Shown here: positions 1 to 64,000 of the stretch, in pieces
How positions within the stretch are numbered: the stretch's first letter is position 1
How the letters are laid out: each line of letters opens with the position of its first letter
Assembly: GCF_058153355.1 (NCBI RefSeq)
Contig: NZ_CM177019.1
Reading direction: 5' to 3' (one strand)
Length of the DNA: 64,000 nucleotides
Made by a program: the position numbers and the translations under genes
Notes under the pieces: generated by a model
What the model was told of the DNA's origin: nothing
The model's database searches: none
Seen by the model: the letters and a program-made list of their open reading frames with translations, nothing else

Positions 1-164
1 TCAATGATCGCCTGCTCATCGGGGATTAAGCGGGTTTCCAGTTCAAACGGCGTGGTTAGCGCCGATGTCAGCCATTCTTCCAGCGCAGGGATGCCTTTAT
101 CCTGATAAACGCCGCTGGATGCGCGATCAGAGATGGAAACTAAGCCAATACGTAAAGTATTCAT
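1..164 (-). CDS. mog: Molybdopterin adenylyltransferase Mog, N-terminal fragment (gene runs off window start)
   Basis: Reverse complement translates MNTLRIGLVSISDRASSGVYQDKGIPALEEWL..., start codon at 162-164; position downstream of talB as in K-12. Confidence 0.8.
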   Translation of the reverse strand, partial: MNTLRIGLVSISDRASSGVYQDKGIPALEEWLTSALTTPFELETRLIPDEQAII

Positions 165-278
165 CAAGATTTTTCCGTTTAAACAGTCTCGTTAAACAGA
201 ATGATACACTGCGAAGGGAGTGACAGACAGGCTTCAGAAGAGGTAGCGTGACCGACTTCCCGGTCACGCTAAGAATGA

Positions 279-1232
279 TTACAGCAGATCGCCGATCATT
301 TTTTCCAGTTTTTCCTGGTCAACAGCAAACTTACGGATACCTTCTGCCAGTTTATCTACTGCCATTGGATCCTGGTTGTGCTGCCACAGGAACTCGGACT
401 CAGTGATACGCGCCGGACGCGCTTTCACTTCGCCGGTGTAAGACAGTTTACGCTCGATAGCCCCTTCGCTCTCAGCCAGCTCTTTCAGCAGTGCCGGTGC
501 GATGGTCAGACGGTCGCAGCCTGCCAGTTCCAGAATTTCGCCGATGTTACGGAAGCTTGCGCCCATAACCACGGTTTCATAACCGTGCTCTTTGTAGTAC
601 TGGTAGATTTCAGATACAGAAACCACACCCGGATCTTCTGCCGGAGCGTACTCTTTCTTATCGGTATTCGCTTTGTACCAGTCAAGAATACGGCCAACAA
701 ACGGCGAGATCAGGAACACGCCCGCTTCCGCACAAGCACGAGCCTGAGCGAAGGAGAACAACAGGGTCAGGTTACAGTTGATACCTTCTTTTTCCAGCTG
801 TTCTGCAGCACGGATACCCTGCCAGGTAGAAGCCAGTTTGATCAGAATACGATCGTTGCTAATACCTGCATCGTTGTAGAGTTTGATCAGGCGTTTTGCT
901 TTCGCAATTGACGCTTCGGTGTCATAGGAAAGACGCGCATCAACCTCAGTTGAGATACGGCCCGGAACCAGTTTCAGGATTTCCAGACCAATATTTACTG
1001 CCAGTTTGTCGGTCGCGTCCACGATCTGCTGCGCGCGATCGTTGCTCTGCTGTTTCGCCCAGGCGACAGCATCATCAATCAACTTACGATATTCCGGAAT
1101 CTGCGCTGCGTTAAGAATGAGAGAAGGGTTAGTTGTGGCATCCTGCGGTTGATACAGCTTCATTGCCGCGATGTCCCCAGTGTCGGCCACTACGGTGGTG
1201 TACTGACGAAGGGAGGTCAATTTGTCCGTCAT
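279..1232 (-). CDS. talB: Transaldolase B
   Basis: ORF 279..1295; product begins [24 protein letters not shown] at the internal Met (317 aa), matching TalB. Confidence 0.95.
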
Positions 1233-1510
1233 GATAGTATTTCTCTTTAAACAGCTTGTTAGGGGGATGTAACCGGTCTGCCCTGATGATATCACGACGC
1301 AACGTCAGCGCAACCGCCGACAAGACGGTTATCGCCTGGCGAGACTGTTTCGGATTTCTGACACTGCGTTGATATCGCCCGCCATTTTTATACAAAACCT
1401 CATGTATGCTACGCAGAAGTTATCAAGTACCTCGTAGCGTATATACTTCTTAAACAATTGGTAACGTTTACACAGGAAAGTCATCGCGACCGGCAATAAG
1501 AGGGATATGC

Positions 1511-2941
1511 ATGCCAGATTTTTTCTCCTTTATTAACAGCGTCCTTTGGGGATCGGTAATGATTTACCTGCTCTTCGGCGCAGGTTGTTGGTTCACTTTT
1601 CGCACCGGTTTTGTGCAGTTTCGCTACATCCGCCAGTTTGGCAAAAGTCTTAAAAATAGCATTCATCCACAGCCAGGCGGTTTAACCTCATTTCAGTCAT
1701 TGTGTACCAGTCTTGCGGCGCGCGTGGGTAGCGGTAACCTGGCTGGCGTTGCACTGGCTATTACCGCCGGTGGACCAGGTGCCGTCTTCTGGATGTGGGT
1801 TGCCGCGTTTATCGGCATGGCGACCTCGTTTGCCGAATGTTCCCTTGCACAACTTTATAAAGAACGTGACGTTAATGGGCAGTTTCGTGGCGGACCGGCA
1901 TGGTATATGGCGCGCGGGCTGGGGATGCGCTGGATGGGCGTTCTGTTCGCCCTCTTTTTGCTCATCGCCTACGGCATAATTTTCAGCGGAGTTCAGGCGA
2001 ACGCCGTTGCCCGCGCTCTGAGTTTTTCTTTCGATTTCCCTCCGCTGGTGACAGGTATTATTCTCGCTGTCTTTGCTCTGCTGGCGATTACTCGCGGTCT
2101 TCATGGCGTCGCCCGGCTCATGCAGTGGTTTGTCCCGTTGATGGCGTTAATCTGGGTACTGACCAGTCTGGTGATTTGCGTAATGAATATCGGGCAACTT
2201 CCCCACGTCATTTGGTCTATTTTTGAGAGTGCTTTTGGCTGGCAGGAAGCGGCAGGCGGCGCGGCGGGATATACCTTAAGCCAGGCGATTACTAACGGTT
2301 TTCAGCGCAGTATGTTTTCCAATGAGGCAGGAATGGGTTCGACGCCAAACGCGGCAGCGGCAGCTGCGTCCTGGCCTCCGCATCCCGCAGCGCAAGGGAT
2401 TGTCCAGATGATTGGCATTTTTATCGACACCCTGGTCATCTGTACGGCAAGCGCCATGCTGATATTACTGGCTGGCAACGGCACAACCTACATGCCACTG
2501 GAAGGTATTCAGCTTATCCAGAAGGCGATGCGGGTGTTAATGGGTTCCTGGGGTGCGGAGTTTGTTACCCTCGTGGTTATTCTGTTTGCCTTCAGCTCCA
2601 TCGTTGCCAACTACATTTATGCCGAAAACAATCTCTTCTTCTTACGCCTGAACAACCCTAAAGCGATCTGGTGTCTGCGAATCTGCACCTTCGCAACGGT
2701 CATCGGCGGCACCTTGCTAAGTCTTCCGCTGATGTGGCAACTGGCAGATATCATAATGGCCTGCATGGCTATTACCAATTTGACCGCCATATTACTGCTC
2801 TCGCCTGTGGTTCATACCATTGCCAGTGATTATCTACGCCAGCGTAAACTCGGCGTGCGCCCGGTGTTTGATCCGTTGCGTTATCCGGATATTGGTCGCC
2901 AGCTTTCTCCGGACGCGTGGGATGATGTTTCGCAGGAGTAA
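1511..2941 (+). CDS. yaaJ: Sodium:alanine symporter family transporter
   Basis: 476-aa polytopic membrane ORF; synteny between talB and yaaA. Confidence 0.9.
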   Translation: MPDFFSFINSVLWGSVMIYLLFGAGCWFTFRTGFVQFRYIRQFGKSLKNSIHPQPGGLTSFQSLCTSLAARVGSGNLAGVALAITAGGPGAVFWMWVAAFIGMATSFAECSLAQLYKERDVNGQFRGGPAWYMARGLGMRWMGVLFALFLLIAYGIIFSGVQANAVARALSFSFDFPPLVTGIILAVFALLAITRGLHGVARLMQWFVPLMALIWVLTSLVICVMNIGQLPHVIWSIFESAFGWQEAAGGAAGYTLSQAITNGFQRSMFSNEAGMGSTPNAAAAAASWPPHPAAQGIVQMIGIFIDTLVICTASAMLILLAGNGTTYMPLEGIQLIQKAMRVLMGSWGAEFVTLVVILFAFSSIVANYIYAENNLFFLRLNNPKAIWCLRICTFATVIGGTLLSLPLMWQLADIIMACMAITNLTAILLLSPVVHTIASDYLRQRKLGVRPVFDPLRYPDIGRQLSPDAWDDVSQE

Positions 2942-3010
2942 TCACAACTATCGATCAACTCATTCTCTTTTTTTGCTAAAGTCGGCATAAATTTCCTGCA
3001 AGGACTGGAT

Positions 3011-3787
3011 ATGCTGATTCTTATTTCACCTGCGAAAACGCTCGATTACCAAAGCCCGTTGCCCACCACGCGCTATACGCTGCCGGAGCTGTTAGACAAC
3101 TCCCAGCAGCTGATCCATGAAGCGCGGAAACTGACGCCTCCGCAGATTAGCACCCTGATGCGCATCAGCGACAAACTGGCGGGCATCAACGCCGCTCGCT
3201 TTCATGACTGGCAGCCAGATTTCACGCCAGAGAATGCCCGACAGGCGATTCTGGCATTTAAAGGTGATGTCTATACTGGCTTGCAGGCCGAAACCTTCAG
3301 CGAAGACGATTTTGATTTTGCCCAACAGCATTTGCGAATGCTTTCCGGCTTGTATGGCGTACTGCGCCCGCTCGATTTAATGCAGCCTTATCGTCTGGAA
3401 ATGGGGATCCGTCTTGAGAATGCCCGAGGGAAAGATCTGTATCAATTCTGGGGAGATATCATCACCAACAAGCTGAACGAGGCGCTCGCAGCACAAGGCG
3501 ATAATGTGGTGATTAATTTGGCGTCAGATGAGTATTTTAAATCGGTGAAGCCGAAGAAATTGAATGCCGAGATTATCAAGCCAGTGTTCCTCGATGAGAA
3601 GAACGGCAAATTTAAGATAATCAGCTTCTACGCTAAGAAAGCACGCGGTCTGATGAGTCGTTTCATTATTGAAAATCGGCTGACCAAACCAGAGCAACTG
3701 ACTGGTTTTAATAGCGAAGGTTACTTCTTTGATGAAGCTTCCTCCAGTGATGGGGAACTGGTGTTTAAACGCTACGAGCAGCGTTAA
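3011..3787 (+). CDS. yaaA: Peroxide stress protein YaaA (UPF0246)
   Basis: 258-aa [19 protein letters not shown]...; synteny. Confidence 0.9.
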
Positions 3788-3799
3788 GTTTGCATAAAT

Positions 3800-3833
3800 G
3801 CCGGATGCGGCGTGAACGCCTTATCCGGCCTAC
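3800..3833. repeat. REP (repetitive extragenic palindromic) element
   Basis: gccggatgcggcgtgaacgccttatccggcctac, classic REP palindrome. Confidence 0.8.
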
Positions 3834-3928
3834 AAAAGCATGCAGATTCAATATATTGCAGAATTAACGTAGATACTGTTATGGCCTGCAAGTTTTTTTC
3901 TACCCCGGTTTCCCAGATTGCAGGCATG

Positions 3929-5212
<1,284 letters not shown>

Positions 5213-5218
5213 TGTCAT

Positions 5219-5515
5219 TTAGCGGTGATGTTTGCCTGGACCATGACCGCCGTGATGATCATGAGGAGCTTTCTTATGGTGGCGCGGCGGTGGCGGCGGT
5301 CCGTGTGGGTGCCAGCGATTGCCTCGCCATTCATAATGTTGTTTCCACCAGCCGTGGTCGCGCCAGTGACCGCCATCCCAGTAATAGCCACGATTATCAC
5401 GATCGCCTATCTGTAATTTTACTGACGGGACTAACGTAATTTCCGCAGCCTGTGCTGCCATGGGAGCGACCAGAACCAGGGAAAGTGCGAGTACGATAGA
5501 TTGCATCTTTTTCAC
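5219..5515 (-). CDS. yaaX: DUF2502 secreted His/Gly/Trp-rich protein YaaX
   Basis: 98-aa ORF with signal peptide [23 protein letters not shown]; synteny next to thrC. Confidence 0.85.
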
Positions 5516-5728
5516 AGGTTACTCCTTTTATCATTGCCCGTTATGGGTCGATATCCGGAGATTACGCGATGAGAACGGCGGTTGTTATTCTCCGCAATCC
5601 TAATCTCTAAGTTACCGCATTTATTGAGAATTTCTCCTTTTTTCCTGTCGTTTTTCTCCATATTTTCTTCATAAAAAAGCCGGGCTGTATAAAAGCAAAC
5701 CCGGCCTGATTGAGATAATGAATAGATG

Positions 5729-7015
5729 TTACTGATGATTCATCATCAATTTACGCAACGCAGCAAAATCGGCGGGCAGATTATGCGAAAGCAAGGGTAA
5801 ATCAGCACGTTCTGCCAGCTCTTTTGGCAGATCCAATGTTTCACCGAGAATCGCTTCCACGCTCTCTTTAAATTTCGCCGGATGCGCGGTGCCGAGGAAC
5901 AAGCCATATTCGCCTGGATGCAACTGGTCACGCAGCGCACGATAAGCTACGGCAGCGTGCGGCTCCGAGGTATAGCCCAGTTCTTTTAACTCACGCATTG
6001 TCTGTTGCGTGGTTTCATCATCTACGGCTGCATAACCCAGCTCTTTCAGTTGCCAGATTTTGCGGCGGAACAACTCTTCCACACGCGGCCAGTTGTTCGG
6101 TTGACTCACGTCCATCGCATTGGATAATGTCGCCTGAGTCGCTTTAGGGGACCACTGCCCGTCGTGCAGGAAACGCGGCACGGTATCGTTCACGTTAGTG
6201 GCAGCGATAAAACGCTTCACCGGCAGGCCAAGAGATTTCGCCAGCAGGCCCGCAGTCAAATCGCCGAAGTTACCGCTCGGCACCGAGACAACCAGCTGGT
6301 TGCGCGCTTCCTGCGGCAGCTGCGCAACAGCTTCAAAGTAGTAGCAAATCTGCGCCAGCAAACGGCTGATGTTAATGGAGTTAGCAGAGTTTAGCCCCAG
6401 CGCCACTTTCAGTTCTTCATCATCAAACGCCTGCTTCACCAGCGCCTGACAGGCATCGAAATCGCCGTCGATGGCAACAGTTTCAATATTGCCGCCCAAT
6501 GTACAGAACAGTTTTTCTTGCAGTGGACTGATTTTGCCTCTTGGATAGAGGATAACCACTTTCACATTCGGTAAACCGTAGAAAGCATGAGCCACTGCCG
6601 CTCCAGTATCACCGGAGGTCGCGGTCAGAATGGTCACTGGCTTATCGCCCGCAATATGGGTCAGCATTTGTGCCATAAAGCGACCGCCGAAATCTTTAAA
6701 TGCCAGCGTTGGCCCGTGAAACAATTCCAGACAACCGACATCGCTTTCTACATTGGCGACCGGAGCCGGGAAGGCAAACGCCGCGCGCACGCGCTCTTCC
6801 AGTATTTCCTGCGGGATCTCATCACCAATAAACGCCGAGAGGATCTTCGCACTGCGGGTGACAAAATCCAGTTTCAGCATCTCATCAATTTCAGTCAGGC
6901 TGAATTCCGGCAGGTCGTGCGGGAAAAACAGCCCCTGATTTTTGCCCAACCCCTGGGTTACGGCTTGCGCAAAGCTGACCTGCTCATTGTGATCTTTCAG
7001 ATTGTAGAGTTTCAT
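5729..7015 (-). CDS. thrC: Threonine synthase
   Basis: 428-aa ORF MKLYNLKDHNEQVSFAQAV...; thr operon order. Confidence 0.97.
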   Translation of the reverse strand: MKLYNLKDHNEQVSFAQAVTQGLGKNQGLFFPHDLPEFSLTEIDEMLKLDFVTRSAKILSAFIGDEIPQEILEERVRAAFAFPAPVANVESDVGCLELFHGPTLAFKDFGGRFMAQMLTHIAGDKPVTILTATSGDTGAAVAHAFYGLPNVKVVILYPRGKISPLQEKLFCTLGGNIETVAIDGDFDACQALVKQAFDDEELKVALGLNSANSINISRLLAQICYYFEAVAQLPQEARNQLVVSVPSGNFGDLTAGLLAKSLGLPVKRFIAATNVNDTVPRFLHDGQWSPKATQATLSNAMDVSQPNNWPRVEELFRRKIWQLKELGYAAVDDETTQQTMRELKELGYTSEPHAAVAYRALRDQLHPGEYGLFLGTAHPAKFKESVEAILGETLDLPKELAERADLPLLSHNLPADFAALRKLMMNHQ

Positions 7016-7948
7016 TTAGTTTTCCAGTACTCGTGCGCCCGCCGTATCCAGCCGGCAAATATGAACAAAACCTTCCTGATTTTGCAGGTAGTTCTTACCC
7101 AACCAGTCGGCAACGCGCTGGGCGGTATCCGGCTTGTCACACAGAGCGAACAAAGTCGGGCCGGAGCCGGAGATACCGCTCGCTACCGCGCCGATTTCCG
7201 CGACCGCCTGCCGCGCCTGCCGGAAGCCTGGCAGTAACCGTTCACGGTAGGGTTCAGCGATAACATCTTTCATCAGCTTCGCGGCAAGCTCAGGCTGACG
7301 GGAATAGCAGGCGTGAATGAAGCCTGCCAGATGTCGCCCGTGCGCAATGCAATCCTGGCGGCGATACTGCGCCGGTAAAATCGCCCTGGCTTCTGCCGTC
7401 GAGACTTTAATCCCCGGATATGCCAGCACCCACAGCCACTCATCAAACCCAGGCACTTGCTGGCTGATGATGTCGTTTTCTTCGATCATCAACTGCATAC
7501 CACCAAGAAAACACGGTGCCACGTTGTCGTAATGAATGCTGCCGGAGATACGCCCTTCCAGCTCGCCCATCAAAGCCAGCAAACGGGTGTCATTAAGCGG
7601 CTTGCCGCAATGTTCATTCATCGCCATCAGCGCCGCCACCACCGAACAAGCGCTGGATCCTAAACCCGAACCGATCGGCATATTCTTTTCCAGCGTCATT
7701 GCCACTGGAATTTGCTTGCCCAGCTCCTGGCAAAAACGCTCCCAGCACTGATAAACGATATTTTCCCTTGGTTCTGACGGCAGCTTATCGGCAAAGCGTC
7801 CGAGATTGTTGAGACTGAATGTCTCTGCCGCCTCAACCGTTACTACATCTCCGAGCAATGCACCATCAACAGGTGTCACCGCCGCCCCGAGCACATCAAA
7901 CCCGACGCTCATATTGGCACTGGAAGCCGGGGCATAAACTTTAACCAT
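7016..7948 (-). CDS. thrB: Homoserine kinase
   Basis: 310-aa [27 protein letters not shown]... Confidence 0.97.
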
Positions 7949-7949
7949 G

Positions 7950-10412
7950 TCAGACTCCTAACTTCCATGAGAGGGTACGTAGCAGATCGGCAAAGACACC
8001 AGCAGCTGTAACGTCATTGCCCGCGCCATATCCGCGCAGAACCAACGGCAGCGGCTGATAATAGTGGCTATAGAAGGCCAGGGCGTTTTCGCCATTTTTC
8101 ACTTTGAACAGCGGATCATTGCCATCCACTTCGGCAATCTTCACGCGGCAGATGCCATCTTCATCAATATTGCCAACATAGCGCAAAACTTTGCCCTCAT
8201 CACGAGCCTTCGCCACGCGTGCGGCAAAGAGATCGTCGAGCTGTGACAGATTCGCCATAAAAGCTGCAACATCACCCTCTGCGTTAAACTCTGCGGGCAG
8301 CACAGGTTCAATTTCAATATCCGCCAGTTCCAGTTCACGTCCCGTTTCACGGGCGAGAATCAATAGCTTACGCGCCACATCCATACCAGAAAGATCATCT
8401 CGCGGGTCCGGTTCGGTATAACCCATTTCCCGCGCCAGCGTGGTCGCCTCAGAGAAACTCATGCCTTCGTCTAACTTGCCGAAGATATAAGAAAGCGAAC
8501 CGGAAAGAATGCCGGAGAACTTCATTAATTCATCACCTGCGTTGAGCAGATTTTGCAGGTTCTCAATAACCGGTAATCCAGCCCCAACGTTAGTGTCATA
8601 GAGGAATTTACGCCGCGATTTTTCCGCCGCATAACGCAACTGATGGTAGTAATCCATCGACGAGGTGTTGGCCTTTTTGTTTGGCGTAACCACGTGGAAA
8701 CCTTCGCGCAGGAAGTCAGCATACTGATCCGCCACCGCCTGGCTGGAGGTACAGTCGACAATCACCGGATTCAGCAAATGATATTCTTTCACCAGGCGAA
8801 TTAAGCGCCCGAGGTTAAACGGCTCTTTGGCTTGCGCCAGTTCTTCCTGCCAGTTCTCCAGATTAAGGCCATGCACATTGGTGAGCAGAGCCTTTGAGTT
8901 GGCAACGCCGCAGACACGTAAGTCGATATGTTTATTCTTCAGCCAGCTTTGCTGGCGCTTCAGTTGCTCCAGCAGCGCACCGCCAACACCACCGACGCCA
9001 ATCACAAACACTTCGATAACCTGATCGGTATTGAACAGCATCTGGTGGGTAACGCGCACGCCAGTGGTCGCATCATCGTTATTTACCACGACAGAGATTG
9101 AGCGTTCAGAAGATCCCTGAGCAATGGCGACAATGTTGATATTGGCGCGGGCCAGCGCGGCAAAGAATTTCGCCGAGATCCCACGCAAGGTGCGCATACC
9201 ATCACCTACCACCGAGATAATGGCTAGCCGTTCCGTCACCGCCAGCGGCTCCAGCAAGCCTTCCTTCAGTTCAAGATAGAACTCTTCCTGCATCGCCCGT
9301 TCAGCTCGCACACAGTCGCTTTGTGGAACGCAGAAACTGATACTGTATTCAGAAGACGATTGCGTAATCAGCACCACTGAAATGCGAGCGCGTGACATTG
9401 CCGCAAAGACGCGCGCCGCCATGCCGACCATCCCTTTCATTCCCGGACCGGATACGCTAAACATTGCCATGTTATTCAGATTGGAAATGCCCTTGACTGG
9501 TAATTCGTCTTCATCACGGCTGGCGCCAATGAGCGTACCTGGTGCTTGAGGATTTCCGGTGTTTTTAATCAGGCAAGGGATCTGGAACTGAGCGATGGGG
9601 GTAATGGTGCGGGGGTGAAGAACTTTAGCGCCGAAGTAGGAAAGCTCCATCGCTTCCTGATAGGACATCGACTTCAACAACCTCGCATCGGGCACCTGAC
9701 GCGGGTCGCAGGTATAGACCCCGTCAACGTCCGTCCAAATCTCGCAACAATCGGCGCGTAAACAGGCAGCCAGTACCGCGGCGGAGTAGTCGGAACCGTT
9801 ACGTCCAAGCACCACCAGTTCGCCTTTTTCATTACCCGCAGTGAAACCTGCCATCAGCACCATGTGGTCAGCCGGAATGCGGCTTGCCGCAATACGGCGG
9901 GTGGACTCAGCAATATCGACGGTAGATTCGAGGTAATGACCGACTGCCAGCAGTTTTTCGACCGGATCGATTACGGTAACGTTGTGACCACGCGCTTCTA
10001 AAACTCCGGCCATAATGGCGATCGACATTTTCTCGCCACGGCAAATCAGTGCCGCGTTGATGCTATCCGGGCACTGCCCTAACAAACTAATACCATGCAG
10101 GACATGTTTAATTTGGGCAAATTCCTGGTCGACGAAAGTTTTCAGCTGCGCCAGCGGGAATCCCGGCTGGGCGGCGGCGAGTCCCGTCAGAAGTTCGGCA
10201 AAAATACGTTCGGCATCGCTGATATTGGGTAAAGCATCCTGGCCGCTAATCGTTTTTTCAATCATCGCCACCAGGTGGTTGGTGATTTTGGCGGGGGCAG
10301 AGAGGACGGTGGCCACCTGCCCCTGCCTAGCATTGCTTTCCAGAATATCGGCAACCCGCAGAAAACGTTCTGCATTTGCCACTGATGTACCGCCGAACTT
10401 CAACACTCGCAT
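7950..10412 (-). CDS. thrA: Bifunctional aspartokinase I / homoserine dehydrogenase I
   Basis: ORF 7950..10454; true start taken as [18 protein letters not shown] (820 aa). Confidence 0.95.
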
Positions 10413-10437
10413 GGTTGTTACCTCGTTACCTTTGGTC

Positions 10438-10476
10438 GAAAAAAAAGCCCGCACTGTCAGGTGCGGGCTTTTTTCT
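10438..10476 (-). terminator. thr operon attenuator (rho-independent terminator hairpin)
   Basis: GC-rich hairpin gcccgcacctgacagtgcgggc followed by U-run on the minus strand, between thrL and thrA. Confidence 0.8.
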
Positions 10477-10492
10477 GTGTTTCCTGTACGCG

Positions 10493-10561
<69 letters not shown>

Positions 10562-10771
10562 TGTTGTGTACTCTGTAATTTTTATCTGTCTGTGCGCTAT
10601 GCCTATATTGGTTAAAGTATTTAGTGACCTAAGTCAATAAAATTTTAATTTACTCACGGCAGGTAACCAGTTCAGAAGCTGCTGTCAGAGACTCTTTTTT
10701 TAATCCACACAGAGACATATTGCCCGTTGCAGTCAGAATGAAAAGCTGAAAAATACTTACTAAGGCGTTTT

Positions 10772-11458
10772 TTATTTGGTGATATTTTTTTCAATATCAT
10801 GCAGCAAACGATGCAACATTGCCGTGTCTCGTTGCTCTAAAAGCCCCAGCCGTTGTTGTAACCAGTCGACCAGTTTTGTGTCATCTGCCACTGCCAGGGT
10901 CGTCAGCAATGACATGGCTCGTTCGCGTAAAGCTTGCAGTTGATGTTGGTCTGCCGTTGTGTCACTTTTGGCCGGTTGTTGTATTAATGTTGCTAATTGA
11001 TAGCAATAAACCATCACCGCCTGTCCCAGATTCAGCGAAGGATAATCTGCCACCATCGGCACACCAGTAAGAACGTCAGCCAAGGCTAACTCTTCGTTAG
11101 TCAGCCCGGAATCTTCGCGACCAAACACCAGCGCTGCATGGCTCATCCACGAGGATTTTTCCTCTAACAGCGGCACCAGTTCCACCGGCGTGGCGTAGTA
11201 ATGATATTTCGCCCGACTGCGTGCAGTGGTGGCGACAGTGAAGTCGACATCGTGTAACGATTCAGCCAGAGTTGGGAAAACTTTAATATTATCAATAATA
11301 TCACCAGATCCATGTGCGACCCAGCGGGTAGCTGGCTCCAGGTGTGCCTGACTATCGACAATTCGCAGCTCGCTAAACCCCATCGTTTTCATTGCCCGCG
11401 CCGCTGCCCCAATATTTTCTGCTCTGGCGGGTGCGACCAGAATAATCGTTATACGCAT
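10772..11458 (-). CDS. yjtD: SpoU-family tRNA/rRNA methyltransferase YjtD (LasT)
   Basis: 228-aa ORF MRITIILVAPARAENIGAAARAMKTMGF...; synteny. Confidence 0.9.
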   Translation of the reverse strand: MRITIILVAPARAENIGAAARAMKTMGFSELRIVDSQAHLEPATRWVAHGSGDIIDNIKVFPTLAESLHDVDFTVATTARSRAKYHYYATPVELVPLLEEKSSWMSHAALVFGREDSGLTNEELALADVLTGVPMVADYPSLNLGQAVMVYCYQLATLIQQPAKSDTTADQHQLQALRERAMSLLTTLAVADDTKLVDWLQQRLGLLEQRDTAMLHRLLHDIEKNITK

Positions 11459-11857
11459 ATTGCCACTCTTCTTGACCTAATAACCGCGCACAGGGTGATC
11501 ATTGTCAACTTATTACGCGGATCGAATTTACAAACTCTTAACGTAAGTCGCAGAAAAAGCCCTTCACTTAGCTTAAAAAAGACTAAACTATTTCATGACT
11601 GTACTAATGGTTGAATTGTTAAAAAATGCTACATATCCTTCTGTTTACTTAGGATAATTTTATAAAAAATAAATCTCGACAATTGGATTCACCACGTTTA
11701 TTAGTTGTATGATGCAACTAGTTGGATTATTAAAATAATGTGACGAAAGCTAGCATTTAGATACGATGATTTCATCAAACTGTTAACGTGCTACAATTGA
11801 ACTTGATATATGTCAACGAAGCGTAGTTTTATTGGGTGTCCGGCCCCTCTTAGCCTG

Positions 11858-11998
11858 TTATGTTGCTGTTAAAATGGTTAGGATGACAGCCGTTTTTGAC
11901 ACTGTCGGGTCCTGAGGGAAAGTACCCACGACCAAGCTAATGATGTTGTTGACGTTGATGGAAAGTGCATCAAGAACGCAATTACGTACTTTAGTCAT
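11858..11998 (-). CDS. yjjY: Small protein YjjY
   Basis: 46-codon ORF MTKVRNCVLDALSINVNNIISLVVGTFPQDPTVSKTAVILTILTAT (below the ORF-track cutoff), located between yjtD and arcA as in K-12. Confidence 0.6.
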   Translation of the reverse strand: MTKVRNCVLDALSINVNNIISLVVGTFPQDPTVSKTAVILTILTAT

Positions 11999-12093
11999 GT
12001 TACGCCGATCATGTTAATTTGCAGCATGCATCAGGCAGGTCAGGGACTTTTGTACTTCCTGTTTCGATTTAGTTGGCAATTTAGGTAGCAAAC

Positions 12094-12810
12094 ATGCAGA
12101 CCCCGCACATTCTTATCGTTGAAGACGAGTTGGTAACACGCAACACGTTGAAAAGTATTTTCGAAGCGGAAGGCTATGATGTTTTCGAAGCGACAGATGG
12201 CGCGGAAATGCATCAGATCCTCTCTGAATATGACATCAACCTGGTGATCATGGATATCAATCTGCCGGGTAAGAACGGTCTTCTGTTAGCGCGTGAACTG
12301 CGCGAGCAGGCGAATGTTGCGTTGATGTTCCTGACTGGCCGTGACAACGAAGTCGATAAAATTCTCGGCCTCGAAATCGGTGCAGATGATTACATCACCA
12401 AACCGTTCAACCCGCGTGAACTGACTATTCGTGCACGCAACCTGCTGTCTCGTACCATGAATCTGGGTACTGTCAGCGAAGAACGTCGTAGCGTTGAAAG
12501 CTACAAGTTCAATGGTTGGGAACTGGACATCAACAGCCGTTCGCTGATCGGCCCTGATGGCGAGCAGTACAAGCTGCCGCGCAGCGAGTTCCGCGCCATG
12601 CTTCACTTCTGTGAAAACCCAGGCAAAATTCAGTCCCGTGCTGAACTGCTGAAGAAAATGACCGGCCGTGAGCTGAAACCGCACGACCGTACTGTAGACG
12701 TGACGATCCGCCGTATTCGTAAACATTTCGAATCTACGCCGGATACGCCGGAAATCATCGCCACCATTCACGGTGAAGGTTATCGCTTCTGCGGTGATCT
12801 GGAAGATTAA
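12094..12810 (+). CDS. arcA: Aerobic respiration control response regulator ArcA
   Basis: 238-aa [36 protein letters not shown]... Confidence 0.97.
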
Positions 12811-12825
12811 TCGGCTTTACCACCG

Positions 12826-12862
12826 TCAAAAAAACGGCGCTTTTTAGCGCCGTTTTTATTTT
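12826..12862. terminator. Bidirectional rho-independent terminator between arcA and creD
   Basis: aaaaacggcgct ttttagcgccgttttt hairpin flanked by A/T runs on both strands. Confidence 0.6.
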
Positions 12863-12868
12863 TCAACC

Positions 12869-14221
12869 TTATTTCCAGATACGTAACTCATCGTCCGTTG
12901 TAACTTCTTTACTGGCTTTCATTTTCGGCAGTGAAAACGCATACCAGTCGATATTACGGGTCACAAACATCATGCCGGCCAGCGCCACCACCAGCACACT
13001 GGTTCCCAACAACAGCGCGCTATCGGCAGAGTTGAGCAGTCCCCACATCACACCATCCAGCAACAACAGCGCGAGAGTAAACAACATGCTGTTGCGCCAG
13101 CCTTTTAATACCGCCTGCAAGTAAATACCGTTCATTAACGCCCCTATCAGGCTGGCGATTATCCATGCCACGGTAAAACCGGTATGTTCAGAAAGCGCCA
13201 GCAAGAGCAAATAAAACATCACCAATGAAAGCCCCACCAGTAAATATTGCATCGGGTGTAAACGTTGAACGGTAAGCGTTTCAAAAACAAAGAAGGCCAT
13301 AAAAGTCAGCGCAATCAGCAAAATAGCGTACTTAGTCGCCCGATCCGTTAATTGGTATTGATCGGCTGGCGTCGTCACTGCGACGCTAAACGCCGGGAAG
13401 TTTTCCCAGCCGGTATCATTACCTGAAGCAAAACGCTCACCGAGATTATTAGCAAACCAGCTGCTTTGCCATTGCGCCTGAAAACCAGACTCGCTGACTT
13501 CCCGTTTGGCTGGCAGAAAATCACCTAAAAAACTGGGATGCGGCCAGTTGCTGGTTAAGGTCATTTCGCTATTACGCCCGGCAGGCACCACAGAAAGATT
13601 GCCGGTACCGCTTAAATTCAGCGCCATATTCAGCTTCAGGTTCTGCTTCCGCAAGTCCCCTTCGGGTAAAGGGATATGCACGCCCTGCCCGCCTTGCTCT
13701 AACCCGGTACCGGGTTCAATGGTCAGCGCCGTTCCGTTAACGTCAGGTGCTTTCACCACACCTATACCACGCGCATCCCCGACGCCAATCACAATAAATG
13801 GCTTGCCTAAGGTGATATTTGGCGCATTGAGTTCGCTAAGACGCGAAACATCAAAATCGGCTTTTAGCGTTAAATCACTATGCCAGACCTGACCGGTATA
13901 AATCCCAATCTTGCGTTCTTCCACGTTCTGATTGCCATCAACCATCAATGACTCAGGTAACCAAAAATGGATAAAACTTCGTTTCCGCTCCACGGTTTTA
14001 TCCTCTTCCTGCACCGTATAAAGCTCGGTCACAGGAATAGCGATGAGCGGTCCAACAAGTTTCTGCGGCCCGCTGGTACTTTGCCGAATCGCATCTTCCA
14101 CATCGCTACGATAATCGGCACGTTCGACAATCACCTGCCGAATCAGCATTATCGGAATCAACAACAGCAATACTGCAGCAAACAGGGGGGTCATTTTCCA
14201 GAACAGGGGGGATTTCAACAT
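12869..14221 (-). CDS. creD: Inner membrane protein CreD
   Basis: 450-aa membrane ORF; cre operon order. Confidence 0.9.
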   Translation of the reverse strand: MLKSPLFWKMTPLFAAVLLLLIPIMLIRQVIVERADYRSDVEDAIRQSTSGPQKLVGPLIAIPVTELYTVQEEDKTVERKRSFIHFWLPESLMVDGNQNVEERKIGIYTGQVWHSDLTLKADFDVSRLSELNAPNITLGKPFIVIGVGDARGIGVVKAPDVNGTALTIEPGTGLEQGGQGVHIPLPEGDLRKQNLKLNMALNLSGTGNLSVVPAGRNSEMTLTSNWPHPSFLGDFLPAKREVSESGFQAQWQSSWFANNLGERFASGNDTGWENFPAFSVAVTTPADQYQLTDRATKYAILLIALTFMAFFVFETLTVQRLHPMQYLLVGLSLVMFYLLLLALSEHTGFTVAWIIASLIGALMNGIYLQAVLKGWRNSMLFTLALLLLDGVMWGLLNSADSALLLGTSVLVVALAGMMFVTRNIDWYAFSLPKMKASKEVTTDDELRIWK

Positions 14222-14278
14222 AGTCTTCTCCTTTGCAAGGACCGCAGGTTACAAAGGCTATGTGGGAAGAATTTGAAG

Positions 14279-15703
14279 CTATGTGAAGTGACGGTGAAGT
14301 CGAAGCGAAGCCAGCACACCGCCTTGTGGCACGTTGCACAGTGTGACTTCGCCATTAAGCAAACGGGCAACCTCACTGACGAACGCCAACCCCAAACCAC
14401 TACTTTTTTGCCCATTCGCACGCGGCAAAGAGTAAAAGCGCTCAAAAACACGCGACAGGGCGTAGTCAGGAATACCACTACCGGTATCCAGCACCTTAAG
14501 CGTAACGTGTTCATGATCCACTTCAGCGCTTAGCGTTATGCTACCGCCCTCGGGGGTAAAATCGATGGCGTTATCCAATAAATTCCCCAGCGCCTGCTCC
14601 AGTAACGCCGATTCAGCAGCAACGTTAACCTCGGTGGGCATAACATGTAGAGTGATGTTTTTTTCCGCCAACTGCACGGTGCGCGCTTCGCTGATGCGGC
14701 GAAATAATGCCGTCACATCAACAGCAGTCAGAACGACTTCCTGACGATTCTCCAGTCTTGCCTGGCGTAGTAACGTTTCCACCAGCGCCTGCATTCGCGC
14801 ATTTTGCGTCAGAATGTTGTCGGTAAAACGAGCCACCACTTCCGGCGGCGGACCTTCGCGTAAAATTTCCGCCGCACCACGAATCGCCGCCAGTGGGCTT
14901 TTTAGCTCATGAGTTAATGCGTAAACATACTGCTCAATATAGTTTTTCCCTTCCAGCTTCACGCGCATACTTTCCAGCGCCTGCGCGAGTTTACGCAGCT
15001 CGCTACTACCGAGATCGGGGAGAGGAACGGGCTTATTGTCAGTGACGGAATCAGCATAGCGAGTGAGCCGGGCAATGGAGCGGTTGATCCACCAAACCAT
15101 GCCTGCGCCAATCACCAGTGCAATCCCCAACAAAATGGCGCTGGCCCATAAAATTCGCCGCTCGCTGCGCTTAATGACCGGAGCCATCGCCGCGTTCGGT
15201 TTGCCTACGCTCAAAACGCCAATAAGCCGCGAGCCGTCCATAATTGGCGCGGCAACATACATCACAGAACTTTCGGGATCGTCAGGATTTTGCAACGTGC
15301 TGCGCGCACCATACTGACCACGCAACGTTAGCCAGACGTCATTCCAGCGCGAGTAATCCTGTCCAACGGCTTTATTTGCCGAATCGAACAATACTTTGCC
15401 CTGCGCATCAGTCATGTAGACATGATATTCATTACGAACTTTGTGAATGCCACCGATATTGGCGCGAAACGGGCGATGTTGTAGCTGATTAAACGCCTGC
15501 GCCAGTTGCCCATGCGTTGGATCACCAGAGAGCAAATCGGAACGCGCCAACTCTGCCAGCAATGTTGCGGTGTCGATCAACGTTCCCTCCGTTGCTCTTC
15601 GCACGCCCGGTTTAACTTCTTTGACAAAAATTGCCAGTACGAACCAGGCCGCCACTGCCACCAGTAAAAAATAGCCCAGCAACAACCTCATGCCGATACG
15701 CAT
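14279..15703 (-). CDS. creC: Sensor histidine kinase CreC
   Basis: 474-aa ORF with HisKA/HATPase motifs. Confidence 0.9.
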   Translation of the reverse strand: MRIGMRLLLGYFLLVAVAAWFVLAIFVKEVKPGVRRATEGTLIDTATLLAELARSDLLSGDPTHGQLAQAFNQLQHRPFRANIGGIHKVRNEYHVYMTDAQGKVLFDSANKAVGQDYSRWNDVWLTLRGQYGARSTLQNPDDPESSVMYVAAPIMDGSRLIGVLSVGKPNAAMAPVIKRSERRILWASAILLGIALVIGAGMVWWINRSIARLTRYADSVTDNKPVPLPDLGSSELRKLAQALESMRVKLEGKNYIEQYVYALTHELKSPLAAIRGAAEILREGPPPEVVARFTDNILTQNARMQALVETLLRQARLENRQEVVLTAVDVTALFRRISEARTVQLAEKNITLHVMPTEVNVAAESALLEQALGNLLDNAIDFTPEGGSITLSAEVDHEHVTLKVLDTGSGIPDYALSRVFERFYSLPRANGQKSSGLGLAFVSEVARLLNGEVTLCNVPQGGVLASLRLHRHFT

Positions 15704-16392
15704 TACAGTCCCCTCAGGCTATATCCCATGCCGCGATGAGTATTAATCGGGGAAAGATCGGGGTTAATGGCGCGCAGCTTGGCACGCAGCGTTTTAATGT
15801 GGGTATCGACGGTGCGATCGTAGGTGTCCTGCGCATCTTCCCACACGCTATCCATCAGTTGCTGGCGGGACCAGACGCGGCCCGGCGACTTGAGTAATGT
15901 TTTCAGCAGCAAAAACTCATACCGCGTCAGCGTTAATGGCGTGTCAAACCAGCTGATCTGCGCCGCAGGTTCATTCAATTCAAAATGACCAATACGGATA
16001 ACGGGAGACGGCGTCGAGAACTTCCTCACCCGACGCAGTAAGGTGCGCACTCTGGCGCACACTTCGCGAGGTGAAAACGGTTTAGCCACGTAGTCGTCAG
16101 CGCCAATTTCCAGCCCAAGCAGGCGATCGACCTCTTCACTTCGGGCCGTCAGGAACAGTACAGGTAACGCCGGATGGAGCGCCAGTAACTGGCGGCACAA
16201 TTCAAAGCCGCTGATATCAGGCAAACCAACATCGAGAATCATGACATCGGGAACCTGCTGGCGAGCTTTATCCAGCACCGGCAAGCCTCGCTCAAAGACC
16301 TCGACGGCAAAACCTTCCTGTTGCAACATGTAGACTAGCGTGTCGGCTATCCCTTGCTCATCTTCCACTAACCAGACCGTTTCCCGTTGCAT
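15703..16392 (-). CDS. creB: Response regulator CreB
   Basis: 229-aa OmpR-family ORF MQRETVWLVEDEQ... Confidence 0.9.
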   Translation of the reverse strand: MQRETVWLVEDEQGIADTLVYMLQQEGFAVEVFERGLPVLDKARQQVPDVMILDVGLPDISGFELCRQLLALHPALPVLFLTARSEEVDRLLGLEIGADDYVAKPFSPREVCARVRTLLRRVRKFSTPSPVIRIGHFELNEPAAQISWFDTPLTLTRYEFLLLKTLLKSPGRVWSRQQLMDSVWEDAQDTYDRTVDTHIKTLRAKLRAINPDLSPINTHRGMGYSLRGL

Positions 16393-16404
16393 AAATCGCC
16401 TCTG

Positions 16405-16878
16405 TTATTGCCGCCACGGCATGACAGGAACCGCGCTAATCGCGTTTTTCGGCGAACCTTCTACGACTTTGTCGGAGTAAGCCAGATAAGCGAGCGCGTT
16501 GCGTTTGGCGTCATAAAAGCGCACGACCTGTAACGACTTAAAGACCAACGACGTGCGTTTTTTGAATACTACCTCGCCCTGAGCTTTGCCGTTTTTAATG
16601 CGATCTGACAGTTCAATCGGCCCGACTTGCTGACAAGAAATAGCCGCATCGGAAGTATCTTCCGCCAGGCCCAATCCCCCTTTAATACCGCCGGTTTTCG
16701 CCCGGCTCACATAACAGGTGACATTTTTCACATCGGGATCGTCAAAGGCTTCCACAACAATTTTGTGATCAGGACCGATCATTTTAAATACGGTGTCGAC
16801 CGAACCAATCTCTTCTGCATGAGCCAATGGCCCCAGCATTATCAGGCTTAAAGACAGGATCAAATGCTTGTATTTCAT
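16405..16878 (-). CDS. creA: Periplasmic protein CreA
   Basis: 157-aa ORF with signal peptide; synteny. Confidence 0.85.
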
Positions 16879-17088
16879 ATTGTTACCATTTTTATCTATT
16901 ACACGAGCAATTAGTTCGTCACGGTAAATAACATATTGATTAAGAACAAAATCTCAATACTTTTATTTCCGTCAAGCCCTAAAACATACGCTACTAAGAA
17001 AAAAACACTGAATGCTAAAACAGCAAAAAATGCTATTATCCAATTACCTGATGTCAGGTGCTCGTTGTTGAAAGGATGAGGATATTTT

Positions 17089-17958
17089 ATGGATCAGGCC
17101 GGCATTATTCGCGACCTTTTAATCTGGCTGGAAGGTCATCTGGATCAGCCCCTGTCGCTCGACAATGTAGCGGCGAAAGCAGGTTATTCCAAGTGGCACT
17201 TACAGAGAATGTTTAAAGATGTCACTGGTCATGCTATTGGCGCGTATATTCGTGCTCGTCGTTTGTCGAAATCGGCGGTCGCACTACGCCTGACTGCGCG
17301 TCCGATTCTGGATATCGCGCTGCAATACCGCTTCGACTCTCAACAGACATTTACTCGCGCATTCAAGAAGCAGTTTGCCCAAACTCCTGCTCTTTACCGC
17401 CGTTCTCCTGAATGGAGCGCCTTTGGTATTCGCCCGCCGCTGCGTCTGGGTGAATTCACCATGCCAGAGCACAAATTTGTCACCCTGGAAGATACGCCGC
17501 TGATTGGTGTTACCCAGAGTTACTCCTGTTCGCTGGAACAAATCTCTGATTTCCGCCATGAAATGCGTTATCAGTTCTGGCACGATTTTCTTGGCAACGC
17601 GCCGACCATTCCGCCTGTGCTCTACGGCCTGAATGAAACGCGTCCGAGCCAGGATAAAGACGACGAGCAAGAGGTGTTCTATACCACCGCATTAGCCCAG
17701 GATCAGGCAGATGGCTATGTATTGACCGGGCATCCTGTGATGCTGCAAGGCGGTGAATATGTGATGTTTACCTATGAAGGTCTGGGAACAGGCGTGCAGG
17801 AGTTTATCCTGACGGTATACGGAACGTGCATGCCAATGCTTAACCTGACGCGCCGTAAAGGTCAGGATATTGAGCGATACTACCCGGCAGAAGATGCCAA
17901 AGCGGGAGATCGCCCAATTAATCTGCGCTGTGAACTGCTGATTCCGATCCGTCGTTAA
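17089..17958 (+). CDS. rob: AraC-family right-origin-binding protein Rob
   Basis: 289-aa ORF MDQAGIIRDLLIWLEGHLDQPLSL... Confidence 0.9.
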   Translation: MDQAGIIRDLLIWLEGHLDQPLSLDNVAAKAGYSKWHLQRMFKDVTGHAIGAYIRARRLSKSAVALRLTARPILDIALQYRFDSQQTFTRAFKKQFAQTPALYRRSPEWSAFGIRPPLRLGEFTMPEHKFVTLEDTPLIGVTQSYSCSLEQISDFRHEMRYQFWHDFLGNAPTIPPVLYGLNETRPSQDKDDEQEVFYTTALAQDQADGYVLTGHPVMLQGGEYVMFTYEGLGTGVQEFILTVYGTCMPMLNLTRRKGQDIERYYPAEDAKAGDRPINLRCELLIPIRR

Positions 17959-18602
17959 CGCTGCAGCTCATCTAATGCAGGGGCGTCCAGATGCGAGATG
18001 TCCCCTGCGGTTTCAACCACCCAGCCAGACGCCAGCCACAAGCTTTCCTGATAATCCACGCGCGAAATAGAACAGTTACGCAGACGTAAGCGACGCTCTG
18101 CCCATGCTGGTAATCCGAGAATCGTACTCACCAGGCATCCCAGTGCAATACCGTGGCTCACCAGCAGCGGTCGGCTTCCCTGCGGTAATTCCCGACAAGA
18201 TTCCAGTGCCGCATTGACACGATCGCTGAGCTCCTGCATAGACTCGCCTTCAGGAATACGTCCGTCGACAGTGCCATTGACCAGTTGGCGACGCCAGTTT
18301 TCTTCTTCTTCGGTGAGTGAATCGATATTTCTTGTTTCCAGTACACCCATATTTAATTCACGCAGACGAGAATCAAAGATGATGTCACAGCCGCAGGCCT
18401 GGGCGATGATTTCCGCCGTGCGGCGGGTGCGCCCTAAATCGCTACTGATGATATGCGTAATGCCAAGCTCTTTGGCACGGGTCGCCACCTGCATCGCCTG
18501 TTGCTCACCTTTGGCAGTCAGCGGGCTATCAGACTGGCCCTGAATACGTCGCTCGGCGTTCCACTGCGTTTCACCGTGGCGGACTAGGTATACCTGTAAC
18601 AT
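17955..18602 (-). CDS. gpmB: Probable phosphoglycerate mutase GpmB
   Basis: 215-aa ORF MLQVYLVRHGETQWNAERRIQGQSDSPLT... Confidence 0.9.
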   Translation of the reverse strand: MLQVYLVRHGETQWNAERRIQGQSDSPLTAKGEQQAMQVATRAKELGITHIISSDLGRTRRTAEIIAQACGCDIIFDSRLRELNMGVLETRNIDSLTEEEENWRRQLVNGTVDGRIPEGESMQELSDRVNAALESCRELPQGSRPLLVSHGIALGCLVSTILGLPAWAERRLRLRNCSISRVDYQESLWLASGWVVETAGDISHLDAPALDELQR

Positions 18603-18641
18603 GCTTTTTTTCCGTATACTGCTGTAACGTTAATTTTCTGA

Positions 18642-19504
<863 letters not shown>

Positions 19505-19578
19505 TTAGCGGGGGAAGCAAAATACCTCCCCCGGTTGTACTCGCTAAAGAGTACGATAGCATATCATAAACGTGCGGA

Positions 19579-21516
19579 TCAGTAACGACGTCCCCATTCC
19601 GTGGCGCTCATCAACGTTGGTTTATCCCCCATGAAATAGCGGTAGTAAGCGTCATAAGCCAGCACGTTCTTCACATAACCGCGCGTCTCGGAGAACGGAA
19701 TACTCTCGACAAATGCCACTGCGTCGATACGACCAGCGCTATTGCCAAGCCAGGTGCGCACTCGTCCAGGTCCGGCGTTATAAGCTGCTGAGGCGAAAAT
19801 ACGGTTATTGCCAAACTGCTGATAAACATATTGCAGGTAACTGGTGCCGATGTTGATGTTCGTTTCCGGATCCAGCAATTGCCCAGGGCTGCTGTAGCCA
19901 GGAATAGAGAACATCTTCACCGTATGGGTCGCCGTACCAGGCATAATCTGCATCAGCCCGCTGGCCCCTACCGGTGACTTCACTTTCGGATTCCAGGCAC
20001 TCTCCTGACGGGCAATCGCCATCGCATAGCTTTGCGGGATCTCCTTACCGCTGGTGTAACGTTTGAAAAAATCGTTGTAGGCCAGCGGGAATCGTTCTTC
20101 CAGATGATCCCACAACTTCCCGGCGATCGTCGCCTGAACGCTGAGATCCCACCATTGGTTGTTGAAAGCATACCGTGCCAGCTGTGCCTGCTCTGTTTTT
20201 GACTTGCTCTTCACCAGATTGGCCCACTCGCTACGCGCGGTGTTATCGAGATTCCAGTACATCAACTCGCGCACGCGCGCCATCTCCGGCCCCTGAGTCA
20301 GGGCGCTGTCAACATTCTGCGGCGCTTTATCAATCTTCAGCTCATACTCTTCACCGATGCGTTGTGCAGCAACCATCGGGTAGAAACCACGCTGTTGCAT
20401 GAGTTGATGCAGAATCTCTTTCGCTTCAGCTTCACGTCCGCGTTCCAGCAATAAATCGGCCTGCCAGTAACGCCATTCATCTTTCTCTTTCGCTTCCATC
20501 GGCAAACGCGCCAGCCAGGTATTCAGGCCACGCCGATCGCCAGTGCCAAGCGCCATCCGTACTCGGCGTTCAATCAACGAGGTGGATTGCGAGCGCATAA
20601 TGGCGTCATCGCGCCATTTCGCCTGCTCGTCGGTGACATCGTTGCCCATCAAACGCCAGGCGACGATATCGCGCAGTTCCTGAATCTGATCTTCATTAAG
20701 CTGCTGTGCCTGAGCAAGCGATGGAATCATCAGCCGTGCATTTTCAGCATCCTGCCGCGCCACGCTGGCAAACGCCACCGCCGCCATTTGACGGGTAAAA
20801 TCGGTCGCACCGGTTGTACGCGCGAAGGTCAGTACCGTATTAGGGTTGTTCGCCAGAGAAATAATCGCCGAGGCGATAGTTTGGTAATCAGCAGGCATCT
20901 GCCCTGCCAGCACTGTCACCAGGCCTGTGTTACCCGCTTTCATCGCCAGACGGATACGCTCCAGATACGCCAGCGGATCTTGTTTGCCTGACGCACGCCA
21001 GACGCTAAATAACTTGTCACAGGCGTTAGGCTGGCTCTTGCCGGTTAGCCACAGCTCTTTCGCCCCTTGCCAGGCTTCTTCACTCTGCCCGGTGTTCCAT
21101 TTCGCATAGTAGTAATTACATTGCGCTTCGGTAGTTCCGGGCTTTTCCGGGCTAAAGGCTAACAAGCCACGCCAGTCTTCACGCCGCGCCAGTTCATTGA
21201 CGAAACGAGATTGCAGCGTGCGAGCGGGAGGAAGCGTGGGGTTAGCGCGAACAAAGTTAGTGACCGTCACCGCCGGTTGATTCATCAGGTCATCGGTGAT
21301 CTGGCGGTATTCCAGATAGGGATAAAGTGGATAATCCTTCAATCCAGGCATCATTTGTTCGACCACATCCATTTGTCGATTATCCCAGGCCTGCTTAATT
21401 TGCGCGTAACGGCTACGCTGCTCATCCAGTGAGTCGGCTCGCGCCACGCTGCTGACCGTCAGCAGACAGACACCGACAGCCAACAGCCGCCAGGTAACGT
21501 GTTTGGCTTTTTCCAC
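19579..21516 (-). CDS. slt: Soluble lytic murein transglycosylase
   Basis: 645-aa ORF with signal peptide and C-terminal lysozyme-like domain. Confidence 0.95.
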   Translation of the reverse strand: MEKAKHVTWRLLAVGVCLLTVSSVARADSLDEQRSRYAQIKQAWDNRQMDVVEQMMPGLKDYPLYPYLEYRQITDDLMNQPAVTVTNFVRANPTLPPARTLQSRFVNELARREDWRGLLAFSPEKPGTTEAQCNYYYAKWNTGQSEEAWQGAKELWLTGKSQPNACDKLFSVWRASGKQDPLAYLERIRLAMKAGNTGLVTVLAGQMPADYQTIASAIISLANNPNTVLTFARTTGATDFTRQMAAVAFASVARQDAENARLMIPSLAQAQQLNEDQIQELRDIVAWRLMGNDVTDEQAKWRDDAIMRSQSTSLIERRVRMALGTGDRRGLNTWLARLPMEAKEKDEWRYWQADLLLERGREAEAKEILHQLMQQRGFYPMVAAQRIGEEYELKIDKAPQNVDSALTQGPEMARVRELMYWNLDNTARSEWANLVKSKSKTEQAQLARYAFNNQWWDLSVQATIAGKLWDHLEERFPLAYNDFFKRYTSGKEIPQSYAMAIARQESAWNPKVKSPVGASGLMQIMPGTATHTVKMFSIPGYSSPGQLLDPETNINIGTSYLQYVYQQFGNNRIFASAAYNAGPGRVRTWLGNSAGRIDAVAFVESIPFSETRGYVKNVLAYDAYYRYFMGDKPTLMSATEWGRRY

Positions 21517-21726
21517 AAGCGCATCCTCTAAGTGTCAATACATCAATGCAGCGTCATGCCGCGTAATAGATTTATGCTAACCAGTCATTGCCGTTTACGC
21601 CACGTTACGGACACTTTTTTACTTTTACTGCGAGGGGGATCGACCGGCTGGGATTAGATAAGGAAACAGGCTACACTTCGCCTTTGAAAACTCATCATCA
21701 CGATAAACATAGAGGCGAAGTCCAAC

Positions 21727-23394
21727 GTGGCTCAATTCGTTTATACCATGCATCGTGTCGGCAAAGTTGTTCCGCCGAAACGTCATATTTTGAAAAACAT
21801 CTCTCTGAGTTTCTTCCCTGGGGCAAAAATTGGTGTCCTGGGTCTGAACGGCGCGGGTAAGTCTACCCTGCTGCGCATTATGGCGGGCATTGATAAAGAC
21901 ATCGAAGGTGAAGCGCGTCCGCAACCGGATATCAAGATTGGTTACCTGCCGCAGGAACCTCAGCTGAACCCGGAACACACCGTGCGTGAGTCCATTGAAG
22001 AAGCGGTTTCTGAAGTGGTTAACGCTCTGAAACGTCTGGATGAAGTGTATGCGCTGTACGCCGATCCGGATGCCGATTTTGACAAGCTGGCTGCTGAACA
22101 AGGCCGTCTGGAAGAGATCATTCAGGCTCATGACGGTCATAACCTGAACGTTCAGCTGGAGCGTGCGGCTGATGCGCTGCGTCTGCCGGACTGGGACGCG
22201 AAAATCGCTAACCTTTCCGGTGGTGAGCGTCGTCGCGTGGCGTTGTGCCGCCTGCTGTTGGAAAAACCAGACATGCTGCTGCTCGACGAACCGACCAACC
22301 ACCTGGATGCGGAATCCGTGGCGTGGCTGGAACGCTTCCTGCACGACTTCGAAGGCACCGTGGTGGCGATTACCCACGACCGTTACTTCCTCGATAACGT
22401 TGCGGGCTGGATCCTCGAACTTGACCGCGGTGAAGGTATTCCGTGGGAAGGTAACTACTCCTCCTGGCTGGAGCAGAAAGATCAGCGTCTGGCGCAGGAA
22501 GCTTCACAAGAAGCAGCGCGTCGTAAGTCGATCGAGAAAGAGCTGGAGTGGGTACGTCAGGGAACTAAAGGCCGTCAGTCGAAAGGTAAAGCACGTCTGG
22601 CGCGCTTTGAAGAGCTGAACAGCACCGAATATCAGAAACGTAACGAAACCAACGAACTGTTTATTCCGCCTGGACCGCGTCTGGGCGATAAAGTGCTGGA
22701 AGTCAGCAACCTGCGTAAATCTTACGGCGATCGCCTGCTGATTGATGATCTGAGCTTCTCGATCCCGAAAGGGGCGATCGTCGGGATCATCGGTCCGAAC
22801 GGCGCGGGTAAATCAACCCTGTTCCGTATGATCTCTGGTCAGGAACAACCAGACAGCGGCACCATCACTTTAGGTGAAACGGTGAAACTGGCATCTGTCG
22901 ATCAGTTCCGTGACTCAATGGATAACAGCAAAACCGTTTGGGAAGAAGTTTCCGGCGGGCTGGATATCATGAAGATCGGTAACACCGAGATGCCAAGCCG
23001 CGCCTACGTTGGCCGCTTTAACTTTAAAGGGGTTGATCAGGGTAAACGCGTTGGCGAACTCTCCGGTGGTGAGCGTGGTCGTCTGCATCTGGCGAAGCTG
23101 CTGCAGGTTGGCGGCAACATGCTGCTGCTCGACGAACCGACCAACGACCTGGATATCGAAACCCTGCGTGCGCTGGAAAACGCCCTGCTGGAGTTCCCGG
23201 GCTGCGCGATGGTTATCTCGCACGACCGTTGGTTCCTCGACCGTATCGCCACACACATTCTGGATTACCAGGATGAAGGTAAAGTTGAGTTCTTTGAAGG
23301 TAACTTTACCGAGTACGAAGAGTACAAGAAACGCACGCTGGGCGCAGACGCGCTGGAGCCGAAGCGTATCAAGTACAAGCGTATTGCGAAGTAA
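21727..23394 (+). CDS. ettA: Energy-dependent translational throttle ABC-F protein EttA
   Basis: 555-aa ORF with two ABC ATPase cassettes. Confidence 0.95.
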   Translation: MAQFVYTMHRVGKVVPPKRHILKNISLSFFPGAKIGVLGLNGAGKSTLLRIMAGIDKDIEGEARPQPDIKIGYLPQEPQLNPEHTVRESIEEAVSEVVNALKRLDEVYALYADPDADFDKLAAEQGRLEEIIQAHDGHNLNVQLERAADALRLPDWDAKIANLSGGERRRVALCRLLLEKPDMLLLDEPTNHLDAESVAWLERFLHDFEGTVVAITHDRYFLDNVAGWILELDRGEGIPWEGNYSSWLEQKDQRLAQEASQEAARRKSIEKELEWVRQGTKGRQSKGKARLARFEELNSTEYQKRNETNELFIPPGPRLGDKVLEVSNLRKSYGDRLLIDDLSFSIPKGAIVGIIGPNGAGKSTLFRMISGQEQPDSGTITLGETVKLASVDQFRDSMDNSKTVWEEVSGGLDIMKIGNTEMPSRAYVGRFNFKGVDQGKRVGELSGGERGRLHLAKLLQVGGNMLLLDEPTNDLDIETLRALENALLEFPGCAMVISHDRWFLDRIATHILDYQDEGKVEFFEGNFTEYEEYKKRTLGADALEPKRIKYKRIAK

Positions 23395-23402
23395 TGCGTA
23401 AA

Positions 23403-23509
23403 ATGCCGGATGCGGCGTGAACGCCTTATCCGGCCTGAAAACCAAGCGATTTCAATACGTTGTGAAACTCCAGGCCTGATAAGACGCGGTAAGCGTCGCA
23501 TCAGGCATT
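23403..23509. repeat. REP pair (BIME) between ettA and nadR
   Basis: atgccggatgcggcgtgaacgccttatccggcctg ... aggcctgataagacgcggtaagcgtcgcatcaggc. Confidence 0.8.
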
Positions 23510-23514
23510 GGTGC

Positions 23515-24747
23515 TTACCTCTGCTCCCCCATCATCTCCCGCACCAGCTCCACGCAGCGCAGGAAACGGCTGTCGTAATCGTCCTCTTCAACCCGCACAA
23601 ATTCGATATTGTTCTCTTCCAGCATCTCCACCAGCAAGTTCTGGAACTCTTTGCGATCCACCGAACTGCCGAGACTGCGTAAACCATCCGCCACCCACGG
23701 CGTGTTGTTCTCCAGCAGAATCACCAGATCAAAACGGTATTCATCGATCAGCGCCTGTACGAACGGATGCTCGCGCCCTTCGTACTTTTTGCAGAACGCC
23801 TGAGTTGTCACAAAATCGGTGTCGATAAACGCCACTTTATTGGCATATTTTACTGCAAAATCAATATATTGAGCGTGTCCAAGCGCGATTTTATCGTAGT
23901 CGGAATACTGCAATGCAATCTCATCGCCGCCAAGATGCGAAAAGACATAATCGCGACCATATTCCCATGCACTGGTAGTGTTGAAGATATTGGCAAGTTT
24001 GTTTACCAGGGTGGATTTACCGCTCGACTCGCCGCCGAGGATCGCCACGGTGCGCACAAAGAACGGCTTCACTTCGGTAGGAATATATTCCCAGTAGCGG
24101 AACGGATTTTCGCGGATCTGCGCACCACTGATACTCATAAAAGTACGTTTCGGATCGACCAACACCGTTTCGATCCCCAGATGCTCCATATACTGCGGCG
24201 CGTCGGCTTCTTCCGAGGTGTAGATCAGATCCGGCTGGATCCCTTTTTCAGCCATAAACTTTTTGATGCCGTTGCTCCACACATCCCAGCCATGCGGATA
24301 CGGCTCCATGCCCTCTTCGTTGAAGGCATGAATGCGAATATTTTTCTGATATTTAAAAGTTTGCAATAACCAGCGCAGACGATCCGGCACCGTGGGCTGC
24401 TGCGACATGGCGCTGTCTTCGAACAACGCGCGGTCGCGGGTATCGTCAAAGCCCATAATGATATGCAGCTCGTCAACCTGACTACAGGCACGCTGGATAA
24501 GGTAGATATGTCCGGTATGCAGCGGGTAAAACTTACCGAATACAACACCAATAGTTTTCTTCTGCCGGGGAAATTCAAGTCCCAAATAACGGTGCAACGC
24601 CTCCAGCTTTTGCGCGCTGGGGCTTTTAATTTTGGCATTCAGTAACTGGCTTAAATACCCTTTGGTCATACCGCTGGCATCAGCCACCTGCTGTAGCGTA
24701 CAGCCCTGTTGCTTGATGGCAGTTTTCAGATAATCAAATGACGACAT
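23515..24747 (-). CDS. nadR: Trifunctional NAD biosynthesis / regulator protein NadR
   Basis: ORF 23515..24768; start taken at MSSFDYLKTAIKQQG (410 aa). Confidence 0.9.
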   Translation of the reverse strand: MSSFDYLKTAIKQQGCTLQQVADASGMTKGYLSQLLNAKIKSPSAQKLEALHRYLGLEFPRQKKTIGVVFGKFYPLHTGHIYLIQRACSQVDELHIIMGFDDTRDRALFEDSAMSQQPTVPDRLRWLLQTFKYQKNIRIHAFNEEGMEPYPHGWDVWSNGIKKFMAEKGIQPDLIYTSEEADAPQYMEHLGIETVLVDPKRTFMSISGAQIRENPFRYWEYIPTEVKPFFVRTVAILGGESSGKSTLVNKLANIFNTTSAWEYGRDYVFSHLGGDEIALQYSDYDKIALGHAQYIDFAVKYANKVAFIDTDFVTTQAFCKKYEGREHPFVQALIDEYRFDLVILLENNTPWVADGLRSLGSSVDRKEFQNLLVEMLEENNIEFVRVEEDDYDSRFLRCVELVREMMGEQR

Positions 24748-24767
24748 ATCTCCCTCCCTATCTCTCA

Positions 24768-26150
24768 TTATAAGTCGTCGAACACGCTAAGCGCGTCGGA
24801 GAGTTTTTTAACGCCAAAAATCTGCATCCCTTCCGGCGCTTTTTTCGGCACGTTGGCTGCCGGAACAATCGCCCGCCGAAAACCATGTTTCGCCGCTTCA
24901 GAGATTCGTTCCTGGCCGCTGGGCACCGGGCGGATCTCCCCTGCCAGCCCGACTTCACCAAACACCACCAGATCCTGCGGTAGCGGTCTGTCGCGCAGGC
25001 TGGAAACCATCGCCAGTAGTAACGCTAAATCGGCACTGGTTTCCGTCACCTTCACGCCGCCGACCACATTCACAAATACATCCTGATCGGCCATTTGCAA
25101 CCCACCGTGACGGTGCAGCACCGCCAGCAGGATCGCCAAACGGTTTTGCTCCAGCCCTACTGCGACGCGGCGTGGATTCGCCATCATCGAGTGATCGACC
25201 AGCGCCTGGATCTCCACCAGCAGCGGACGCGTTCCTTCCCACACCACCATCACTGAGCTGCCGGAGGTCACTTCATCGCCGCGACTTAAGAAAATTGCCG
25301 AAGGGTTACTGACTTCACGCAGCCCCTGCTCGGTCATCGCAAATACGCCCAGTTCATTTACCGCGCCGAAGCGGTTTTTATGGCTGCGCAGGGTGCGGAA
25401 ACGGGAGTCGGCATCGCCGTCCAGAAGCACCGAACAGTCGATACAGTGTTCCAGCACTTTAGGGCCAGCCAGCGAACCATCTTTGGTTACGTGCCCCACC
25501 ATGACAATCGCCACACCGCGCGTTTTGGCGAAGCGCGTCAGATAAGCCGCCGTTTCACGCACCTGTGCCACGCTGCCAGGCGATGACTGAACATCCGCCA
25601 TATGCATCACCTGGATGGAGTCAATGACCATCAGCTTCGGTTGCTCTTCTTCGGCAATCAGGCAGATCTGTTCAATGCTGGTTTCCGACAACATATTGAG
25701 ATTGTCAGTCGGCAGGCCGAGGCGATGAGCGCGCATTGCCACCTGTTGCAGCGACTCTTCGCCAGTGACATACAGCGTTTTCATCTGCTGCGCCAGTTTG
25801 CACAGCGTTTGCAGTAGCAGCGTGGATTTCCCTGCGCCTGGATTACCGCCAATCAGAATGGCGCTTCCCGGCACCACCCCACCGCCTAATACGCGGTCGA
25901 ACTCTTTAAATCCGGTTGAAAAACGCGGCAACTCCTCAAGGCTGATATCGGAAAGTTTCTGGACTTTTGCCACTCCGGCGCTACCGGCATAGCCACTGAG
26001 ACGCTCGTTACGCGCCACCGTTGGCGACGCAGCAAGACGCACCTCGGTGATGGTGTTCCAGGCATGACAGGCACTGCACTGCCCCTGCCAGCGCGGATAA
26101 TCGGCCCCGCATTCATTACAAACAAAGGCGCGTTTTGGAGCTTTTGCCAC
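24768..26150 (-). CDS. radA: DNA repair protein RadA
   Basis: ORF 24768..26198; probable GTG start at VAKAPKRAFVCNECGADYPRWQGQC (460 aa). Confidence 0.9.
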   Translation of the reverse strand: MAKAPKRAFVCNECGADYPRWQGQCSACHAWNTITEVRLAASPTVARNERLSGYAGSAGVAKVQKLSDISLEELPRFSTGFKEFDRVLGGGVVPGSAILIGGNPGAGKSTLLLQTLCKLAQQMKTLYVTGEESLQQVAMRAHRLGLPTDNLNMLSETSIEQICLIAEEEQPKLMVIDSIQVMHMADVQSSPGSVAQVRETAAYLTRFAKTRGVAIVMVGHVTKDGSLAGPKVLEHCIDCSVLLDGDADSRFRTLRSHKNRFGAVNELGVFAMTEQGLREVSNPSAIFLSRGDEVTSGSSVMVVWEGTRPLLVEIQALVDHSMMANPRRVAVGLEQNRLAILLAVLHRHGGLQMADQDVFVNVVGGVKVTETSADLALLLAMVSSLRDRPLPQDLVVFGEVGLAGEIRPVPSGQERISEAAKHGFRRAIVPAANVPKKAPEGMQIFGVKKLSDALSVFDDL

Positions 26151-26198
26151 GGTGTACCTCGTTAATGCTGTGCCGCCCGCAGGATGACGGGCAGGCAA

Positions 26199-27167
26199 TT
26201 ACTTCTGATTCAGGCTGCCAGAGAGGATGCAGAATACCCCCATCAGGTCAGCGTGACGGATGGTGACTTCCGTTTTTTCATTCACTTTTGGCTTGGCATG
26301 GTAGGCAATCCCCAGCCCTGCCGCTTTGATCATCGGCAGGTCGTTGGCACCATCGCCAATCGCCACGGTTTGCGCCAGCGGGATTTCATACTCCTGCGCC
26401 AGGCGGGTCAGGGTTTTCGCTTTATACTGAGCGTCTACAATGTCGCCAATCACATTACCGGTAAATTTACCGTCCATGATCTCCAGTTCATTGGCTACTA
26501 CGGCGGTCAGGCGCAGCTTATCGCGCAGATATTCAGCAAAGAAAGTAAAGCCGCCGGAGGCAATCGCCACTTTCCAGCCCAGCGTTTCCAGCTTGAGTAC
26601 CAGTTGCGTTAAGCCTGGCATCAGCGGCAGATTTTCACGCACCTGTTGCAGAATATTGGCGTCAGCGCCTTTCAGCGTCGCCACGCGGCTGCGCAGGCTG
26701 GCGGTAAAATCGAGTTCGCCGCGCATCGCCCGCTCGGTTACTTCCGCCACCATCTCGCCGGTTCCGGCCAGTTTGGCAATTTCATCGATACATTCAATCT
26801 GGATGGCGGTGGAGTCCATGTCCATCACCAGCAAACCCGGCGTGCGCAGGTGCGGGATTTTCCCCAGCGGCGCGACATCCAGCTGCGCTTCGTGGGCCAG
26901 GCGCGTAGCCCGGGCGGTAAGCGAACCTGCCAGACGAATCACCTGATAATCTTCCACGCACCAGGCGGCAACAATCACCATCGCTGCGCCCAGTTTGCTC
27001 TGGTACTGAGTCAGACGTTGTTTATCCAGCCCACGACCATACAGCAGCCAGCCGCTACGACCTGCGTGGTAATCCAGTGGCATCACTTCATCACCACTTA
27101 ATGAAAGAGGCAGACCAGGCCATAAAGAGACATCTTCAGGCAGGTCGCACCAGGTAATGTTAGGCAT
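26199..27167 (-). CDS. serB: Phosphoserine phosphatase
   Basis: ORF 26199..27305; start taken at MPNITWCDLPEDVSLWPGLPLS (322 aa). Confidence 0.9.
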   Translation of the reverse strand: MPNITWCDLPEDVSLWPGLPLSLSGDEVMPLDYHAGRSGWLLYGRGLDKQRLTQYQSKLGAAMVIVAAWCVEDYQVIRLAGSLTARATRLAHEAQLDVAPLGKIPHLRTPGLLVMDMDSTAIQIECIDEIAKLAGTGEMVAEVTERAMRGELDFTASLRSRVATLKGADANILQQVRENLPLMPGLTQLVLKLETLGWKVAIASGGFTFFAEYLRDKLRLTAVVANELEIMDGKFTGNVIGDIVDAQYKAKTLTRLAQEYEIPLAQTVAIGDGANDLPMIKAAGLGIAYHAKPKVNEKTEVTIRHADLMGVFCILSGSLNQK

Positions 27168-27272
27168 TAAGGCTCCTGTAAAATCGTTCGAAGCAGGGAA
27201 AATAACGCATGAGGCTACCTTGTATCCATTGCTTCTGGCAACATTAAGTCTCAAATTTTCAAAGGGTGGAAG

Positions 27273-27917
27273 ATGGCTCGCACAAAACTGAAATTCCGGC
27301 TGCATCGGGCAGTGATTGTCCTGTTCTGTCTTGCCTTGTTAGTGGCGCTGATGCAGGGGGCATCATGGTTTAGTCAAAACCACCAGCGACAGCGTAATCC
27401 ACAGCTGGAAGAACTGGCCCGCACCCTGGCGCGTCAGGTGACGCTGAACGTTGCACCGCTGATGCGTACCGACTCGCCGGATGAAAAACGTATTCAGGCG
27501 ATCCTCGATCAGTTAACGGATGAAAGCCGCATCCTCGACGCGGGCGTGTATGACGAACAAGGCGATCTTATCGCCCGTTCTGGCGAAAGCGTCGAAGTGC
27601 GTGACCGGCTGGCGCTCGACGGTAAAAAAGCGGGCGGCTATTTTAACCAGCAGATTGTCGAACCCATTGCAGGGAAAAATGGTCCGCTTGGCTATCTGCG
27701 CCTGACGCTCGACACCCATACGCTCGCCACTGAAGCCCAACAGGTGGATAACACCACTAACATTTTACGCCTGATGTTGTTGCTCTCGCTGGCAATCGGC
27801 GTAGTGCTGACCCGCACGCTGCTACAGGGTAAACGCACCCGCTGGCAGCAATCCCCCTTCCTGTTAACCGCCAGCAAACCGGTGCCGGAAGAGGAAGAAA
27901 GCGAGAAAAAAGAGTGA
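27273..27917 (+). CDS. ytjB: Membrane protein YtjB (Smp)
   Basis: 214-aa ORF; synteny between serB and lplA. Confidence 0.85.
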   Translation: MARTKLKFRLHRAVIVLFCLALLVALMQGASWFSQNHQRQRNPQLEELARTLARQVTLNVAPLMRTDSPDEKRIQAILDQLTDESRILDAGVYDEQGDLIARSGESVEVRDRLALDGKKAGGYFNQQIVEPIAGKNGPLGYLRLTLDTHTLATEAQQVDNTTNILRLMLLLSLAIGVVLTRTLLQGKRTRWQQSPFLLTASKPVPEEEESEKKE

Positions 27918-27944
27918 CCCATTACTACAAGAAAGGAAATCGTT

Positions 27945-28961
27945 ATGTCCACATTACGCCTGCTCATCTCTGACTCTTACGACCCGTGGTTTAACCTGGC
28001 GGTAGAGGAGTGTATTTTTCGCCAGATGCCCGCCACGCAGCGCGTTTTGTTTCTCTGGCGCAATGCCGACACGGTAGTGATTGGTCGCGCGCAGAACCCG
28101 TGGAAAGAGTGTAATACCCGGCGGATGGAAGAAGATAACGTTCGCCTGGCACGGCGCAGTAGCGGTGGCGGCGCGGTGTTCCACGATCTTGGCAATACCT
28201 GTTTTACCTTCATGGCTGGCAAGCCGGAATACGATAAAACGATCTCCACCTCGATTGTGCTCAATGCACTGAACGCGCTCGGTGTCAGCGCCGAAGCGTC
28301 CGGACGTAACGATTTGGTGGTGAAAACCGCCGAAGGCGACCGTAAAGTCTCAGGCTCGGCCTATCGCGAAACCAAAGATCGTGGCTTCCATCACGGCACC
28401 TTGCTACTCAATGCCGACCTTAGCCGCCTGGCAAACTATCTCAACCCGGATAAAAAGAAACTGGCGGCGAAAGGCATTACGTCGGTACGTTCCCGCGTGA
28501 CCAATCTGACCGAATTGCTGCCGGGAATTACCCATGAGCAGGTTTGCGAAGCCATAACCGAGGCCTTTTTCGCCCATTATGGCGAGCGTGTAGAAGCGGA
28601 AATTATCTCCCCGGACAAAACGCCGGACTTGCCGAACTTCGCCGAAACCTTTGCCCGCCAGAGTAGCTGGGAATGGAATTTCGGACAGGCTCCAGCGTTC
28701 TCGCATCTGCTGGATGAACGCTTTACCTGGGGCGGCGTAGAACTGCATTTCGACGTCGAAAAAGGCCATATCACCCGCGCCCAGGTGTTTACCGATAGCC
28801 TCAACCCCGCACCTCTGGAAGCCCTCGCCGGACGACTGCAAGGCTGCCTGTACCGCGCGGATATGCTGCAACAAGAGTGTGAAGCGCTGTTGGTTGACTT
28901 CCCTGAACAGGAAAAAGAGCTACGGGAATTATCGGCGTGGATGGCAGGGGCGGTGCGGTAA
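27945..28961 (+). CDS. lplA: Lipoate-protein ligase A
   Basis: 338-aa [31 protein letters not shown]... Confidence 0.95.
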
Positions 28962-28991
28962 CTCGCTGATTAAAATATCCAGGGAAGGAAA

Positions 28992-29256
28992 TATGATCGA
29001 TCTGAAGAACCAGGAACGGGAGATTATCAATTTAATGTTCAGCCAGGGTATATCCTGGCTAACCGCCGTGCGTATCAGGCATAAACTATCACTTGCTGAA
29101 GTTAGTAAAATGTTGGGTATCTCGATTAATTCTCTAAAACAAATCGAAAAGACGGAACGGCTTAGTTCAAACATCAAAAACAAAATGGCAGGAATTTATG
29201 GTTGTCCGCCAGAGTTGCTGATATGCCCTTACTGGATGACGGCTGAACATAAATGA
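28992..29256 (+). CDS. Hypothetical small HTH-like protein (occupies the position where K-12 carries yjjJ)
   Basis: 87 codons from MIDLKNQ with upstream ggaagga RBS; XRE-like helix-turn-helix stretch LSLAEVSKMLGISINSLKQIEK; low GC versus flanks. Confidence 0.35.
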
Positions 29257-29355
29257 ATAGATTCGTGAATAGATACTCGAATGGATTTAATTTTCTATCC
29301 ATATGAAAAATAATAGTAAATCTATAAATCAGTCGCTATTGATGAATAGATACTA

Positions 29356-29390
29356 AAAAGCCGGAGCGGTCTCCCGCTCCGGCTTCACAC
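29356..29390 (-). terminator. Rho-independent terminator downstream of deoD
   Basis: gccggagcgg tctc ccgctccggc hairpin followed by T-run on the minus strand. Confidence 0.6.
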
Positions 29391-29416
29391 GACAATCGCC
29401 TTTCAGCGAAACACAA

Positions 29417-30136
29417 TTACTCTTTATCGCCCAGCAGAACGGATTCCAGTGCGATTTTGATCATGTCGTTGAAGGTAGTCTGACGCTCAGCGGCAGTGGT
29501 TTGCTCGTGAGTGCGGATGTGGTCAGACACGGTGCAGATGGTCAGGGCTTTCGCGCCAAACTCTGCAGCCACGCCGTAGATACCAGCCGCTTCCATTTCC
29601 ACGCCGAGGATGCCGTATTTTTCCATCACGTCGAACATTTCGCCGTCCGGAGAGTAGAACAGGTCAGCGGAGAACAGGTTACCAACGCGAGCATCAATGC
29701 CCAGTGCTTTAGCTGCATCTACTGCGTTACGCACCATGTCGAAGTCAGCGATAGCGGCAAAGTCATGGTCTTTAAAACGGATGCGGTTAACTTTGGAATC
29801 GGTGCAGGCACCCATACCAATCACTACGTCACGCAGTTTTACGTGCGGCAGAACTGCACCACAGGAACCAACGCGAATGATTTTCTTCACGCCGAAATCG
29901 GTGATCAGTTCTTTAGTGTAGATGGAGCAGGACGGGATACCCATACCGTGGCCCATTACAGAAATTTTGCGGCCTTTGTAAGTACCGGTGAAGCCCAGCA
30001 TACCGCGAACGTTGTTCACTTCACGAGCATCTTCAAGGAAAGTTTCAGCAATATACTTCGCACGCAGCGGGTCGCCTGGCATCAAAACTACGTCAGCGAA
30101 ATCGCCCATTTCTGCATTAATGTGTGGAGTAGCCAT
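29417..30136 (-). CDS. deoD: Purine nucleoside phosphorylase DeoD
   Basis: ORF 29417..30193; start taken at [28 protein letters not shown] (239 aa). Confidence 0.95.
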
Positions 30137-30192
30137 CATTTTATCCTTTTTGTGACATATTAAAGGCGGAGTCACTGCTCCGCCCAAATCCA

Positions 30193-31437
<1,245 letters not shown>

Positions 31438-31467
31438 TCAAATTTAAATGATCAGATCAGTATACCG

Positions 31468-32790
31468 TTATTCGCTGATACGGCGATAGACAGTTGGTGT
31501 GCTTTCCGGTGCTTTATCGGCAAGTTTAATTGCCGCTTTCACCGCTTTCGCCGCTTCCTGCCAGCTGTTTTCGTCTTTCGCGTGGATAACCGCCAGCGGA
31601 CGCTGACCGTCGACCTGGTCGCCCAGACGCGCCATATCAGTAAAGCCGACGCTGTAATCGATGGTGTCAGATGCCTGACGGCGACCGCCGCCCATTGCAA
31701 CCACTGCCATTCCCAGCGCGCGGGTATCCATTTCACTGACAAAACCTTCGGTATCAGCATAGACTGCTTTCGTCAGCATCGCTGTCGGCAGATACTTCGC
31801 GTAGTTCTCAACGAAGTCGGTCGGGCCTTTTTGTGCCGCTACCATACGACCAAAGACTTCTGCCGCTTTACCGTTGTCCAGTACCGCCTGCAATTTCGCG
31901 CGCGCTTCGGCGTCATCTTTCGCCAGTTTGCCGGAGGTAAGCATCTCCACACACAGCGCCATCGTGACATCAAACAGACGCGGGTTACGGTACTCACCTG
32001 TCAGGAACTGCACCGCTTCACGTACTTCAACCGCGTTACCGGCACTGGAGGCCAGCACCTGATTCATGTCGGTGAGTAGCGCGGTGGTGCGCACGCCAGC
32101 GCCGTTAGCCACGCCAACAATCGCTTCGGCAAGGGCTTCAGAGAGTTCGTAGGTCGGCATAAATGCACCGCTACCGACTTTCACGTCCATCACCAGTGCA
32201 TCCAGACCTTCCGCCAGTTTCTTCGCCAGGATCGAGGCAGTGATCAGCGGGATGGAATCCACGGTTGCGGTAATATCGCGGGTCGCATAGAAACGTTTAT
32301 CCGCCGGAGCCAGTGAACTGGTCTGGCCAATAATCGCCACGCCGACGTCTTTAATAATTTCGCGGAAACGGTTGTCATCTGGGAAGATGTCGAAGCCAGG
32401 GATGGATTCCAGTTTGTCGAGCGTACCACCAGTATGGCCGAGGCCGCGACCGGAGATCATCGGAATATAGCCGCCGCAGGCAGCGACCATTGGCCCCAAC
32501 ATCAGCGAAGTCACATCGCCGACGCCGCCGGTCGAGTGTTTATCAACAATCGGGCCATTCAGATGCAGGCTTTTCCAGTCGAGAACGGTTCCTGAATCTC
32601 GCATCGCCATCGTCAGCGAGACACGCTCCGGCATTGTCATATCGTGGAAGAAAATGGTCATCGCGAGGGCGGCAATCTGCCCTTCGGAGATAGTGTTGTC
32701 GCGAATGCCGTTGATAAAGAAGCGAATTTCTTCATCGCTCAGCGCATGACCATCACGTTTTTTACGAATAATTTCTTGTGCGAGAAACAA
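31468..32790 (-). CDS. deoA: Thymidine phosphorylase
   Basis: 440-aa [32 protein letters not shown]... Confidence 0.95.
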
Positions 32791-32848
32791 GGTAACCTCC
32801 CGTGGAATAAGTTTGAAGGCGTTGTTGCCAGATGGCGGATGTTGTTAT

Positions 32849-32935
32849 TGCCTGATGCGATGCTGACGCATCTTACAAGGCCTACACGGCACTCGACCCG
32901 TAGGCCGGATAAGGCGTTCGCGCCGCATCCGGAAT
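32849..32935. repeat. REP elements between deoA and deoC
   Basis: gcctgatgcgatgctgacgcatcttacaaggcctac ... gtaggccggataaggcgttcgcgccgcatccgg. Confidence 0.7.
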
Positions 32936-32957
32936 CCACCCTCTGGCAAAAGGCAGC

Positions 32958-33737
32958 TTAGTAGCTGCTGGCGCTCTTACCGTCGCCGTGGCCCAGCGCT
33001 TTCAGCAGGCTTGCCAGCAGGCTGGAAGCACCAAAGCGGTAGTGACGCGCATCTGCCCAGTCAGCACCGAACAGTTCATCTGCAATCGCGAGATATTTCT
33101 GCGCATCTTCCGCAGTACGCACGCCGCCCGCCGGTTTGAAACCAACGGTTTTCTCTACGCCCATATCACGGATCACTTCCATCATGATGCGCGCGCTTTC
33201 CGGCGTCGCGTTCACTGCTACTTTACCGGTAGAGGTTTTGATGAAATCAGCACCCGCTTTGATGGAGATTTCAGACGCTTTGCGGATCAGCGCTTCGTCT
33301 TTCAGTTCGCCGGTTTCAATAATCACTTTCAGCAGTACGTTCGCTGCTGCGCAAGCCTCTTTACAGGCTTTCACCAGATCAAAACCAACCTGCTCGTTAC
33401 CCGCCATCAGCGCACGGTACGGGAACACCACATCAACTTCATCGGCACCGTAGGCGATTGCCGCGCGGGTTTCGGCCAGCGCGATTTCGATATCGTCGTT
33501 ACCGTGTGGGAAGTTGGTTACCGTAGCGATACGGATTTCCGGGGTACCCTGCTCTTTCAGCGTTTTGCGAGCAATCGGGATAAAGCGAGGATAGATACAG
33601 ATAGCGGCGGTATTACCTACCGGAGTTTTGGCCTGATGACACAGGGCGATCACTTTCTCGTCGGTATCGTCGTCATTCAGGGTGGTCAGGTCCATCAATT
33701 TCAGTGCACGCAGGCTGCTTGCTTTCAGATCAGTCAT
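32958..33737 (-). CDS. deoC: Deoxyribose-phosphate aldolase
   Basis: ORF 32958..33761; start taken at [29 protein letters not shown] (259 aa). Confidence 0.95.
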
Positions 33738-33995
33738 TTCATTCTCCTGGCTTGTCGCCAATAAAATTCACCTTGCGAGTTTGTTAGTATTCTAACATCG
33801 ACTCCGCAACACACTTCGATATACATCACAATTAAGGAAATCTACTTACAAAATTGCATTACTGTAATGCGATCTGGTTCAAATAATTCACTTTCAAATG
33901 AATGCGTCAGTGGTGGCAAACGCATCAGGATCAAAGTGAACATCACGAAACTTCTTACAATGGCGCATCACCTTCGGCATAAAAAGGAACAGAAG

Positions 33996-35546
33996 ATGCC
34001 CACTTCTCATGAAAATGCACTGCAACAACGTTGCCAGCAAATTGTCACCAGTCCGGTACTTAGCCCGGAGCAGAAGCGCCATTTTCTGGCGCTGGAAGCA
34101 GAAAACAATCTGCCTTACCCACAGCTTCCTGCCGAAGCCCGCCGCGCGCTGGATGAAGGTGTAATCTGCGATATGTTTGAAGGTCATGCGCCGTATAAAC
34201 CGCGCTATGTCTTACCCGATTACGCCCGTTTTTTGGCCAACGGTTCCGAATGGCTGGAGCTGGAAGGCGCAAAAGATCTTGATGACGCACTCTCTCTGCT
34301 GACCATTCTTTACCACCACGTTCCTTCGGTCACATCGATGCCGGTCTACCTGGGGCAACTGGATGCGTTGTTGCAACCGTATGTTAGAATTCTAACACAA
34401 AACGAGATCGATATTCGAATAAAACGTTTCTGGCGTTACCTCGACAGAACCCTGCCAGACGCCTTTATGCACGCCAATATTGGCCCATCTGATTCACCCA
34501 TTACCCGTGCGATTTTACGCGCAGACGCAGAGCTGAAGCAGGTTTCACCGAACCTGACTTTTATCTACGATCCTGAAATCACCCCTGATGACCTGCTGCT
34601 GGAAGTGGCGAAAAACATCTGTGAATGTAGCAAACCGCACATCGCCAACGGTCCCGTGCATGATAAAATTTTCACAAAAGGGGGCTACGGGATTGTGAGC
34701 TGTTACAACTCACTGCCGTTAGCGGGTGGTGGCAGTACGCTGGTACGCCTTAACCTGAAAGCCATTGCCGAGCGCAGTGAATCGCTGGATGATTTCTTTA
34801 CGCGCACTCTACCGCACTACTGCCAGCAGCAAATCGCCATCATCGATGCGCGGTGTGAATTCCTCTATCAACAATCACACTTCTTTGAGAATAGCTTCCT
34901 GGTGAAAGAAGGGCTGATTAACCCTGAACGTTTTGTGCCAATGTTTGGCATGTACGGACTGGCAGAAGCGGTTAACTTGTTGTGTGAGAAAGAAGGAATT
35001 GCCGCACGTTACGGTAAAGAAGCCGCTGCGAATGAAGTGGGTTATCGCATTAGCGCGCAACTGGCGGAGTTTGTCGCCAATACCCCCGTGAAATATGGCT
35101 GGCAAAATCGCGCCATGCTACACGCACAGTCGGGGATAAGTTCCGATATCGGCACCACGCCGGGCGCGCGTTTGCCGTATGGCGATGAGCCAGATCCGAT
35201 CACCCATCTGCAAACTGTCGCCCCGCATCATGCTTATTATTATTCCGGCATCAGCGACATTTTGACGCTCGACGAAACCATCAAACGTAATCCGCAGGCG
35301 CTGGTACAGCTTTGCCTCGGTGCCTTTAAAGCCGGAATGCGTGAATTTACCGCCAATGTCAGCGGTAACGATCTGGTTCGCGTTACCGGTTATATGGTGC
35401 GTTTGTCGGATTTAGAAAAATATCGTGCCGAAGGTTCACGTACCAATACCACCTGGCTGGGAGAAGAAGCCGCACGCAACACTCGTATTCTGGAACGCCA
35501 GCCGCGCGTGATAAGCCATGAACAGCAGATGCGCTTTAGTCAGTAA
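33996..35546 (+). CDS. yjjI: Glycyl-radical-enzyme-like protein YjjI
   Basis: ORF 33867..35546; start taken at [17 protein letters not shown] (516 aa); followed by activase gene. Confidence 0.85.
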
Positions 35547-36381
35547 GATTATCCCCTTCTCCTGCGTTGACGGGCCAGGCAGTCGTCTGGCTCTGTTTTT
35601 ACAGGGCTGTAATCTGCGCTGCAAAAACTGTCACAATCCGTGGACAATGGGGCGCTGTAATGATTGCGGGGAGTGCGTGCCACAGTGTCCGCATCAGGCG
35701 TTGCAGATTGTTAACAGCAAAGTAGTGTGGAACGCAGCCGTCTGCGAGCAGTGTGATACCTGCCTGAAGATGTGTCCACAACACGCTACGCCGATGGCGC
35801 AATCCATGAACGTGGACGAGGTGCTTAGTCACGTCCGCAAAGCGGTGCTGTTTATTGAAGGGATAACGGTAAGCGGCGGTGAAGCCACGACCCAGTTGCC
35901 GTTTGTGGTGGCGCTGTTTACTGCTATCAAAAATGATCCACAACTGTGTCATCTCACCTGTCTGGTGGACAGTAACGGCATGTTGAGCGAAACCGGCTGG
36001 GAAAAATTACTCCCAGTGTGCGACGGCGCGATGCTCGACCTCAAAGCGTGGGGTGGCGCGTGTCATCAACAGCTAACCGGACGCGATAATCAGCAGATCA
36101 AGCGCAGCATTAGTCTGCTTGCCGAGCGCGGCAAACTGGCAGAACTGCGTTTGCTGGTAATCCCAGGCCACGTGGATTATTTGCAGCATATCGATGAGCT
36201 GGCGGCGTTTATCAAGGGACTTGGCGATGTTCCGGTACGCCTGAACGCGTTTCATGCCCACGGCGTGTATGGCGAGGCGCAAAGCTGGGCGAGCGCCACG
36301 CCGCAAGACGTTGAGCAATTGGCTGATGCGTTACGGGAGCGCGGGGTGAGCCGGTTGATATTTCCGGCGCTGTATTTGTGA
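35518..36381 (+). CDS. yjjW: Glycyl-radical enzyme activating (radical SAM) protein YjjW
   Basis: 287-aa ORF with Cys-rich 4Fe-4S motifs ([24 protein letters not shown]). Confidence 0.85.
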
Positions 36382-36382
36382 C

Positions 36383-36510
36383 ATGCCGGATGTGGCCTAC
36401 GGTTCGGCACAGACCTGTAGGCATGATAAGACGCGTCAGCGTCGCATCAGGCATTGTGCGCCAACTGCCGGATGCGGCGTGAACGCCTTATCCGGCCTAC
36501 GAAGGGCAGA
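36383..36510. repeat. REP cluster (BIME) between yjjW and yjjV
   Basis: Three tandem or inverted REP palindromes including gccggatgcggcgtgaacgccttatccggcctac. Confidence 0.8.
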
Positions 36511-37293
36511 CTACCCACGAACGTTAAACACCGCATACGTGTTATTAAGCAACACTTCGGCAATCTCATCCGCGGGTTCCGGGCGTAACTCGCACAGCAC
36601 GGCAAACACACGGGCGGCCTGTTCAGGGCGATTAGGCTGCCCCTGAAAACCATTGAGCGGCATATCTGGTGCGTCGGTCTCCAGCAACAACGATGCCAGC
36701 GGCAGCTTTGCGATGACATCGCGGGTTTTACTGGCGCGTGGATAGGTGATAGTACCGCCTACGCCAATTTTGTAGCCCAGCTGCACAAACCGTTCGGCCT
36801 GTTGCAGGCTGCCAGAAAAACCATGAACCACACCAGTGCGTGGCAAATTTTGGCGTTTAAGATGCATCGCCAGTTTGTCGTGCGTGCGCCGTGAATGAAG
36901 GATCACCGGCAGATCGTAGCGTTTCGCCAGTTTCAGTTGTTCATCAAGCAACCACTGCTGCCTCTCAAATTGCGGATCGTCACCAAAGAGATCCAGGCCG
37001 ATCTCCCCCACCGCCACCACCTTCGTCGGACGTCTTCCCAACGCCTGCTGTAACTGATCCAGCGATGCATCGTTATGTTTTTCCAACATCCCCGGATGCA
37101 ACCCTAAAGCGGCATACAGCGGTTGATAATTTTCCGCTAACGCCTGCACGCGGGCAAAATTTGCCGCCTCGGTGGCCGGAACAATGATCTTGCCTACGCC
37201 CGCTTGTGCCGCGCGTTGCAGGCTGGCCTCTTCATCGCCACTAAACGGCGGGAAATCAAAATGGCAGTGGGTGTCGATAAAACGGCAAATCAA
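36511..37293 (-). CDS. yjjV: TatD-family metal-dependent hydrolase YjjV
   Basis: 260-aa ORF MICRFIDTHCHFDFPPFSGDEEASLQRAAQAGVGKIIVPA... Confidence 0.85.
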   Translation of the reverse strand: MICRFIDTHCHFDFPPFSGDEEASLQRAAQAGVGKIIVPATEAANFARVQALAENYQPLYAALGLHPGMLEKHNDASLDQLQQALGRRPTKVVAVGEIGLDLFGDDPQFERQQWLLDEQLKLAKRYDLPVILHSRRTHDKLAMHLKRQNLPRTGVVHGFSGSLQQAERFVQLGYKIGVGGTITYPRASKTRDVIAKLPLASLLLETDAPDMPLNGFQGQPNRPEQAARVFAVLCELRPEPADEIAEVLLNNTYAVFNVRG

Positions 37294-38399
37294 GCCAAAT
37301 CCTCATTGTTAAATGTCGGGTCGTTCGCCTGTGGAGCGTCTATCACCTCGGTAACCAGCGTATCGTTGGCGACGGGTGCAGGCGGAATAACGATCGACTC
37401 CGGCGTCACCACCGGCACCAGATGGCGGCTCAGCGGCGCTTTTTCAGTCAATAACTTACCGACCGTTGCCAGAAAATAACGCCCGCATAAACGCCCAAGT
37501 TTATAGTCTTCACGCAGCGCCGGAATCCGACTGCCGAGCGCGATACTATGTAATGGCTTCGGCGGATAAATTTCGAATATCCTCAACTGGCCCGGTGGTT
37601 TCTCAATAAATTGCTGAATCTCACGATAGCTGGTTTCATGATGCTGCACCAGATTGACCAGCGGCTGCAGGCTACTGTCACCCAGCCAGCGTTCCATGCG
37701 TTTGAACCACTGCGGCGTGTAGTACATTTGTGACGGCACAGTGCGGATGACGACTAACGTTTTTGCGCCCTGCCTTGCTGCCTCTTTAACCGGGATCGCA
37801 TCACTGATCCCGCCATCCAGGTAATTAATGCCTTCCAGCGACACTCCGCTACGATAAAAGCCCGGTATCGCACTGGAGGCGCGAATCACATCCAGCCAGT
37901 TCTGTTTGTTTGGCAAAAAGTAATTCGGCGCATAGTCATCCTGACGACAAGCGCACATATAAAACGATTTGCCGCTGTCAAATAGCCGCGCTGCGGTGTC
38001 CATTTGCAACGGCATCTGGCTTGCGGTGGCCTCCACCAGCCAGTCGAGATCGATAAGATTTCCTCCACGGACAAAGCGCAATGGATCGAAAAATTCGCGT
38101 TTTGTGGTATAGCGCATGATGACTTTGCGCGCGTAACCGGGCTGATTGCAGATATACGCCGAGAGGTTCTGCGCCCCGGCAGATGTGCCGAGATAAAGAT
38201 CGAAAGGATTAAACTGCGCGCGCATAAACTCATCCAGCACGCCAGCTGTGAAAATTCCACGCTGTCCGCCGCCTTCGCACACCAGAGCAATCCGTCCAGG
38301 CTGGAACGGCCTTAGCGACAACGGCGCAATATTACCAAGCGTTACAGGTATTCGCTGCCCCACCTCTGCCTTCCTGTTTTTGTTGTGAAAGAATGACAA
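37290..38399 (-). CDS. yjjU: Patatin-like phospholipase YjjU (start codon uncertain)
   Basis: 369-aa ORF with GxGxxG and GTSAG patatin motifs; true start may be about 12 codons in. Confidence 0.8.
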   Translation of the reverse strand: MSFFHNKNRKAEVGQRIPVTLGNIAPLSLRPFQPGRIALVCEGGGQRGIFTAGVLDEFMRAQFNPFDLYLGTSAGAQNLSAYICNQPGYARKVIMRYTTKREFFDPLRFVRGGNLIDLDWLVEATASQMPLQMDTAARLFDSGKSFYMCACRQDDYAPNYFLPNKQNWLDVIRASSAIPGFYRSGVSLEGINYLDGGISDAIPVKEAARQGAKTLVVIRTVPSQMYYTPQWFKRMERWLGDSSLQPLVNLVQHHETSYREIQQFIEKPPGQLRIFEIYPPKPLHSIALGSRIPALREDYKLGRLCGRYFLATVGKLLTEKAPLSRHLVPVVTPESIVIPPAPVANDTLVTEVIDAPQANDPTFNNEDLA

Positions 38400-38484
38400 A
38401 GTAACGCAATTTATTATTCGCTAAAACCACAAAAGCCAGTCCGTTGGACTGGCTTTGGATAAAATTTTCTTAATGGTCTGAAAT

Positions 38485-38646
38485 CTAGGGTCGTTTTCGG
38501 CCCATGAACAAACTCACCAGGAACAGAATAATCCCGACGACAAAGACAATTTTAGCTGCGCCTGCAGCAGTACCGGCCAGACCACCAAACCCAAGTGCGG
38601 CGGCAATTAACGCGATAACCAGAAATATGATGCCCCAACGAAACAT
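38485..38646 (-). CDS. ytjA: Small membrane protein YtjA (DUF1328)
   Basis: ORF 38485..38676; start taken at [25 protein letters not shown] (53 aa). Confidence 0.7.
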
Positions 38647-38772
38647 AAGCGTCTCCTTTACCATAGTTAATGTCACCGCTTGATATGAGCGTGAAAATCA
38701 CTCAATGCGATATTTTTAGTGTGGTGCACATCGCGCCTCCCGACAAAGTTCGGGAGGTCGAATTACGACGAA

Positions 38773-39378
38773 TTACTTAGTTTTCAGATCATTTTTAACG
38801 CTTTTCACACCATCTACCGCTTTGGCGATACTTTCAGCACGGTCGCTCTGTGCCTGAGAATCTACGGTACCGGAGAGCTGAACCACACCATCGGTGGTTT
38901 CAACTTTCACTTTACGTGAAGGGACGATATCGTCCGCCAGCAGCTTGGCTTTGATTTCACTGGTGGTGGCGGTGTCACCCGCGTAGCCCTTCACAGAGCC
39001 TTCTTTAGCGTCGCGAACGTGCAGTTTGTCGCTGACAGAGGTCACGCCTTCAACGCCTTTCGCCACTTTCACTGCCTCTTCGGCCTGGGCCTGGCTTTCA
39101 ACGAAACCGCTCAGGGTCACGACTTTTTGATCGGTTTTGACAGAGATATCGGTGCTCTTGATGTTGTCATGATCCACCAGGGCCGCCTTCACTTTCGCGG
39201 TGATAGCGCTGTCATCCATGAAATTACCGACTTTATTCATAGAGCTATCGACTTTTTGCCCTGCACTTTCATTGGTTGTCTGCGCGTTGTTTTCTGCGTA
39301 GGCAGAGCCGGTCGCGACGGCAGAGGTCAACATTACAGCCAGCAGAGTTTTCGAAATCTTCAGTCTTGTCATAGTCAT
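38773..39378 (-). CDS. osmY: Osmotically inducible periplasmic protein OsmY
   Basis: ORF 38773..39456; start taken at [28 protein letters not shown] (201 aa), two BON domains. Confidence 0.9.
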
Positions 39379-39770
39379 CGATTTATTCCTGTATGTTTGC
39401 TCGTAATTTGAGCCTGGCAACACGAGGTTGCATTGCTGAATAGGGAGAGGCTTCACCCTCTACAGAAGTCAATGGTCGCTATCACAAAAGCGATGGCTGA
39501 TGAATAACGACCATTACAGCCTCTGAATCAGTTATTAATATCGGTAGAATGACAATCGACGGCTTTAGATACTGATATCTACGCATTGAACGGTATTTAA
39601 CGCCGTCAGAAATGTCATTACTTTGTTAAATATAGATCACAATTTTGAAACCGCTCGGGATATCCCCTAAAACATAAGCAAAAGTGAATGTTTTAAGAAC
39701 ATTCCGTAAGCGGCTAATAAGGAAGGGAAATTGACAGGGCGCAGCGGCTACCGCGCCCTGGAGGCAAGAA

Positions 39771-41357
39771 TTAATGCTCGCGAGTCTGGTGGAACTGAAC
39801 GTCCGGATAACGTTCCTGCGCCAGGCGCAGGTTGACCATGCTGGTAGCGATGTAAGCGAGGTTATCGCCGCCATCAAGCGCCAGTTGGCTTTCGTTCTTA
39901 CGCTTGAACTCTTCGAATTTCTTCGCGTCCGCACATTCTACCCAGCGTGCAGTGGCAACGTTGACTGACTCATACACTGCTTCAACGTTGTATTCGCTCT
40001 TCAGGCGCGCTACCACCACATCAAACTGCAGCACACCAACCGCACCAACGATCAGGTCGTTGTTGGAGATCGGACGGAACACCTGCACCGCGCCCTCTTC
40101 GGAAAGCTGTACCAGCCCTTTGAGCAGCTGTTTTTGCTTCAGCGGATCTTTCAGGCGGATACGACGGAACAGTTCCGGCGCAAAGTTCGGAATACCGGTG
40201 AACTTCATCATCTCCCCCTGGGTAAAGGTGTCGCCGATCTGAATAGTGCCGTGGTTGTGCAGACCAAGGATGTCGCCCGGATACGCTTCCTCAACATGCG
40301 AACGGTCGCCCGCCATAAAGGTCAGCGCGTCGGAGATCACCACATCTTTCGCGGTGCGCACCTGGCGCAGCTTCATGCCTTTTTCATATTTACCGGATAC
40401 CACGCGCATAAACGCCACGCGGTCGCGGTGTTTCGGGTCCATGTTGGCCTGAATTTTAAATACGAAGCCGGTAAATTTATCTTCGCTCGCCTCTACGGTA
40501 CGGGTATCAGTCTGACGCGGCATCGGCGCAGGTGCCCACTCTACCAGGCCATCCAGCATATGATCGACGCCGAAGTTACCCAGCGCAGTACCAAAGAACA
40601 CTGGAGTAATTTCGCCCGCAAGGAACAATTCTTTGTCGAACTCGTTAGACGCGCCTTTCACCAGTTCCAGTTCGTCACGCAGCTGCTGTGCCAGATCTTC
40701 ACCAACCGCAGCATCGAGATCCGGGTTATTCAGCCCTTTAACAATACGGACTTCCTGAATGGTGTGACCTTTACCGCTCTGATAGAGATAGGTTTCGTCT
40801 TTATAAAGGTGGTAAACGCCTTTAAACAGCTTGCCGCAGCCAATCGGCCAGGTGATCGGCGCACAGCCGATTTTCAGCTCGTTCTCAACTTCATCGAGCA
40901 GCTCCATCGGGTCGCGGATATCACGGTCAAGTTTGTTCATAAAGGTGAGGATCGGCGTGTCGCGCAGACGGGTAACTTCCATCAGCTTGCGGGTACGATC
41001 TTCAACACCTTTTGCGGCGTCGATAACCATCAGGCAGCAGTCCACCGCCGTCAGAGTACGATAGGTATCTTCCGAGAAGTCTTCGTGCCCCGGGGTGTCG
41101 AGCAGGTTAACCAGGCAGTCGTGATACGGAAACTGCATCACAGACGTAGTAATGGAGATCCCACGCTGCTTTTCCATCTCCATCCAGTCCGACTTAGCGT
41201 GCTGGTTGGAACCACGGCCTTTTACTGTACCGGCAGTCTGAATGGCCTGTCCGAACAGCAGCACCTTCTCGGTGATGGTCGTTTTACCGGCGTCCGGGTG
41301 AGAAATAATTGCAAAGGTTCTTCTTTTCGCTACCTCTGCGGCCAAAAGGCTTGTCAT
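39771..41357 (-). CDS. prfC: Peptide chain release factor 3 (N-terminal codons differ from the K-12 form as recalled)
   Basis: ORF 39771..41384; start taken at [27 protein letters not shown] (528 aa), GTPase motifs. Confidence 0.9.
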
Positions 41358-41543
41358 AATTGTTGTCTCTTTGATTATGTACAATCATATGTACAAAGAA
41401 AAATTCATGCCGCTGATTGTACATTTTGGAGGTATCAGAGCATAGCAGAACATGATCAGTAGGTGTATTTGTAGCCAAAGAACATTTGTATATGCAGCAA
41501 TCTTTGCTCTATTGACACTGTTTATTCATACAGTTAAAAATAA

Positions 41544-41563
41544 TACTGTATAAAAACGCAGTA
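41544..41563 (+). promoter_or_regulatory. Candidate LexA (SOS) box upstream of dinI-like gene
   Basis: tactgtataaaaacgcagta fits CTG-N10-CAG, 14 bp upstream of the gagagggg RBS and the ATG. Confidence 0.6.
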
Positions 41564-41577
41564 GAGAGGGGTTTTTT

Positions 41578-41826
41578 ATGCGTATTGAGATCTGCATAGC
41601 CAAAGAGAAAATGACTAAAATGCCAAACGGTGCTGTGGATGCGTTAAAGGAAGAATTAACTCGGCGCATCAGTAAGCGTTATGACGATGTAGAAGTGATC
41701 GTAAAAGCCACCAGCAATGATGGGCTTTCTGTTACACGCACCGCAGATAAGGATTCTGCAAAAACATTTGTTCAGGAGACTCTGAAAGATACCTGGGAGT
41801 CTGCTGACGAGTGGTTTGTTCACTAA
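41578..41826 (+). CDS. DinI-family protein (prophage-encoded)
   Basis: 82-aa [52 protein letters not shown]... Confidence 0.85.
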
Positions 41827-41856
41827 TTAACACGTAAAATCTGTAACGGCTGGAAA

Positions 41857-42063
41857 TCATTCAATACTCGCACTATCGAAAGTTCGCCAGCCAACCGCAG
41901 CACGTTCTTGCATACGACGTGTCTGCGGTTTTATATAATCCCAGCCGGTCCAGTTTCCAGACAACCAGCGTGTCACCTGCCGATAATGTCCTGTCAACGC
42001 ATTACGTTGTAGATCGATTTTCTGGTCATTTGTTGATACGCAAACATAGCCAATAAGCATGGT
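41857..42063 (-). pseudogene. Remnant of a Gin/Pin/Hin-family serine DNA invertase (internal deletion and frameshift)
   Basis: First 22 codons MLIGYVCVSTNDQKIDLQRNAL match invertase N-terminus; downstream DNA encodes DTLVVWKLDRLG only in another frame; too little space for an intact invertase of about 190 aa. Confidence 0.6.
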
Positions 42064-42086
42064 AGCTCCCTCTGACAAAAGCAGGA

Positions 42087-43085
42087 ATGATGCCATTTAC
42101 TCGTTATTTCTGCATTTTCATAAACATTGGTTTACAGGAAGCGGTAAATCAGGCTTCTGGCGCATTACAGAAAAACCAGAACGGTGCAGATATTCCAGGA
42201 AAAGATACCTTCACCAAAAATATTGGTGCCTGTCGCGCATATAGCGCATGGGTGGATATTGGTGGCGATAGTCAGGTCTGGACAACTGCGCAATTTATTT
42301 CGTGGCTGGAGAGTCAGGGAGCATTTAACCATCCTTACTGGATGTGCAAAGGCTCATGGGCTTATGCAAATAATAAGGTCATTACAGATACAGGTTGCGG
42401 AAATATTTGTCTTGCAGGTGCTGTGGTGGAAGTTATTGGCACCCGCGGCGCAATGACCATACGCGTTACCACGCCGGGCACGTCCAGCGGCGGCGGAATC
42501 ACTAACGCTCAATTCACTTATATTAATCATGGTGATGCTTACGCTCCTGGCTGGCGACGAGACTACAACACGAAAAACCAGCAGCCTGCATTTGCTTTAG
42601 GGCAAACAGGAAATACCGTCGGAAACGACAAAGCCGTTGGCTGGAACTGGAATAGCGGGGTCTATAACGCAAATATTGGTGGCGCAACAACATTAATCCT
42701 CCACTTCAATATGAATACGGGGAGTTGCCCTGCCGTACAGTTCCGTGTGAATTACAGGAACGGCGGTATTTTTTATCGTTCAGCGCGTGATGGTTATGGA
42801 TTTGAGGCTGGCTGGTCAGAGTTTTACACCACAACACGCAAGCCATCAGCGAGAGATGTTGGCGCATATACGCAGGCAGAATGTAACTCAAGGTTTATTA
42901 CAGGTATTCGCCTTGGTGGTCTGTCATCTGTTCAGACATGGAATGGTCCCGGCTGGTCTGACAGGTCAGGTTATGTTGTTACCGGTTCCGTTAACTCAAA
43001 CAGAGATGAACTAATTGATACAACTCAGGCAAGGCCAGTTCAGTATTGCATTAATGGGACGTGGTATAACGCGGGGAGTATTTAA
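42087..43085 (+). CDS. Alternative tail-fibre C-terminal segment (Sv'-like), expressed only after segment inversion
   Basis: 332-aa ORF opening inside a gix-like site (…IGLQEAVNQ…) and ending …YCINGTWYNAGSI, parallel to the C-terminus of the 44179..45492 tail fibre (…[12 protein letters not shown]). Confidence 0.7.
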   Translation: MMPFTRYFCIFINIGLQEAVNQASGALQKNQNGADIPGKDTFTKNIGACRAYSAWVDIGGDSQVWTTAQFISWLESQGAFNHPYWMCKGSWAYANNKVITDTGCGNICLAGAVVEVIGTRGAMTIRVTTPGTSSGGGITNAQFTYINHGDAYAPGWRRDYNTKNQQPAFALGQTGNTVGNDKAVGWNWNSGVYNANIGGATTLILHFNMNTGSCPAVQFRVNYRNGGIFYRSARDGYGFEAGWSEFYTTTRKPSARDVGAYTQAECNSRFITGIRLGGLSSVQTWNGPGWSDRSGYVVTGSVNSNRDELIDTTQARPVQYCINGTWYNAGSI

Positions 43086-43087
43086 CG

Positions 43088-43621
43088 ATGATGCACTTAA
43101 AAAACATTTCTGCTGGTAATCCTGAAACAAAAGAGCAATACCAGCTAACAAAGCAATTTAACATCAAATGGCTTTATACAGAGGATGGGAAAAACTGGTA
43201 TGAGGAACAAAAGAACTTTCAGCCTGATACGTTGAAAATGGTCTATGACCACAACGGCGTTATTATTTGTATTGAAAAGGATGTTTCAGCAATTAATCCG
43301 GAAGGCGCAAGCGTCGTTGAGGTTCCTGATATTACAGCAAATCGCCGGGCTGATATTTCAGGTAAATGGATGTTCAAAGATGGCGTAGTGATAAAGCGAA
43401 CTTATACCGGGGAAGAGCAGAGGCAACAAGCGGAAAATGAAAAGCAAAGCCTGCTACAGCTCGTCAGGGATAAAACCCAGCTGTGGGACTCACAGCTACG
43501 GCTGGGCATTATTTCCGACGAGAATAAACAAAAATTAACCGAGTGGATGCTCTATGCGCAGAAGGTCGAATCCACAGACACCTCCAGCCTGCCAGTAACG
43601 TTTCCCGAACAACCAGAATGA
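43088..43621 (+). CDS. Tail fibre assembly protein (U'-like)
   Basis: 177-aa ORF MMHLKNISAGNPETKEQYQLTK..., paralogous to 43650..44177. Confidence 0.8.
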   Translation: MMHLKNISAGNPETKEQYQLTKQFNIKWLYTEDGKNWYEEQKNFQPDTLKMVYDHNGVIICIEKDVSAINPEGASVVEVPDITANRRADISGKWMFKDGVVIKRTYTGEEQRQQAENEKQSLLQLVRDKTQLWDSQLRLGIISDENKQKLTEWMLYAQKVESTDTSSLPVTFPEQPE

Positions 43622-43649
43622 GAGAAGGCCCGATATCGGGCCTTAATTT

Positions 43650-44177
43650 TTACTCAGGTTTTTGTGGCCATTCGGGCTTTGCCGTATCCACACGGCTGAT
43701 CAGAACACTGTAGCGTTCCCATGCTTCCAGTCGTGTGCGTTCCTCGTCTGTTGCCATATTCAGCCTGACAGCGCGTTCCAGCGGCTGGATGACTGATTCA
43801 GCTTCGGAAAGTAACTCGGCCTTTTGTGATTCGGCCTGTTGCTGCTGTTCGTCTGCTGTATAAGTCCTCCTGACCACCGCTCCGTCCTTAAACATCCACT
43901 TCCCTGAATCATCGGCACGACGGTTAGCTGTTATATCGGGGATTTCAACGACGCTAAAACCTTCAGGATTAAGCGTGGAGGCATCTTTAGTGACGGCGAC
44001 AATAATATTATTTTCGTCGTAAACAATCTTTATTGTATCCGGCTGAAAGTTCTTCACTTCCTCATACCAGTTTTTTCCGTCCTCAGAGTAAAGCCAGATA
44101 ACTCCGTGTTTCTTTGTTAACTCATACTGTTCTGGTGTTTTAGCATTACCCGCTTTTATGTTCTTTAAGTGCATCAT
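43650..44177 (-). CDS. Tail fibre assembly protein (U-like)
   Basis: ORF 43650..44210; start taken at [22 protein letters not shown], one base after the tail-fibre stop. Confidence 0.8.
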
Positions 44178-44178
44178 A

Positions 44179-45492
44179 TTAAATACTCGCCACATTATAC
44201 CAGGTGCCATTTATATACTTTTGCACTGGCCTGTAATGAACGCCTGCAATATTATCGGCAGAGTTTTTTCCGGTATCCTGTACGTTAATCCCCGTCAGTA
44301 CATAGCCTGACGGGCACTGGAAATTCCATGTTTGCCAGTTATTCACACCATAATATTGCTGTGAGCCAAGCCGGACATCTTTCACATATCTGGAGTCAAA
44401 ATTGCCATAATTGCCGGGAATAACTTGCGCACCACAAAGCCAGTTACCGTTATTATCCATGTACGCCTGACCATCGGTGCCATTGGCTGTCCTTGAGTTA
44501 TTAATCATGTAGATGCCAAATTGCTTATTCCCCAGCCCACCAATTACGAATTTACGGTCGGTATGGTCCTGGCGAAGCAATGCCTGCGCACCATCGTTGG
44601 ATACCGCATTACGGCCCAGAATAACATTCTGGTCACGCATATGAATCCACATGCCGGTACTACTGTTAATTGCAAAACGGTTTGCAAATATATCCCCTGT
44701 AACATCAAGACCATGCCCCATGCTTATCCGGCCAGTTCTGAGATTAAGCGTAAAGGGGCGTAGTGGCCCTATATCACCATTTTCCCCCTCATTCTCTCGT
44801 GTAGGGATGATATGCAGGCATTCTTCAGAACGACGAAAAATGGCACCAAAAGATGAATTAAATATCCTCAGTGCATTGACTGTCGATATTTTCACTTCAC
44901 TGCTGAAAAGGGCTTTCACAAGAACATACAGAGCATCCCATTTAAGATTCATCAGGTCTTTAACCCGGCCGCCAGTGAGGTGGTGTCTCCATTTGAAATA
45001 TTCATTACCGTTATCCGCCGTTTCAAACCACATGTAGGAATCGGTGTCTGCATCCGAATCATTTTTAAATCCAATCTTCGCCCAGTCAGTATTCCGAATC
45101 CAGGCAAGGATTGAGTCGTTTTCAAAAGTAAGTCCACCGGACAAGGTATCGCCATTTTTTTGCACAGCGTTCCTGGCCCGGTTTACCGTTTCCTGTAAAC
45201 CAAGGTTTTCGAGAGCCGTTTTCACCGTGCCATCCAATTTGATATCGCCAAACGGATTCTTGCGGCTTAACAGCAGCGCGCGAAGTGCGGTAATCAACTG
45301 ATCGTGCTGCCCTTTCTCCAGGCTGGCACCGGATGCCTCCACCACGCTGCAGAGTTCTTCCTGCAACATATCAAAGTAGTCATCATCCAGATCGGTGGCA
45401 GGTGTGCCGGTCTGGGGGTTACCACGGGTAAAACCGTTCTTACCCGCGCCGAACTTATCCTTCTGCGCGGTTTTAGTGTCTATGCGATGCAT
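44179..45492 (-). CDS. Phage tail fibre protein (constant N-terminus plus currently expressed variable C-terminus)
   Basis: 437-aa ORF; codons 94-101 (LENLGLQE) are encoded by a gix-like site; C-terminus …[17 protein letters not shown]. Confidence 0.85.
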
Positions 45493-45495
45493 GGA

Positions 45496-46080
45496 TTACT
45501 CCGGATATTTAAAAATTACGTAGGTATGCGACGGGCAGAGTTTGTTAAGCACACACTCGACAACGGTGTCGCCCCATATACGCAGCGCGGAATCACAGGG
45601 ATCGCCACATGTCATCCAGGTGGTGTTGGTGGTGGCTGGCATGTTGACCTGCCAGTAATACCGCCATTCCAGCGCATTCACCGCGTCAGTACAGGCTGAT
45701 GAGCAGGTGAACGTGCTTTTGTCGTATCGCGTGATGGTGGCATCTGGTCTGCCCAGGGCAGCAAGCTGTGCAAGATAAAAATCCTCGTTGATGCCGCCCG
45801 CCAGGTTAACCTTCGCATCCAGCCGTTGCTGACGCTGGCGAAGGGTCTGCGTTCCCGCCGGAATACATTCATCCGGCAGACCGCACAGACGCTCCCAGCG
45901 GTTTATCAGTTCGGTGGTGGTGCGCGGATCCAGCTCCCGCATCAGGGCATCCGCACGCTGATGAACACGGGTTAATGACGGTGCCGCACCGGCAATCGCC
46001 GGATCGCTGGCTGACCACGCCGGACCGGGCGGCAACAGTGCCGATAACAGGCGGATGTAATCATCGTTTGTCACGTCCAT
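45496..46080 (-). CDS. Phage tail protein (Mu gp48-like)
   Basis: 194-aa ORF directly upstream of the tail fibre in a baseplate operon. Confidence 0.65.
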
Positions 46081-47129
46081 GAAATCGTCCCCAGCACCGC
46101 CAGTTCATTTTTTGCAATGGAGATATTGTCCGCCGGTGCAAGCAATTGATGGCTGTATTCCCCGTTCGCACCGGAAATCGCTTCACTGATACGCGACACC
46201 TTCAGTTCTCCCTGCGGATAACCATCACGCAGCAGGAACGAACGCAACTCCGCAGTAATGGCGGTTCGTATTTCCGGTGTGTCCGGCGTCACGCGGATAT
46301 GAAAATCCACCGTATGTGCCACCGGCCTGAACACATACAAATCAGAGCCTGCCACCGGGGCCAGTGGCCCGATATGTTGTCTTGCCGCCGTTTCCGTTGA
46401 TTCTTCCGGAATGGGATTAATCAGGTCACTGCTGGCAATCATCACACCGACAGTTCCCGTTCCCATCCAGTGACGGTATGTCCATGCGCGGGTAATGCCG
46501 GGCACTTCTTTAGCCCAGACGACATAGTCCCCGTCAGCCCCGCCCTGCGGCGTCCAGTAATACCGCTCAATGACGCGGGCGCGCCACGTTTCCAGCTCTT
46601 CAGTATCAAATCCGCCTGTCAGGGTGTCAGCCACACCGGAAGACGGCAGACCATTCACCGGCGTGACCAGGATTAATGCCGTACCGTCGTCAGCGTTACC
46701 GACCGCGCCTGCATTTGAGCAGGCGATCGGCACGCGCAGGACACCACCGGAGCTGGTTGCATCGGCAGTTGCAGTATACTGAACCAGGTCATCGCGCTGA
46801 ATAACACTCCCGGCGGTCACCTTCAGGCCATCGCTGACACCTTCCCAGCGCATATACCCGCTGGCAGCCGTGGCCCCCTTGCGCGGACACCGTTTCATCG
46901 CAGCATGTCGCGCCAGCCAGGACTCATCGCACAGGTCAGGCAGCATGTTCATTGCCAGATAATCGATGTACCCGTAAACCGTATGCAGCGCCGCCGCATA
47001 CACCTTTGCCCGCACGTCTTCATCCATGCGCCGGAGCGTGTCGCTGACGTCCAGCCTGGCGAATAAATCGTTACGGAGCATACTGATATTTTCTGCCAGC
47101 GTCGGGCGCTGAAATTCACTGTCTGCCAT
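46071..47129 (-). CDS. Baseplate J-like protein (Mu gp47-like)
   Basis: 352-aa ORF; gene order and size match the Mu-type baseplate wedge. Confidence 0.75.
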
Positions 47130-47544
47130 GCGTTATCGCACTCCACAGATCATCAAAAGAAATCATTACCGGTCCGTCACGACGCCAGAGAGTGATACTG
47201 TTACCCAGTTCATTAATCCCGGTGCGGCGGATATCCAGATCAATACGGGACACCACGCCGTCATCAATCATCCATTGCAGGCATTCGCGGATATACCCCC
47301 TTACCGTCTGCACCAGCTGATTGGTCAGTTTGCTGCGCTGAAGCAGCCACAGTCGGGAGCCGTAACGGTCATTCTGTACCGCAGGCCAGGTATCCCCCCA
47401 CCATCCCATCGGGACGTCGGCGTTGTCATCAGGCTCCGCCCGCCGCCAGGTAAACAGGGAAATCACCACGGCGCGGGTCAGCGGATCCAGCGGTGCGCTG
47501 GCGCAGGTGCGTTTACCGTTCACCGTCAGCCACAGTTCCATCAT
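47116..47544 (-). CDS. Baseplate protein (Mu gp46-like)
   Basis: 142-aa ORF; synteny. Confidence 0.65.
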   Translation of the reverse strand: MMELWLTVNGKRTCASAPLDPLTRAVVISLFTWRRAEPDDNADVPMGWWGDTWPAVQNDRYGSRLWLLQRSKLTNQLVQTVRGYIRECLQWMIDDGVVSRIDLDIRRTGINELGNSITLWRRDGPVMISFDDLWSAITHGRQ

Positions 47545-48089
47545 GCCTCCATCGCTTTATCAGGTTTGTCGGTGTTACTGCCCTGACCGTTCTCTCTGTG
47601 ACGATGCCCGTTATAGGCAAGCCGCATCGCTGACATGGTGGTGCCGCCGGAGTCGCACAGGTCTTTCACCTGTCCTGTCACTTCCAGATCCATTTCAAAA
47701 CGTGCTTTAGGTGAATTGCGAAACGTGATCGTTTTACCTGCACCGTCCACCACGATCCCCTCCCGGGTCAGCGTCACGGACTGCCCCTGATCGTCATAGA
47801 CAGCCACCTCACCCGTCTGCAGCCCTTTCAGGCGGTAACGCCGGTCCGACACCGTAACAACCACCGCATGAGAACGGTCACCATCCGGAAACAACACCAC
47901 CGCTTCCGCACCGCTGTTTGCCCTTGCGGTAAAACCGTAAGGTTCAAGATGTTCAACCCCGGCTTTGGGTTCACCGGCAATCAGGGACACATCCACGGTC
48001 TGACATTTCGTGGCGGCACTGATGCTTTTCACCACGGCCCGCCCAATCAGCCCGAGGAGTTGTCGCTGTATGGTTTCAATCGCCCTCAT
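47541..48089 (-). CDS. Baseplate assembly/spike protein (Mu gp45-like)
   Basis: 182-aa ORF; synteny. Confidence 0.65.
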   Translation of the reverse strand: MRAIETIQRQLLGLIGRAVVKSISAATKCQTVDVSLIAGEPKAGVEHLEPYGFTARANSGAEAVVLFPDGDRSHAVVVTVSDRRYRLKGLQTGEVAVYDDQGQSVTLTREGIVVDGAGKTITFRNSPKARFEMDLEVTGQVKDLCDSGGTTMSAMRLAYNGHRHRENGQGSNTDKPDKAMEA

Positions 48090-58615: not shown

Positions 58616-59846
58616 TTTTTGGGGGCTTAAAATCTCCTGCCGGGTTAGCAGCATTCACGCTTACCAGCATCTCATCCAGCCCTTCAACCGGATTCATATC
58701 CTCGAATGCGCGGGCCTCATTACGGCTCATCCATCCATCGGTAATAGCGAAGTGATAGAATTGCGCGCGCTCCTGCGGAGTTCCGCGTAAAAGCCCCGTC
58801 AGATTGAACCTGACGTAATACCCGGCGGCTAACTCAGCGCGGGTAAACAAGCGACGGTTAAGCTCCTGCTCCCAGTTCGTCACCCACGGCATCATCGTGT
58901 AGCGGACAAACTGAATCGCCTGCGCAGAAATATTGGAGAAGGTGGCTTTTTCGAGGTCATTAATCATGTGCGCAGGAATATTGAAAATACCGGCAATCAT
59001 TGAACGGTTCAGTTTCATCATGTCAATGATCTGAGCGTCAACTGGCGACACAGTCAGTGCCTTGTAATCCAGATCGGCTGGCAACAGCATGGTTTTGTTT
59101 TCCTGGCTGCGTAACGCCTGCGATGCCTTCTGCCACTGATCTTTAAGCCAGCCCCAGCTGTCCTTATTGAGTCCGCTTTTAACGGATACTATCCCCGCCG
59201 GACGGGCATTACCGCTGAAGAAGCTTTCTGTGTATTTCTGACCGCTCATCCCCATGCCTATTGTTTCGGCATGTTGCATAATCGGACTCAGCCCCATCTT
59301 CTGATTATTACCCAGCGCACGAATGTGGATCATATCGTCGGGGCTGATCGCAAACGCCCCATATTCGTTGTACAAACCGTAGGTGTATCGGCCACCAGTA
59401 TTCATCAGCGTCGTTTCCCACGGCATACAGCAATCCAGGGATATGACTTCACCGCGACGATTACGTTTCACCCAGGTATACCCATTCCCCCAGCCAAGGA
59501 TGTGACGTTGCTTCAGTTCGCGCCATTTGTAACTGGTTTGCCAGGTATTGGGCTCATCATGAACCAGATAAAACGCCGGATGATCGCGTGCGGGCTCAAC
59601 CTTCCCATTGTGCCTGCGCATAACATGCAACGGCATCTGGGCAAGGCTGGAAGACAGGACATAGATACAGGAATACACCGCAGCCAGTTTCATCGCAGTT
59701 TCAGGACTGACATAAACGTCTGCCCGGAACAGCCCATCAGTATCAACGGCATCCCCGGTTATCGGGGTGGAAGGATTCTCCAGTGCTTTACTTCTGAACA
59801 GAGCATCAAGCAGCACGCGTCCCCCTTCTGGCCATAGCCAGTGCAC
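58590..59846 (-). CDS. Portal protein (HK97-family)
   Basis: 418-aa ORF between terminase and protease. Confidence 0.85.
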   Translation of the reverse strand: MHWLWPEGGRVLLDALFRSKALENPSTPITGDAVDTDGLFRADVYVSPETAMKLAAVYSCIYVLSSSLAQMPLHVMRRHNGKVEPARDHPAFYLVHDEPNTWQTSYKWRELKQRHILGWGNGYTWVKRNRRGEVISLDCCMPWETTLMNTGGRYTYGLYNEYGAFAISPDDMIHIRALGNNQKMGLSPIMQHAETIGMGMSGQKYTESFFSGNARPAGIVSVKSGLNKDSWGWLKDQWQKASQALRSQENKTMLLPADLDYKALTVSPVDAQIIDMMKLNRSMIAGIFNIPAHMINDLEKATFSNISAQAIQFVRYTMMPWVTNWEQELNRRLFTRAELAAGYYVRFNLTGLLRGTPQERAQFYHFAITDGWMSRNEARAFEDMNPVEGLDEMLVSVNAANPAGDFKPPKNDEGKTNE

Positions 59847-59963
59847 CCACCAGCAGTAAACCGCCGGACAGCATCAGAGCCGGAGCCATACCAAACTGCA
59901 GGTAAAACCCGCACGCAAGCAGGCCAAAACCAGCCAGCCCGATAACATCAGCAATTAGTGATT

Positions 59964-61697
59964 TCATAGAATTAAGAGAGCATCGTCCGGATCAAGAGAT
60001 GAGAGGAAATCGTCGGGTTCTTTGAGCATTGCCCGACCGATCGCCATAATCAGTGCAACCGCACCATCGATTTTGTTTTCCGCCTGCTCCTTGACAGGCT
60101 TCACCACATCATCGTTACCCGGAATAGTTTTGCCGACCACGTTGCCGATACACCAGGTCATGATGGGATTGCCGTCATGATGAAAGCGCCCCGATTCAAT
60201 CGCCGCTTCCAGCTCTTTCATCGGATCGGACATGTTGGTGTAGTTCTGAATGATGGTGATGGGGTTCAGGTCTTCATCAGCAAGGTCATGCGACAGCCCG
60301 GTCGCCCCGAAGGGGTCGATGGGTGACTCACTGACCGGGCTGATTTTGTTCGCCGCTTTGGCCTCCTCGAGGATGTAGCGATAATCCACCTCCGCACCAG
60401 CGGTAACAGTCAGAACGCCCATTTCCACCCATTTCTGAAAGCGTTCGGCTGTCCGGCGATCTTCATTTTTCTCGACGCTGTACACCGTGTCATACGGTAC
60501 CCAGAAACGCGGAGCCACACTGTAGTAATGCGTTTTACCGTCAATCTCGCGGGTATAAAGTCGCGCCATGCTGTTCATATCCAGCTTACGCGCCAGGTCA
60601 AAGGCCAGAATGCACGGCTGCCCCTCGAACTGCTCAAGGGACAGTGATTTATCCTCGCAGCTCTGCCAGCTCACCAGGTTGAAATACGCCGAACGCGCCG
60701 ACACCCAGATATTGAGGTGTTTTGTTTTAAAGACGTTTGCCAGACGGGCGTTATTTTTCGCACGCTGCTGCTGACTTAACAAAAATTCGCGATAAACCGA
60801 CACGCCAATATTCGGGTTAGCTTTTTCCAGCACCTGCGGGTCGGTCCAGTCATCGCCTTCGTCAACGGTATAGATGATCCCGAACAATTCATCGTTGGGT
60901 ACCGACCCGTTGAGCATCTCGATAACTTCCCGCCGCTTGTCGTAGCACGGCCCCTCAATGTTGTACCCGGCGGTGGTGATGGCCCACATCAGTGGCTGAC
61001 GTCGCGCCCCCATCCCGGTAAGCATCGTGGTATAAAGCGCATCGGTGGCGTGCTCGTGATATTCATCCACGACGGCACAGTGGGGTGATGAACCATCACC
61101 GGGGTTACCGATCAGCGGTTCAAACCGCGCGCCATCCTCCGGACGGTTCATGTTTGAGGCGTTAACCTCAATCCCGAACGCTTCCGTCAGCATGGGTGTG
61201 CGTTTACACATCAGTCGAGCCGGGCGAAAGACTTCCCACGCCTGTTTCTCTGTCGTGGCACCGGAATACACTTCCGCGCCAAACTCGTTATCACAGGCAA
61301 AACAATACAGGGCAACACCGGCAGAGATTGCCGATTTGCCGTTCTTACGGGGGATTTCGGTATACACCTCCCTGAAGCGGCGCAGCCGGGAGCCTTTATT
61401 GACCCAGCCAAACGCACAGCAGATCACAAAGAGCTGCCACGGTTCCAGCGTGATGGGCATCCTCTTGAATGCCCACTCCCCCTTGGTGTGTGGCAACAGC
61501 TGAATAAATTTCGCGGCCCGTTCAGCCAGGTCCTTGTCGAAGCGGTAACGAAACGACTTACTTTTTTCCGCCATCAGGTCATCAAGATGGCGCTGGCAGG
61601 CCTGAATCACAAACTGGCAGGCCACAATCTTTCCGCGCACGACATCACGGGCATACTGATTGGCAGCATTTACGTTGGGGTAAGATTTCCGGCTCAT
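59964..61697 (-). CDS. Terminase large subunit
   Basis: 577-aa ORF with ATPase and nuclease regions. Confidence 0.9.
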
Positions 61698-62197
61698 GAT
61701 TCGATGATTTTCAGAAACGGGTTAGTGGCTTTCTTCTGCCCCGCCAGGCCAATCAGACGCTGGCGGCTGCTGGGGTCGAGTCCGAGCATTGCCCCCGTGC
61801 TGCTCATCTCGGACTCCTGTTCTTTTTTGGCTGTCAGCTCCGGATTTTTGACCCTGCCGCCCATTGCGCCGGTGATGGTGTTGCCCTGTATGGCAATATT
61901 TTTCACGGCACGTCGCCAGAACTCATAGGCCACGCACCACCGCTCAAGCACCGCGAGGTCAGTCACGCACAGCAGGCCCTGACCGCAGAGTTCTTTGGTT
62001 GTCAGTTGCCACATGATCGTGGCGAGAGTGAGATCTTCTTCAGCGAACCACTCCGGTGGCTCAACACCTTTGATGGGCGTAAAAACAGGTTCATCTTTGT
62101 TCAGGGCTCGCTTGCCGGGGTTTCCGGCCAGCGCCTTGCGCGCCGTTGGCTTGGGGCGACGCCCGGAACGCCCCGCCGTTCCAGCCATATGCGGCAC
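61694..62197 (-). CDS. Terminase small subunit (P27-family-like)
   Basis: 167-aa ORF overlapping the terminase large start. Confidence 0.8.
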
Positions 62198-62313
62198 TCC
62201 TGGTTAAATTTCATTTTTCGCGGGTATAAAAAAACGATGGGGCGGGCAGTCCGGAAGACGTCAGGTCACAGAGATTTGACCCGCCCCTCCCCTCAGACAG
62301 TTGAGAATTATTA
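62198..62313. other. Candidate cos / packaging-initiation region
   Basis: Intergenic between the HNH gene and terminase small subunit; GC-rich inverted motifs ggggcgggcag and gacccgcccctcccc. Confidence 0.3.
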
Positions 62314-62664
62314 TCACTTAAGTCGTTCACGGGCCGTCTTCGCCTTATGACACGGCCAGCACAGACTCTGCAGATTACAGTCGGCATCAGTGCCGCCATG
62401 CGCTTTAGGGATGATGTGGTCAACGGTTTTCGCCTCACGCACCACACCAGCACGCAGACATAACTGACACAGGCCTTTGTCACGCTTCAGGACACGCGCG
62501 CGGATACTGTCCCACTTCGAACCATAGCCGCGCTGATGACGGGACTGACCTGGCTTGTATTGCTTCCAGCCTTCACTTTTGTGGCTTTCGCAATAGCCTG
62601 ACGGGTCAGTGGTTGTAGAGCTGCAGCCGCGAATACGGCAGGCCTTTGGGATTCGTGGTGGCAT
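62314..62664 (-). CDS. HNH endonuclease (packaging-associated)
   Basis: 116-aa ORF with Cys pairs (C..C ... C..C) and His-Asn-His signature, immediately upstream of terminase. Confidence 0.85.
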   Translation of the reverse strand: MPPRIPKACRIRGCSSTTTDPSGYCESHKSEGWKQYKPGQSRHQRGYGSKWDSIRARVLKRDKGLCQLCLRAGVVREAKTVDHIIPKAHGGTDADCNLQSLCWPCHKAKTARERLK

Positions 62665-62689
62665 TTATCAATCTCCACTCAATTCCTTT

Positions 62690-63214
62690 CTACTTCGTCA
62701 TCATTTTACTAAGTTCCTGAGGAGTCAATTCCCATGTAATAAACCGAGAAGACTCCAAAACATCATCTTCTCCGAGCAAGTATTTACGTATATTCTTCAT
62801 GAAGACCCTATAATCTGGGGCATCATTCTTGTGCGACAGAATTTTAGACAATTCCGTTGCTAGATCAGCTGGTAACCATAAAAAAGCCTCATTTGTTAAT
62901 TGTCTTAATCTTTTTCTGTCATAGGGATTTGTCATCCATTCAGACATAAGCTCGGCAATTAATGCCGACTTCATTCTTATCTCATGTTGCCTTTTTTGCT
63001 TATCCAGAATAACAGTGTTTGCTGTTTTTATTGTTTCAAGCATAACATCGTATTCATGCTTGACTGCATTCTGCACAGTGCTTTGTAGCCAAGTTCTCCC
63101 AATAAAAAACATTAAAGGGAGTATTACAACCCAAGCGATTACATTTGCTATCCAACCAGCGTCCATATCTATCCTCATGAAAATAAAAATGATTAACACA
63201 CAAGCTGTTAGCAT
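62690..63214 (-). CDS. Hypothetical membrane-anchored protein (prophage moron candidate)
   Basis: 174-aa ORF with two N-terminal hydrophobic helices, AT-rich coding sequence, wedged between lysis cassette and HNH/terminase. Confidence 0.5.
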   Translation of the reverse strand: MLTACVLIIFIFMRIDMDAGWIANVIAWVVILPLMFFIGRTWLQSTVQNAVKHEYDVMLETIKTANTVILDKQKRQHEIRMKSALIAELMSEWMTNPYDRKRLRQLTNEAFLWLPADLATELSKILSHKNDAPDYRVFMKNIRKYLLGEDDVLESSRFITWELTPQELSKMMTK

Positions 63215-63225
63215 ATAACATTATT

Positions 63226-63483
63226 TCAATGATTACTTCTTTTGCTTTCTATTTTGCGGATTGCAACTTTATCTTGATTACATTGATTTAATGCTGATAA
63301 CAAATTCACATTCAAATCAAGACTTGCACCATACGTCAGTGGGTTGGGTATAAACGGTACAGGAGTATCAGAAGTCAAGCTGACTGGTAGTGGTGTCTTC
63401 GGAATGCTCACGTAAACTGTTCGCGTACTTCCGCAACCTGTCAGCAGCGGCAGCAGGTACAGGACGGGCAGCACAATCATCAT
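63226..63483 (-). CDS. o-spanin (Rz1-like outer-membrane lipoprotein)
   Basis: +1-frame ORF overlapping the end of Rz; MMIVLPVLYLLPLLTGC lipobox, proline-rich mature region. Confidence 0.6.
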   Translation of the reverse strand: MMIVLPVLYLLPLLTGCGSTRTVYVSIPKTPLPVSLTSDTPVPFIPNPLTYGASLDLNVNLLSALNQCNQDKVAIRKIESKRSNH

Positions 63484-63760
63484 CCGCAACAGCCACTTTA
63501 ATATCTTCCTGGGTTCTCTGTGACTCCAGTGCGATCTGCTGTTTTGCATGCTGGTTAGCCTCCAGAACTGTATTGACGATTTGCATTGATTGCAGGACGT
63601 TATTGGTAATGGCAGTTGCTGATTCAGCATTTTGTACAGCCTCATCAGCACGTTTCTTTTCGTACTGATATTTGCTGTAGTAGTAGTTGGCTGACCAGAT
63701 GAAAGAACCAATGGCAGTAACGAAAAAAGCAGCGATAATCAGCTTATAACTCAACTTCAT
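63368..63760 (-). CDS. i-spanin (Rz-like)
   Basis: 130-aa ORF with N-terminal TM helix and coiled-coil region, immediately downstream of endolysin. Confidence 0.7.
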   Translation of the reverse strand: MKLSYKLIIAAFFVTAIGSFIWSANYYYSKYQYEKKRADEAVQNAESATAITNNVLQSMQIVNTVLEANQHAKQQIALESQRTQEDIKVAVADDDCAARPVPAAAADRLRKYANSLREHSEDTTTSQLDF

Positions 63761-64000
63761 TTACCACCCCACCAGCCTCTTTAAATCGGGCAATCAGGTC
63801 ACCGATTTTATGTTCATACTGACCGTAACCTGCGCCCGGCAGTGAAGCCCAGATATTGCTGCAACGATCGATAGCCTGACGGATATCACCGCGATCAATC
63901 ATCGGTAAAGCGCCACGCTCTTTAATCTGCTGCAATGCCACTGCGTCCTGGCTTTTGGGGGAGAAGTCTTTCAGACCAAGCTGTTTACGGTAAGCATCCC
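63744..64000 (-). CDS. Endolysin, lambda R-like lytic transglycosylase (C-terminal part; gene runs off window end)
   Basis: C-terminus …RCSNIWASLPGAGYGQYEHKIGDLIARFKEAGGVVNEVEL resembles lambda R; reading frame open to the window edge. Confidence 0.7.
   Translation of the reverse strand, partial: DAYRKQLGLKDFSPKSQDAVALQQIKERGALPMIDRGDIRQAIDRCSNIWASLPGAGYGQYEHKIGDLIARFKEAGGVVNEVEL

Follow-up and report, generated by a model that had tools for sequence, protein, structure and literature searches.

A small XRE-type helix-turn-helix gene in the place of yjjJ/hipH between lplA and deoD of Escherichia coli, and the repeat array beside it

The lplA-deoD spacer and the gene exchanged there

The window is the whole stretch of DNA that was analysed, 64,000 nucleotides in length. 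Within it, lplA and deoD are convergent and are separated by a spacer at positions 28962-29416. An earlier note on this DNA had described the spacer as only 455 bp long, lower in GC than its flanks, and containing the deoD terminator hairpin and an 87-codon plus-strand ORF at 28992..29256. The length was confirmed, as were the hairpin (29358-29385) and the lower GC (36-40% versus 52-59% in the flanks). The ORF was also found, with its start one base further on, at 28993 (Table 1). It is referred to here as S.

Table 1. Features of the lplA-deoD region, in window coordinates.
Feature	Position	Strand	Remark
lplA (lipoate-protein ligase A)	27945..28961	+	Left edge of the swapped segment lies at its stop codon
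Shine-Dalgarno AAGGA of S	28985..28989	+	Read from the sequence
S, 87-aa XRE/Cro-C1-type HTH protein with extra N-terminal helix	28993..29256	+	Allelic alternative to yjjJ/hipH
CAT at the position of the K-12 hipH start codon	29248..29250	-	Right edge of the swapped segment
Array site 1, TGAATAGAT	29254..29262	+	TGA inside the site is the S stop codon
Array site 2, TGAATAGAT	29266..29274	+	12 bp after site 1
Array site 3, degenerate in the window strain (CGAATGGAT)	29278..29286	+	12 bp after site 2
Spacer between sites 3 and 4	29287..29342	-	Predicted from its position to hold the hipH promoter in hipH haplotypes, reading towards lplA
Array site 4, TGAATAGAT	29343..29351	+	65 bp start-to-start after site 3; spacing the same in 11 hipH lineages
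deoD intrinsic terminator hairpin	29358..29385	-	12-bp perfect stem, 4-nt loop, U-run on the deoD strand
deoD (purine nucleoside phosphorylase)	29417..30136	-	Right flank

S consists of 87 codons plus TGA, and the same CDS is present in the RefSeq annotation of a 100% identical genome. It starts 31 nt past the lplA stop on the same strand, with no terminator in the gap, and AAGGAA is found at a comparable position upstream of the S orthologues from Salmonella and a JGI metagenome. The hairpin downstream (stem arms 29358-29369 and 29374-29385; fold -33 kcal/mol, z = -4.3) was assigned to deoD because the U-run comes after it on the deoD strand. An Rfam scan of the spacer detected no known RNA, and the only sub-threshold match was on the terminator. 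A conserved minus-strand ORF in the spacer was rejected, as the antisense ORFs are not the same from genus to genus, and the apparently low dN/dS of frame -1 mirrors, as is usual, that of the sense frame. A 13-nt inverted repeat (29032-29044 and 29241-29253, 12 of 13 positions complementary) brackets most of the S ORF, and its right arm overlaps the old hipH start position. An invertible segment, in which a flip at this repeat would place the hipH start ahead of a 73-aa form of S, was rejected. The repeat is probably due to chance, since it is absent from the S alleles of E. coli L004, Superficieibacter and UBA3516.

The statement in the earlier note that K-12 has a gene of about 1.3 kb, yjjJ, between deoD and lplA was correct. 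In MG1655, yjjJ/hipH (hipH below) is 1332 bp long, lies on the deoD strand and runs from the base after the lplA stop to its own ATG. When the window was aligned with K-12, homology ended at the lplA stop codon and restarted exactly at a CAT (29248), from which it ran through the repeat array and the terminator into deoD; the CAT is therefore the right edge of the swapped segment. What was swapped is exactly the coding sequence of hipH, its limits being the lplA stop codon and the hipH start codon. The segment present only in the window (28962-29247) is AT-rich and unrelated to hipH in any frame or on either strand, and S is for this reason not a yjjJ remnant. A remnant in another frame was one of two outcomes that, according to the earlier note, would have overturned its reading. 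The best BLASTP match had an E-value of 0.18 over 6 residues, and comparison with six hipH orthologues gave only 9-11-mers at chance level with blastn-short and nothing significant with tblastx. Because the K-12 locus has no such gene, S is foreign DNA in place of the hipH coding sequence. Of the suggestion that a deletion or replacement had left an orphan regulator, the replacement was upheld, but the gene was not left over from a locus that lacks it in K-12. S is encoded on the strand opposite to hipH, which codes for a kinase toxin of the HipA family that carries an N-terminal HTH of its own.

The S protein is named "helix-turn-helix domain-containing protein" in RefSeq (WP_000566247.1). 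Pfam matches were obtained to HTH_3 (PF01381) with a modest score (i-E-value 7.8e-5, residues 25-75), to Sigma70_r4 (1.7e-5) and to HTH_19, HTH_25 and HTH_31; PF01381 is precomputed for many S orthologues, and PHROG 7241, "transcriptional regulator", matched at 2e-9. The AlphaFold2 model (pLDDT 89.1, pTM 0.80) has an N-terminal helix followed by a five-helix XRE core. The best PDB matches of the model in Foldseek were all XRE domains, among them DdrO as well as CylR2, C.BclI, C.AhdI, the SinR N-domain, P22 c2 and 434 Cro, which resemble S in size and in the five-helix HTH core. The closest of these matches had a probability of ~1.0 and an rmsd of 1.5-2.1 Å over 53-60 columns, with TM-scores of 0.62-0.76 by target length and 0.50-0.58 by query length. 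S differs from such stand-alone regulators in its extra N-terminal helix and C-terminal tail, and no R-M system, cytolysin or phage partner gene lies near it. The XRE-like HTH that had been noticed from the letters was thus borne out by Pfam (the profile search that the earlier note had asked for), AlphaFold2 and Foldseek: S has both the profile and the five-helix fold of the XRE/Cro-C1 family. It is an uncharacterised member of a known family, already annotated generically by RefSeq, and is predicted to be a small DNA-binding regulator. A literature search for the protein found nothing relevant.

Outside the S orthologues, the nearest sequence relatives are PHROG 7241 and the proteins P0083, P0095 and P0097 (100-130 aa), which share with S a helix, SLLAAWR, the HTH and IY.C..EQL. 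Proteins of the P0083/P0095/P0097 type differ in an extra N-terminal domain of ~50 aa, absent from S, and in their unrelated, apparently mobile contexts, e.g. a SocA_Panacea neighbourhood. Membership of the sigma-70 family was rejected, as the Sigma70_r4 match is partial (model positions 5-42 of 50, over the HTH), there is no region 2 and the protein has only 87 aa; TIGR02937 scored 18 bits versus a cut-off of 42.9. Some RefSeq records call truncated versions of S "sigma factor-like". A type II toxin-antitoxin module was also rejected, as the spacer has no conserved second ORF.

S is a real functional gene under purifying selection, which is moderate and sometimes relaxed. Within E. coli, dN/dS was 0.12-0.23 in the annotated frame versus ~1 or more in shifted frames, and between genera it was 0.34-0.62, the annotated frame being the lowest. 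Intact orthologues of 86-87 aa (40-48% identity) were found in Superficieibacter, UBA3516, Salmonella enterica and metagenomic contigs, always in the order lplA, S, convergent deoD, and they span lineages with saturated S dS relative to the E. coli type and an lplA dS >1. The intact orthologues in other genera and the low dN/dS of the annotated frame set S apart from a chance ORF. The family is narrow, with a single slot in the chromosomes of Enterobacteriaceae as its only location; among 1.8 billion cluster representatives searched, only the slot orthologues and fragments matched, followed by generic HTH proteins and the 100-130-aa relatives. The C-terminal tail is conserved (C-P-x-x-L-L-x-x-P-x-W), the extra N-terminal helix covers residues 4-18, and helix 3, with the predicted base-contact residues, reads ISINSLKQ in E. 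coli versus ITPDALKR and ITPESLAR in other S lineages. Two of the seven E. coli S loci sampled contain a pseudogene (internal stop in O111:H8, frameshift in GN02270), S is deleted in HS-02, and many truncated S protein clusters are on record.

Between Salmonella enterica (L100 2501-2764) and the UBA3516-like loci (L021/L104), pS was 0.24 in S and 0.64 in the adjacent lplA. Recent lateral exchange of the cassette or constraint at synonymous sites could account for the difference; raw identity profiles of Salmonella and UBA3516-like sequences gave no clear transferred block.

Distribution and age of the two haplotypes

The S-type spacer, counted when at least 80% of its length was present, was found in 4037 of 5426 complete E. 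coli genomes (74%), and hipH in 1346 (25%). The two classes sum to 5383, and no genome had more than one of the two. Neither hipH nor its HTH-coding part was found in a second place in any genome, or anywhere in the genomes with S. From these counts K-12 has the minority form, and the small-ORF form is the majority allele of E. coli, which does not support the use of K-12 as the reference state in the earlier note. The hipH form, designated Y, occurs in K-12, CFT073, ST131, E. albertii, many Salmonella, Erwinia and others. Both forms occur inside single phylogroups; B2, for example, includes the Y strains CFT073 and ST131 as well as the S strains E2348/69 and ATCC 25922. In the lplA and deoD flanks, divergence between haplotypes was not raised, and the within-class and between-class values were alike.

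Several other features of the surrounding genes were observed. lplA is unusually diverged within E. coli, with a dS of 0.26 between the window (27945-28961) and K-12 (L001 1501-2517). The 3' half of the gene varies by 4-8% per 150 bp, compared to ~0.5-2% in the ytjB region and distal deoB, and the divergence of lplA is equally high within and between haplotype classes. Just upstream of lplA, ytjB is annotated as a pseudogene without its C-terminus in O157:H7 ECP17-1298 (L085 1829-2470). In CFT073, a NadS-family HTH gene, paired with a RelE/ParE-family toxin gene, lies a few kb from the locus in the nadR-ettA gap (L003 861-1479), and an IS200C transposase gene lies between the hipH upstream region and deoD (L003 8561-9019), where it may part some array sites from hipH.

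An LplA-anchored scan of one genome per species gave 80 loci, and the lplA-deoD spacer could be measured in 75. It was gene-free and at most 105 bp long in 50 of the 75 representatives; hipH was present in 6, S in 3 and hipH fragments in 2, and the remaining spacers contained unrelated insertions. Orthologues of hipH (48-58% identity) are found at this chromosomal position in Salmonella and Cedecea, where the order is deoD-hipH-lplA, in Erwinia (deoD-hipH-ytjB) and in Pantoea (yjjG-like-hipH-ytjB). Thus placed beside ytjB-serB, hipH and the array occur in both Enterobacteriaceae and Erwiniaceae, even where lplA or deoD is not a neighbour. Fragments of hipH or relics of the array were detected in the short spacers of L029, L040, L019, L020, L022 and E. 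whittamii (L005), and Y, S and empty forms all occur in Salmonella enterica, as they do in E. coli. As hipH is syntenic out to Erwinia and Pantoea, it was taken to be the older occupant. We read these comparisons as indicating that hipH is an old resident, probably lost many times and replaced by S once or a few times.

The spacer is also a general insertion hot spot in Enterobacteriaceae. Inserts there include REP-associated tyrosine transposase-like, fimbrial-subunit-like, small lipoprotein and 406-aa secreted protein genes (L083 7103-7471, L032 7106-7744, L037 7141-7866, L056 7170-7859, L028 7053-7388 and L066 7063-8283), and none of these six loci has the TGAATAGAT array.

The repeat array in hipH and S haplotypes

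All 11 hipH lineages examined have three tandem copies of TGAATAGAT at a 12-bp period and a distal fourth 65-66 bp past the third (L001 3850-3965 in K-12; L094-L098, upstream of hipH; the counterpart in the window, an S haplotype, is at 29254-29351). The tandem sites end 1-3 nt before the hipH ATG, or 16 nt before it in Pantoea. In these lineages, in which HipH is 48-69% identical, the 9-nt cores are 89-97% identical versus 44-58% at other positions, and the N-terminal HTH and wing of HipH (SQATFSR...GKARATRYAL) is nearly invariant across the same lineages. A canonical sigma-70 promoter was not detected in the array module. We infer that the array is a candidate promoter/operator module of hipH. 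The gene is monocistronic and its control is an open question, and the N-terminal HTH of HipH/YjjJ has been proposed as a cis-acting regulator (PMC8262856). HipH's own HTH most probably binds the array in Y strains, as a candidate autoregulator.

The array is kept in S haplotypes in the same geometry as in Y. Across genera, the site cores of S haplotypes are 89-93% identical versus 48-63% at non-core positions (p = 4e-5 to 0.012). Between its sites, E. coli S is 52-60% identical to the S haplotypes of other genera, versus 42% to E. coli Y, which argues for a long association of the array with S and for its retention in the absence of HipH. Each E. coli genome has the triple array once, and a perfect 36/36 match was found in 3100 genomes, a number above the Y count; subtraction of the 1346 Y genomes leaves ~1750 S genomes with a perfect triple array. 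No second copy of the array and no paralogue of the hipH HTH was found in S genomes. No empty spacer contained the array, which was confined to loci with hipH, S or relics of these. Site polymorphisms and deletions of 12-bp units occur among E. coli S alleles, and in two lineages (Salmonella L100 and L093) the array has collapsed to one degenerate site beside an intact S.

The HTH of HipH and the S protein are alike in that each is the sole DNA-binding element encoded beside the array in its haplotype. They differ in type, the HipH HTH being weakly MarR_2-like and that of S XRE, and in orientation, since the genes are on opposite strands and hipH reads away from the array, S into it. Remote homology between the two HTHs was rejected (hhalign probability 9%, generic HTH register only). 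A literature search for the array sites found no mention in searchable papers, and the S/Y dimorphism, its depth and the array appear to be undescribed in the searchable literature.

Possible roles of S and of the retained array

With moderate confidence, we regard the lplA-deoD slot as an old two-haplotype locus, S versus Y, of which the window carries S; this confidence refers to the explanation as a whole, comprising the S haplotype, the retained and constrained array, and the regulation proposed here. S would be made by read-through from ytjB-lplA, given that the lplA-S gap is only 6-70 nt and has no terminator and no promoter able to yield the annotated S mRNA. The sole plus-strand sigma-70 match overlaps the S start codon and therefore could not give that mRNA. 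The retained array module would aim a regulated promoter antisense into S and lplA, and S may act on this module, substituting for the lost HTH of HipH and keeping the orphaned hipH promoter under control.

Control of the orphaned module by S is the version that we prefer, tentatively. Against it, the XRE-type S and the wHTH/MarR-like HTH of HipH have no homology, the predicted base-contact residues of S vary among lineages in which the sites are the same, and S is intact where the array has collapsed. XRE operators do not usually consist of tandem direct repeats. A functional rewiring, in which an unrelated XRE protein took over the HipH operator array so that two non-homologous HTHs read the same three-plus-one TGAATAGAT sites, is a more doubtful proposition. 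If it were true, Escherichia and Salmonella would maintain the S/Y dimorphism as a choice between two regulatory states at a single locus, an autoregulated toxin kinase and a stand-alone repressor with an antisense promoter.

About equally likely as control by S, and possible to a similar degree, is that an unlinked host transcription factor, e.g. one that carries the c-di-GMP signal, binds the array in both haplotypes, and that S regulates other targets or acts as an antitoxin-like protein elsewhere. The retained promoter would then merely give signal-dependent antisense transcription across S and lplA. A single binder for identical sites is more parsimonious than two unrelated HTHs converging on one 9-mer; sites and geometry are equally constrained in S and Y haplotypes, and both the variation of the predicted base-contact residues and the persistence of S after collapse of the array fit a binder other than S. 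c-di-GMP acts through the hipH promoter region, and HipH depends on its HTH for toxicity and for binding to the nucleoid (PMC11452175), so that the domain could be conserved for reasons other than autoregulation. However, as the triple array occurs once per E. coli genome, no further target of this kind would be available to such a factor; the array is restricted to loci with hipH, S or their relics, and no candidate factor emerged.

It is unlikely that S is a decaying passenger and the array an eroding relic of the displaced hipH promoter, in a spacer without current function. The pseudogenes and the loss of S in one strain, the truncated clusters, the polymorphisms and unit deletions in the array, its collapse in two lineages and an S dN/dS of up to 0.6 in some pairs would all fit such decay. 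Pure decay is made unlikely by the conservation across genera: 86-87-aa orthologues are intact in lineages with saturated S dS and an lplA dS >1, the annotated frame has the lowest dN/dS, and the array cores are conserved far above neighbouring bases between the S haplotypes of different genera. The ~1750 S genomes with a perfect triple array also argue against it.

Less likely again is that S is a putative orphan HipB-type antitoxin against HipH-like kinases, with the S haplotype as an "immunity" allele. S and HipB are both small XRE-fold HTH proteins (87 versus 88 aa) tied to the locus of a HipA-family kinase, and S and hipH are strict alternatives at one slot. HipB can neutralise YjjJ/HipH and rescues YjjJ toxicity in K-12 (PMC9948734). 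Matches of S to antitoxin families were weak (NadS in NCBIfam, 0.0035; PezA, 0.034; PHROG "antitoxin with HTH", 0.012). The NCBIfam models for HipB (NF007271) and Y4mF/couple_hipB (TIGR03070) did not match S at E <= 1, no HipB chain was among the PDB sequence matches at E <= 1, and no palindromic operator was found upstream of S. Unlike HipB, S takes the place of the kinase rather than accompanying it: S genomes have no hipH to neutralise, and neither a kinase gene, as in a hipBA-type operon, nor any other toxin gene adjoins S in any context examined.

That S or an empty spacer is ancestral, as the earlier note had offered as one option, and that hipH was inserted later in K-12-type lineages, is very improbable: although empty spacers are commonest among species representatives (50 of 75) and S is the majority allele in E. 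coli, hipH lies in the slot with the same array out to Cedecea, Salmonella, Erwinia and Pantoea, beside ytjB-serB in both families, several short spacers have hipH fragments or array relics, and the array, which S haplotypes contain, makes sense only as the upstream region of hipH.

The preferred reading, an old S/Y locus with a retained and constrained array, bears on what has been reported for HipH/YjjJ, a toxin linked to persistence and genome stability for which nearly all work has been done in K-12 and a few UPEC strains. Since ~74% of complete E. coli genomes have another gene in place of hipH, the finding affects how far hipH phenotypes generalise. The three-plus-one TGAATAGAT array at the hipH ATG is a concrete candidate operator set, which bears on the open question of hipH control (PMC8262856) and on the site of action of c-di-GMP (PMC11452175). 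The alternation of S and Y in both E. coli and Salmonella enterica, together with constraint on the array without HipH, provides a tractable natural experiment on the replacement of a toxin locus and the fate of its control region.

Follow-up and report, generated by a model that had tools for sequence, protein, structure and literature searches.

A prophage that begins within the analyzed stretch of Escherichia coli DNA (hereafter the window, 64,000 nucleotides, to which all coordinates refer unless stated otherwise) has very probably used an attachment (att) module of the cdtI/SXT clade to integrate at a 14-bp core inside prfC and has restored RF3 with a surrogate start of its own. The parts of this explanation that are established by direct comparison are the anatomy of the att sites, the restoration of the reading frame, the identity of the protein, the phage origin of the DNA from position 41310 onwards and the prevalence of the arrangement. 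In the proposed course of events, a temperate phage with a tyrosine-integrase module of the cdtI/SXT clade would have integrated site-specifically at the prfC core ATTATTTCTCACCC, and the surrogate carried by its attP just upstream of the core (AAGAG, ATG and 15 codons) would have left an in-frame RF3 of 528 aa. The native promoter, ribosome-binding site (RBS) and first 22 codons would have moved to the opposite prophage end, beside int, as a 24-codon stub, and prfC transcripts would originate at a weak promoter inside the P arm (220 bp) or enter by read-through from phage genes located farther upstream. A prfC start rebuilt by a prophage is already known (from Stx and Cdt phages and from SXT elements); new here are the exact core with its window coordinates, a surrogate that reaches 27 nt past the visible amino acid change, the layout of the arm-type repeats, a prevalence figure and a negative promoter result.

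The features on which the argument depends are the following:

39771..41357, minus strand: hybrid prfC open reading frame (528 aa), with its ATG at 41357
41296..41309, minus strand: 14-bp attachment core ATTATTTCTCACCC, the crossover region according to the four-way att comparison
41310..41357, minus strand: surrogate 5' coding segment of prfC (ATG and 15 codons), continuous with phage DNA in free phages
41358..41577: phage intergenic region between prfC and dinI (P arm of attP), 96-98% identical to phage attP regions
41578..41826, plus strand: phage dinI-like gene divergent from prfC (PHROG 189 DinI, E=4e-31)
41310..64000: the prophage as far as it lies inside the window, with its integrase gene and far att site beyond the window end

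Results

Crossover Point Within prfC

The integrase gene and the far att site are missing from the window because it ends inside the prophage. The far site was accordingly taken from strain JNU, with a junction 99% (99.1%) identical, as the window ends before the far end of its own prophage. The core ATTATTTCTCACCC is identical in all four compared sites, i.e., the attB of K-12 (in the order host-left, core, host-right), the attP of phage cdtI (phage-left, core, phage-right), the window junction (phage-left, core at 41296-41309, host-right) and the far junction of JNU (host-left, core, phage-right). The two junctions are reciprocal, and attB, attP, attL and attR recombine perfectly on paper. 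Since the core is also found only once in the 64-kb window, a merely chance likeness was dismissed. It encodes I-I-S-H-P (with 2 nt of the last codon), the start of the GTPase G1/P-loop motif, and occupies codons 17-21 of the window PrfC and codons 18-22 of the K-12 protein; a 14-bp "duplication due to insertion" is annotated at the same place in records of Stx2c/Stx1a phages. With this core, prophages at the prfC site (Stx, Cdt and others) can be recognized, and their ends defined, by an exact sequence.

In the nucleotide alignment, perfect identity of the host part to K-12 begins only at the core, and everything from 41310 rightward is phage DNA. A megablast search of 5,426 complete E. coli genomes found that unoccupied prfC loci align only to ~41337 and that 642 genomes align across both prfC and dinI. 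The phages cdtI, 2H10, PhiR63_1 and Ayreon align from inside prfC (41296/41300) through dinI at 94-98% identity, and in their free form all four carry the surrogate segment uninterrupted, beside the integrase gene. The crossover is located ~30-45 nt deeper in prfC than the point at which the amino acid sequences diverge.

[quoted passage not shown] Both of the comparisons that it had recommended were informative: alignment to an unoccupied prfC locus placed the crossover at the 14-bp core, and the other prophage end, with the same 14-bp core as direct repeat, was located in JNU. Its position for the junction (41330-41580) has to be corrected, since the core falls just outside this interval, and so does its assumption that host and phage DNA meet exactly at the amino acid divergence, given that the subsequent EVAKRRTFA codons are still of phage type and the switch occurs at the core.

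A different reading, in which the variant N-terminus belongs to a prfC allele or recombinant unconnected with the prophage and the latter stops upstream of the gene, has practically no chance of being correct. A superficial likeness of the two N-termini is all that speaks for it, while the variant 5' segment is continuous with phage DNA in free phage genomes, the native 5' end persists at the opposite prophage junction, and the prophage adjoins the variant 5' end in every genome inspected; at the level of sequence, the four-way att comparison has already refuted it.

Far Junction and the Displaced Native Start

In JNU, the far end of the prophage holds yjjG, the native promoter candidate TTGCCT-16-TAAAAT, the native RBS and the first 22 codons of prfC, and the native prfC 5' end now persists at this junction as a 24-codon stub. 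The far end of the prophage in the strain analyzed here would correspondingly read yjjG, native promoter, 22 prfC codons, ATTATTTCTCACCC, CAATAATTAAG..., int. The genes yjjG, rimI and holD, previously recorded as absent, are present beyond the far prophage end in the near-identical JNU prophage, i.e., they are displaced, not deleted.

The int gene is located ~230 bp past the prfC stub and core on the same strand in JNU (and likewise ~230 bp from the core in cdtI), and no terminator-like site was found between the stub and int in JNU. With the promoter candidate aimed at int and a terminator-like site absent in between, host transcription may read into int in lysogens. In the JNU locus (L003, 17457-17842, minus strand), the strong native promoter candidate and the stub point straight into the integrase gene.

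The Rebuilt RF3

The translations agree with the earlier remark that PrfC starts differently here and that the K-12 protein is one residue longer (528 aa in the window vs. 529 aa in K-12 MG1655, the latter from NC_000913.3). In the comparison of the two translations, residues 3-8 of the K-12 protein are changed from LSPYLQ to SLLAA in the window with no other protein difference, and from residue 8 on the two proteins are identical (521/521). Residues 1-16 of the window PrfC are phage-encoded and the remainder is encoded by the host. Over the EVAKRRTFA codons, the window and K-12 differ at 8 positions in 27 nt, of which 8 are synonymous and 0 non-synonymous (window/K-12: GTA/GTG, AAA/AAG, AGA AGA/CGC CGC, ACC/ACT, GCA/GCC). 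This purely synonymous divergence (8/8) argues that the surrogate is derived from, or has been maintained as, real RF3-coding sequence.

The codon exchanges include tandem rare arginine codons, AGA AGA, at 41319-41324 (minus strand), where K-12 uses CGC CGC, and the surrogate segment is a little AT-richer (48% GC vs. 53%). At the AAEV positions, the phage-supplied N-terminus (41310-41357) is nearer to the native RF3 of Pseudomonas (loci L010/L011, ~3250-3330) than to the RF3 of E. coli. There are hints in the sequence that the surrogate may have been captured from, or may have converged on, another prfC lineage.

Control Region Between prfC and dinI

The dinI-like gene (41578..41826) starts exactly 220 nt from the prfC ATG, in agreement with the distance given previously, and its counterparts in related genomes and phages carry a DinI-like annotation. 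The intervening P arm contains the following putative signals:

41367..41371, minus strand: AAGAG, a Shine-Dalgarno-like element 9 nt before the surrogate ATG (by sequence reading; function putative)
41374..41402, minus strand: TTTTCT-17-CATAAT, the best sigma-70-like candidate, weak, overlapping the arm-type repeats
41378-41383, 41390-41395 and 41418-41423, minus strand: three TGTACA repeats, proposed arm-type integrase sites (from the repeat count)
41512..41561, plus strand: dinI promoter-like site TTGACA-18-AAAAAT, overlapped by two LexA-box-like sites
41518-41533: LexA-box-like site with exact CTGT-N8-ACAG, the only exact copy in the window
41546-41561: LexA-box-like site with 1 mismatch, overlapping the dinI promoter-like site

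The layout of the LexA boxes would fit an SOS-controlled dinI. With regard to the TGTACA repeats, 3 of the 7 copies in the 64-kb window cluster within 46 bp (41378-41423). The attP of cdtI has 4 TGTACA copies either side of the core, as well as a 35-nt imperfect repeat common to both of its arms. The JNU/cdtI-type integrase, encoded beyond the window, combines the domains PF13356, PF22022 and PF00589, with PF13356 being arm-binding. In view of this repeat layout and of an integrase with an arm-binding domain, the TGTACA repeats are most simply predicted to be arm-type Int sites.

Transcription and Translation of the Hybrid Gene

The native prfC promoter has certainly been removed from the hybrid gene and, with the native promoter, RBS and first codons left at the far junction, any transcription of prfC must begin in phage DNA. 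A consensus promoter scan of 41250-42150 found no promoter on the minus (prfC) strand. In the PWM scan, the best score on this strand is 6.33, which equals the background median; among random 300-nt blocks taken from the window, 41% reach it. The native K-12 candidate TTGCCT-16-TAAAAT, by contrast, attains 11.0 and exceeds the 95th percentile of the background (9.18). Neither scan gives a sigma-70 match above background for the prfC strand of the 220-bp phage region. Of the two contributions ascribed to the phage by the first-pass annotation, the N-terminal codons are confirmed, and the promoter is not matched by any above-background sigma-70 sequence, although the native promoter is indeed removed. 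That the phage would supply a promoter is an argument from necessity and from the analogy with SXT, not from a signal visible in the sequence. A comparative search for regulatory elements yielded no usable variation, as copies of the module in 689 genomes share at least 99% identity and those in phages 96-98%.

We also considered the int promoter of attP as a potential prfC promoter after integration and rejected it, as the best candidates on the int strand (PWM scores of 8.15 and 7.15) map to the stretch separating the core from int, and integration probably leaves int with its own promoter.

The leader of the hybrid gene (41350-41381, minus strand) is predicted to fold into a hairpin in which CAUAAU, part of an arm-type repeat, pairs with AUUAUG, which contains the start codon. 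The hairpin is marginal, with a minimum free energy of -12.2 kcal/mol, z = -2.4 and 9/200 shuffles folding equally well, and it matters only if transcription begins upstream of 41381. Together with the tandem AGA codons, a hairpin over the start codon could make the expression of hybrid prfC lower than that of the native gene.

The lack of an above-background promoter on the prfC strand, against the strong native candidate of K-12, and a possible reduction of expression by the start-codon hairpin and the rare AGA codons are also what a silencing of prfC would predict. Integration would then abolish or strongly lower prfC expression, the ORF would be restored only cosmetically, and lysogens would be RF3 hypomorphs. 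Such a state should be tolerable since prfC is non-essential (Ogura et al. note that it is off the essential-gene list; PMC2323221). Also in favor of silencing, prfC is counted by Bobay et al. among prophage-"disrupted" genes, and in the analogous dusA case the promoter of the element gives lower-than-native expression. Nevertheless, we consider silencing unlikely. The host part of prfC has not decayed (521/521 vs. K-12) and is annotated as intact among the matches listed, the surrogate keeps 9/9 conserved residues via synonymous-only differences, the module is at least 99% conserved over 689 genomes and shared by several phage backbones, and a working promoter has been reported for SXT at this site. 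The undecayed host part, the synonymous-only surrogate and the extreme conservation of the module are all expected if a functional RF3 matters, and from these we infer that the hybrid RF3 is functional and that expression of hybrid prfC, perhaps reduced, originates in phage DNA.

As for the source of the transcripts, most of them might enter prfC by read-through from phage genes located upstream on the same strand rather than start at a promoter dedicated to prfC within the attP arm. No terminator-like site was found in 41250-42150, the prfC strand also encodes the pin remnant (41857-42096) and late tail genes, and the cdtABC genes of phage cdtI are aimed at the same junction, all of which would be compatible with such read-through. 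We nonetheless regard it as improbable for the main source, because late operons are repressed in a lysogen, the transcript would have to cross dinI in antisense, and the att module is constant despite varying upstream cargo (cdt genes, pin, others), which favors a signal inside the module.

More speculatively, the integration could have rewired both partners, with RF3 tracking the state of the prophage (via Int/Xis occupancy and SOS) and the native prfC promoter driving int from the far end. RF3 would in this case depend on a weak phage promoter and leader that are embedded in the arm-type sites, 140-200 bp from the two LexA boxes. The idea appears rather far-fetched at present; if it were true, ~13% of E. 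coli strains would have a prophage-tuned quality control of translation termination. A systematic change in the level or in the N-terminus of RF3 could matter for termination fidelity, and nothing in the present analysis indicates such an effect.

Prevalence of the Module and Relatives of Its Integrase

Of the 5,426 complete E. coli genomes, 699 (12.9%, about 13%) have the phage-type 5' end of prfC (41310-41440), and 689 of these 699 carriers have it at an identity of at least 99%. JNU and the O145:H28 strain RM12761 are among the carriers. The strength of hybrid prfC expression, a biological question raised in 2007, consequently concerns ~13% of complete E. coli genomes. Among the matches listed, the hybrid prfC is annotated as intact in all except one error-ridden assembly. 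The sole divergent copy of the module (87.8% identity) belongs to strain SCU-306 (L013), contains many small indels and has prfC and dinI flagged as partial or frameshifted; most likely it is an artefact of long-read assembly and no real variant.

One and the same att module is found on several phage backbones, including lambdoid Cdt and Stx phages, Ayreon and the contractile-tailed prophage of the window. Relatives of the integrase with ~50% identity, in Shewanella and Pseudomonas, immediately follow native prfC stubs that break off at the IISHP(D) codons. As these stubs are cut at the same codons, the integrase clade, judging from sequence, targets the conserved P-loop-coding sequence across genera. 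Not every member of the clade targets prfC, since a relative in Vibrio astriarenae (51% identity) has no prfC stub alongside. In Vibrio astriarenae (L006, 3184-3285), the integrase gene comes just after a 33-codon stub, MSNEYIPPKVWTADSENGGTWASINRPYTGAIL with its stop codon, which we take to resemble the start of a YghU-like glutathione transferase. If this reading holds, the stub suggests that the clade may have more than one 5'-end target.

Relation to Known Integrations

[quoted passage not shown] The integrases of the cdtI type and of SXT fall into one IntSXT cluster of enzymes inserting at prfC (PMC8138268). [quoted passage not shown] With virion genes present and the conjugation backbone absent, its gene content identifies it as a phage with a known prfC att module, not an SXT/R391 ICE. 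The SXT core, of 17 bp, would lie over the same prfC codons.

Among phages, exactly such an insertion into prfC was described for an Stx1 phage by Ogura et al. in 2007 (PMC2323221), who noted a short altered N-terminus of RF-3 and the loss of the authentic RBS and promoter, and who left open whether prfC is transcribed and translated. Further examples include the Cdt-I converting phage cdtI (Asakura et al., 2007; NC_009514) and the Stx1a and Stx2c phages catalogued at prfC in CC119 (PMC10132054). The window prophage shares with the Stx and cdtI prfC phages the 14-bp core, the surrogate segment and P arm (96-98% identical) and the dinI neighbor. To judge from its genes, it differs in having a contractile tail (sheath, baseplate and Mu-like tail genes), a head of the HK97 type and an invertible segment for tail fibres, whereas the descriptions of cdtI and the CC119 Stx phages are of a lambdoid, long-tailed type that carries toxin genes. 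No toxin genes were found next to the window junction.

The elements targeting dusA (Farrugia et al., 2015; IMEVchUSA3, bioRxiv 10.1101/2021.06.18.448947) follow the same 5'-end logic, i.e., the ORF is restored with an altered N-terminus and a new, weaker promoter. They differ from the prfC case in the target gene and in the family of the integrase. In classical 3'-end integrations (into tRNA genes, or into icd by e14 or phage 21), the gene is preserved because attP brings along a copy of its end. Such integrations leave the promoter and RBS untouched, whereas in the prfC case the 5' end is replaced together with the start signals of transcription and translation. A 3' end duplication at integration hotspots has been described by Bobay et al., in whose survey prfC is listed as disrupted; for the purposes of annotation, this listing should be corrected, as the hotspot gene prfC is rebuilt, not disrupted.

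Prophage Body and Left Flank

To the left of the junction, the flanking DNA belongs to the ordinary E. coli chromosome, and practically every E. coli genome matches it at 95-99% identity. A host other than E. coli, considered because of a 95% match, was rejected, as the low identity is due to differences clustered in the surrogate segment. The prophage genes within the window comprise a truncated invertase gene and genes for tail fibres, baseplate, tape measure, sheath, an HK97-type head, terminase and spanin, with the large terminase and the major head protein among the products. An Rfam scan of 40900-42300 returned only a sub-threshold match to CssrB (22.9 bits vs. a gathering score of 76, E=0.04), which, being far under the gathering score, was taken as a chance match; it is located inside the invertase remnant, at 41896-41956 (minus strand).

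The prophage also has an invertible tail-fibre segment of roughly 3 kb, with two alternative sets of a tail-fibre C-terminus and an assembly gene:

41857-42096, minus strand: remnant of the invertase gene (pin), truncated
42087-43621, plus strand, and 43650-45492, minus strand: the alternative tail-fibre sets, in opposite orientation
42122-42175 and 45155-45208: 54-nt inverted repeats bounding the invertible segment, with the pix/gix-like site TTCCTGTAAACCAAGG

Only the first ~25-30 residues of the pin remnant match DNA invertases and, with the invertase ORF truncated in this way, the tail-fibre segment can probably no longer leave its present orientation.

Follow-up and report, generated by a model that had tools for sequence, protein, structure and literature searches.

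A probable one-gene moron encoding a DinI-family protein under predicted LexA control, at the attR end of an SfV-like prophage in prfC

Introduction

[quoted passage not shown] In Gifsy-2, replacing the LexA-box region abolished mitomycin C induction, and a tagged DinI accumulated after mitomycin C treatment (PMC3121763). Nalidixate raised the expression of the Gifsy dinI homologues 4.6- to 23-fold (PMC8072944). When the dinI genes of Gifsy-1 and Gifsy-3 were removed by non-polar deletion, induction reporters did not change significantly, and the repressors of the Gifsy phages are not cleaved through RecA (PMC3121763); the only dinI deletion tests that we found in the literature are those in Gifsy phages. 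Further, in an evolved E. coli line whose SOS response was weakened, the prophage dinI-like gene c0943 went down along with sulA, dinI, umuD and recN (PMC2817434), and one comparative study counted a prophage DinI-like gene among acquired genes that are associated with later mutations to quinolone resistance (bioRxiv 10.1101/2023.06.20.545734).

The same cassette has been on record since 2000 in prophage VT1-Sakai, for which the GenBank entry (AP000400.1) shows a promoter and a "LexA protein, putative SOS box" before H0001, "DNA-damage-inducible protein I", and phage records name the gene DinI. In this study, a dinI homologue in a 64-kb stretch of DNA (referred to as the window, and always meaning the whole stretch) was analyzed and compared with these systems. 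A preliminary description, made from the sequence alone, had read the gene as a prophage copy of dinI behind a LexA-type box at the edge of the prophage; this overall reading, a prophage dinI under LexA-type operators, is supported by the results below.

Materials and Methods

LexA-like sites were scored with a heterology index (HI) that uses all 20 positions of the operator and was derived from 26 reference LexA operators of E. coli. Six of these (lexA 1 and 2, recA, umuDC, sulA and dinI) were verified exactly in MG1655. When the index was checked by leaving one operator out at a time, the HI values of 23 operators correlated with those in PMC11228462 (r = 0.86). For the conservation analysis, 80 loci of close relatives were collected from viral contigs, and the 48 with full flanks were reduced to 35 distinct cassette sequences, which were aligned with MAFFT. 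The features of the locus are collected in Table 1.

Table 1. Features of the prophage dinI locus, in positions of the window
Feature	Position	Strand	Basis
Attachment-site core, 14 nt, ATTATTTCTCACCC; prophage-host junction in prfC, begins at codon 18	41296..41309		Comparison with K-12 and cdtI
Phage-supplied replacement of the prfC 5′ end, in place of K-12 MTLSPYLQEVAKRR	41310..41357	-	Alignment with K-12 and cdtI
-35 hexamer TTGACA; also left cassette boundary	41512..41517	+	Promoter scan 10/12; homology start; VT1-Sakai annotation
LexA operator 1 CACTGTTTATTCATACAGTT, perfect CTGT-N8-ACAG, in promoter spacer	41516..41535		HI 4.5-5.0, best site of the window
-10 element, TAAAAA (17-nt spacer) or AAAAAT (18-nt spacer)	41535..41541	+	Consensus scan; VT1-Sakai annotates the same choice
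LexA operator 2 TACTGTATAAAAACGCAGTA, over predicted transcription start	41544..41563		HI 5.24
Shine-Dalgarno sequence GAGAGGGG, 6 nt before ATG	41564..41571	+	Read from sequence
DinI-family coding sequence, 82 aa	41578..41826	+	Pfam, PHROG 189, PDB and BLASTP matches; RecA-contact residues
3′UTR with hairpin 1 (GGCTGG 41848-41853 pairs with CCAGCC 41887-41892)	41827..41892	+	Alignment and fold; shared by close relatives
Terminator-like hairpin (41893-41930), then TTTTAT; right cassette boundary	41893..41936	+	Fold z-score -3.6

Results

The gene that had been described as a dinI homologue is a plus-strand ORF with its ATG at 41578 and its stop codon at 41824-41826, and its 82-aa product does belong to the DinI family. 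It scored 70.8 bits against Pfam PF06183 (DinI; cutoff 24.2, E 1.2e-19), with residues 16-80 covering profile positions 1-63 of 63, and it matched the solved DinI (1GHH/7YWA) over the full length (E 7.9e-13, protein residues 1-81 vs. 1-79). The match to PHROG 189, "RecA filament binding protein DinI", was also strong (E 4.4e-31), but covered positions 71-149 only of the 151 in the profile, that is, its C-terminal half. By BLASTP, the protein is 46% identical to K-12 DinI. Against NCBIfam NF007893, the equivalog model of chromosomal DinI, it scored 72.5 bits, under the cutoff of 111, and for this reason the gene carries the PGAP name "DinI-like family protein". Judged by these matches, the protein is a phage-carried paralogue and not the host dinI product, and given the sub-cutoff score, its activity may have diverged from that of a true DinI equivalog.

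The residues by which K-12 DinI contacts RecA are defined by a cryo-EM complex, and comprise a pocket of L13, L21, W71, W77 and F78 and an acidic patch of E24, E69 and D76 (PMC9926225). The equivalents in the prophage protein are M15, L23, W73, W79 and F80 in the pocket and E26, D71 and E78 in the acidic patch, so that five of the eight contact positions are identical and the other three are conservative replacements. From these retained contact residues, a modulation of RecA by the prophage DinI may reasonably be inferred.

A CTG-N10-CAG motif just upstream of the ribosome-binding site had been taken for a LexA-type box, and scoring with a LexA position weight matrix had been set beforehand as the test of it. 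The motif is present as described, within the 20-mer at 41544-41563 that is now operator 2; it is followed directly by GAGAGGGG and, after six T, by the ATG. The bare motif is non-specific and by itself weak evidence, as 36 occurrences were found in the window vs. about 15 expected. In contrast, the full 20-mer is specific: its HI of 5.24 falls within the range of the 26 reference operators (0.7-9.7; host dinI 4.2, recA 5.5), while an exact calculation gave a chance expectation of about 0.003 sites per 64 kb at HI ≤ 5.3, and none was found at this HI in 100 first-order Markov simulations. The earlier claim of a LexA-type box thus holds for the whole 20-mer, but not for the common motif on its own, and it had missed a second operator, operator 1, which lies 28 nt upstream of operator 2. 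Both operators are close to TACTGTATATATATACAGTA, with HI values inside the range of proven operators, and they are the two top LexA-like sites in the 64 kb, the third best having an HI of 8.4.

The two operators lie over a predicted promoter, for which a consensus promoter scan found a perfect -35 and a weak -10, and transcription was predicted to start at about 41547-41549. Operator 1 fills the spacer between the -35 and -10 elements, and operator 2 spans the predicted start site; this geometry would block RNA polymerase. The leader that follows from the predicted start is about 30 nt long and holds a strong ribosome-binding site.

Operator 2 of the window is not the allele found in most relatives. 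It differs at two positions from the common allele TACTGTATACAAACACAGTA (HI 2.84), and one change places GCAG where the common allele has ACAG, a G at this position occurring in 0 of the 26 reference operators. The window's allele, found elsewhere in strain JNU alone among the sequences examined, may accordingly be the weaker LexA binder of the two. From the operator sequences as a whole, we infer that LexA would occupy this promoter and that the prophage dinI would be induced by DNA damage.

The conservation of the operators was then assessed in the 35 distinct relatives. The -35 hexamer, both CTG triplets and both CAG triplets were invariant in the alignment, as were the CTG and ACAG of operator 1, and the two-box layout was kept throughout, while the sequences directly upstream of the -35 were unrelated between phage contexts. 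LexA boxes also precede the DinI genes of 11 more distant phages. In such distant phage DinI genes, of 37-79% identity, the box is strong (HI 1.0-3.1) and lies 13-19 nt before the start codon, and the hosts belong to five genera (E. coli, Klebsiella, Citrobacter, Salmonella and Aeromonas). Yersinia phage YeP2 has the split-tum arrangement, with the box ahead of a small ORF that directly precedes dinI.

These data bear directly on whether the boxes arose by chance or are remnants in decay, in front of a gene that is constitutive or silent. The abundance of the bare motif would fit such an origin, as would the weakened allele at operator 2 and the degraded boxes of VT1-Sakai and JLK-2012 (HI 7-10, or lost). 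However, two sites of HI ≤ 5.3 stand only 28 nt apart where about 0.003 are expected in the whole 64 kb, their critical triplets do not vary among the 35 distinct sequences, and a box is found before DinI genes down to 37% identity. A chance or relic origin is therefore very unlikely, and was rejected on statistics and conservation.

Downstream of dinI, a 3′UTR of about 105 nt in total was delineated, about 66 nt of which are common to cdtI, VT1-Sakai and other close relatives. The stem of its second hairpin is held by compensatory changes (CCGCAGCACG/CGTG.CTGCGG vs. CCGCGGTACG/TGTACCGC vs. CCGCAGTA/TACTGCGG), and in the relatives this hairpin is usually followed by a T-run longer than that of the window. 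The hairpin of the window was not called by a consensus terminator scan, because only 4 T follow it. Beyond the hairpin, the sequences of different phages are unrelated. In phages with different attachment sites, the shared sequence starts exactly at the -35 and stops behind the hairpin and T-run, at about 41936. No plus-strand ORF of at least 30 aa was found from the dinI stop codon to the terminator; further ones occur past the terminator, inside an invertase remnant that is encoded on the other strand. As the unit from 41512 to about 41936 has its own promoter, a probable terminator and homology ends that match them, it is best described as a one-gene cassette, or moron, in which the homology boundaries coincide with the promoter-terminator unit. 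The cassette occurs in phages of different virion types.

The structure of the 3′ end also bears on a switch of the Gifsy/186 type, in which dinI would be only the first gene of an operon under LexA control, the actual payload being a small antirepressor. The dinI-gfoA/gftA-irsA operons of the Gifsy phages and Tum of phage 186 do work in this way (PMC3121763), small ORFs follow the nin-region DinI genes of mEp237, pAEv1818 and ST13-OXA48phi12.4, and the LexA box of YeP2 stands before a small ORF ahead of dinI. At this locus, however, a conserved hairpin with a T-run follows dinI, the sequence beyond it varies between phages, and the interval before the terminator is free of plus-strand ORFs of at least 30 aa. 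In addition, the 82-aa protein matches the C-terminal half of PHROG 189 without a Tum-like N-terminal half, and its gene adjoins the attachment site instead of lying in the nin region. These observations make such a switch highly improbable here. Both the Gifsy-type dinI-antirepressor operon and the Tum-type fusion are largely refuted, the gene partner that would define the one and the fused half that would define the other being absent.

A third possibility is that the product is partly RNA, with the 3′UTR processed to a regulatory sRNA. The precedent is DinR, which is cut from the Klebsiella dinI mRNA and represses ftsZ (PMC10907235), and the 3′UTR of the prophage gene is about 105 nt long, structured (z = -3.6) and common to close relatives. 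However, it shows 0.063 differences per site among relatives vs. 0.106 at the four-fold degenerate sites of the ORF, which is not significant, and the 3′ ends of the distant homologues 1720a-02 and PhiR12_1 are unrelated to that of the window. No Rfam family reached its gathering score in the 3′UTR; the sole match, CssrB, gave 22.9 bits vs. 76 and lies on the opposite strand, over the hairpin. Nor was a complement to the ftsZ ribosome-binding site seen when the 3′UTR was compared by eye with an ftsZ leader. An sRNA function has thus only a slight chance of being correct, and the 3′ end is read here as that of a one-gene cassette.

The claim that the gene lies at the prophage edge was borne out by comparison with K-12 and phage cdtI. 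The 14-nt core (Table 1) is the only stretch common to K-12 prfC (attB), cdtI (attP) and the window; left of it the window follows K-12, and right of it the window follows cdtI, which has the identical core in its attP, next to the integrase. The distance from the core to the start codon of dinI is 269 nt; the gene occupies the integrase-distal end of the prophage (attR), and the cassette has the tail-fibre genes on one side and the attachment site on the other. The phage supplies a new 5′ end to prfC, and the prfC start of strain JNU maps to 41357. The remaining prophage sequence in the window has 97% identity to the SfV head and tail genes, and its virion genes are SfV-like myovirus genes.

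Strain JNU was also the nearest genome, with 99.6% identity over a 521-bp query of the dinI region. Its element is about 36 kb long, with the integrase adjoining yjjG, and its prophage encodes a YmfK-type repressor that carries a Peptidase_S24 self-cleavage domain (E 1.5e-26). As a separate observation, JNU, SfV, cdtI, SKA5 and Stx2c phages encode a 108-aa protein that has a LexA-type DNA-binding domain but lacks a cleavage domain.

Given this position, the LexA sites might act on the divergent prfC, the promoter of which would come from phage sequence, or on recombination at the attachment site. The boxes are indeed 160-200 nt upstream of where the rebuilt prfC starts, and their distance to the core is about 210-270 nt. 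However, the only promoter candidates in the direction of prfC are weak (8/12) and, at 41374-41413, do not overlap the boxes, and the boxes accompany dinI to yehV and to nin-region positions that have no attachment site nearby. It is therefore highly improbable that the boxes serve prfC or recombination, and LexA control of prfC was rejected, its weak promoter candidates lying away from the boxes. The reading of the boxes as operators of the dinI cassette was retained.

With the same 521-bp query, the cassette was matched in 3175 of the 5426 complete E. coli genomes, and a single genome held as many as 8 matches. The host dinI belongs to the core genes: 5425 of the 5426 have it, beside pyrC, and it was not found within the 64-kb window. 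Because the host dinI is a separate core gene elsewhere, the prophage copy adds to dinI dosage, as the preliminary description had proposed.

Discussion

The anatomy of the locus, the strength and conservation of its operators, the boundaries of the cassette, its homology and the conservation of the RecA contacts were all observed directly in the sequences compared. Together they make it quite probable that the locus is a self-contained one-gene moron that places a DinI-family protein under LexA control, at the attR end of an SfV-like prophage integrated in prfC.

A working model of this circuit can be outlined. In the undamaged lysogen, host LexA dimers would sit on both operators and exclude RNA polymerase. 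Upon DNA damage, RecA filaments would form and LexA would cleave itself, by which the cassette would be induced at the same time as the SOS genes of the host. The prophage DinI, a small acidic protein, would then dock in the groove of the RecA filament as the host DinI does, its hydrophobic pocket receiving F203 of RecA and its acidic patch facing K232, R243 and K245. In this way it would add to the host DinI pool, stabilise RecA filaments and compete with UmuD, LexA and CI-type repressors, which also use the groove. Binding to RecA is predicted from the retained contact residues, and any effect on prophage induction is likewise a prediction.

The benefit may go to the host, by repair and restrained mutagenesis, or to the phage, by tuning the cleavage of its own S24 repressor in the same RecA groove. 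In a phage-centred role, DinI would tune, through the groove, the cleavage of the prophage's own RecA-dependent repressor and so set the damage threshold or the timing of induction; it might also damp the induction of co-resident prophages, and host repair would not be its purpose. The repressor of the nearest relative, JNU, being of the YmfK type with a Peptidase_S24 domain, is consistent with such a role, and DinI and lambda CI use the same elements of RecA, F203 of L2 and K232/R243/K245 (PMC9926225). The negative Gifsy deletions come from phages with uncleaved repressors and so are no test of it, and the cassette is carried by varied virion types and matched up to 8 times in one genome. On the other side, the type of the repressor is taken from a relative, as the immunity region lies outside the window. 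A role centred on the phage is thus possible, although it is unlikely on the present evidence.

A more elaborate form of this idea is that the cassette is a portable "RecA-filament buffer". The prophage DinI, kept off by the two operators and released only when LexA is depleted, would compete with the prophage's own S24-type repressor for the RecA groove, set the damage threshold and timing of induction, and couple co-resident prophages in strains with several copies; once the lytic genes are expressed, the 108-aa LexA-domain protein could re-close the operators and also the host SOS boxes. This scheme is speculative and, taken as a whole, doubtful.

If the LexA-DinI circuit of the one-gene cassette is true, more than half of sequenced E. 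coli carry extra, phage-borne copies of a damage-inducible modulator of the RecA filament. After antibiotics such as quinolones, such copies could then change the SOS response, mutagenesis and the induction of prophages, Shiga-toxin phages among them.

The cassette shares features with each of the known systems. DinR, like the transcript predicted here, comes from a LexA-controlled mRNA with a structured 3′ end (PMC10907235); unlike DinR, the 3′UTR of the window is without extra constraint in the comparison with four-fold sites. In the Gifsy phages, dinI heads an antirepressor operon downstream of the replication genes, whereas in the window it stands alone, with its own probable terminator, beside the attachment site. 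Tum of phage 186, and the split tum of PSP3 and Fels-2, are LexA-controlled, as is predicted for the gene of the window, and have a DinI-like part (PMC3121763); however, Tum is a protein of 146 aa in which an antirepressor half is fused to the DinI half, whereas the 82-aa protein of the window is the DinI half only. K-12 DinI (b1061) is of the same family and length, and its gene is likewise monocistronic, with its own terminator and a LexA box shortly before the ribosome-binding site, but it has a single operator, which as read from the sequence overlaps the -10, while the prophage gene has two.

The closest counterparts are the phage genes that carry the same cassette. The DinI proteins of cdtI, 2H10, mEp460, Lys8385Vzw, SKA5 and many Stx1/Stx2 phages are 94-100% identical to that of the window. 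H0001 of VT1-Sakai is a 96%-identical protein. All these genes share with that of the window the promoter layout, the position beside the attachment site, and the 3′UTR with its hairpin. The attachment site of the window is in prfC, as in cdtI, and its virion genes are SfV-like, whereas relatives are integrated at yehV or yecE. An SOS-boxed prophage dinI cassette is thus real, common in E. coli and already known. The additions made here are modest, and consist of the exact boundaries of the cassette and of the second operator, which is unannotated and degraded in VT1-Sakai: in that phage one box, the equivalent of operator 2, is annotated and both are weaker (HI 7.1 and 9.3), whereas in the window both are strong, with operator 2 present as a rare two-base variant.

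Operator 2 and the other LexA-like site of the window

Operator 2 of the dinI cassette was found as a rare allele, TACTGTATAAAAACGCAGTA, for which the E. coli strain JNU was the sole other carrier among ~90 related loci. The form usual in these loci, TACTGTATACAAACACAGTA, had a heterology index (HI; lower values are closer to consensus) of 2.84 vs. 5.24 for the window allele, being much nearer the LexA consensus. Because its operator 2 scores farther from that consensus, the dinI copy in the window may be more leakily expressed than usual, judging from sequence. The site ranking third among the LexA-like sites of the window, CACTGAATGCTAAAACAGCA, had an HI of 8.4, a level at which ~0.1 site is expected per 64 kb; by gene order, the minus- and plus-strand ORFs flanking it look like creA and rob, respectively.

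Sequences surrounding the dinI cassette

In prfC, the prophage takes the place of codons 1-17 and of the native promoter, and therefore release factor 3 expression relies on phage DNA. Only weak promoter candidates, with 8/12 matches, were found in this arm, and the three TGTACA copies that it also carries are possible arm-type sites of the integrase or sites of a host factor. On the strand opposite to the dinI terminator hairpin, a match to CssrB, a chromosome-encoded Shigella sRNA, was sub-threshold in Rfam (22.9 bits vs. a gathering score of 76, E 0.032), and is probably due to chance.

The dinI cassette is immediately followed by what remains of a Pin/Hin-type DNA invertase, namely its N-terminal part. 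From its two opposed gene pairs, the stretch 42087-45492 looks like an invertible tail-fibre segment, and since the invertase is truncated, this segment is probably locked in a single orientation.

Features in and beside the dinI cassette, elsewhere in the window and in the JNU prophage
Feature	Location	Strand	Remark
LexA-like site CACTGAATGCTAAAACAGCA	17006-17025		Intergenic, between ORF 16405-16878 (-) and ORF 17089-17958 (+)
prfC 5' codons and promoter substituted	41296-41420
prfC promoter candidates	41374-41413
TGTACA x3	41379-41384, 41391-41396, 41418-41423		Same arm as prfC promoter candidates
Operator 2 TACTGTATAAAAACGCAGTA	41544-41563
CssrB match	41896-41956	-
Invertase, N-terminal remnant	41983-42066	-	PHROG DNA invertase matches; PGAP 'pinE ... 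incomplete' in JNU
Tail-fibre C-terminal ORF and assembly gene	42087-43621	+
Assembly gene and tail-fibre gene	43650-45492	-	Opposed to 42087-43621 pair
108-aa LexA-domain protein gene	L096 (JNU locus), NZ_CP083263.1 25666-25992	-	Corresponding position projects ~2.9 kb past window end

Phage DinI genes and a LexA-domain protein of the nin region

Four loci (L089, L091, L092 and L093; Klebsiella ST13-OXA48phi12.4, mEp237, Salmonella SP-016 and Aeromonas pAEv1818) carry phage DinI genes of a second class, with 37-50% identity, which lie upstream of ninB within the nin region. Each DinI gene there has one strong LexA box, and in three of the four loci is followed by an annotated 63-82-aa ORF. 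This layout is Gifsy-like, while the dinI cassette of the window differs in standing alone and adjoining the attachment site.

In the nin region of the JNU prophage, the closest relative among prophages, flanked by a methylase and rusA, lies the gene of a 108-aa protein consisting of the LexA DNA-binding domain alone (PF01726, E 2.9e-19), which shares 43% identity with LexA residues 1-86, recognition helix (RS.NAA.EHL) included, and from which the S24 cleavage domain is absent. tblastn with this protein gave matches in 61 phage records, many of which also have the dinI cassette (cdtI, 2H10, mEp460, SKA5, PhiR40/47/63, Lys8385Vzw and Stx2c phages); SfV, SfII and SfIV carry the protein too, and none of the three was among the dinI matches listed. 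It could be an uncleavable LexA look-alike which, if produced in lytic growth, might shut SOS operators again. The sole studied analogue found was gp6 of Bacillus phage GIL01.

Follow-up and report, generated by a model that had tools for sequence, protein, structure and literature searches.

The window, by which we mean the whole 64,000 nt stretch of NZ_CM177019.1 analysed here, has the character of an E. coli/Shigella-like chromosome and includes a yjjU-ytjA-osmY-prfC flank that is 97–98.7% identical to E. coli genomes. A myovirus-type prophage starts 193 bp past prfC, and a tRNA scan found none at the prfC/prophage junction. The minus-strand prophage genes include those for tail fibre, baseplate, tape measure, sheath and terminase, and PHROGs matches give the prophage a structurally complete look across the tail and head genes. 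Its outermost gene is dinI-like and is convergent with the stub of a DNA invertase gene, beyond which lies an invertible tail-fibre segment. The features are as follows.

41578–41826 (+), intact dinI-like gene, 82 aa (ORF list; PHROG 189, RecA-filament-binding DinI, E = 4e-31)
41893–41930 (+), hairpin and then UUUUAUAUAAU, probably the terminator of dinI (RNA folding)
41939–41993 (−), distal invertase fragment, pinE nt 147–201, ending ...RTLSAGDTLVVWKLDRLG (alignments with C41, 19451123 and the intact pinE of strain 104)
41994–42060 (−), proximal invertase fragment, pinE nt 1–67, MLIGYVCVSTNDQKIDLQRNAL (six-frame translation, tblastn, alignment)
42061–42114 (−), invertase leader and upstream DNA, lying between crossover site and start codon; conserved at pinE loci of the e14 type (alignments)
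42115–42140, stub-side 26 bp crossover site, exchange centre 42127/42128 (inverted repeat and pattern scan)
42128–45202, invertible segment of 3075 bp, Mu G / P1 C / P2-like type (alignment)
42128–43085 (+), silent Sv', part of the invertible segment
43088–43621 (+), silent U' chaperone (PHROG 136, tail fibre assembly)
43650–44177 (−), U chaperone in the expressed position (PHROG 136, tail fibre assembly)
44179–45202 (−), Sv in the expressed position, part of the invertible segment
44179–45492 (−), current tail-fibre gene S, 437 aa (ORF; PHROG tail fibre, E = 5e-115)
45190–45215, fibre-side 26 bp crossover site within the tail-fibre gene, exchange centre 45202/45203

The constant part of S occupies 45203–45492, and when the segment was flipped in silico the first 101 residues were common to both forms. 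The simulated inversion produced an intact 415 aa S' followed by an intact 177 aa U', so the segment offers two fibre C-termini, each with its own chaperone, and all of the genes are open in both orientations and have PHROGs matches. No decay was seen in the silent S'/U' cassette. The identity of the segment is 94% with its counterpart in a P2-like prophage; with Mu G it is 85%, and with P1 C 82%. An exact protein look-up found no match on record for the fibre protein. The U ORF as listed is 43650–44210 (186 aa), with a start that overlaps the fibre stop. Since residue 12 (MMHLKN...) is where the family match sets in, translation probably begins at 44177, which gives 175 aa and a start two bases past the stop codon of the fibre gene (44179–44181).

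Read outward from the segment, the stub-side crossover site is TTCCTGTAAACC AA TGTTTATGAAAA and the fibre-side site is TTCCTGTAAACC AA GGTTTTCGAGAG. The two share the AA core and the inner half and are in inverted orientation, as expected of the imperfectly palindromic Gin-type sites. For comparison, Mu gix is TTCCTGTAAACC GA GGTTTTGGATAA and the e14-type site is TTCTCCCAAACC AA CGTTTATGAAAA. Both sites in the window are therefore chimeric, with inner half-sites of the Mu/P2 G type, and an AA core and outer half-sites of the e14 P type. Homology changes from a P2-like/Mu segment to an e14/prfC-type flank exactly at the sites, and hence the whole 3 kb fibre cassette seems to have been swapped precisely at the recombination sites. 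No complete E. coli genome was found to pair a tail module of the e14 type at prfC with an invertible segment of the Mu G type. For 38400–45600 taken as a whole, the best full-region E. coli matches are approximately 91% identical, and identity in the housekeeping flank peaks at 98.7%. The DNA probably comes from a lineage outside the collections searched, perhaps Shigella or a divergent E. coli. The nearby YmfQ-like and J/gp47-like baseplate genes match e14-type tail modules.

An exact copy of the 82 aa DinI-like protein, named as such, is present in public collections. The hairpin downstream of the gene has a ΔG of −20 kcal/mol and a z-score of −3.4, and none of 200 shuffles was equally stable. 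It received no call in a consensus terminator scan because its 9 nt loop is above the limit of the scan. Homology to many lambdoid and Stx phages spans 41578–41932 and ends there, and 41827–41938 is the dinI 3' region with its hairpin, which makes it dinI-module DNA rather than invertase. A match to the Rfam family CssrB, a Shigella sRNA, at 41896–41956 (−) scored 22.9 bits against a gathering threshold of 76 (E = 0.032) and is probably due to chance. In eight related prfC prophages (FAM21845, Z1323HEC0423, EC05, APEC E123, PEC422, LP50-1, EcE.CRE.COL and VG35A2), dinI is annotated as frameshifted and a 1.3 kb hypothetical gene separates it from prfC. The window, C41 and JNU have an intact dinI immediately after prfC.

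On the minus strand, 41939–42060 is beyond doubt a pseudogene, and the whole remainder of a Pin/Gin-family serine invertase gene. Only 122 bp of the 555 bp gene are left, split over two frames. A preliminary description made from the letters of the sequence had already called the invertase a pseudogene, and tblastn, PHROGs matches and alignment with intact and truncated pinE agree. It gave the remnant as 41857–42063, which is the right locus, but the start codon (ATG, 42060–42058) begins at 42060 rather than 42063, the invertase DNA ends at 41939, and 41857 is the frameshift stop, reached by a stub ORF that runs through the dinI hairpin. Six-frame translation recovered the 22 in-frame codons it had described, followed after an internal deletion by a second invertase motif in another frame. 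Indeed, the distal fragment is out of frame with the stub start codon, and GDTLVVWKLDRLG is read in the second minus-strand frame at 41978–41939. A minus-strand promoter scan of 42061–42114 made no call.

When the 195 aa invertase of a P2-like prophage was used as a tblastn query, residues 1–54 matched 42060–41905 (E = 3e-7) and residues 50–67 matched 41992–41939 in the other frame (E = 4e-4), and nothing else in the 64 kb window was a credible match to an invertase. In PHROGs, stub residues 1–23 matched 'DNA invertase' families (E = 6.7e-10 and 2.3e-5), which upholds the N-terminal family match proposed earlier, and the interval contains no intact invertase ORF. The Pfam Resolvase match to the stub (i-E = 0.071) is below significance, and the family assignment rests on DNA-level homology and PHROGs. 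Membership by descent is evident from the tblastn and PHROG matches and from DNA identity to known stubs. The PHROG phrog_8275 ('DNA invertase') has a profile of 51 positions and matches the N-terminal 23 residues alone, which suggests that short invertase stubs are common enough in phages to have a family of their own.

A full invertase was taken to need a catalytic domain of approximately 100 aa, helix E and a C-terminal helix-turn-helix, in a single-frame protein of approximately 184–195 aa. In the stub, codons 1–22 alone are in frame, codons 50–67 are in another frame and codons 68–184 are absent. Arg7, the conserved catalytic-pocket arginine of serine recombinases, has been replaced by Cys at 42042–42040 (YVCVS vs YVRVS), and the substitutions N14K and T15I are also present. 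The codon for Ser9, the catalytic serine of Gin (PMC3575834), is retained at 42036–42034, but without the neighbouring Arg. Apart from this codon, the stub has lost every functional feature of serine invertases examined here, and no recombinase product is possible from 41939–42060.

Two deletions account for the missing DNA. The internal one is exactly 79 bp (pinE nt 68–146; 201 vs 122 nt), has its junction at 41993/41994 and shifts the frame. The second, of 345 bp, extends from pinE nt 202 to the end of the gene (codons 68–184). With it went what was left of the catalytic domain, together with helix E and the DNA-binding domain. The deletion joins pinE nt 201 via ATTATATAA to the dinI hairpin, and in relatives with an intact pinE the span of the record is 345 bp longer. 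The preliminary description recognized a single internal deletion; the 79 bp event is real, but the separate 3' truncation had been overlooked. It was correct that the interval has no room for an intact gene, as the dinI stop and the crossover site are 288 bp apart in the window and 713 bp apart in an intact-pinE relative. The shortfall of approximately 424 bp is the sum of 345 and 79 bp.

The intact layout is found in strain 104, where int is followed by dinI (+), a convergent 555 bp pinE (−), a 54 bp leader and the crossover site. We conclude that strain 104 still shows the ancestral layout, with dinI and pinE running towards a hairpin that serves both. The 3' truncation junction is common to 27 of 5426 complete E. 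coli genomes. These truncated relatives (C41, JNU, 19451123, FAM21845 and others) have a 201 bp stub, for which the PGAP label is 'pinE / recombinase family protein, incomplete, missing C-terminus', and the prophages of C41, JNU, 19451123 and other stub carriers are at prfC. The 41827–41993 region of the window is 99.4% identical to the stub and dinI 3' region of C41. The 79 bp deletion is in none of the 5426 genomes, and exact scans of species-representative genomes found neither its junction nor, in a further scan, the dinI-stub junction. The stub ORF product has no exact match among approximately 15 billion proteins. On these comparisons, the 345 bp deletion is evidently the older, shared event and the 79 bp deletion appears private to the window allele. 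Truncated pinE stubs beside dinI are already known and annotated in RefSeq, and are ordinary prophage decay. What is new is the extra 79 bp deletion of the window allele and its consequence for the enhancer, and nothing else.

The first 67 nt of the stub are identical (67/67) to the e14 stub allele of strain CFSAN064036, which has the same R7C, N14K and T15I substitutions in an e14 remnant where the invertase is cut elsewhere, at approximately nt 122, with a DUF262 gene beside it. Matches to this stretch at 98.6% are present in many E. coli genomes. This inactive 5' allele seems to be mobile between differently truncated contexts.

That the 79 bp deletion is found nowhere else, and its ORF product in no protein collection searched, is what an assembly or sequencing artefact would also produce, in which case the true locus would resemble those of C41 and JNU, where the stub is 201 bp and the enhancer whole. 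We regard this as most unlikely. The junction is clean, the sequence around it is in other respects almost the same as that of known alleles, pseudogenes commonly suffer deletions of this size, and there is no sign of misassembly in the window. Even an artefact would leave the gene as the 67-codon pseudogene that the truncated relatives share.

Wild-type invertases of the Gin/Pin type need two correctly spaced Fis dimers bound to an enhancer in cis. In the P1 GenBank record, the Cin enhancer is annotated at cin nt 19–90, within the 5' coding region of the invertase gene. The Hin enhancer measures 65 bp, has a Fis site at either end and lies approximately 100 bp from hixL, and recombinational enhancers are able to act over kilobases (PMC3798978). 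The homologous enhancer of the window would lie approximately 86–157 bp from the centre of the crossover site. Two G-N13-C motifs, at nt 22–36 and 71–85, are conserved in gin, pinE and the P2-like invertase gene. The proximal Fis-like motif, GTATCAACAAATGAC, is kept at 42039–42025; the distal motif has been deleted, the homologue is cut at nt 67, and no replacement G-N13-C motif is present in the window at the expected spacing. The predicted motifs consequently do not provide the two Fis sites, approximately 48 bp apart in the 5' coding region, that define such an enhancer. On a mapping by homology to the P1 cin annotation and by a simple motif, the 79 bp deletion would have removed the distal Fis-site end of a putative enhancer.

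We therefore interpret the locus as the decayed control end of a Gin/Pin-type switch at prfC, in which the invertase gene has been destroyed, half of the enhancer lost and the fibre effectively frozen, and give this reading a probability of roughly 0.78. The older 345 bp deletion removed pinE codons 68–184. The private 79 bp deletion took nt 68–146, shifting the frame and probably stripping the distal Fis-binding end from the cis enhancer. Loss of that end makes it unlikely that an invertase acting in trans could rescue the switch, and poor or no flipping would be expected. The fibre would stay in the 437 aa S form with chaperone U, and the intact S'/U' cassette would remain silent. What was observed directly is the damage to the gene, together with crossover sites and cassettes that are intact; loss of enhancer function, and hence locking, is inferred.

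The preliminary description had proposed that the switch is either locked or dependent on an invertase in trans. The locked branch is favoured here, and the trans branch, which overlooked the enhancer in the 5' coding region of the invertase gene, is unlikely. On the trans reading, a Pin/Gin/Hin-family invertase elsewhere in the genome would invert the segment and both fibres would be made. The crossover sites are intact with identical cores, both cassettes are intact, and the cross-complementation claimed for this invertase family is documented: PinQ, from prophage Qin, acts in trans to invert the P segment of e14 (PMC12529663). Some E. coli genomes also pair a stub prophage with one that carries an intact pinE. 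Conversely, the distal Fis-site end of the homology-mapped enhancer is deleted, there is no invertase within the 64 kb window, and in a K-12 pinE mutant the P segment is locked despite the presence of pinQ (PMC12529663). The standard K-12 pinE deletion would presumably remove the enhancer along with the gene.

The orientation of the segment in related prophages also bears on trans inversion. Ten stub-bearing prfC prophages were found, all of which have the whole enhancer. In 9/9 that could be measured the same cassette is in the expressed position, and the gene layout of the tenth agrees. The opposite orientation is found in strain 104, where pinE is intact. A synthetic query that joined dinI and the stub to the flipped end of the segment matched solely genomes in which the match was 345 bp longer, i.e. 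those with an intact pinE. APEC E123 (NZ_CP126955.1) carries, in addition to its stub prophage at prfC, a second prophage with dinI and an intact pinE (18684–19756), and its stub prophage nevertheless shows the common orientation. Thus, stubs that retain the enhancer are always seen in one orientation, APEC E123 included, which argues against inversion in trans. Uniform orientation is supportive rather than decisive for locking, because the relatives share descent and assemblies report the majority orientation, and it may reflect common descent rather than locking. A difference in orientation between C41 and JNU, suspected from gene names, was one of annotation wording only, as the two have the same proteins in the same orientation.

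Other considerations count against locking. Another chromosomal enhancer could in principle serve the sites, and invertases that are overexpressed or Fis-independent can act without an enhancer, as Gin M114V, which is Fis-independent, does (PMC3575834). The undecayed state of the silent cassette implies either that the lock is recent or that occasional inversion persists. Inversion might also occur rarely without an invertase, by a RecA-dependent route between the imperfect inverted repeats of approximately 54 nt around the sites. The inverted repeat does extend to 54 nt, with 74% complementarity, but its identity is low and its perfect tracts, at approximately 14 bp, are much shorter than RecA needs to work efficiently. 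The synthetic junction query picked up no stub-linked relative in the flipped state, and we consider this route extremely improbable.

If the switch is locked as we propose, the prediction for anyone annotating or inducing this prophage is a single fixed host range, conferred by the 437 aa S fibre and chaperone U, with an intact second fibre cassette that is not expressed. As the enhancer lies inside the invertase gene, one gene deletion can cost both the enzyme and a cis element, and intact crossover sites alone do not justify assuming trans-complementation. The window allele is a possible natural control for cross-talk between prophage invertases, such as that of PinQ on e14, and APEC E123 offers a natural setting for trans inversion of an orphan switch. 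Because the 201 bp stub keeps exactly the enhancer-bearing part of the gene, it is conceivable that the stubs of the 27 E. coli genomes are maintained as enhancer carriers for the invertase of another prophage and are not neutral debris. We hold this to be distinctly unlikely. If true, one recombinase would be shared genome-wide among several fibre switches, and the window allele would be a natural half-enhancer deletion with which to test the orphan-switch idea.

Among known systems, the pinE/P segment of the cryptic prophage e14 resembles the control end of the window locus: the stub is pinE-derived, the leader is e14-type, and the outer half-sites and AA core are e14-type. In the window, however, the invertase is destroyed, the cargo is a 3.07 kb Mu-G-type segment rather than the 1.8 kb P segment, and the prophage is at prfC and structurally complete-looking. 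The e14 P segment is inverted in 33% of 562 E. coli genomes (PMC12529663). The pinE pseudogenes of C41, JNU and FAM21845 have the same truncation junction to the dinI hairpin, the same prfC site and the same tail module, but they keep nt 1–201, including the whole enhancer homologue. The window stub has also lost nt 68–146 and carries R7C, N14K and T15I.

Mu Gin/G and P1 Cin/C resemble the window locus in having a constant fibre N-terminus, two C-termini, two chaperones and 26 bp inverted sites, and in Mu the invertase likewise starts approximately 65 bp outside one crossover site. Mu and P1 differ in having working invertases, complete enhancers and a GA site core in place of the AA of the window. 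Salmonella Hin/H, the source of the enhancer model with its two Fis ends, is likened here by its published layout. It differs in that hin lies inside its own invertible segment and controls a flagellin promoter, not a fibre gene.

Follow-up and report, generated by a model that had tools for sequence, protein, structure and literature searches.

A Mu G-type tail fibre cassette in an e14/SfV-like prophage adjoining prfC, most likely locked in one orientation

In a 64-kb stretch of E. coli/Shigella-type chromosome (hereafter, the window, by which we mean the whole stretch of DNA that was analysed), an e14/SfV-like prophage adjoining prfC carries what we judge, with a probability of roughly 0.7, to be a genuine Mu G-type tail fibre cassette that was swapped into this prophage and is most likely locked in place. 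In a complete system of this kind, a Gin/Pin-type serine invertase acts on two recombination sites together with Fis bound to an enhancer inside the 5' end of the invertase gene, and the segment between the sites flips. In the prophage described here, such a flip would join a constant fibre N-terminus (Sc) either to the variable C-terminus Sv, with its assembly protein U, or to the alternative C-terminus Sv', with U', and would thereby alter the receptor specificity of the virion. In the present state, Sc-Sv and U would be expressed, and Sv' and U' would constitute a silent, intact spare. From the state of the invertase gene and its enhancer, we infer a loss of inversion and the consequence that this loss has for host range.

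The 3,073-bp segment is bracketed by two imperfectly palindromic 26-bp sites in inverted orientation, at 42115-42140 and 45190-45215, neither of which is assigned to a strand. Site A, on the side of the constant region (45190..45215), reads TTCCTGTAAACC-AA-GGTTTTCGAGAG, and site B, on the side of the invertase (42115..42140), reads TTTTCATAAACA-TT-GGTTTACAGGAA, the reverse complement of which is TTCCTGTAAACC-AA-TGTTTATGAAAA. These sequences are exactly as written in the first-pass annotation of this DNA, which had described two 26-bp sites that share a perfect 12-bp half-site. The 12-mer TTCCTGTAAACC has only two perfect occurrences in 64 kb, both at the sites and in opposite orientation, and the number of matches with at most one mismatch that would be expected by chance in 64 kb is 0.2. 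Likewise, zero-mismatch matches to the core motif TAAACCWWNGTTT are found only at sites A and B. Written with the inner half first, the core is AA at both sites, so the two cores are compatible with inversion. It had also been proposed that each site doubles as coding sequence at the junction between constant and variable parts of the fibre, and GGT TTA CAG GAA (G L Q E) is indeed read in frame at both of them, in a 437-aa fibre ORF (44179-45492, minus strand) and in an ORF at 42087-43085 (plus strand). When the segment is inverted in silico, Sc (99 aa) and Sv' become joined in an unbroken 415-aa ORF. We examined the ORF at 42087 for a fibre N-terminus of its own and found none; only 14 codons precede GLQE, and these are derived from the invertase leader.

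Between the sites lie two convergent gene sets, each made up of a fibre C-terminus and an assembly protein. This arrangement had been suggested at first pass, and the PHROGs and PDB matches agree with it: Sv', U', U and Sv match tail fibre and tail fibre assembly proteins in PHROGs with E values of 1e-74 to 1e-115, and the cassette proteins match the solved structures of Mu S, S' and U (PDB 5yvq, 8ju3). On the plus strand, the putatively silent alternative fibre C-terminus Sv' (42129..43085; listed ORF start 42087) has an intact frame of 318 aa from GLQE and is 96.9% identical to the SfMu fibre and 96.2% identical to the variable part of Mu S'. It is followed on the same strand by U' (43088..43621), the 177-aa tail fibre assembly chaperone for Sv', which shows 100% identity with SfMu gp50 and 97.7% with Mu U'. 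Neither of these reading frames contains a stop codon or a frameshift. On the minus strand, U (43650..44177; 175 aa) is the tail fibre assembly chaperone paired with Sv at present; it shares 89% identity with Mu U and 95% with SfMu gp51, and it matches PDB 5yvq_B with an E value of 2.6e-101. Sv (44179..45201, minus strand), the variable C-terminus in the present orientation, comprises residues 98-437 of the fibre and is 94% identical to SfMu gp52 and 66% identical to Mu S, with a match to PDB 5yvq_A at an E value of 6e-144. Counted from the G of GLQE, Sv is 338 aa and Sv' is 318 aa, close to the C-terminal swap of ~335 aa that had been predicted. A GC-rich hairpin, AAGGCCCGATATCGGGCCTT (43625..43644, no strand assigned), separates the convergent gene sets and is bordered at one end by a T run (plus strand) and at the other by an A run; it was picked out by a consensus scan and may function as a bidirectional terminator. 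Outside the segment, the constant N-terminus Sc (45202..45492, minus strand) comprises 97 codons of the e14 StfP type, and its DNA shares 96-99% identity with e14/SfV-like prophages of E. coli, both those linked to prfC and others. A baseplate wedge gene (YmfQ / Mu gp48-like; 45496..46080, minus strand) lies immediately upstream of the fibre gene and marks the expressed, constant side of the switch.

Over all of its 3,073 bp, the segment can be aligned without a single gap to the equally long one of Shigella phage SfMu (95.9% identity), and the cassette of a P2-like E. coli prophage likewise aligns over the full length and gap-free (95.3% identity). Its identity with Mu is 85.9%, and that with the P1 C segment is 82%, with 82-90% over most of the length. 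Judged from its sequence, the segment is truly homologous to Mu G, and its initial placement in a Mu G-segment-like family is well founded, with 86-96% nucleotide identity over the full length. Megablast matches of the Mu-type segment end at 42122 and 45209-45212, that is, within the sites. Homologous cassettes occur in both orientations in the databases, in related loci and not in this mosaic. P2-like fibres of 678 and 700 aa have one common N-terminus followed by either Sv or Sv', as do Mu-like fibres of 510 and 488 aa, and the paired fibres part ways straight after the common LGLQETVN, nine nucleotides beyond the site.

The prophage in which the segment resides is not of the Mu type, a feature that had been overlooked in the first-pass annotation. 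From baseplate to head, its genes share 97-100% protein identity with the prfC-locus prophages of E. coli E1 and 23CRST011, both of which carry e14-type cassettes. The tail, baseplate and head genes beside the cassette are essentially all intact, with a stop codon noted in the sheath gene; the prophage has an HK97-type capsid module and a DinI-like gene at its end. Neither com nor mom is present at the prophage end, and the prophage does not show the set expected of a Mu-like (transposable) phage, namely a Mu-type constant fibre region, a gin-com-mom end and transposition genes. A Mu-like host prophage was rejected because the affinities of Sc and of the genes for baseplate, tail and head are with e14/SfV-like prophages at prfC.

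At both ends of the segment, the flanking DNA follows e14-type relatives as far as the core, and from there inwards the sequence follows the Mu type. We compared the half-sites with those of Mu gix and e14 pix, a kind of comparison that the initial description of the sites had recommended, and this revealed a point that the description had missed, namely that both sites are gix/pix chimeras. In site A, the inner half is of the Mu gix type, and from the core outwards the sequence matches the e14 pix site in stfP exactly. In site B, the inner half is likewise of the Mu gix type, and the outer half and core are of the e14 pix type with one change beside the core. On alignment, then, each site is a chimera of a Mu gix inner half and an e14 pix core and outer half, indicating that the cassette has been exchanged at the crossover points. 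We propose that a Mu G-type cassette replaced the native e14 P-type cassette, and that the exchange would have taken place exactly at the two crossover sites. The route of acquisition is something that we can only infer, because the mismatch between a GA core (Mu type) and an AA core (e14 type) makes a simple invertase-catalysed exchange inefficient. One speculative route, which we regard as decidedly improbable, is that the sites are the footprint of an invertase-mediated cassette exchange between co-resident prophages, a natural form of recombinase-mediated cassette exchange. By this route, a Mu/SfMu-type element would have donated its whole G segment to the e14-type prophage, perhaps with the donor Gin catalysing the exchange in trans and the recipient invertase already dead. 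If so, reciprocal chimeras elsewhere in the genome, with pix inner half-sites (TTCTCCCAAACC) and gix outer half-sites (GGTTTTGGATAA-type), would be direct evidence of it, and DNA invertases would move receptor-binding modules between unrelated phages besides flipping them.

No functional serine invertase gene lies beside the segment. Of the 555 nt of the neighbouring pin-type gene, 122 survive, in two blocks on the minus strand, as judged from alignments with Mu gin, P1 cin, e14 pinE and the undamaged pinE of E. coli D8. Block 1 (41994..42060) represents the first 22 codons (nt 1-67) of a pin-type serine invertase, MLIGYVCVSTNDQKIDLQRNAL, and carries an R8C substitution. Block 2 (41940..41993) corresponds to nt 147-201 (approximately codons 49-67, ...LSAGDTLVVWKLDRLG) and has been thrown out of frame by an internal deletion of 79 bp (nt 68-146 of D8 pinE). 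Relative to D8 pinE, the gene is also truncated after nt 201 of 555, and relative to E. coli 23CRST011, approximately 1.58 kb has been deleted, comprising cargo and the 3' end of the invertase gene. A tblastn search of the 64-kb window with Gin matched just the two remnant blocks and thus yielded no other invertase. We considered whether positions 41834-41931 might encode the invertase C-terminus and rejected this assignment; they are DinI-downstream prophage-end sequence, collinear with relatives. Likewise, the 64-aa recombinase remnants of the lambdoid prophages in EC31 and PEC1003 were rejected as the source of the remnant, being of the gin type and without the 79-bp deletion.

The internal deletion also reaches into the recombinational enhancer, the position of which we took from the P1 GenBank annotation (cin nt 19-90) and from statements in PMC3798978 and PMC3378877. 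In the Hin system, the stretch separating the two 15-bp Fis cores contains an ATTTA and a TAATG tract, and the invertasome includes both Fis dimers (PMC3798978); the Fis sites of the Gin system are located inside the gin coding region (PMC3378877). The first 67 nt of the remnant align to cin without indels. The part of the enhancer that is kept is nt 19-67 (42042-41994), within block 1, and nt 68-90, the distal third of the Cin-homologous enhancer, are missing, with the deletion beginning 6 nt past the TAATG tract. By positional homology, the locus probably no longer has, in cis, an enhancer whose two Fis sites are properly spaced. The proximal Fis site and the spacer are kept, by homology, and a chance Fis site in the new junction is conceivable.

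With an invertase gene cut down to 122 nt and an enhancer that has lost its distal Fis end, the switch is probably locked, and the cassette most likely remains in its present orientation, expressing Sc-Sv and U. The first-pass annotation had stated that inversion would swap the fibre C-terminus together with its chaperone, and had missed the loss of the enzyme. The anatomy of the cassette and the 415-aa fusion are in keeping with that statement, whereas the state of the invertase remnant and the loss of the distal third of the enhancer argue against such an inversion still occurring.

The cassette could instead be a switch that is still active, driven in trans by a Pin/Gin/Cin-type invertase of another prophage, in which case alternation between Sc-Sv/U and Sc-Sv'/U' would continue in the prophage, or in the host. 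Both sites are intact, their AA cores match and their half-sites come from working systems; the Sv' and U' frames are undamaged, and E. coli prophages commonly have a partial invertase gene beside a cassette. Pin, Gin, Hin and Fin are documented to complement one another, one example being the flipping of the e14 segment by PinQ of Qin; the e14 P segment is a substrate for PinQ, PinR and PinE alike, and PinE also flips Mu G (PMC12529663). However, wild-type invertases of the Hin/Gin/Cin/Pin family require a Fis-bound enhancer in cis, and reactions without Fis yield <0.001 inversions per molecule per minute (PMC3798978). The Cin-enhancer-homologous region here is without nt 68-90, and no second enhancer-bearing invertase gene is found within 64 kb. 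In addition, K-12 pinE deletion mutants have a locked P segment despite the presence of PinQ and PinR (PMC12529663), which in our own reading, and not that of the authors, would fit a need in cis for sequences inside pinE. We therefore consider an active, trans-driven switch unlikely and favour a locked cassette. The intact state of Sv' and U' fits a recent acquisition and also fits continued occasional use. The window covers 64 kb of the genome, and another prophage beyond it could provide the enzyme.

It has also been reported for StfE2 of e14, after PinQ-mediated inversion and in the same prophage family, that fibre fragments made from a prophage can shield the cell from other phages through receptor blocking (PMC12529663). 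Applied here, this would mean that the cassette has been domesticated and retained for the benefit of the host, with prophage fibre fragments blocking receptors against other phages rather than setting virion host range. In favour of this reading, the silent genes are intact, and AGGA lies 5 nt upstream of the second ATG in the orphan ORF at 42087. Nevertheless, the neighbouring tail, baseplate and head genes are essentially all intact as well, which makes ordinary virion function the simpler reading; moreover, no promoter-like site is evident upstream of 42087 in a consensus scan, and the mechanism reported for StfE2 needs inversion, which is compromised here. We consider domestication very unlikely.

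This combination of sequences was searched for elsewhere. In 5,426 complete E. coli genomes, queried with the flipped Sc/Sv' junction, the native region and the left junction, neither Sc nor the invertase leader was found joined to a Mu-type segment, whichever way round. Among 15 billion proteins, there was no exact match to the native fibre protein, to the flipped one or to either orphan ORF, and homology searches with both fusions gave no full-length match, the best coverage being 78-86% and always with other N-termini. Exact-pattern scans for the chimeric sites gave 0 matches in JGI metagenomes and 0 in GTDB representative genomes. The left chimeric site had 0 matches in IMG/VR, and the right 26-mer was found in two IMG/VR contigs, only within the coding sequence of another fibre gene, which has one such site and is not invertible. 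It is scarcely credible that the mosaic is an assembly artefact in which Mu-like and prfC prophages were misjoined at similar sites: although its junctions were not found in any other genome, viral contig or metagenome contig searched, the sequence common to gix and pix is only ~5-12 bp, far under assembler k-mers, both junctions fall at one site position with the frame kept and both cores AA, the segment has precisely the 3,073 bp of its SfMu counterpart with nothing duplicated or lost, and the 26-bp right-hand junction sequence also occurs inside a fibre gene in the two IMG/VR contigs.

Invertible fibre cassettes are a classic host-range hedge of temperate phages and are already well understood; the system is of a known kind, and the locus described here is a decayed mosaic member of it. 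It provides a base-resolved example of a whole receptor-binding cassette swapped between unrelated prophages at the invertase crossover points. It also exemplifies a second known process, the later decay of a switch, in which the enzyme and then part of the enhancer would have been lost and one specificity frozen. For annotation, the locus is a caution that good inverted sites and two gene sets do not amount to an active switch, and that the invertase and its internal enhancer should be checked.

Like the Mu G/Gin system, with its SfMu and D108 variants, the locus has the gene content and order Sv'-U' / U-Sv, inner half-sites of the sequence TTCCTGTAAACC and a GLQE junction. However, Mu Sc is ~170 aa, in contrast to the e14-type Sc of 99 aa; the Mu core is GA, whereas the core here is AA and the outer half-sites are of the pix type; and the locus has no functional gin, a truncated enhancer and a host phage that beyond the tail module is not Mu-like. 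The C segment/Cin system of P1 and P7 has a homologous S/U architecture and an enhancer within the 5' end of the invertase gene, but the 4.2-kb segment of P1 has long inverted repeats and different cix half-sites, cin points towards the segment and the P1 system is fully functional. The lambdoid prophages of E. coli EC31 (at prfC) and PEC1003 (at bioA-ybhB) likewise carry a G-type cassette with a short recombinase fragment (64 aa) and no enzyme. In these, the cassette is attached to a long side-tail-fibre N-terminus of the lambdoid kind, the remnants are of the gin type, the cores are GA and the sites are purely gix, without chimerism. The orf314/orf194 relic in the b region of phage lambda is presumably another orphan G-type cassette. 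With the P segment/PinE system of e14 in K-12 and the sister prophages at prfC (E1, 23CRST011 and D8), the locus shares Sc, the outer half-sites, the AA core and the invertase leader and 5' end, the remnant here being of the pin type, and with E1 and 23CRST011 it also has the prophage backbone and the chromosomal site in common. E. coli D8 represents the intact state, with a pinE of 555 bp, and the P-type cassette is oppositely oriented in D8 and in E1. In these sisters, the P-type segment is ~1.8 kb (StfP/TfaP/TfaE/StfE) and its inner half-sites encode GLGE, whereas the locus described here has a 3.07-kb Mu-type segment, half-sites that encode GLQE and an invertase gene more decayed than in any relative examined.

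The cassette is bounded by two 26-bp sites in inverted orientation, at 45190-45215 on the constant-region side (site A; inner half first, TTCCTGTAAACC-AA-GGTTTTCGAGAG) and at 42115-42140 on the invertase side (site B; reverse complement, inner half first, TTCCTGTAAACC-AA-TGTTTATGAAAA), with positions and sequences exactly as the first-pass annotation had them. The perfect 12-bp half-site that it described as common to the two was found in the 64 kb only at sites A and B, on opposite strands, and a looser core motif likewise has zero-mismatch matches only there; at up to one mismatch, 0.2 matches to the 12-mer are expected by chance in 64 kb. Both sites are in frame on GGT TTA CAG GAA, encoding G-L-Q-E as proposed. 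Site A lies in a 437-aa fibre gene (44179-45492, minus strand) and site B in an ORF (42087-43085, plus strand) with just 14 codons 5' of GLQE. When 42129-45201 is inverted in silico, both site sequences stay identical and an open 415-aa fusion results, in which the same 99-aa N-terminus carries the other C-terminus.

Between the sites, the claimed convergent gene sets are present as four genes in two pairs. The alternative fibre C-terminus Sv' (42129-43085) and its assembly chaperone U' (43088-43621) are on the plus strand, the chaperone U (43650-44177) and its C-terminus Sv (44179-45201) are on the minus strand, and a GC-rich hairpin (43625-43644) lies between the pairs. The start of the orphan Sv' ORF (window 42082-42092), which falls in the divergent invertase leader, reads ATGATG with AGGA 5' of it, which might serve the second ATG as a fortuitous ribosome-binding site. 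PHROGs matches place the two large products in tail fibre families and both small ones among tail fibre assembly proteins (E 1e-74 to 1e-115), and the top PDB matches, 5yvq and 8ju3, are structures solved for Mu S, S-S' and U. Using megablast against phage genomes, we observed matches to SfMu, P88, D108, Mu, P7 and P1 that run from site to site (window 42122 to 45209-45212), over a stretch annotated in those records as a G or C invertible segment. Aligned end to end over 3,073 bp from core to core, the cassette is 95.9% identical to the SfMu G segment and 95.3% identical to a P2-like E. coli prophage cassette, both of equal length and gap-free, 85.9% identical to the Mu G segment and 82% identical to the P1 C segment. 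Protein identities to SfMu and Mu, respectively, are 100% and 97.7% for U', 95% and 89% for U, 96.9% and 96.2% for Sv', and 94% and 66% for Sv. This end-to-end nucleotide homology to Mu-type segments makes the earlier assignment to the Mu G-type family correct, and the cassette is genuinely homologous to the Mu G segment.

The prophage around the cassette is not Mu, but e14/SfV-like. Its genes for baseplate, tail and head, which lie right of the cassette, match those of prophages at the same prfC position in E. coli E1 and 23CRST011 (98-99% DNA, 97-100% protein). The E1 and 23CRST011 prophages are of the e14/SfV-like kind and combine Mu-like baseplate genes with an HK97-type head module; their native invertible segment is a small e14 P-type cassette (gp53-like StfP, TfaP, TfaE, StfE). 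The tail sheath gene (53237-54730, minus strand) has a stop codon at window 53255-53257 where E1 has Gln, dropping the last 7 residues (QYSEESA; 491 aa vs 498 aa); the remaining tail, baseplate and head genes compared are full length at 97-100% identity. The E1 prophage and its sister in E. coli D8 have baseplate DNA ~98.5% identical and the same P-type cassette, in opposite orientations; a synthetic flipped junction made from E1 matches D8 at 99.8%. Given that D8 also retains an intact 555-bp pinE, this prophage family normally has a working Pin switch. In E1, only a 114-bp invertase fragment is left, with the enhancer region still covered. The chromosomal flank (yjjU, osmY, prfC) has a best identity of 98.9% to complete E. 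coli genomes, and a Thr operon leader (Rfam; 10438-10557) indicates that the window spans the thr operon back over the conventional genome start to prfC. Rfam also identifies the REP-type repeat RNA naRNA4 (36420-36497); because of this repeat, the flank query matches ~178,000 places in E. coli genomes.

The invertase leader to the left of site B, with its start codon at 42060 on the minus strand, is pin-type. Relative to intact D8 pinE, however, the remnant keeps only nt 1-67 and 147-201 of 555; its 79-bp internal deletion puts it out of frame, its conserved Arg8 is replaced by Cys, and everything 3' of nt 201 has been lost along with ~1.58 kb of cargo, leaving the remnant directly next to sequence downstream of a DinI-like gene at the prophage end. 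A tblastn search with Gin found no other invertase in the 64 kb. What the first-pass annotation overlooked is this invertase loss, which leaves the switch without its motor. The prophage end by prfC (window 41480-41940) comprises the DinI-like gene (41578-41826) and the next 105 bp, followed by the invertase at about codon 49. In relatives, 1.6-3.5 kb of cargo occupies the same spot: 23CRST011 has an SDH-family serine protease and an S24 peptidase remnant, and E1 has an AAA ATPase. This prophage end is a hot spot for deletion and replacement.

The enhancer is also truncated. In the GenBank record of P1, the Cin enhancer is annotated at cin nt 19-90. Over nt 1-67 no indels separate cin, gin, pinE and the remnant, so the window retains enhancer nt 19-67 and lacks nt 68-90. 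In the Hin system, two Fis dimers occupy 15-bp cores, one per enhancer end, with ATTTA and TAATG tracts between them (PMC3798978). The homologous ATCTA...TAATG is kept here, and the deletion starts six bases past TAATG, which by analogy should be the place of the distal Fis core. The Fis sites of Gin lie within the gin coding region (PMC3378877), and wild-type invertases of this family are nearly inactive without Fis and the enhancer, with a no-Fis rate of <0.001 inversions per molecule per minute (PMC3798978).

In a complete system, the invertase and Fis/enhancer would assemble on both sites and the segment would flip, joining the constant N-terminus Sc either to Sv, with U as its folding partner, or to Sv', with U' in that role; that complete form is a textbook host-range switch. 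Natural flipping is seen in the family: P2-like fibres (678 aa and 700 aa) have one N-terminus with an Sv or Sv' ending, as do Mu-like fibres (510 aa and 488 aa), and both pairs part just past a common LGLQETVN. The claim that inversion swaps the fibre C-terminus and chaperone stands as far as the open in-silico fusion goes, but the invertase and enhancer it needs are incomplete here. We therefore favor a cassette locked in the Sc-Sv/U orientation (probability roughly 0.7). Sv' and U' would then be a silent yet intact spare, most simply explained by recent acquisition and decay. The main alternative, flipping in trans by the invertase of another prophage, is well documented for e14 with PinQ, PinR and PinE (PMC12529663), but is unlikely here: it would need to run on a truncated enhancer, and e14 pinE deletion mutants are locked despite the presence of PinQ and PinR (PMC12529663). 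Those locked mutants fit a cis requirement inside pinE, a reading that is ours and not that of the authors of that study.

Boundary alignments at both ends follow e14-type relatives outside, up to the core, and the Mu type inside, from the core on. Mu, SfMu and P2-like cassettes combine the inner half TTCCTGTAAACC with a GA core and GGTTTTGGATAA-like outer halves, and e14 and the prfC relatives combine TTCTCCCAAACC with an AA core and outer halves GGTTTTCGAGAG and CGTTTATGAAAA. Sites A and B, which join TTCCTGTAAACC to an AA core and the outer halves GGTTTTCGAGAG and TGTTTATGAAAA, are thus exact gix/pix-type chimeras. The same change of type at both boundaries indicates that the crossover importing the Mu-type segment fell no more than a few bases from the core at each end, the outcome that would be expected from invertase-mediated exchange at the sites. 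The GA/AA core mismatch makes such exchange inefficient, however, and short-homology recombination in the conserved AAACC..GGTTT stretch may instead have brought the segment in.

This mosaic is rare. Neither Sc nor the invertase leader is joined to a Mu-type segment, in either orientation, in complete E. coli genomes; the native and flipped proteins have no exact match in a 15-billion-protein collection, homology searches found no full-length homologue, and neither JGI metagenomes nor GTDB representative genomes contain the chimeric sites. The exact 26-bp site A sequence does occur in two IMG/VR contigs (L007, 2529-2554; L008, 1950-1975), as the coding motif ALENLGLQE of a non-invertible 424-aa fibre gene whose N-terminus and C-terminal domain both differ from those of the window fibre; that gene has this one site and no other, comes with a single Tfa gene and has an IS66-type transposase in its vicinity. 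The motif by itself is therefore no evidence of a switch, and in non-invertible fibres the linker that encodes the site is a mosaic joint in its own right. Two minor readings, domestication of the cassette as a defence module and a mosaic produced by misassembly, are both very improbable, the latter slightly more so.

The cassette is homologous to those of Mu G, P1 C and e14 P and shares their working principle. All the cassette-level features of these systems are present, but as a complete inversion system it fails on two defining features, the invertase and the enhancer. The fitting label is an orphaned, chimeric cassette of G type within an e14/SfV-like prophage. It has some value as a base-resolved case in which a cassette was exchanged at the crossover sites and the switch then decayed. 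E. coli prophages commonly have orphan cassettes beside recombinase fragments: in each of the lambdoid prophages of EC31 (at prfC) and PEC1003 (at bioA-ybhB), a G-type cassette whose sites are pure gix with a GA core sits on a long side-tail-fibre N-terminus, next to a 64-aa gin-type recombinase fragment. With both the EC31 lambdoid prophage and the e14/SfV-like prophages at prfC, at least two unrelated types of cassette-bearing prophage use this locus. The finding is real, and it belongs to an already known kind of system.

Follow-up and report, generated by a model that had tools for sequence, protein, structure and literature searches.

Gene arrangement between terminase and portal

In the analyzed window, a DNA stretch of 64,000 nucleotides, a small open reading frame (ORF) of 53 codons lies at positions 59806 to 59967 between the genes for the terminase large subunit (TerL) and the portal protein. 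All genes studied here, and the features described within them, are on the minus strand. TerL (577 amino acids; 59964 to 61697) was identified by its matches to the Pfam domains TerL_ATPase (3.5e-26) and TerL_nuclease (3.6e-33), and its RefSeq relatives carry the name terminase large subunit. The portal protein is of the HK97 type (Pfam Phage_portal, 3.1e-98; TIGR01537, 5.6e-96), and a GTG start at 59816, which yields 408 amino acids (58590 to 59816), is supported by the RefSeq start and relatives. The original prediction had given the small ORF with its translation, and both agree exactly with the DNA. The ATGA arrangement that it described was also seen in the sequence (59964 to 59967): the ATG of the small ORF (59967-59965) shares bases with the TerL stop codon TGA (59966-59964), forming a putative termination-reinitiation junction. 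The reported overlap with the portal frame holds as well, in that the longest form of the portal ORF starts at the GTG whose first base is 59846 and overlaps the small ORF.

The small ORF had further been described as unannotated, which does not apply. RefSeq lists near-identical copies of 162 nt as hypothetical protein WP_000838374.1, and several phage records annotate them as well, so the gene is already known to databases; its present status is that of a conserved hypothetical gene which current pipelines call correctly. The SfV reference record (U82619.2) carries no annotation for it. The window copy is 98% identical to WP_000838374.1 and has Ala18 where the RefSeq protein has Thr18; the exact Ala18 variant was found only in Logan assemblies.

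Conservation and selection of the small ORF

The length of the small ORF is by itself not significant because the ORF list of the window contains dozens of ORFs of 30-60 amino acids. To collect relatives, genome contigs were searched with a degenerate DNA pattern, which returned 77 stretches, 41 of them chance matches that were dropped using the family HMM, and a phage collection was searched with a DNA query for the small ORF. The pN/pS ratio was 0.31 in the frame of the small ORF compared with 0.84-3.3 in the other five frames, while the flanking coding regions gave 0.28 (TerL C-terminus) and 0.21 (portal N-terminus). Variable columns numbered 30, 16 and 43 at codon positions 1, 2 and 3, respectively. 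An intact ORF of 52-53 amino acids was present in all 87 loci that carry the family. The small protein matched phrog_7105 with an E-value of 3.2e-21, residues 1-52 aligning with positions 1-52 of the 52-position profile, and a profile search retrieved 153 clusters of relatives (50% identity), nearly all of 45-65 amino acids and aligning end to end. The gene order is equally constant, with TerL upstream in 35 of 35 species-level loci and the portal gene downstream in 36 of 36. Part of the conservation at the C-terminus of the small protein is due to the portal ribosome-binding site and start codon and not to the protein itself.

The conservation check suggested with the original prediction thus found the small ORF retained from Enterobacterales to Halomonas, Pasteurellaceae, Cupriavidus and a Ralstonia phage, the last with a member of the same family in the slot between TerL and portal. 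Of the two alternatives that had been offered, the first, in which the ORF encodes a small membrane protein and the portal begins further in, is favored by the pN/pS values, the conservation and the portal alignment described below; a chance ORF is rejected by selection in its own frame and by the intact ORF in every family locus. Searches of the small protein against Pfam, NCBIfam and PADLOC gave no match, nor did a sequence search of the PDB. A Foldseek search of viral structures returned insignificant helical-hairpin matches, none with an E-value of 0.001 or below, and a literature search brought up no study that addresses what this family or ymfR does.

The portal start site

A Shine-Dalgarno (SD) sequence, AAGGGGGA (59820 to 59827), precedes the portal start and coincides with the Arg-Arg-Gly codons of the small ORF, whose final codons AGA AGG GGG are at the same time the portal SD. 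Its duplex with the 16S rRNA 3' end has a delta-G of -10.8, and the family median is -10.15 compared with -2.5 at random positions (p 2e-20). Relatives keep AGGGGG, AGGAGA or AGGAGG at this site and have an ATG at the position of 59816, which RefSeq relatives use as the portal start. The portal gene read from GTG 59816 overlaps the end of the small ORF by 11 nt, and the small-ORF stop codon lies within 11 nt of the portal start in 34 of 36 loci.

The upstream in-frame GTG (59844 to 59846), which opens the longest portal ORF, was rejected as the portal start on several grounds. In the portal frame upstream of 59816 the pN/pS ratio is 1.0; the GTG is missing in two loci (L084 and L086), and three others (L005, L006 and L072) have in-frame stop codons 3-5 codons upstream of the 59816 start. 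Its SD is also weaker, with a delta-G of -5.7. Portal homologues, whose alignment had been proposed as a means of fixing the start, align with the 59816 version from its first residue and not from 59846. A programmed frameshift that would fuse the hairpin to the portal was likewise discarded: overlaps between small ORF and portal of 11, 8, 7, 4, 1, 0 and -9 nt among the relatives cover all three frame relations, and the spacing of the portal SD to the start codon suits initiation.

These data bear directly on the alternative that the small ORF arises by chance within an N-terminal extension of the portal, starting at GTG 59846 or, according to the SfV record, further upstream. It could draw on the length of the portal ORF from 59846 and on GenBank U82619.2, in which the portal is annotated from within the small ORF. 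However, the lack of constraint upstream of 59816, the relatives with stops or no start codon there, a strong and conserved SD that serves only 59816 and the alignment of homologues from residue 1 of that version leave this alternative with hardly any probability. The SfV reference record misplaces the portal start. It is considered very probable that the small ORF is a real, coupled gene for a membrane protein and that the portal starts at 59816. For annotation, the portals of SfV-like prophages begin at the SD-preceded GTG or ATG (59816 in the window), and the small ORF is to be retained as a gene.

Probable translational coupling to TerL

The 4-nt overlap of the small-ORF start with the TerL stop codon (NTGA) recurs in 21 of 35 species-level loci, and in seven more the two abut directly (0 nt); the start lies within 10 nt of the TerL stop in 33 of 35. 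ATG and GTG starts alternate among the relatives while the overlap is kept. An SD for the small ORF could not be recognized, the delta-G being +0.3 here and the family median -2.8 compared with -2.5 at random positions (p 0.23). Promoter or terminator candidates for the small ORF did not rise above chance, as their counts do not exceed those in shuffled sequences. A terminator-like hairpin inside the small ORF (59897-59913) was taken as a chance feature, total counts being below the shuffle expectation; the "putative terminator" annotated within SfII_03 of phage SfII is probably the same kind of artefact.

The conserved overlap and the lack of an SD agree with the translational coupling to TerL that had been proposed from the junction, and this comparison suggests that translation of the small ORF, which has no SD of its own, is handed on from TerL. 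Ribosomes terminating at the TerL stop codon would restart at the overlapping ATG, and because the small ORF has neither a ribosome-binding site nor a promoter of its own, such termination-reinitiation would be the sole source of the small protein. The overlapping starts and stops together with the internal SD suggest a single chain of overlapping cistrons from which TerS, TerL, the small protein, the portal and the protease are all produced. Sequence and comparison together identify the small ORF as a late-operon gene of an SfV-like prophage.

A predicted membrane hairpin

Two hydrophobic helices had been predicted for the small protein, and hydropathy and structure prediction agree on them. 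Kyte-Doolittle maxima in 15-residue windows are 2.13 (residues 4-18) and 2.16 (residues 31-45), and AlphaFold2, run with a 49-sequence alignment, placed helices at residues 3-25 and 27-52 with a mean pLDDT of 86.7. Helix 1 (59893 to 59961) carries the near-invariant Asp7, Gly13 and Gly20, and helix 2 (59812 to 59889) carries the invariant Gly35 and the basic end RRGTR. Across the family Gly13 and Gly35 do not vary, and Asp7, Gly20 and Gly26 are at least 96% conserved. The family mean of Lys plus Arg residues is 2.35 in the C-terminal tail, 0.31 in the loop and 0.98 at the N-terminus and, by the positive-inside rule, this distribution indicates an N-in/C-in topology. The small protein is therefore predicted to be a helical hairpin of the inner membrane with both ends in the cytoplasm.

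Co-inheritance with the portal

The small gene follows the portal more closely than it follows TerL. Compared with the phages Evi and VIPKPNMC05, TerL is 36% identical, the small protein 51-66% and the portal 84-86%; ST64B and SfII have a TerL with 91-97% identity, a small protein from another family and a portal with 27% identity. Small-protein identity correlated with portal identity at a Spearman coefficient of 0.72 (partial 0.67) and with the TerL core at 0.39 (partial 0.14), kinship being ignored in both cases. In two loci (L093 and L094) the small gene is set apart from TerL by five intervening ORFs, and the 11-nt overlap with the portal is still present. The last 15 TerL codons (59967 to 60011) encode an acidic-hydrophobic tail whose identity tracks that of the portal, with raw Spearman coefficients, kinship ignored, of 0.78 for portal identity and 0.31 for the TerL core. 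Even phages with a TerL of just 36% identity conserve this tail, and from what is generally known of terminases we take it to be a portal-docking segment. As traced by sequence comparison, the small gene, the portal and approximately the last 15 residues of TerL are passed on together, through recombination that swaps the rest of TerL. The co-inheritance could be simple hitch-hiking of the small gene between TerL tail and portal, two parts that must stay together.

Possible functions of the small protein

A role of the small protein as a portal-linked membrane factor in head assembly is inferred tentatively and has to be regarded as possible but doubtful. At the inner membrane, the hairpin would cooperate with the portal while heads are assembled or DNA is packaged, possibly by tethering or nucleating the portal ring in analogy to the membrane-bound gp20/gp40 initiator of phage T4. 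A precedent for membrane-initiated portal assembly is provided by T4 gp20, gp40 and YidC (PMC9958956, PMC4493910). HK97 assembles heads without a counterpart of the small protein, which counts against an assembly role and, if such a role exists, would mean that the HK97-type pathway uses the hairpin as an accessory and can do without it. No similarity to T4 gp40 or to an assembly chaperone family emerged from searches of PHROG, Pfam, NCBIfam, the PDB and protein folds, the sole PHROG matches being the two membrane-protein families phrog_7105 and phrog_502. The complete reading, in which a coupled hairpin gene is combined with a portal-linked assembly role, is the best explanation at hand and is given somewhat less than an even chance.

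Other functions were weighed against it. Superinfection exclusion is a task of small membrane proteins, HK97 gp15 and T4 Imm among them, and the small protein might similarly be a moron that merely happens to lie in the head operon while serving the lysogen from the inner membrane, for instance by keeping out the DNA of other phages. PHROGs places the related phrog_502 under "moron, auxiliary metabolic gene and host takeover", but this category stems solely from the label "membrane protein". The decayed e14 prophage of E. coli K-12 retains an intact ymfR between remnants of the TerL and portal genes, and in one further locus (L160) the small ORF is intact next to a damaged portal region; a gene of 160 nt may, however, survive intact by chance. 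The gene has no SD and no adjoining promoter-like site above chance, and its dependence on TerL termination should restrict its expression to the late, lytic phase. It is moreover always joined to the portal start and co-varies with the portal, and a moron function is accordingly rated as rather unlikely. A lysis-related hairpin that times or executes lysis as a holin, pinholin or antiholin-like protein is even less probable. Class II holins and pinholins have a small N-in/C-in architecture with two transmembrane helices, which the small protein shares in its size, predicted topology, glycine-rich helices and basic C-terminus. Its C-terminal tail, however, comprises just about seven residues, no holin family was matched in Pfam, PHROG and NCBIfam scans, and the gene always adjoins the portal and lies approximately 3.3 kb from the nearest lysis genes visible in the window (spanin-like ORFs at 63226-63760). 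Two annotated holin genes, an endolysin gene and a spanin gene accompany this same small gene in a close relative.

Equally improbable is a coupling spacer, an ORF encoding a functionless peptide that passes ribosomes from TerL to the portal and thereby sets the ratio of the two proteins. The small ORF does lack an SD, overlaps both neighbors and contains the portal SD, and HK97 couples the two genes through a direct overlap of TerL and portal. Such a spacer is at odds with purifying selection at the amino acid level (the pN/pS of 0.31), with glycines that stay invariant down to approximately 30% identity and with a length and hairpin architecture shared by at least three PHROG families; moreover, the small gene of L093 and L094 is not adjacent to TerL.

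Comparison with known systems

The closest counterpart is phrog_7105/WP_000838374.1 of SfV-like prophages, a full-length match in the same TerL-small gene-portal arrangement. Analogous genes with two transmembrane helices occupy this slot in ST64B, SfII, phiP27, phiE125, Vibrio phage Cla and e14. YmfR of E. coli K-12 e14 (b1150, IPR020297), phiP27 L37, ST64B Sb3, SfII_03 and phiE125 gp3 belong to phrog_502, "membrane protein", and have 60-61 amino acids and two membrane helices. The small protein matched phrog_502 at 9e-5 by hmmscan, phiE125 gp3 matched both families (5e-15 and 1.3e-6), and hhalign of the two families gave a probability of 96.3% (E 1.9e-9, 51 columns), all of these being scores that transmembrane composition inflates. 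BLASTP aligned the window protein with phiE125 gp3 at 38% identity over 42 residues and with the YmfR type over just 13 residues. Pfam and NCBIfam scans matched neither the small protein nor YmfR. A remote relationship to YmfR, phiP27 L37 and phiE125 gp3 is supported by these profile comparisons, with clear differences: the phrog_502 proteins are longer, their partner portals form a different clade (27-34% identity) and the YmfR-type gene begins 11 nt past the TerL stop codon, whereas the window ORF overlaps it. A tiny membrane protein tied to the portal gene occurs in many temperate phages of Gamma- and Betaproteobacteria, ymfR of K-12 e14 being one such gene. That the hairpin and its YmfR-type cousins are a widespread portal-specific membrane tether or nucleator is considered unlikely; if true, the inner membrane would be the site at which many HK97-like phages of Proteobacteria begin to assemble heads or dock the packaging motor. 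To our knowledge, such a start of head assembly has so far been documented mainly in T4 (gp20/gp40).

Three further systems invite comparison. Class II holins and pinholins likewise are small, with two transmembrane helices, N-in/C-in topology and a basic C-terminus; unlike these, the small gene lies outside the lysis cassette, has no holin family match and occurs in relatives with separate holin genes. In phage lambda, too, a small gene separates terminase gene A from portal gene B. Its product gpW joins heads to tails as a soluble protein, unlike the predicted membrane hairpin, which has no Pfam match to gpW. Phage T4 gp40 with membrane-bound gp20, a phage factor aiding membrane-associated assembly of the portal ring, offers a functional model for the hairpin (PMC9958956, PMC4493910). 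No sequence relationship to gp40 was detected and the genomic position differs, so that the parallel would be functional only. If the hairpin does link portal assembly or packaging to the membrane, an idea specific to T4 would be extended to HK97-like phages.

Gene order and coding capacity of the TerL/portal interval

The head-packaging module of an SfV-like E. coli prophage occupies this region; it is encoded on the minus strand and shares 99.5% identity with many E. coli chromosomes and 95% with phage SfV. An HNH endonuclease gene (62314-62664) is followed by genes for the P27-family small terminase TerS (61694-62197) and the large terminase TerL (59964-61697), the 53-codon small ORF (59806-59967) and genes for an HK97-type portal, a prohead protease and the major capsid protein. 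The spanin genes are separated from the HNH gene by a 174-aa ORF (62690-63214, minus strand) that is hydrophobic at its N-terminus and has no PHROG match; this slot varies among relatives and holds iss in O157 strains and other hypothetical genes elsewhere.

The small ORF yielded exactly the translation quoted in the original prediction. Among 44 distinct DNA variants, pN/pS was 0.31 in its frame, compared with 0.28 for the TerL C-terminus and 0.21 for the portal N-terminus. The other five frames gave values of 0.49-3.3, the sole low one being the antisense frame with shared third positions. Variable columns were distributed 30/16/43 over the codon positions (chi-square against equal use approximately 12, p approximately 0.002 by our own arithmetic). 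The ORF was conserved among related prophages, being intact (52-53 aa) in 87 of the 87 loci that carry the family, and matched phrog_7105 end to end (E 3e-21). A profile from 14 homologues was searched against 1.84 billion representative proteins (E <= 1e-3) and retrieved 153 clusters of relatives, nearly all 45-65 aa in length, with alignments covering residues 1 to ~50. Gly13 and Gly35 were invariant in 49 diverse members, Asp7, Gly20 and Gly26 were conserved in at least 96% and Leu31 in about 94%. Judged by these comparative patterns, the small ORF is a real coding gene.

It had been described as unannotated, which proved incorrect. RefSeq/PGAP already calls the 162-nt gene in close relatives ("hypothetical protein", WP_000838374.1), it is annotated in the records of phages F1055, vB_VIPKPNMC05 and Evi, and variants occur on more than 1000 contigs, every one named hypothetical. 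The gene is thus already known and has its place in PHROGs; its exact form in the window (Ala18 instead of Thr18) was found only in Logan assemblies.

The protein has two hydrophobic stretches (Kyte-Doolittle peaks 2.13 and 2.16), with the conserved YLQFG motif forming a tight turn between them, and AlphaFold2 placed helices at residues 3-25 and 27-52 (mean pLDDT 86.7). Mean Lys+Arg content is 2.35 in the C-tail, 0.98 at the N-terminus and 0.31 in the loop, and the positive-inside rule therefore predicts an N-in/C-in hairpin.

Position of the portal start

The portal start is assigned to 59816, the RefSeq/PGAP start, which lies 151 nt into the small gene and gives an 11-nt overlap. This assignment was made because the aligned codon is ATG in the Klebsiella, Evi and F1055 relatives, three loci (L005, L006 and L072) have in-frame stops 3-5 codons upstream of it, the GTG at 59846 is absent in two others (L084 and L086), and the stretch of portal frame that precedes 59816 shows neutral evolution (pN/pS 1.0). 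It is preceded by a strong Shine-Dalgarno (SD) sequence, AAGGGGGA (59820-59827; delta-G -10.8), and the portal SD reached a median delta-G of -10.15 over 34 relatives versus -2.5 at random positions (p 2e-20). When the resulting 408-aa version is compared with homologous portals of 36 species, the alignments begin at its residue 1 and not at 59846. Coding selection, family conservation and this start together bear out the first alternative originally proposed, a small membrane protein with the portal starting further in.

At its C-terminus (59820-59829, minus strand), the small protein is encoded by rare Arg codons, AGA-AGG, that double as the portal SD, and one sequence is thus both a predicted membrane-anchoring basic tail and a ribosome-binding site. 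Fusion of the small ORF to the portal by frameshifting was rejected, since their frame relation is not conserved. The SfV reference record (U82619.2) lacks the small ORF (2289-2450) and begins the portal, orf3, within it at 2392; comparative data put that start 48 nt downstream.

Probable translational coupling

The ATG of the small ORF overlaps the TerL TGA as ATGA, and this stop-start overlap is kept even where GTG replaces ATG. The small ORF has no SD (delta-G +0.3 in the window; family median -2.8, p 0.23 versus random positions), and no promoter-like or terminator-like sites were detected above shuffle expectation. The proposed coupling to TerL is thereby strengthened: the small ORF is probably translated by termination-reinitiation from TerL, so that its product would be made late in lytic growth. 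The same ATGA arrangement joins the TerS stop to the TerL start (61694-61697, minus strand), and TerL lacks an SD (delta-G +0.4); TerS, TerL, small ORF, portal and protease are thus linked in a single series of overlapping cistrons. Within the small ORF there is a weak terminator-like hairpin (59897-59913, minus strand), and the SfII record (2370-2419) annotates a "putative rho-independent terminator" inside the counterpart gene. As counts were below shuffle expectation, GC-rich codons for hydrophobic residues probably produce such a hairpin as an artefact.

Distribution and co-inheritance with the portal

A search of one genome per species with a degenerate DNA pattern gave 77 stretches, of which 36 passed the family HMM. 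These loci include Enterobacterales (Citrobacter, Serratia, Kluyvera, Kosakonia, Buttiauxella, Mixta, Mangrovibacter), Pasteurellaceae, Halomonas, Salinicola, Marinobacter, Endozoicomonas, Neptuniibacter, Cupriavidus and one Amycolatopsis. TerL was upstream in 35/35 and the portal downstream in 36/36 of this species-level set. At the TerL junction, the genes overlap by 4 nt in 21 loci and abut directly in 7. At the portal junction, they overlap by 11 nt (12 loci), 4 nt (10 loci), 7-8 nt (4 loci) or 0-1 nt (5 loci) or are separated by a 9-nt gap (3 loci). A Ralstonia phage and distant metagenomic members share this layout. In Actinobacillus capsulatus (L160, 3014-3166) the small ORF is intact but sits 1.1 kb away from TerL, and residue 107 is the first portal position matched; in Amycolatopsis (L130, 2391-2585) a family-like 64-aa ORF is flanked by a TerL-like gene and a portal gene resembling that of ST64B.

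Compared with Evi and VIPKPNMC05, TerL is 36%, the small protein 51-66% and the portal 84-86% identical, with the last ~12 TerL residues conserved. Compared with ST64B and SfII, TerL is 91-97% and the portal 27% identical, the TerL tail differs and their small protein belongs to phrog_502. A mosaic joint is located at the TerL 3' end (~59996-60025, minus strand), where ST64B/SfII homology stops near 60025 and that with Klebsiella phages and Evi sets in near 59996-60011; the last ~15 TerL residues are therefore part of the portal module. In correlations that ignore phylogeny, small-protein identity in the species set tracked the portal (Spearman 0.72, partial 0.67) rather than the TerL core (0.39, partial 0.14), as did the TerL tail (0.78 versus 0.31 for the core). 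A distant relative (L093/L094, 1217-3500) has five unannotated ORFs between TerL and the small gene and keeps the 11-nt portal overlap. The small gene thus seems to travel with the portal, yet physical adjacency alone yields linkage.

Potential function and related families

No function for the phrog_7105 family or ymfR was found in the literature within reach. We tentatively prefer, as a possibility, that the small protein is a portal-linked factor of the inner membrane with a role in head assembly or packaging, because of its presumed late TerL-dependent expression, its obligatory fusion to the portal start and its co-inheritance with the portal and TerL tail. T4 portal assembly, which is initiated at the membrane with gp20, gp40 and YidC, provides a precedent (PMC9958956, PMC4493910). 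A protein serving lysogen benefit or exclusion is unlikely. The predicted hairpin could also be lysis-related, a rather improbable role given the two separate holin genes of a close relative, and a pure coupling spacer, which is similarly improbable, is contradicted by the amino-acid-level selection. That the ORF arose by chance is barely credible. Beyond the portal-linked model, the analysis provides a corrected portal start, dual-use SD/Arg codons and the portal-linked spread of an uncharacterised superfamily including ymfR.

In phages with other portal clades, this position is taken by a different small gene for a two-helix protein: phrog_502 counterparts are ST64B Sb3, SfII_03, phiP27 L37, phiE125 gp3 and YmfR of the cryptic K-12 prophage e14, and Vibrio phage Cla has CLA_0062 (phrog_4810). 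In e14 (L091, 2550-2732), ymfR (60 aa) remains intact, flanked by aaaE, a terminase remnant, and beeE, the truncated portal gene. Profile cross-hits, the bridging of families by phiE125 gp3 and an hhalign comparison (probability 96%, E 1.9e-9) suggest that phrog_7105 and these families are one diverged superfamily, a grouping to be read with caution given transmembrane composition bias. HK97, in contrast, lacks such a gene, and the overlap of its TerL gene with the portal gene is direct, so the small protein would be an accessory to the HK97-type pathway.

Follow-up and report, generated by a model that had tools for sequence, protein, structure and literature searches.

Gene organization around the HNH-terS spacer

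In the window, the 64,000-nucleotide stretch of DNA analyzed here, a non-coding spacer separates the gene of an HNH endonuclease from the gene of a small terminase subunit. The surrounding phage genes are encoded on the minus strand and are listed below in the order of their transcription.

63368-63760, minus strand: Rz-like ORF among the lysis genes (ORF list)
62314-62664, minus strand: HNH endonuclease gene, a packaging accessory nuclease (Pfam PF01844, E 5e-15; phrog_144, E 2e-44)
61694-62188, minus strand: small terminase gene terS, P27 family, Terminase_4 (PF05119, E 4e-20; phrog_83, E 1e-58)
59964-61697, minus strand: large terminase gene terL, HK97-type ATPase and nuclease (PF03354 and PF20441)
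58590-59846, minus strand: portal gene (ORF list)
57995-58654, minus strand: protease-like ORF (ORF list)

Minus-strand transcription runs from the lysis genes through an ORF at 62690-63214 and the HNH gene, across the spacer, and on to terS, terL, the portal and the protease. PHROGs and Pfam agree on the assignments of HNH, TerS and TerL, and the ORFs from HNH to protease are all full-length with intact domains. The HNH protein matches PDB entry 5h0m (E 3e-12). Residues 112-556 of TerL match PDB entry 6z6d, “Terminase large subunit” (E 4.8e-25), which we take to be the HK97 TerL structure. No PDB sequence matched the window TerS at E <= 1.

The longest ORF of terS spans 61694-62197 and begins with a GTG at 62197, which overlaps the Shine-Dalgarno sequence AGGAG (62197-62201). 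The ATG at 62188 is the likelier start, as it lies behind AGGAG and is the start annotated in SfV and SfI. With this start, the true spacer is 62189-62313. The first-pass annotation had placed a spacer of 116 bp between HNH and terS; a non-coding spacer does exist there, and its length becomes 125 bp with the ATG start.

The ORF at 62690-63214 (minus strand), between the lysis genes and HNH, encodes 174 amino acids with a hydrophobic N-terminus and has no Pfam or PHROG match. Its region is a low-GC island (31-38% GC, compared with about 55% in the flanks), and the ORF resembles a moron or cargo gene that has entered the genome immediately upstream of the packaging module. SfII carries a hypothetical gene at the equivalent position.

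Identity and distribution of the prophage

The structural module of the window (45198-62256) is 97.3% identical to positions 1-16966 of SfV, thus the window carries an SfV-like prophage. Only 60% of window positions 40000-64000 aligns to SfV, which indicates mosaicism. When 61900-62700 was compared with phage records by megablast, the same junction was found in Shigella phages SfII, SfI, SfIV and SfV, as well as in Escherichia phages SKA5 and vB_EcoM-720R4 and Salmonella phage 118970_sal3. Of 5426 complete E. coli genomes, 1119 contain the 251-bp stretch around the spacer, with an identity of at least 90% in nearly all cases. Several chromosomes of E. coli contain 100% matches, so the host of the window is probably E. 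coli, as distinct from the Shigella phages SfI and SfV. Relatives of the window TerS are encoded in more than 590 IMG/VR stretches, among which 80 loci with TerS 98-99% identical were kept. The TerS proteins of SfI and SfII are 97.5-98.8% identical to that of the window.

The cohesive end and the proposed nick positions

The termini of SfI virion DNA have been sequenced directly by run-off and compared with the prophage, which left a 10-nt gap, 5'-TGCCCGCCCC-3', that was taken as cos (PMC3636060). This decamer occurs exactly in the HNH-terS spacer of the window, which bears out the earlier proposal that the spacer is a cos candidate. The features at the proposed cut are as follows.

62248..62239, minus strand (phage sense): cohesive end (cosN-like), TGCCCGCCCC, an exact match to the SfI-mapped decamer
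62249..62251, minus strand: GAC triplet, a nick-box flank directly 5' of the overhang, present in 59 of 62 non-redundant spacers

On the plus strand the cohesive end reads GGGGCGGGCA. It coincides with the motif ggggcgggcag (62239-62249, plus strand), which the first-pass annotation had put forward, correctly as far as the SfI mapping goes, as part of a nicking region. With slashes for the proposed cuts, the minus-strand context in the window is GGAC/TGCCCGCCCC/ATCG and, over a longer range, ...GTCTTCCGGAC TGCCCGCCCC ATCGTTTTTTTATACCCGCGAAAAATGAAATTTAACCAGGAGTGCCGCATATG. The SfI record ends in ...GGACTGCCCGCCCC, i.e., exactly after the cohesive end, and restarts with GTCGTTTTTTTATACCCGCG.

The same HNH-cos-terS arrangement, with virtually the same spacer and an identical cohesive end, is found in SfI, SfV, SfII and SfIV. 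On either side of the overhang the window agrees fully with SfV, SfIV and SfII, and it departs from SfI at one base, +1 (A in the window, G in SfI). The window is also set apart from the SfI/SfV group by a few substitutions close behind the HNH stop codon. An identical cos site was reported for SfI, SfII, SfIV and SfV in the SfIV paper (PMC3851460), and the SfI paper terms the cos of SfV “postulated” (PMC3636060). The cos of the SfI/SfV group has thus been published before, and the spacer of the window is a further instance of it in an E. coli prophage.

The nicks would lie between 62239 and 62238 on the sense strand and between 62248 and 62249 on the complementary strand. Protruding 3' ends would leave such a gap in both run-off reads, because each template strand stops at its recessed 5' end. 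Together with the Burkholderia and HK97 data below, this suggests that the overhangs in the SfV/SfI lineage are 10-nt 3' overhangs, with exact ends that are drawn from one run-off sequencing experiment (SfI) and from the register with distant relatives.

Several phage records break inside the HNH-terS spacer. Those of SfV (NC_003444) and SfIV (NC_022749) are linearized between ...GACGTCT and TCCGGACTGCCCGCCCC (62255/62256 in the window), 17 nt upstream of the SfI-mapped sense-strand end. If the SfI mapping holds for these two phages, position 1 of their records is therefore not the physical genome end.

The comparison with known cos sequences of HK97-like phages that had been suggested earlier places the record ends of HK97 and phi1026b in the register of the window. 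In all three, GAC precedes the overhang and terS starts 46 to 51 nt past the cut.

Window junction: GGAC/TGCCCGCCCC/ATC
phi1026b junction: GGAC/CGCCCGCTTC/GTC
HK97 junction: TGAC/CGCCGCCAAA/GTT

The overhang is followed by GTC in 28 of the 62 spacers, which creates a two-fold symmetric GAC-N10-GTC; the window has ATC (62238-62236). The symmetry is consistent with a pair of symmetric nicks at a distance of 10 nt.

The defined ends and 10-nt gap of SfI virion DNA (PMC3636060) argue against the spacer being an initiation region for headful (pac) packaging, the mode by which some Shigella serotype-converting phages (Sf6, SfX) package their DNA (PMC3636060). Likewise, the limited terminase similarity to Sf6 and SfX matches a different packaging mode (PMC3851460), and an HK97-type TerL with an adjacent HNH gene, as in the window, is the signature of HK97-type cos packaging (PMC3592412). 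We regard headful initiation at this spacer as having a negligible probability.

Conserved blocks in the spacers of related phages

Regions upstream of terS were gathered by three viral-contig scans, which started from the TerS of the window, from one of Klebsiella (34% identical to that of the window) and from that of phi1026b (52% identical). The scan with the window TerS returned only TerS proteins 98-99% identical to it, and the diversity was supplied by the two divergent queries. Moraxella phage Mcat30 and Klebsiella phage Kp4886-1 were added to the set; Vibrio phage P2, which has almost no HNH-terS spacer, was excluded from the alignment.

Among 155 unique spacers, 151 contain CCGCGAAA upstream of terS. 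A non-redundant set of 62 spacers, with pairwise identities below 88%, aligns gap-free when anchored on CCGCGAAA, an anchoring that makes the conservation of that block partly circular. Three blocks lie at rigid distances in these 62 spacers: a G-rich box with (T)CAAA, GAC(C/T)GCC at the nick, and the CCGCGAAA box. The third block consists of a T-tract, A(C)CCGCGAAA and then A/T-rich sequence. The conserved blocks span phages of Escherichia/Shigella, Klebsiella, Burkholderia and Moraxella. The outer two blocks correspond to the following features in the window, with distances counted from the sense-strand nick.

62272..62292, minus strand, -54..-34: G-box GGGGAGGGGCGGG (62292-62280) and TCAAATCT (62279-62272), at a fixed distance in the 62 spacers
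62225..62216, minus strand, +14..+23: ACCCGCGAAA box, candidate core of the TerS recognition site from its conservation and the position of the HK97 site
62202..62235, minus strand: A/T-tract region on the cosB-like side, with T7 at 62234-62228, A5 at 62218-62214, and TGAAATTTAAC

The two halves of the spacer vary to different degrees. Among the 80 loci with TerS 98-99% identical to that of the window there are 38 distinct spacer variants, in which the terS-side half is essentially invariant and the HNH-side half varies, among other places in the G-box (GGGGAGGGGCGGG or GGGGAGGGGGAGG) and from TCAAATC to GGAC. At every base of its cos core and its terS-side half, the window has the majority form of the 80 IMG/VR loci.

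The G-box with TCAAATCT is also found in HK97, and TCAAATCT begins 41 nt before the nick in both HK97 and the window. The side of the G-box is the end of the packaged genome, and in L147, a mosaic locus (see below), the box accompanies the HNH-side half. Its role is possibly a cosQ-like one in termination, or one linked to HNH/TerL. Neither the G-box nor the CCGCGAAA box was found described in the literature examined (outside Juhala 2000, Allison 2002/2003 and Kala 2014), and a full-text literature search for the sequence strings returned unrelated primer matches only.

The inverted repeat and the terminator alternative

The first-pass annotation had pointed to a pair of GC-rich inverted motifs in the spacer, and both are present on the plus strand: ggggcgggcag, which overlies the cohesive end, and gacccgcccctcccc at 62278-62292. 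A perfect 8-bp inverted repeat does exist between them (GGGGCGGG at 62239-62246 and CCCGCCCC at 62280-62287, 33 nt apart). Such pairing is nevertheless at chance level, as a perfect repeat of at least 8 bp also arose in 7.9% of dinucleotide-shuffled versions of the spacer (2000 shuffles). It is also not kept in relatives: across the 62 spacers 66% of cells are paired, compared with 58-73% after a shift of one arm by 1-4 nt. Taken singly, each motif is far from chance, since it belongs to a block that is conserved, and fixed in position, among the phages. With the complementarity at chance level, the inverted repeat is a side effect of two conserved boxes, one rich in G and the other in C. The motifs thus stand as conserved elements, and their relation as inverted copies is incidental. 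The two motifs together had been proposed as the nicking and binding region; the second is the G-box, and the CCGCGAAA box on the terS side is the likelier TerS site.

The same sequence could be read as RNA, with GGGGCGGG-33 nt-CCCGCCCC-ATCG-TTTTTTT acting as an intrinsic terminator or RNA hairpin that closes the lysis/HNH transcript. On the minus strand, a GC-rich stem of 8-10 bp is indeed followed 4 nt on by T7, and the minimum-free-energy RNA fold (-26.9 kcal/mol) pairs both arms. However, the fold is no more stable than that of shuffled sequences (z = -0.27; 68 of 200 shuffles are as stable), and the loop of 33 nt compares with the 3-8 nt expected of a rho-independent terminator. A terminator scan of the spacer gave no match, nor did Rfam, and the pairing is not maintained in the 62 relatives, which show no compensatory change. 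The lysis genes and HNH are followed downstream by the head genes, all on one strand. In lambdoid phages, lysis and head genes are read from the same late transcript; if this applies here, a strong terminator in the spacer would be counter-productive. Given the negative scan, the shuffle-level fold, the lack of covariation and the lack of an Rfam match, the terminator or hairpin reading was rejected as highly improbable.

A candidate recognition site for the small terminase subunit

In HK97, TerS is needed to stall the motor and to trigger cutting at cos (PMC11331095, PMC9410871). Its minimal site covers +15..+29 and depends on a C:G pair at position 21, next to which lies an A-tract that has to stay bendable (PMC11331095). 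The ACCCGCGAAA box of the window occupies a corresponding position: its core CCGCGAAA lies at +16..+23 and is flanked by the T7 and A5 tracts, in a sequence unlike that of the HK97 site. In addition, CCCGCGAAAAATGAAATTTAA is common to the spacers of the window and of the Burkholderia phages, whose TerS proteins are about 50% identical to that of the window. Judged by its linkage to terS, its conservation and its position, for which the HK97 site serves by analogy only, the strongest candidate for a TerS site is the ACCCGCGAAA box with the T7/A5 tracts. The A/T tracts at 62202..62235 may provide bendable DNA and form the rest of this site.

The N-terminal 35 residues of TerS, GR(R/K)PKPT..K...GNPGKR.LN..EP, are almost invariant across five proteins, that of the window and four relatives which are otherwise 34-52% identical to it. 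This conserved arm lies outside the Pfam Terminase_4 match (residues 60-150). An invariant basic N-terminal arm in the protein thus parallels an invariant box in the DNA, as a correlation only.

Comparison with other cos systems

HK97 has a 10-nt 3' overhang, and its HNH protein gp74 stimulates cos cleavage (PMC11331095, PMC9410871). Its gene order is that of the window (HNH, cos, terS, terL) and its TerL is homologous (6z6d). The 10-nt overhang after GAC, the G-box, TCAAATCT at -41 and a terS start 50-51 nt past the nick are likewise shared. Some 15-30 nt downstream, in the region bound by TerS in HK97, the window has a C/G core with A/T tracts that may correspond to the HK97 site. The overhang itself differs (CGCCGCCAAA in HK97, TGCCCGCCCC in the window), and the HNH stop codon is about 320 bp from cos in HK97 compared with 65 bp in the window. 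The downstream half-site is CTAACCCGATTTTTT in HK97 and TATACCCGCGAAAAAT in the window. This difference is in line with a TerS in HK97 that is unrelated by sequence: by BLASTP there is no detectable sequence similarity between the window TerS and HK97 gp1 (E 7.5), and gp1 has no Pfam match, whereas the window TerS belongs to PF05119.

For the Burkholderia phages phiE125 and phi644-2, 10-base 3' extensions 5'-CGCCCGCTTC-3' have been reported (PMC2920897), and the last 10 nt of the phi1026b record are exactly CGCCCGCTTC. The extension in this group (phiE125, phi1026b, phi644-2) is identical to the cohesive end of the window at 7 of 10 positions and stands in the same register; TerS is again of the P27 family. 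GAC before the overhang, GCCCGCGAAA at +14..+23 and an upstream G-box are found as in the window. These phages differ from the window in being siphoviruses of another bacterial order, in carrying GTC after the overhang and hence the full GAC-N10-GTC, and in having AAAAAGTCT after the G-box in place of TCAAATCT.

The cos of lambda (cosQ-cosN-cosB) follows the same logic, with a nick site, a small-terminase site on the side of the terminase genes and a last-entering element on the opposite side. Lambda has 12-nt 5' overhangs, IHF sites in cosB and no HNH protein. The overhang thus differs from the 10-nt 3' type of the mapped relatives of the window, and the terminase families differ as well. The IHF consensus WATCAANNNNTTR was not found in 62150-62350 with up to 1 mismatch, and a search for direct repeats, which in lambda-type cos are the terminase R sites, gave only chance matches of 7-8 nt.

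The probable packaging site and its proposed operation

The evidence in hand consists of the identity of the decamer to a mapped cos end, the register shared with two other mapped systems, and the three conserved boxes. On these comparisons of sequence, the spacer is very probably the cos site of a prophage of E. coli/Shigella that belongs to the temperate myoviruses of the SfV/SfI type and has a packaging module of the HK97 kind. During late replication, the P27-family TerS would recognize the terS-proximal half, i.e., the ACCCGCGAAA box with the T- and A-tracts at +5..+37. The HK97-type TerL, aided by the adjacent HNH endonuclease, would then nick the two strands at either end of TGCCCGCCCC. 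The sense strand would be cut after ...CCCC (62239/62238) and the other strand after GGGGCGGGCA (62248/62249), leaving 10-nt 3' overhangs. Packaging would start on the terS side and run along the entire genome until the next cos is reached, such that the last parts to enter are the HNH gene and the G-box.

Cryptic prophages are common in E. coli. The spacer could accordingly be a cos-like relic, in a prophage that is defective or uses another site and whose sequence is no longer cut. The prophage is seen only up to the window end at 64000, with the early and regulatory regions beyond, and the mosaicism indicated by the 60% alignment of 40000-64000 to SfV would also suit a relic. Against this stand the intact packaging and head ORFs from HNH to protease, and a cos core and terS-side half identical to those of the viable phages SfV, SfIV and SfII and to the majority form of the 80 loci. 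The identity of at least 90% in nearly all of the 1119 E. coli genomes also speaks against decay. A relic is thus considered very unlikely, and a functional cos remains the preferred reading.

On its own, the finding carries little weight. It provides a correct packaging-site annotation for a type of prophage that about one in five complete E. coli genomes carries, which can be of use in defining genome ends, in predicting cos-mediated transduction or satellite hijacking, and in phage engineering. The family-wide alignment, moreover, yields testable candidates: a putative small-terminase recognition box and a conserved upstream G-box that HK97 shares.

Possible modularity of the half-sites

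HK97 and the phages with a P27-family TerS (SfV/SfI, Klebsiella, phiE125, Moraxella) might share one modular cos built of three rigidly spaced boxes. The HNH-side half, with the G-box and TCAAA at -54..-37 and GAC at the nick, would be read by the HNH/TerL pair and could act in termination as cosQ does. The terS-side half, with CCGCGAAA and the A/T tracts, would be read by the N-terminal arm of TerS, and the halves would recombine inside the overhang. We put this forward tentatively, with somewhat less than even confidence.

The IMG/VR locus L147 (IMGVR_UViG_2840160255_000002) is 91% identical over positions 18-646 to the right end of HK97, until 4 nt before the HK97 cut. Its HK97-like part includes the HNH side, the G-box, TCAAATCT and GACCGCCGC. 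Beyond the switch lie a downstream half-site and a P27-family terS typical of Klebsiella prophages. Judged from its sequence, this locus is a natural mosaic with the recombination joint inside the cohesive-end sequence.

A different arrangement was observed in Vibrio phage P2 (KY658676.3, positions 860-910), whose TerS is 49% identical. The HNH stop codon is 6 nt from the terS start in this phage, so that its cos either overlaps the HNH coding sequence or sits elsewhere. The CCGCGAAA string is found there within the 3' end of the HNH gene.
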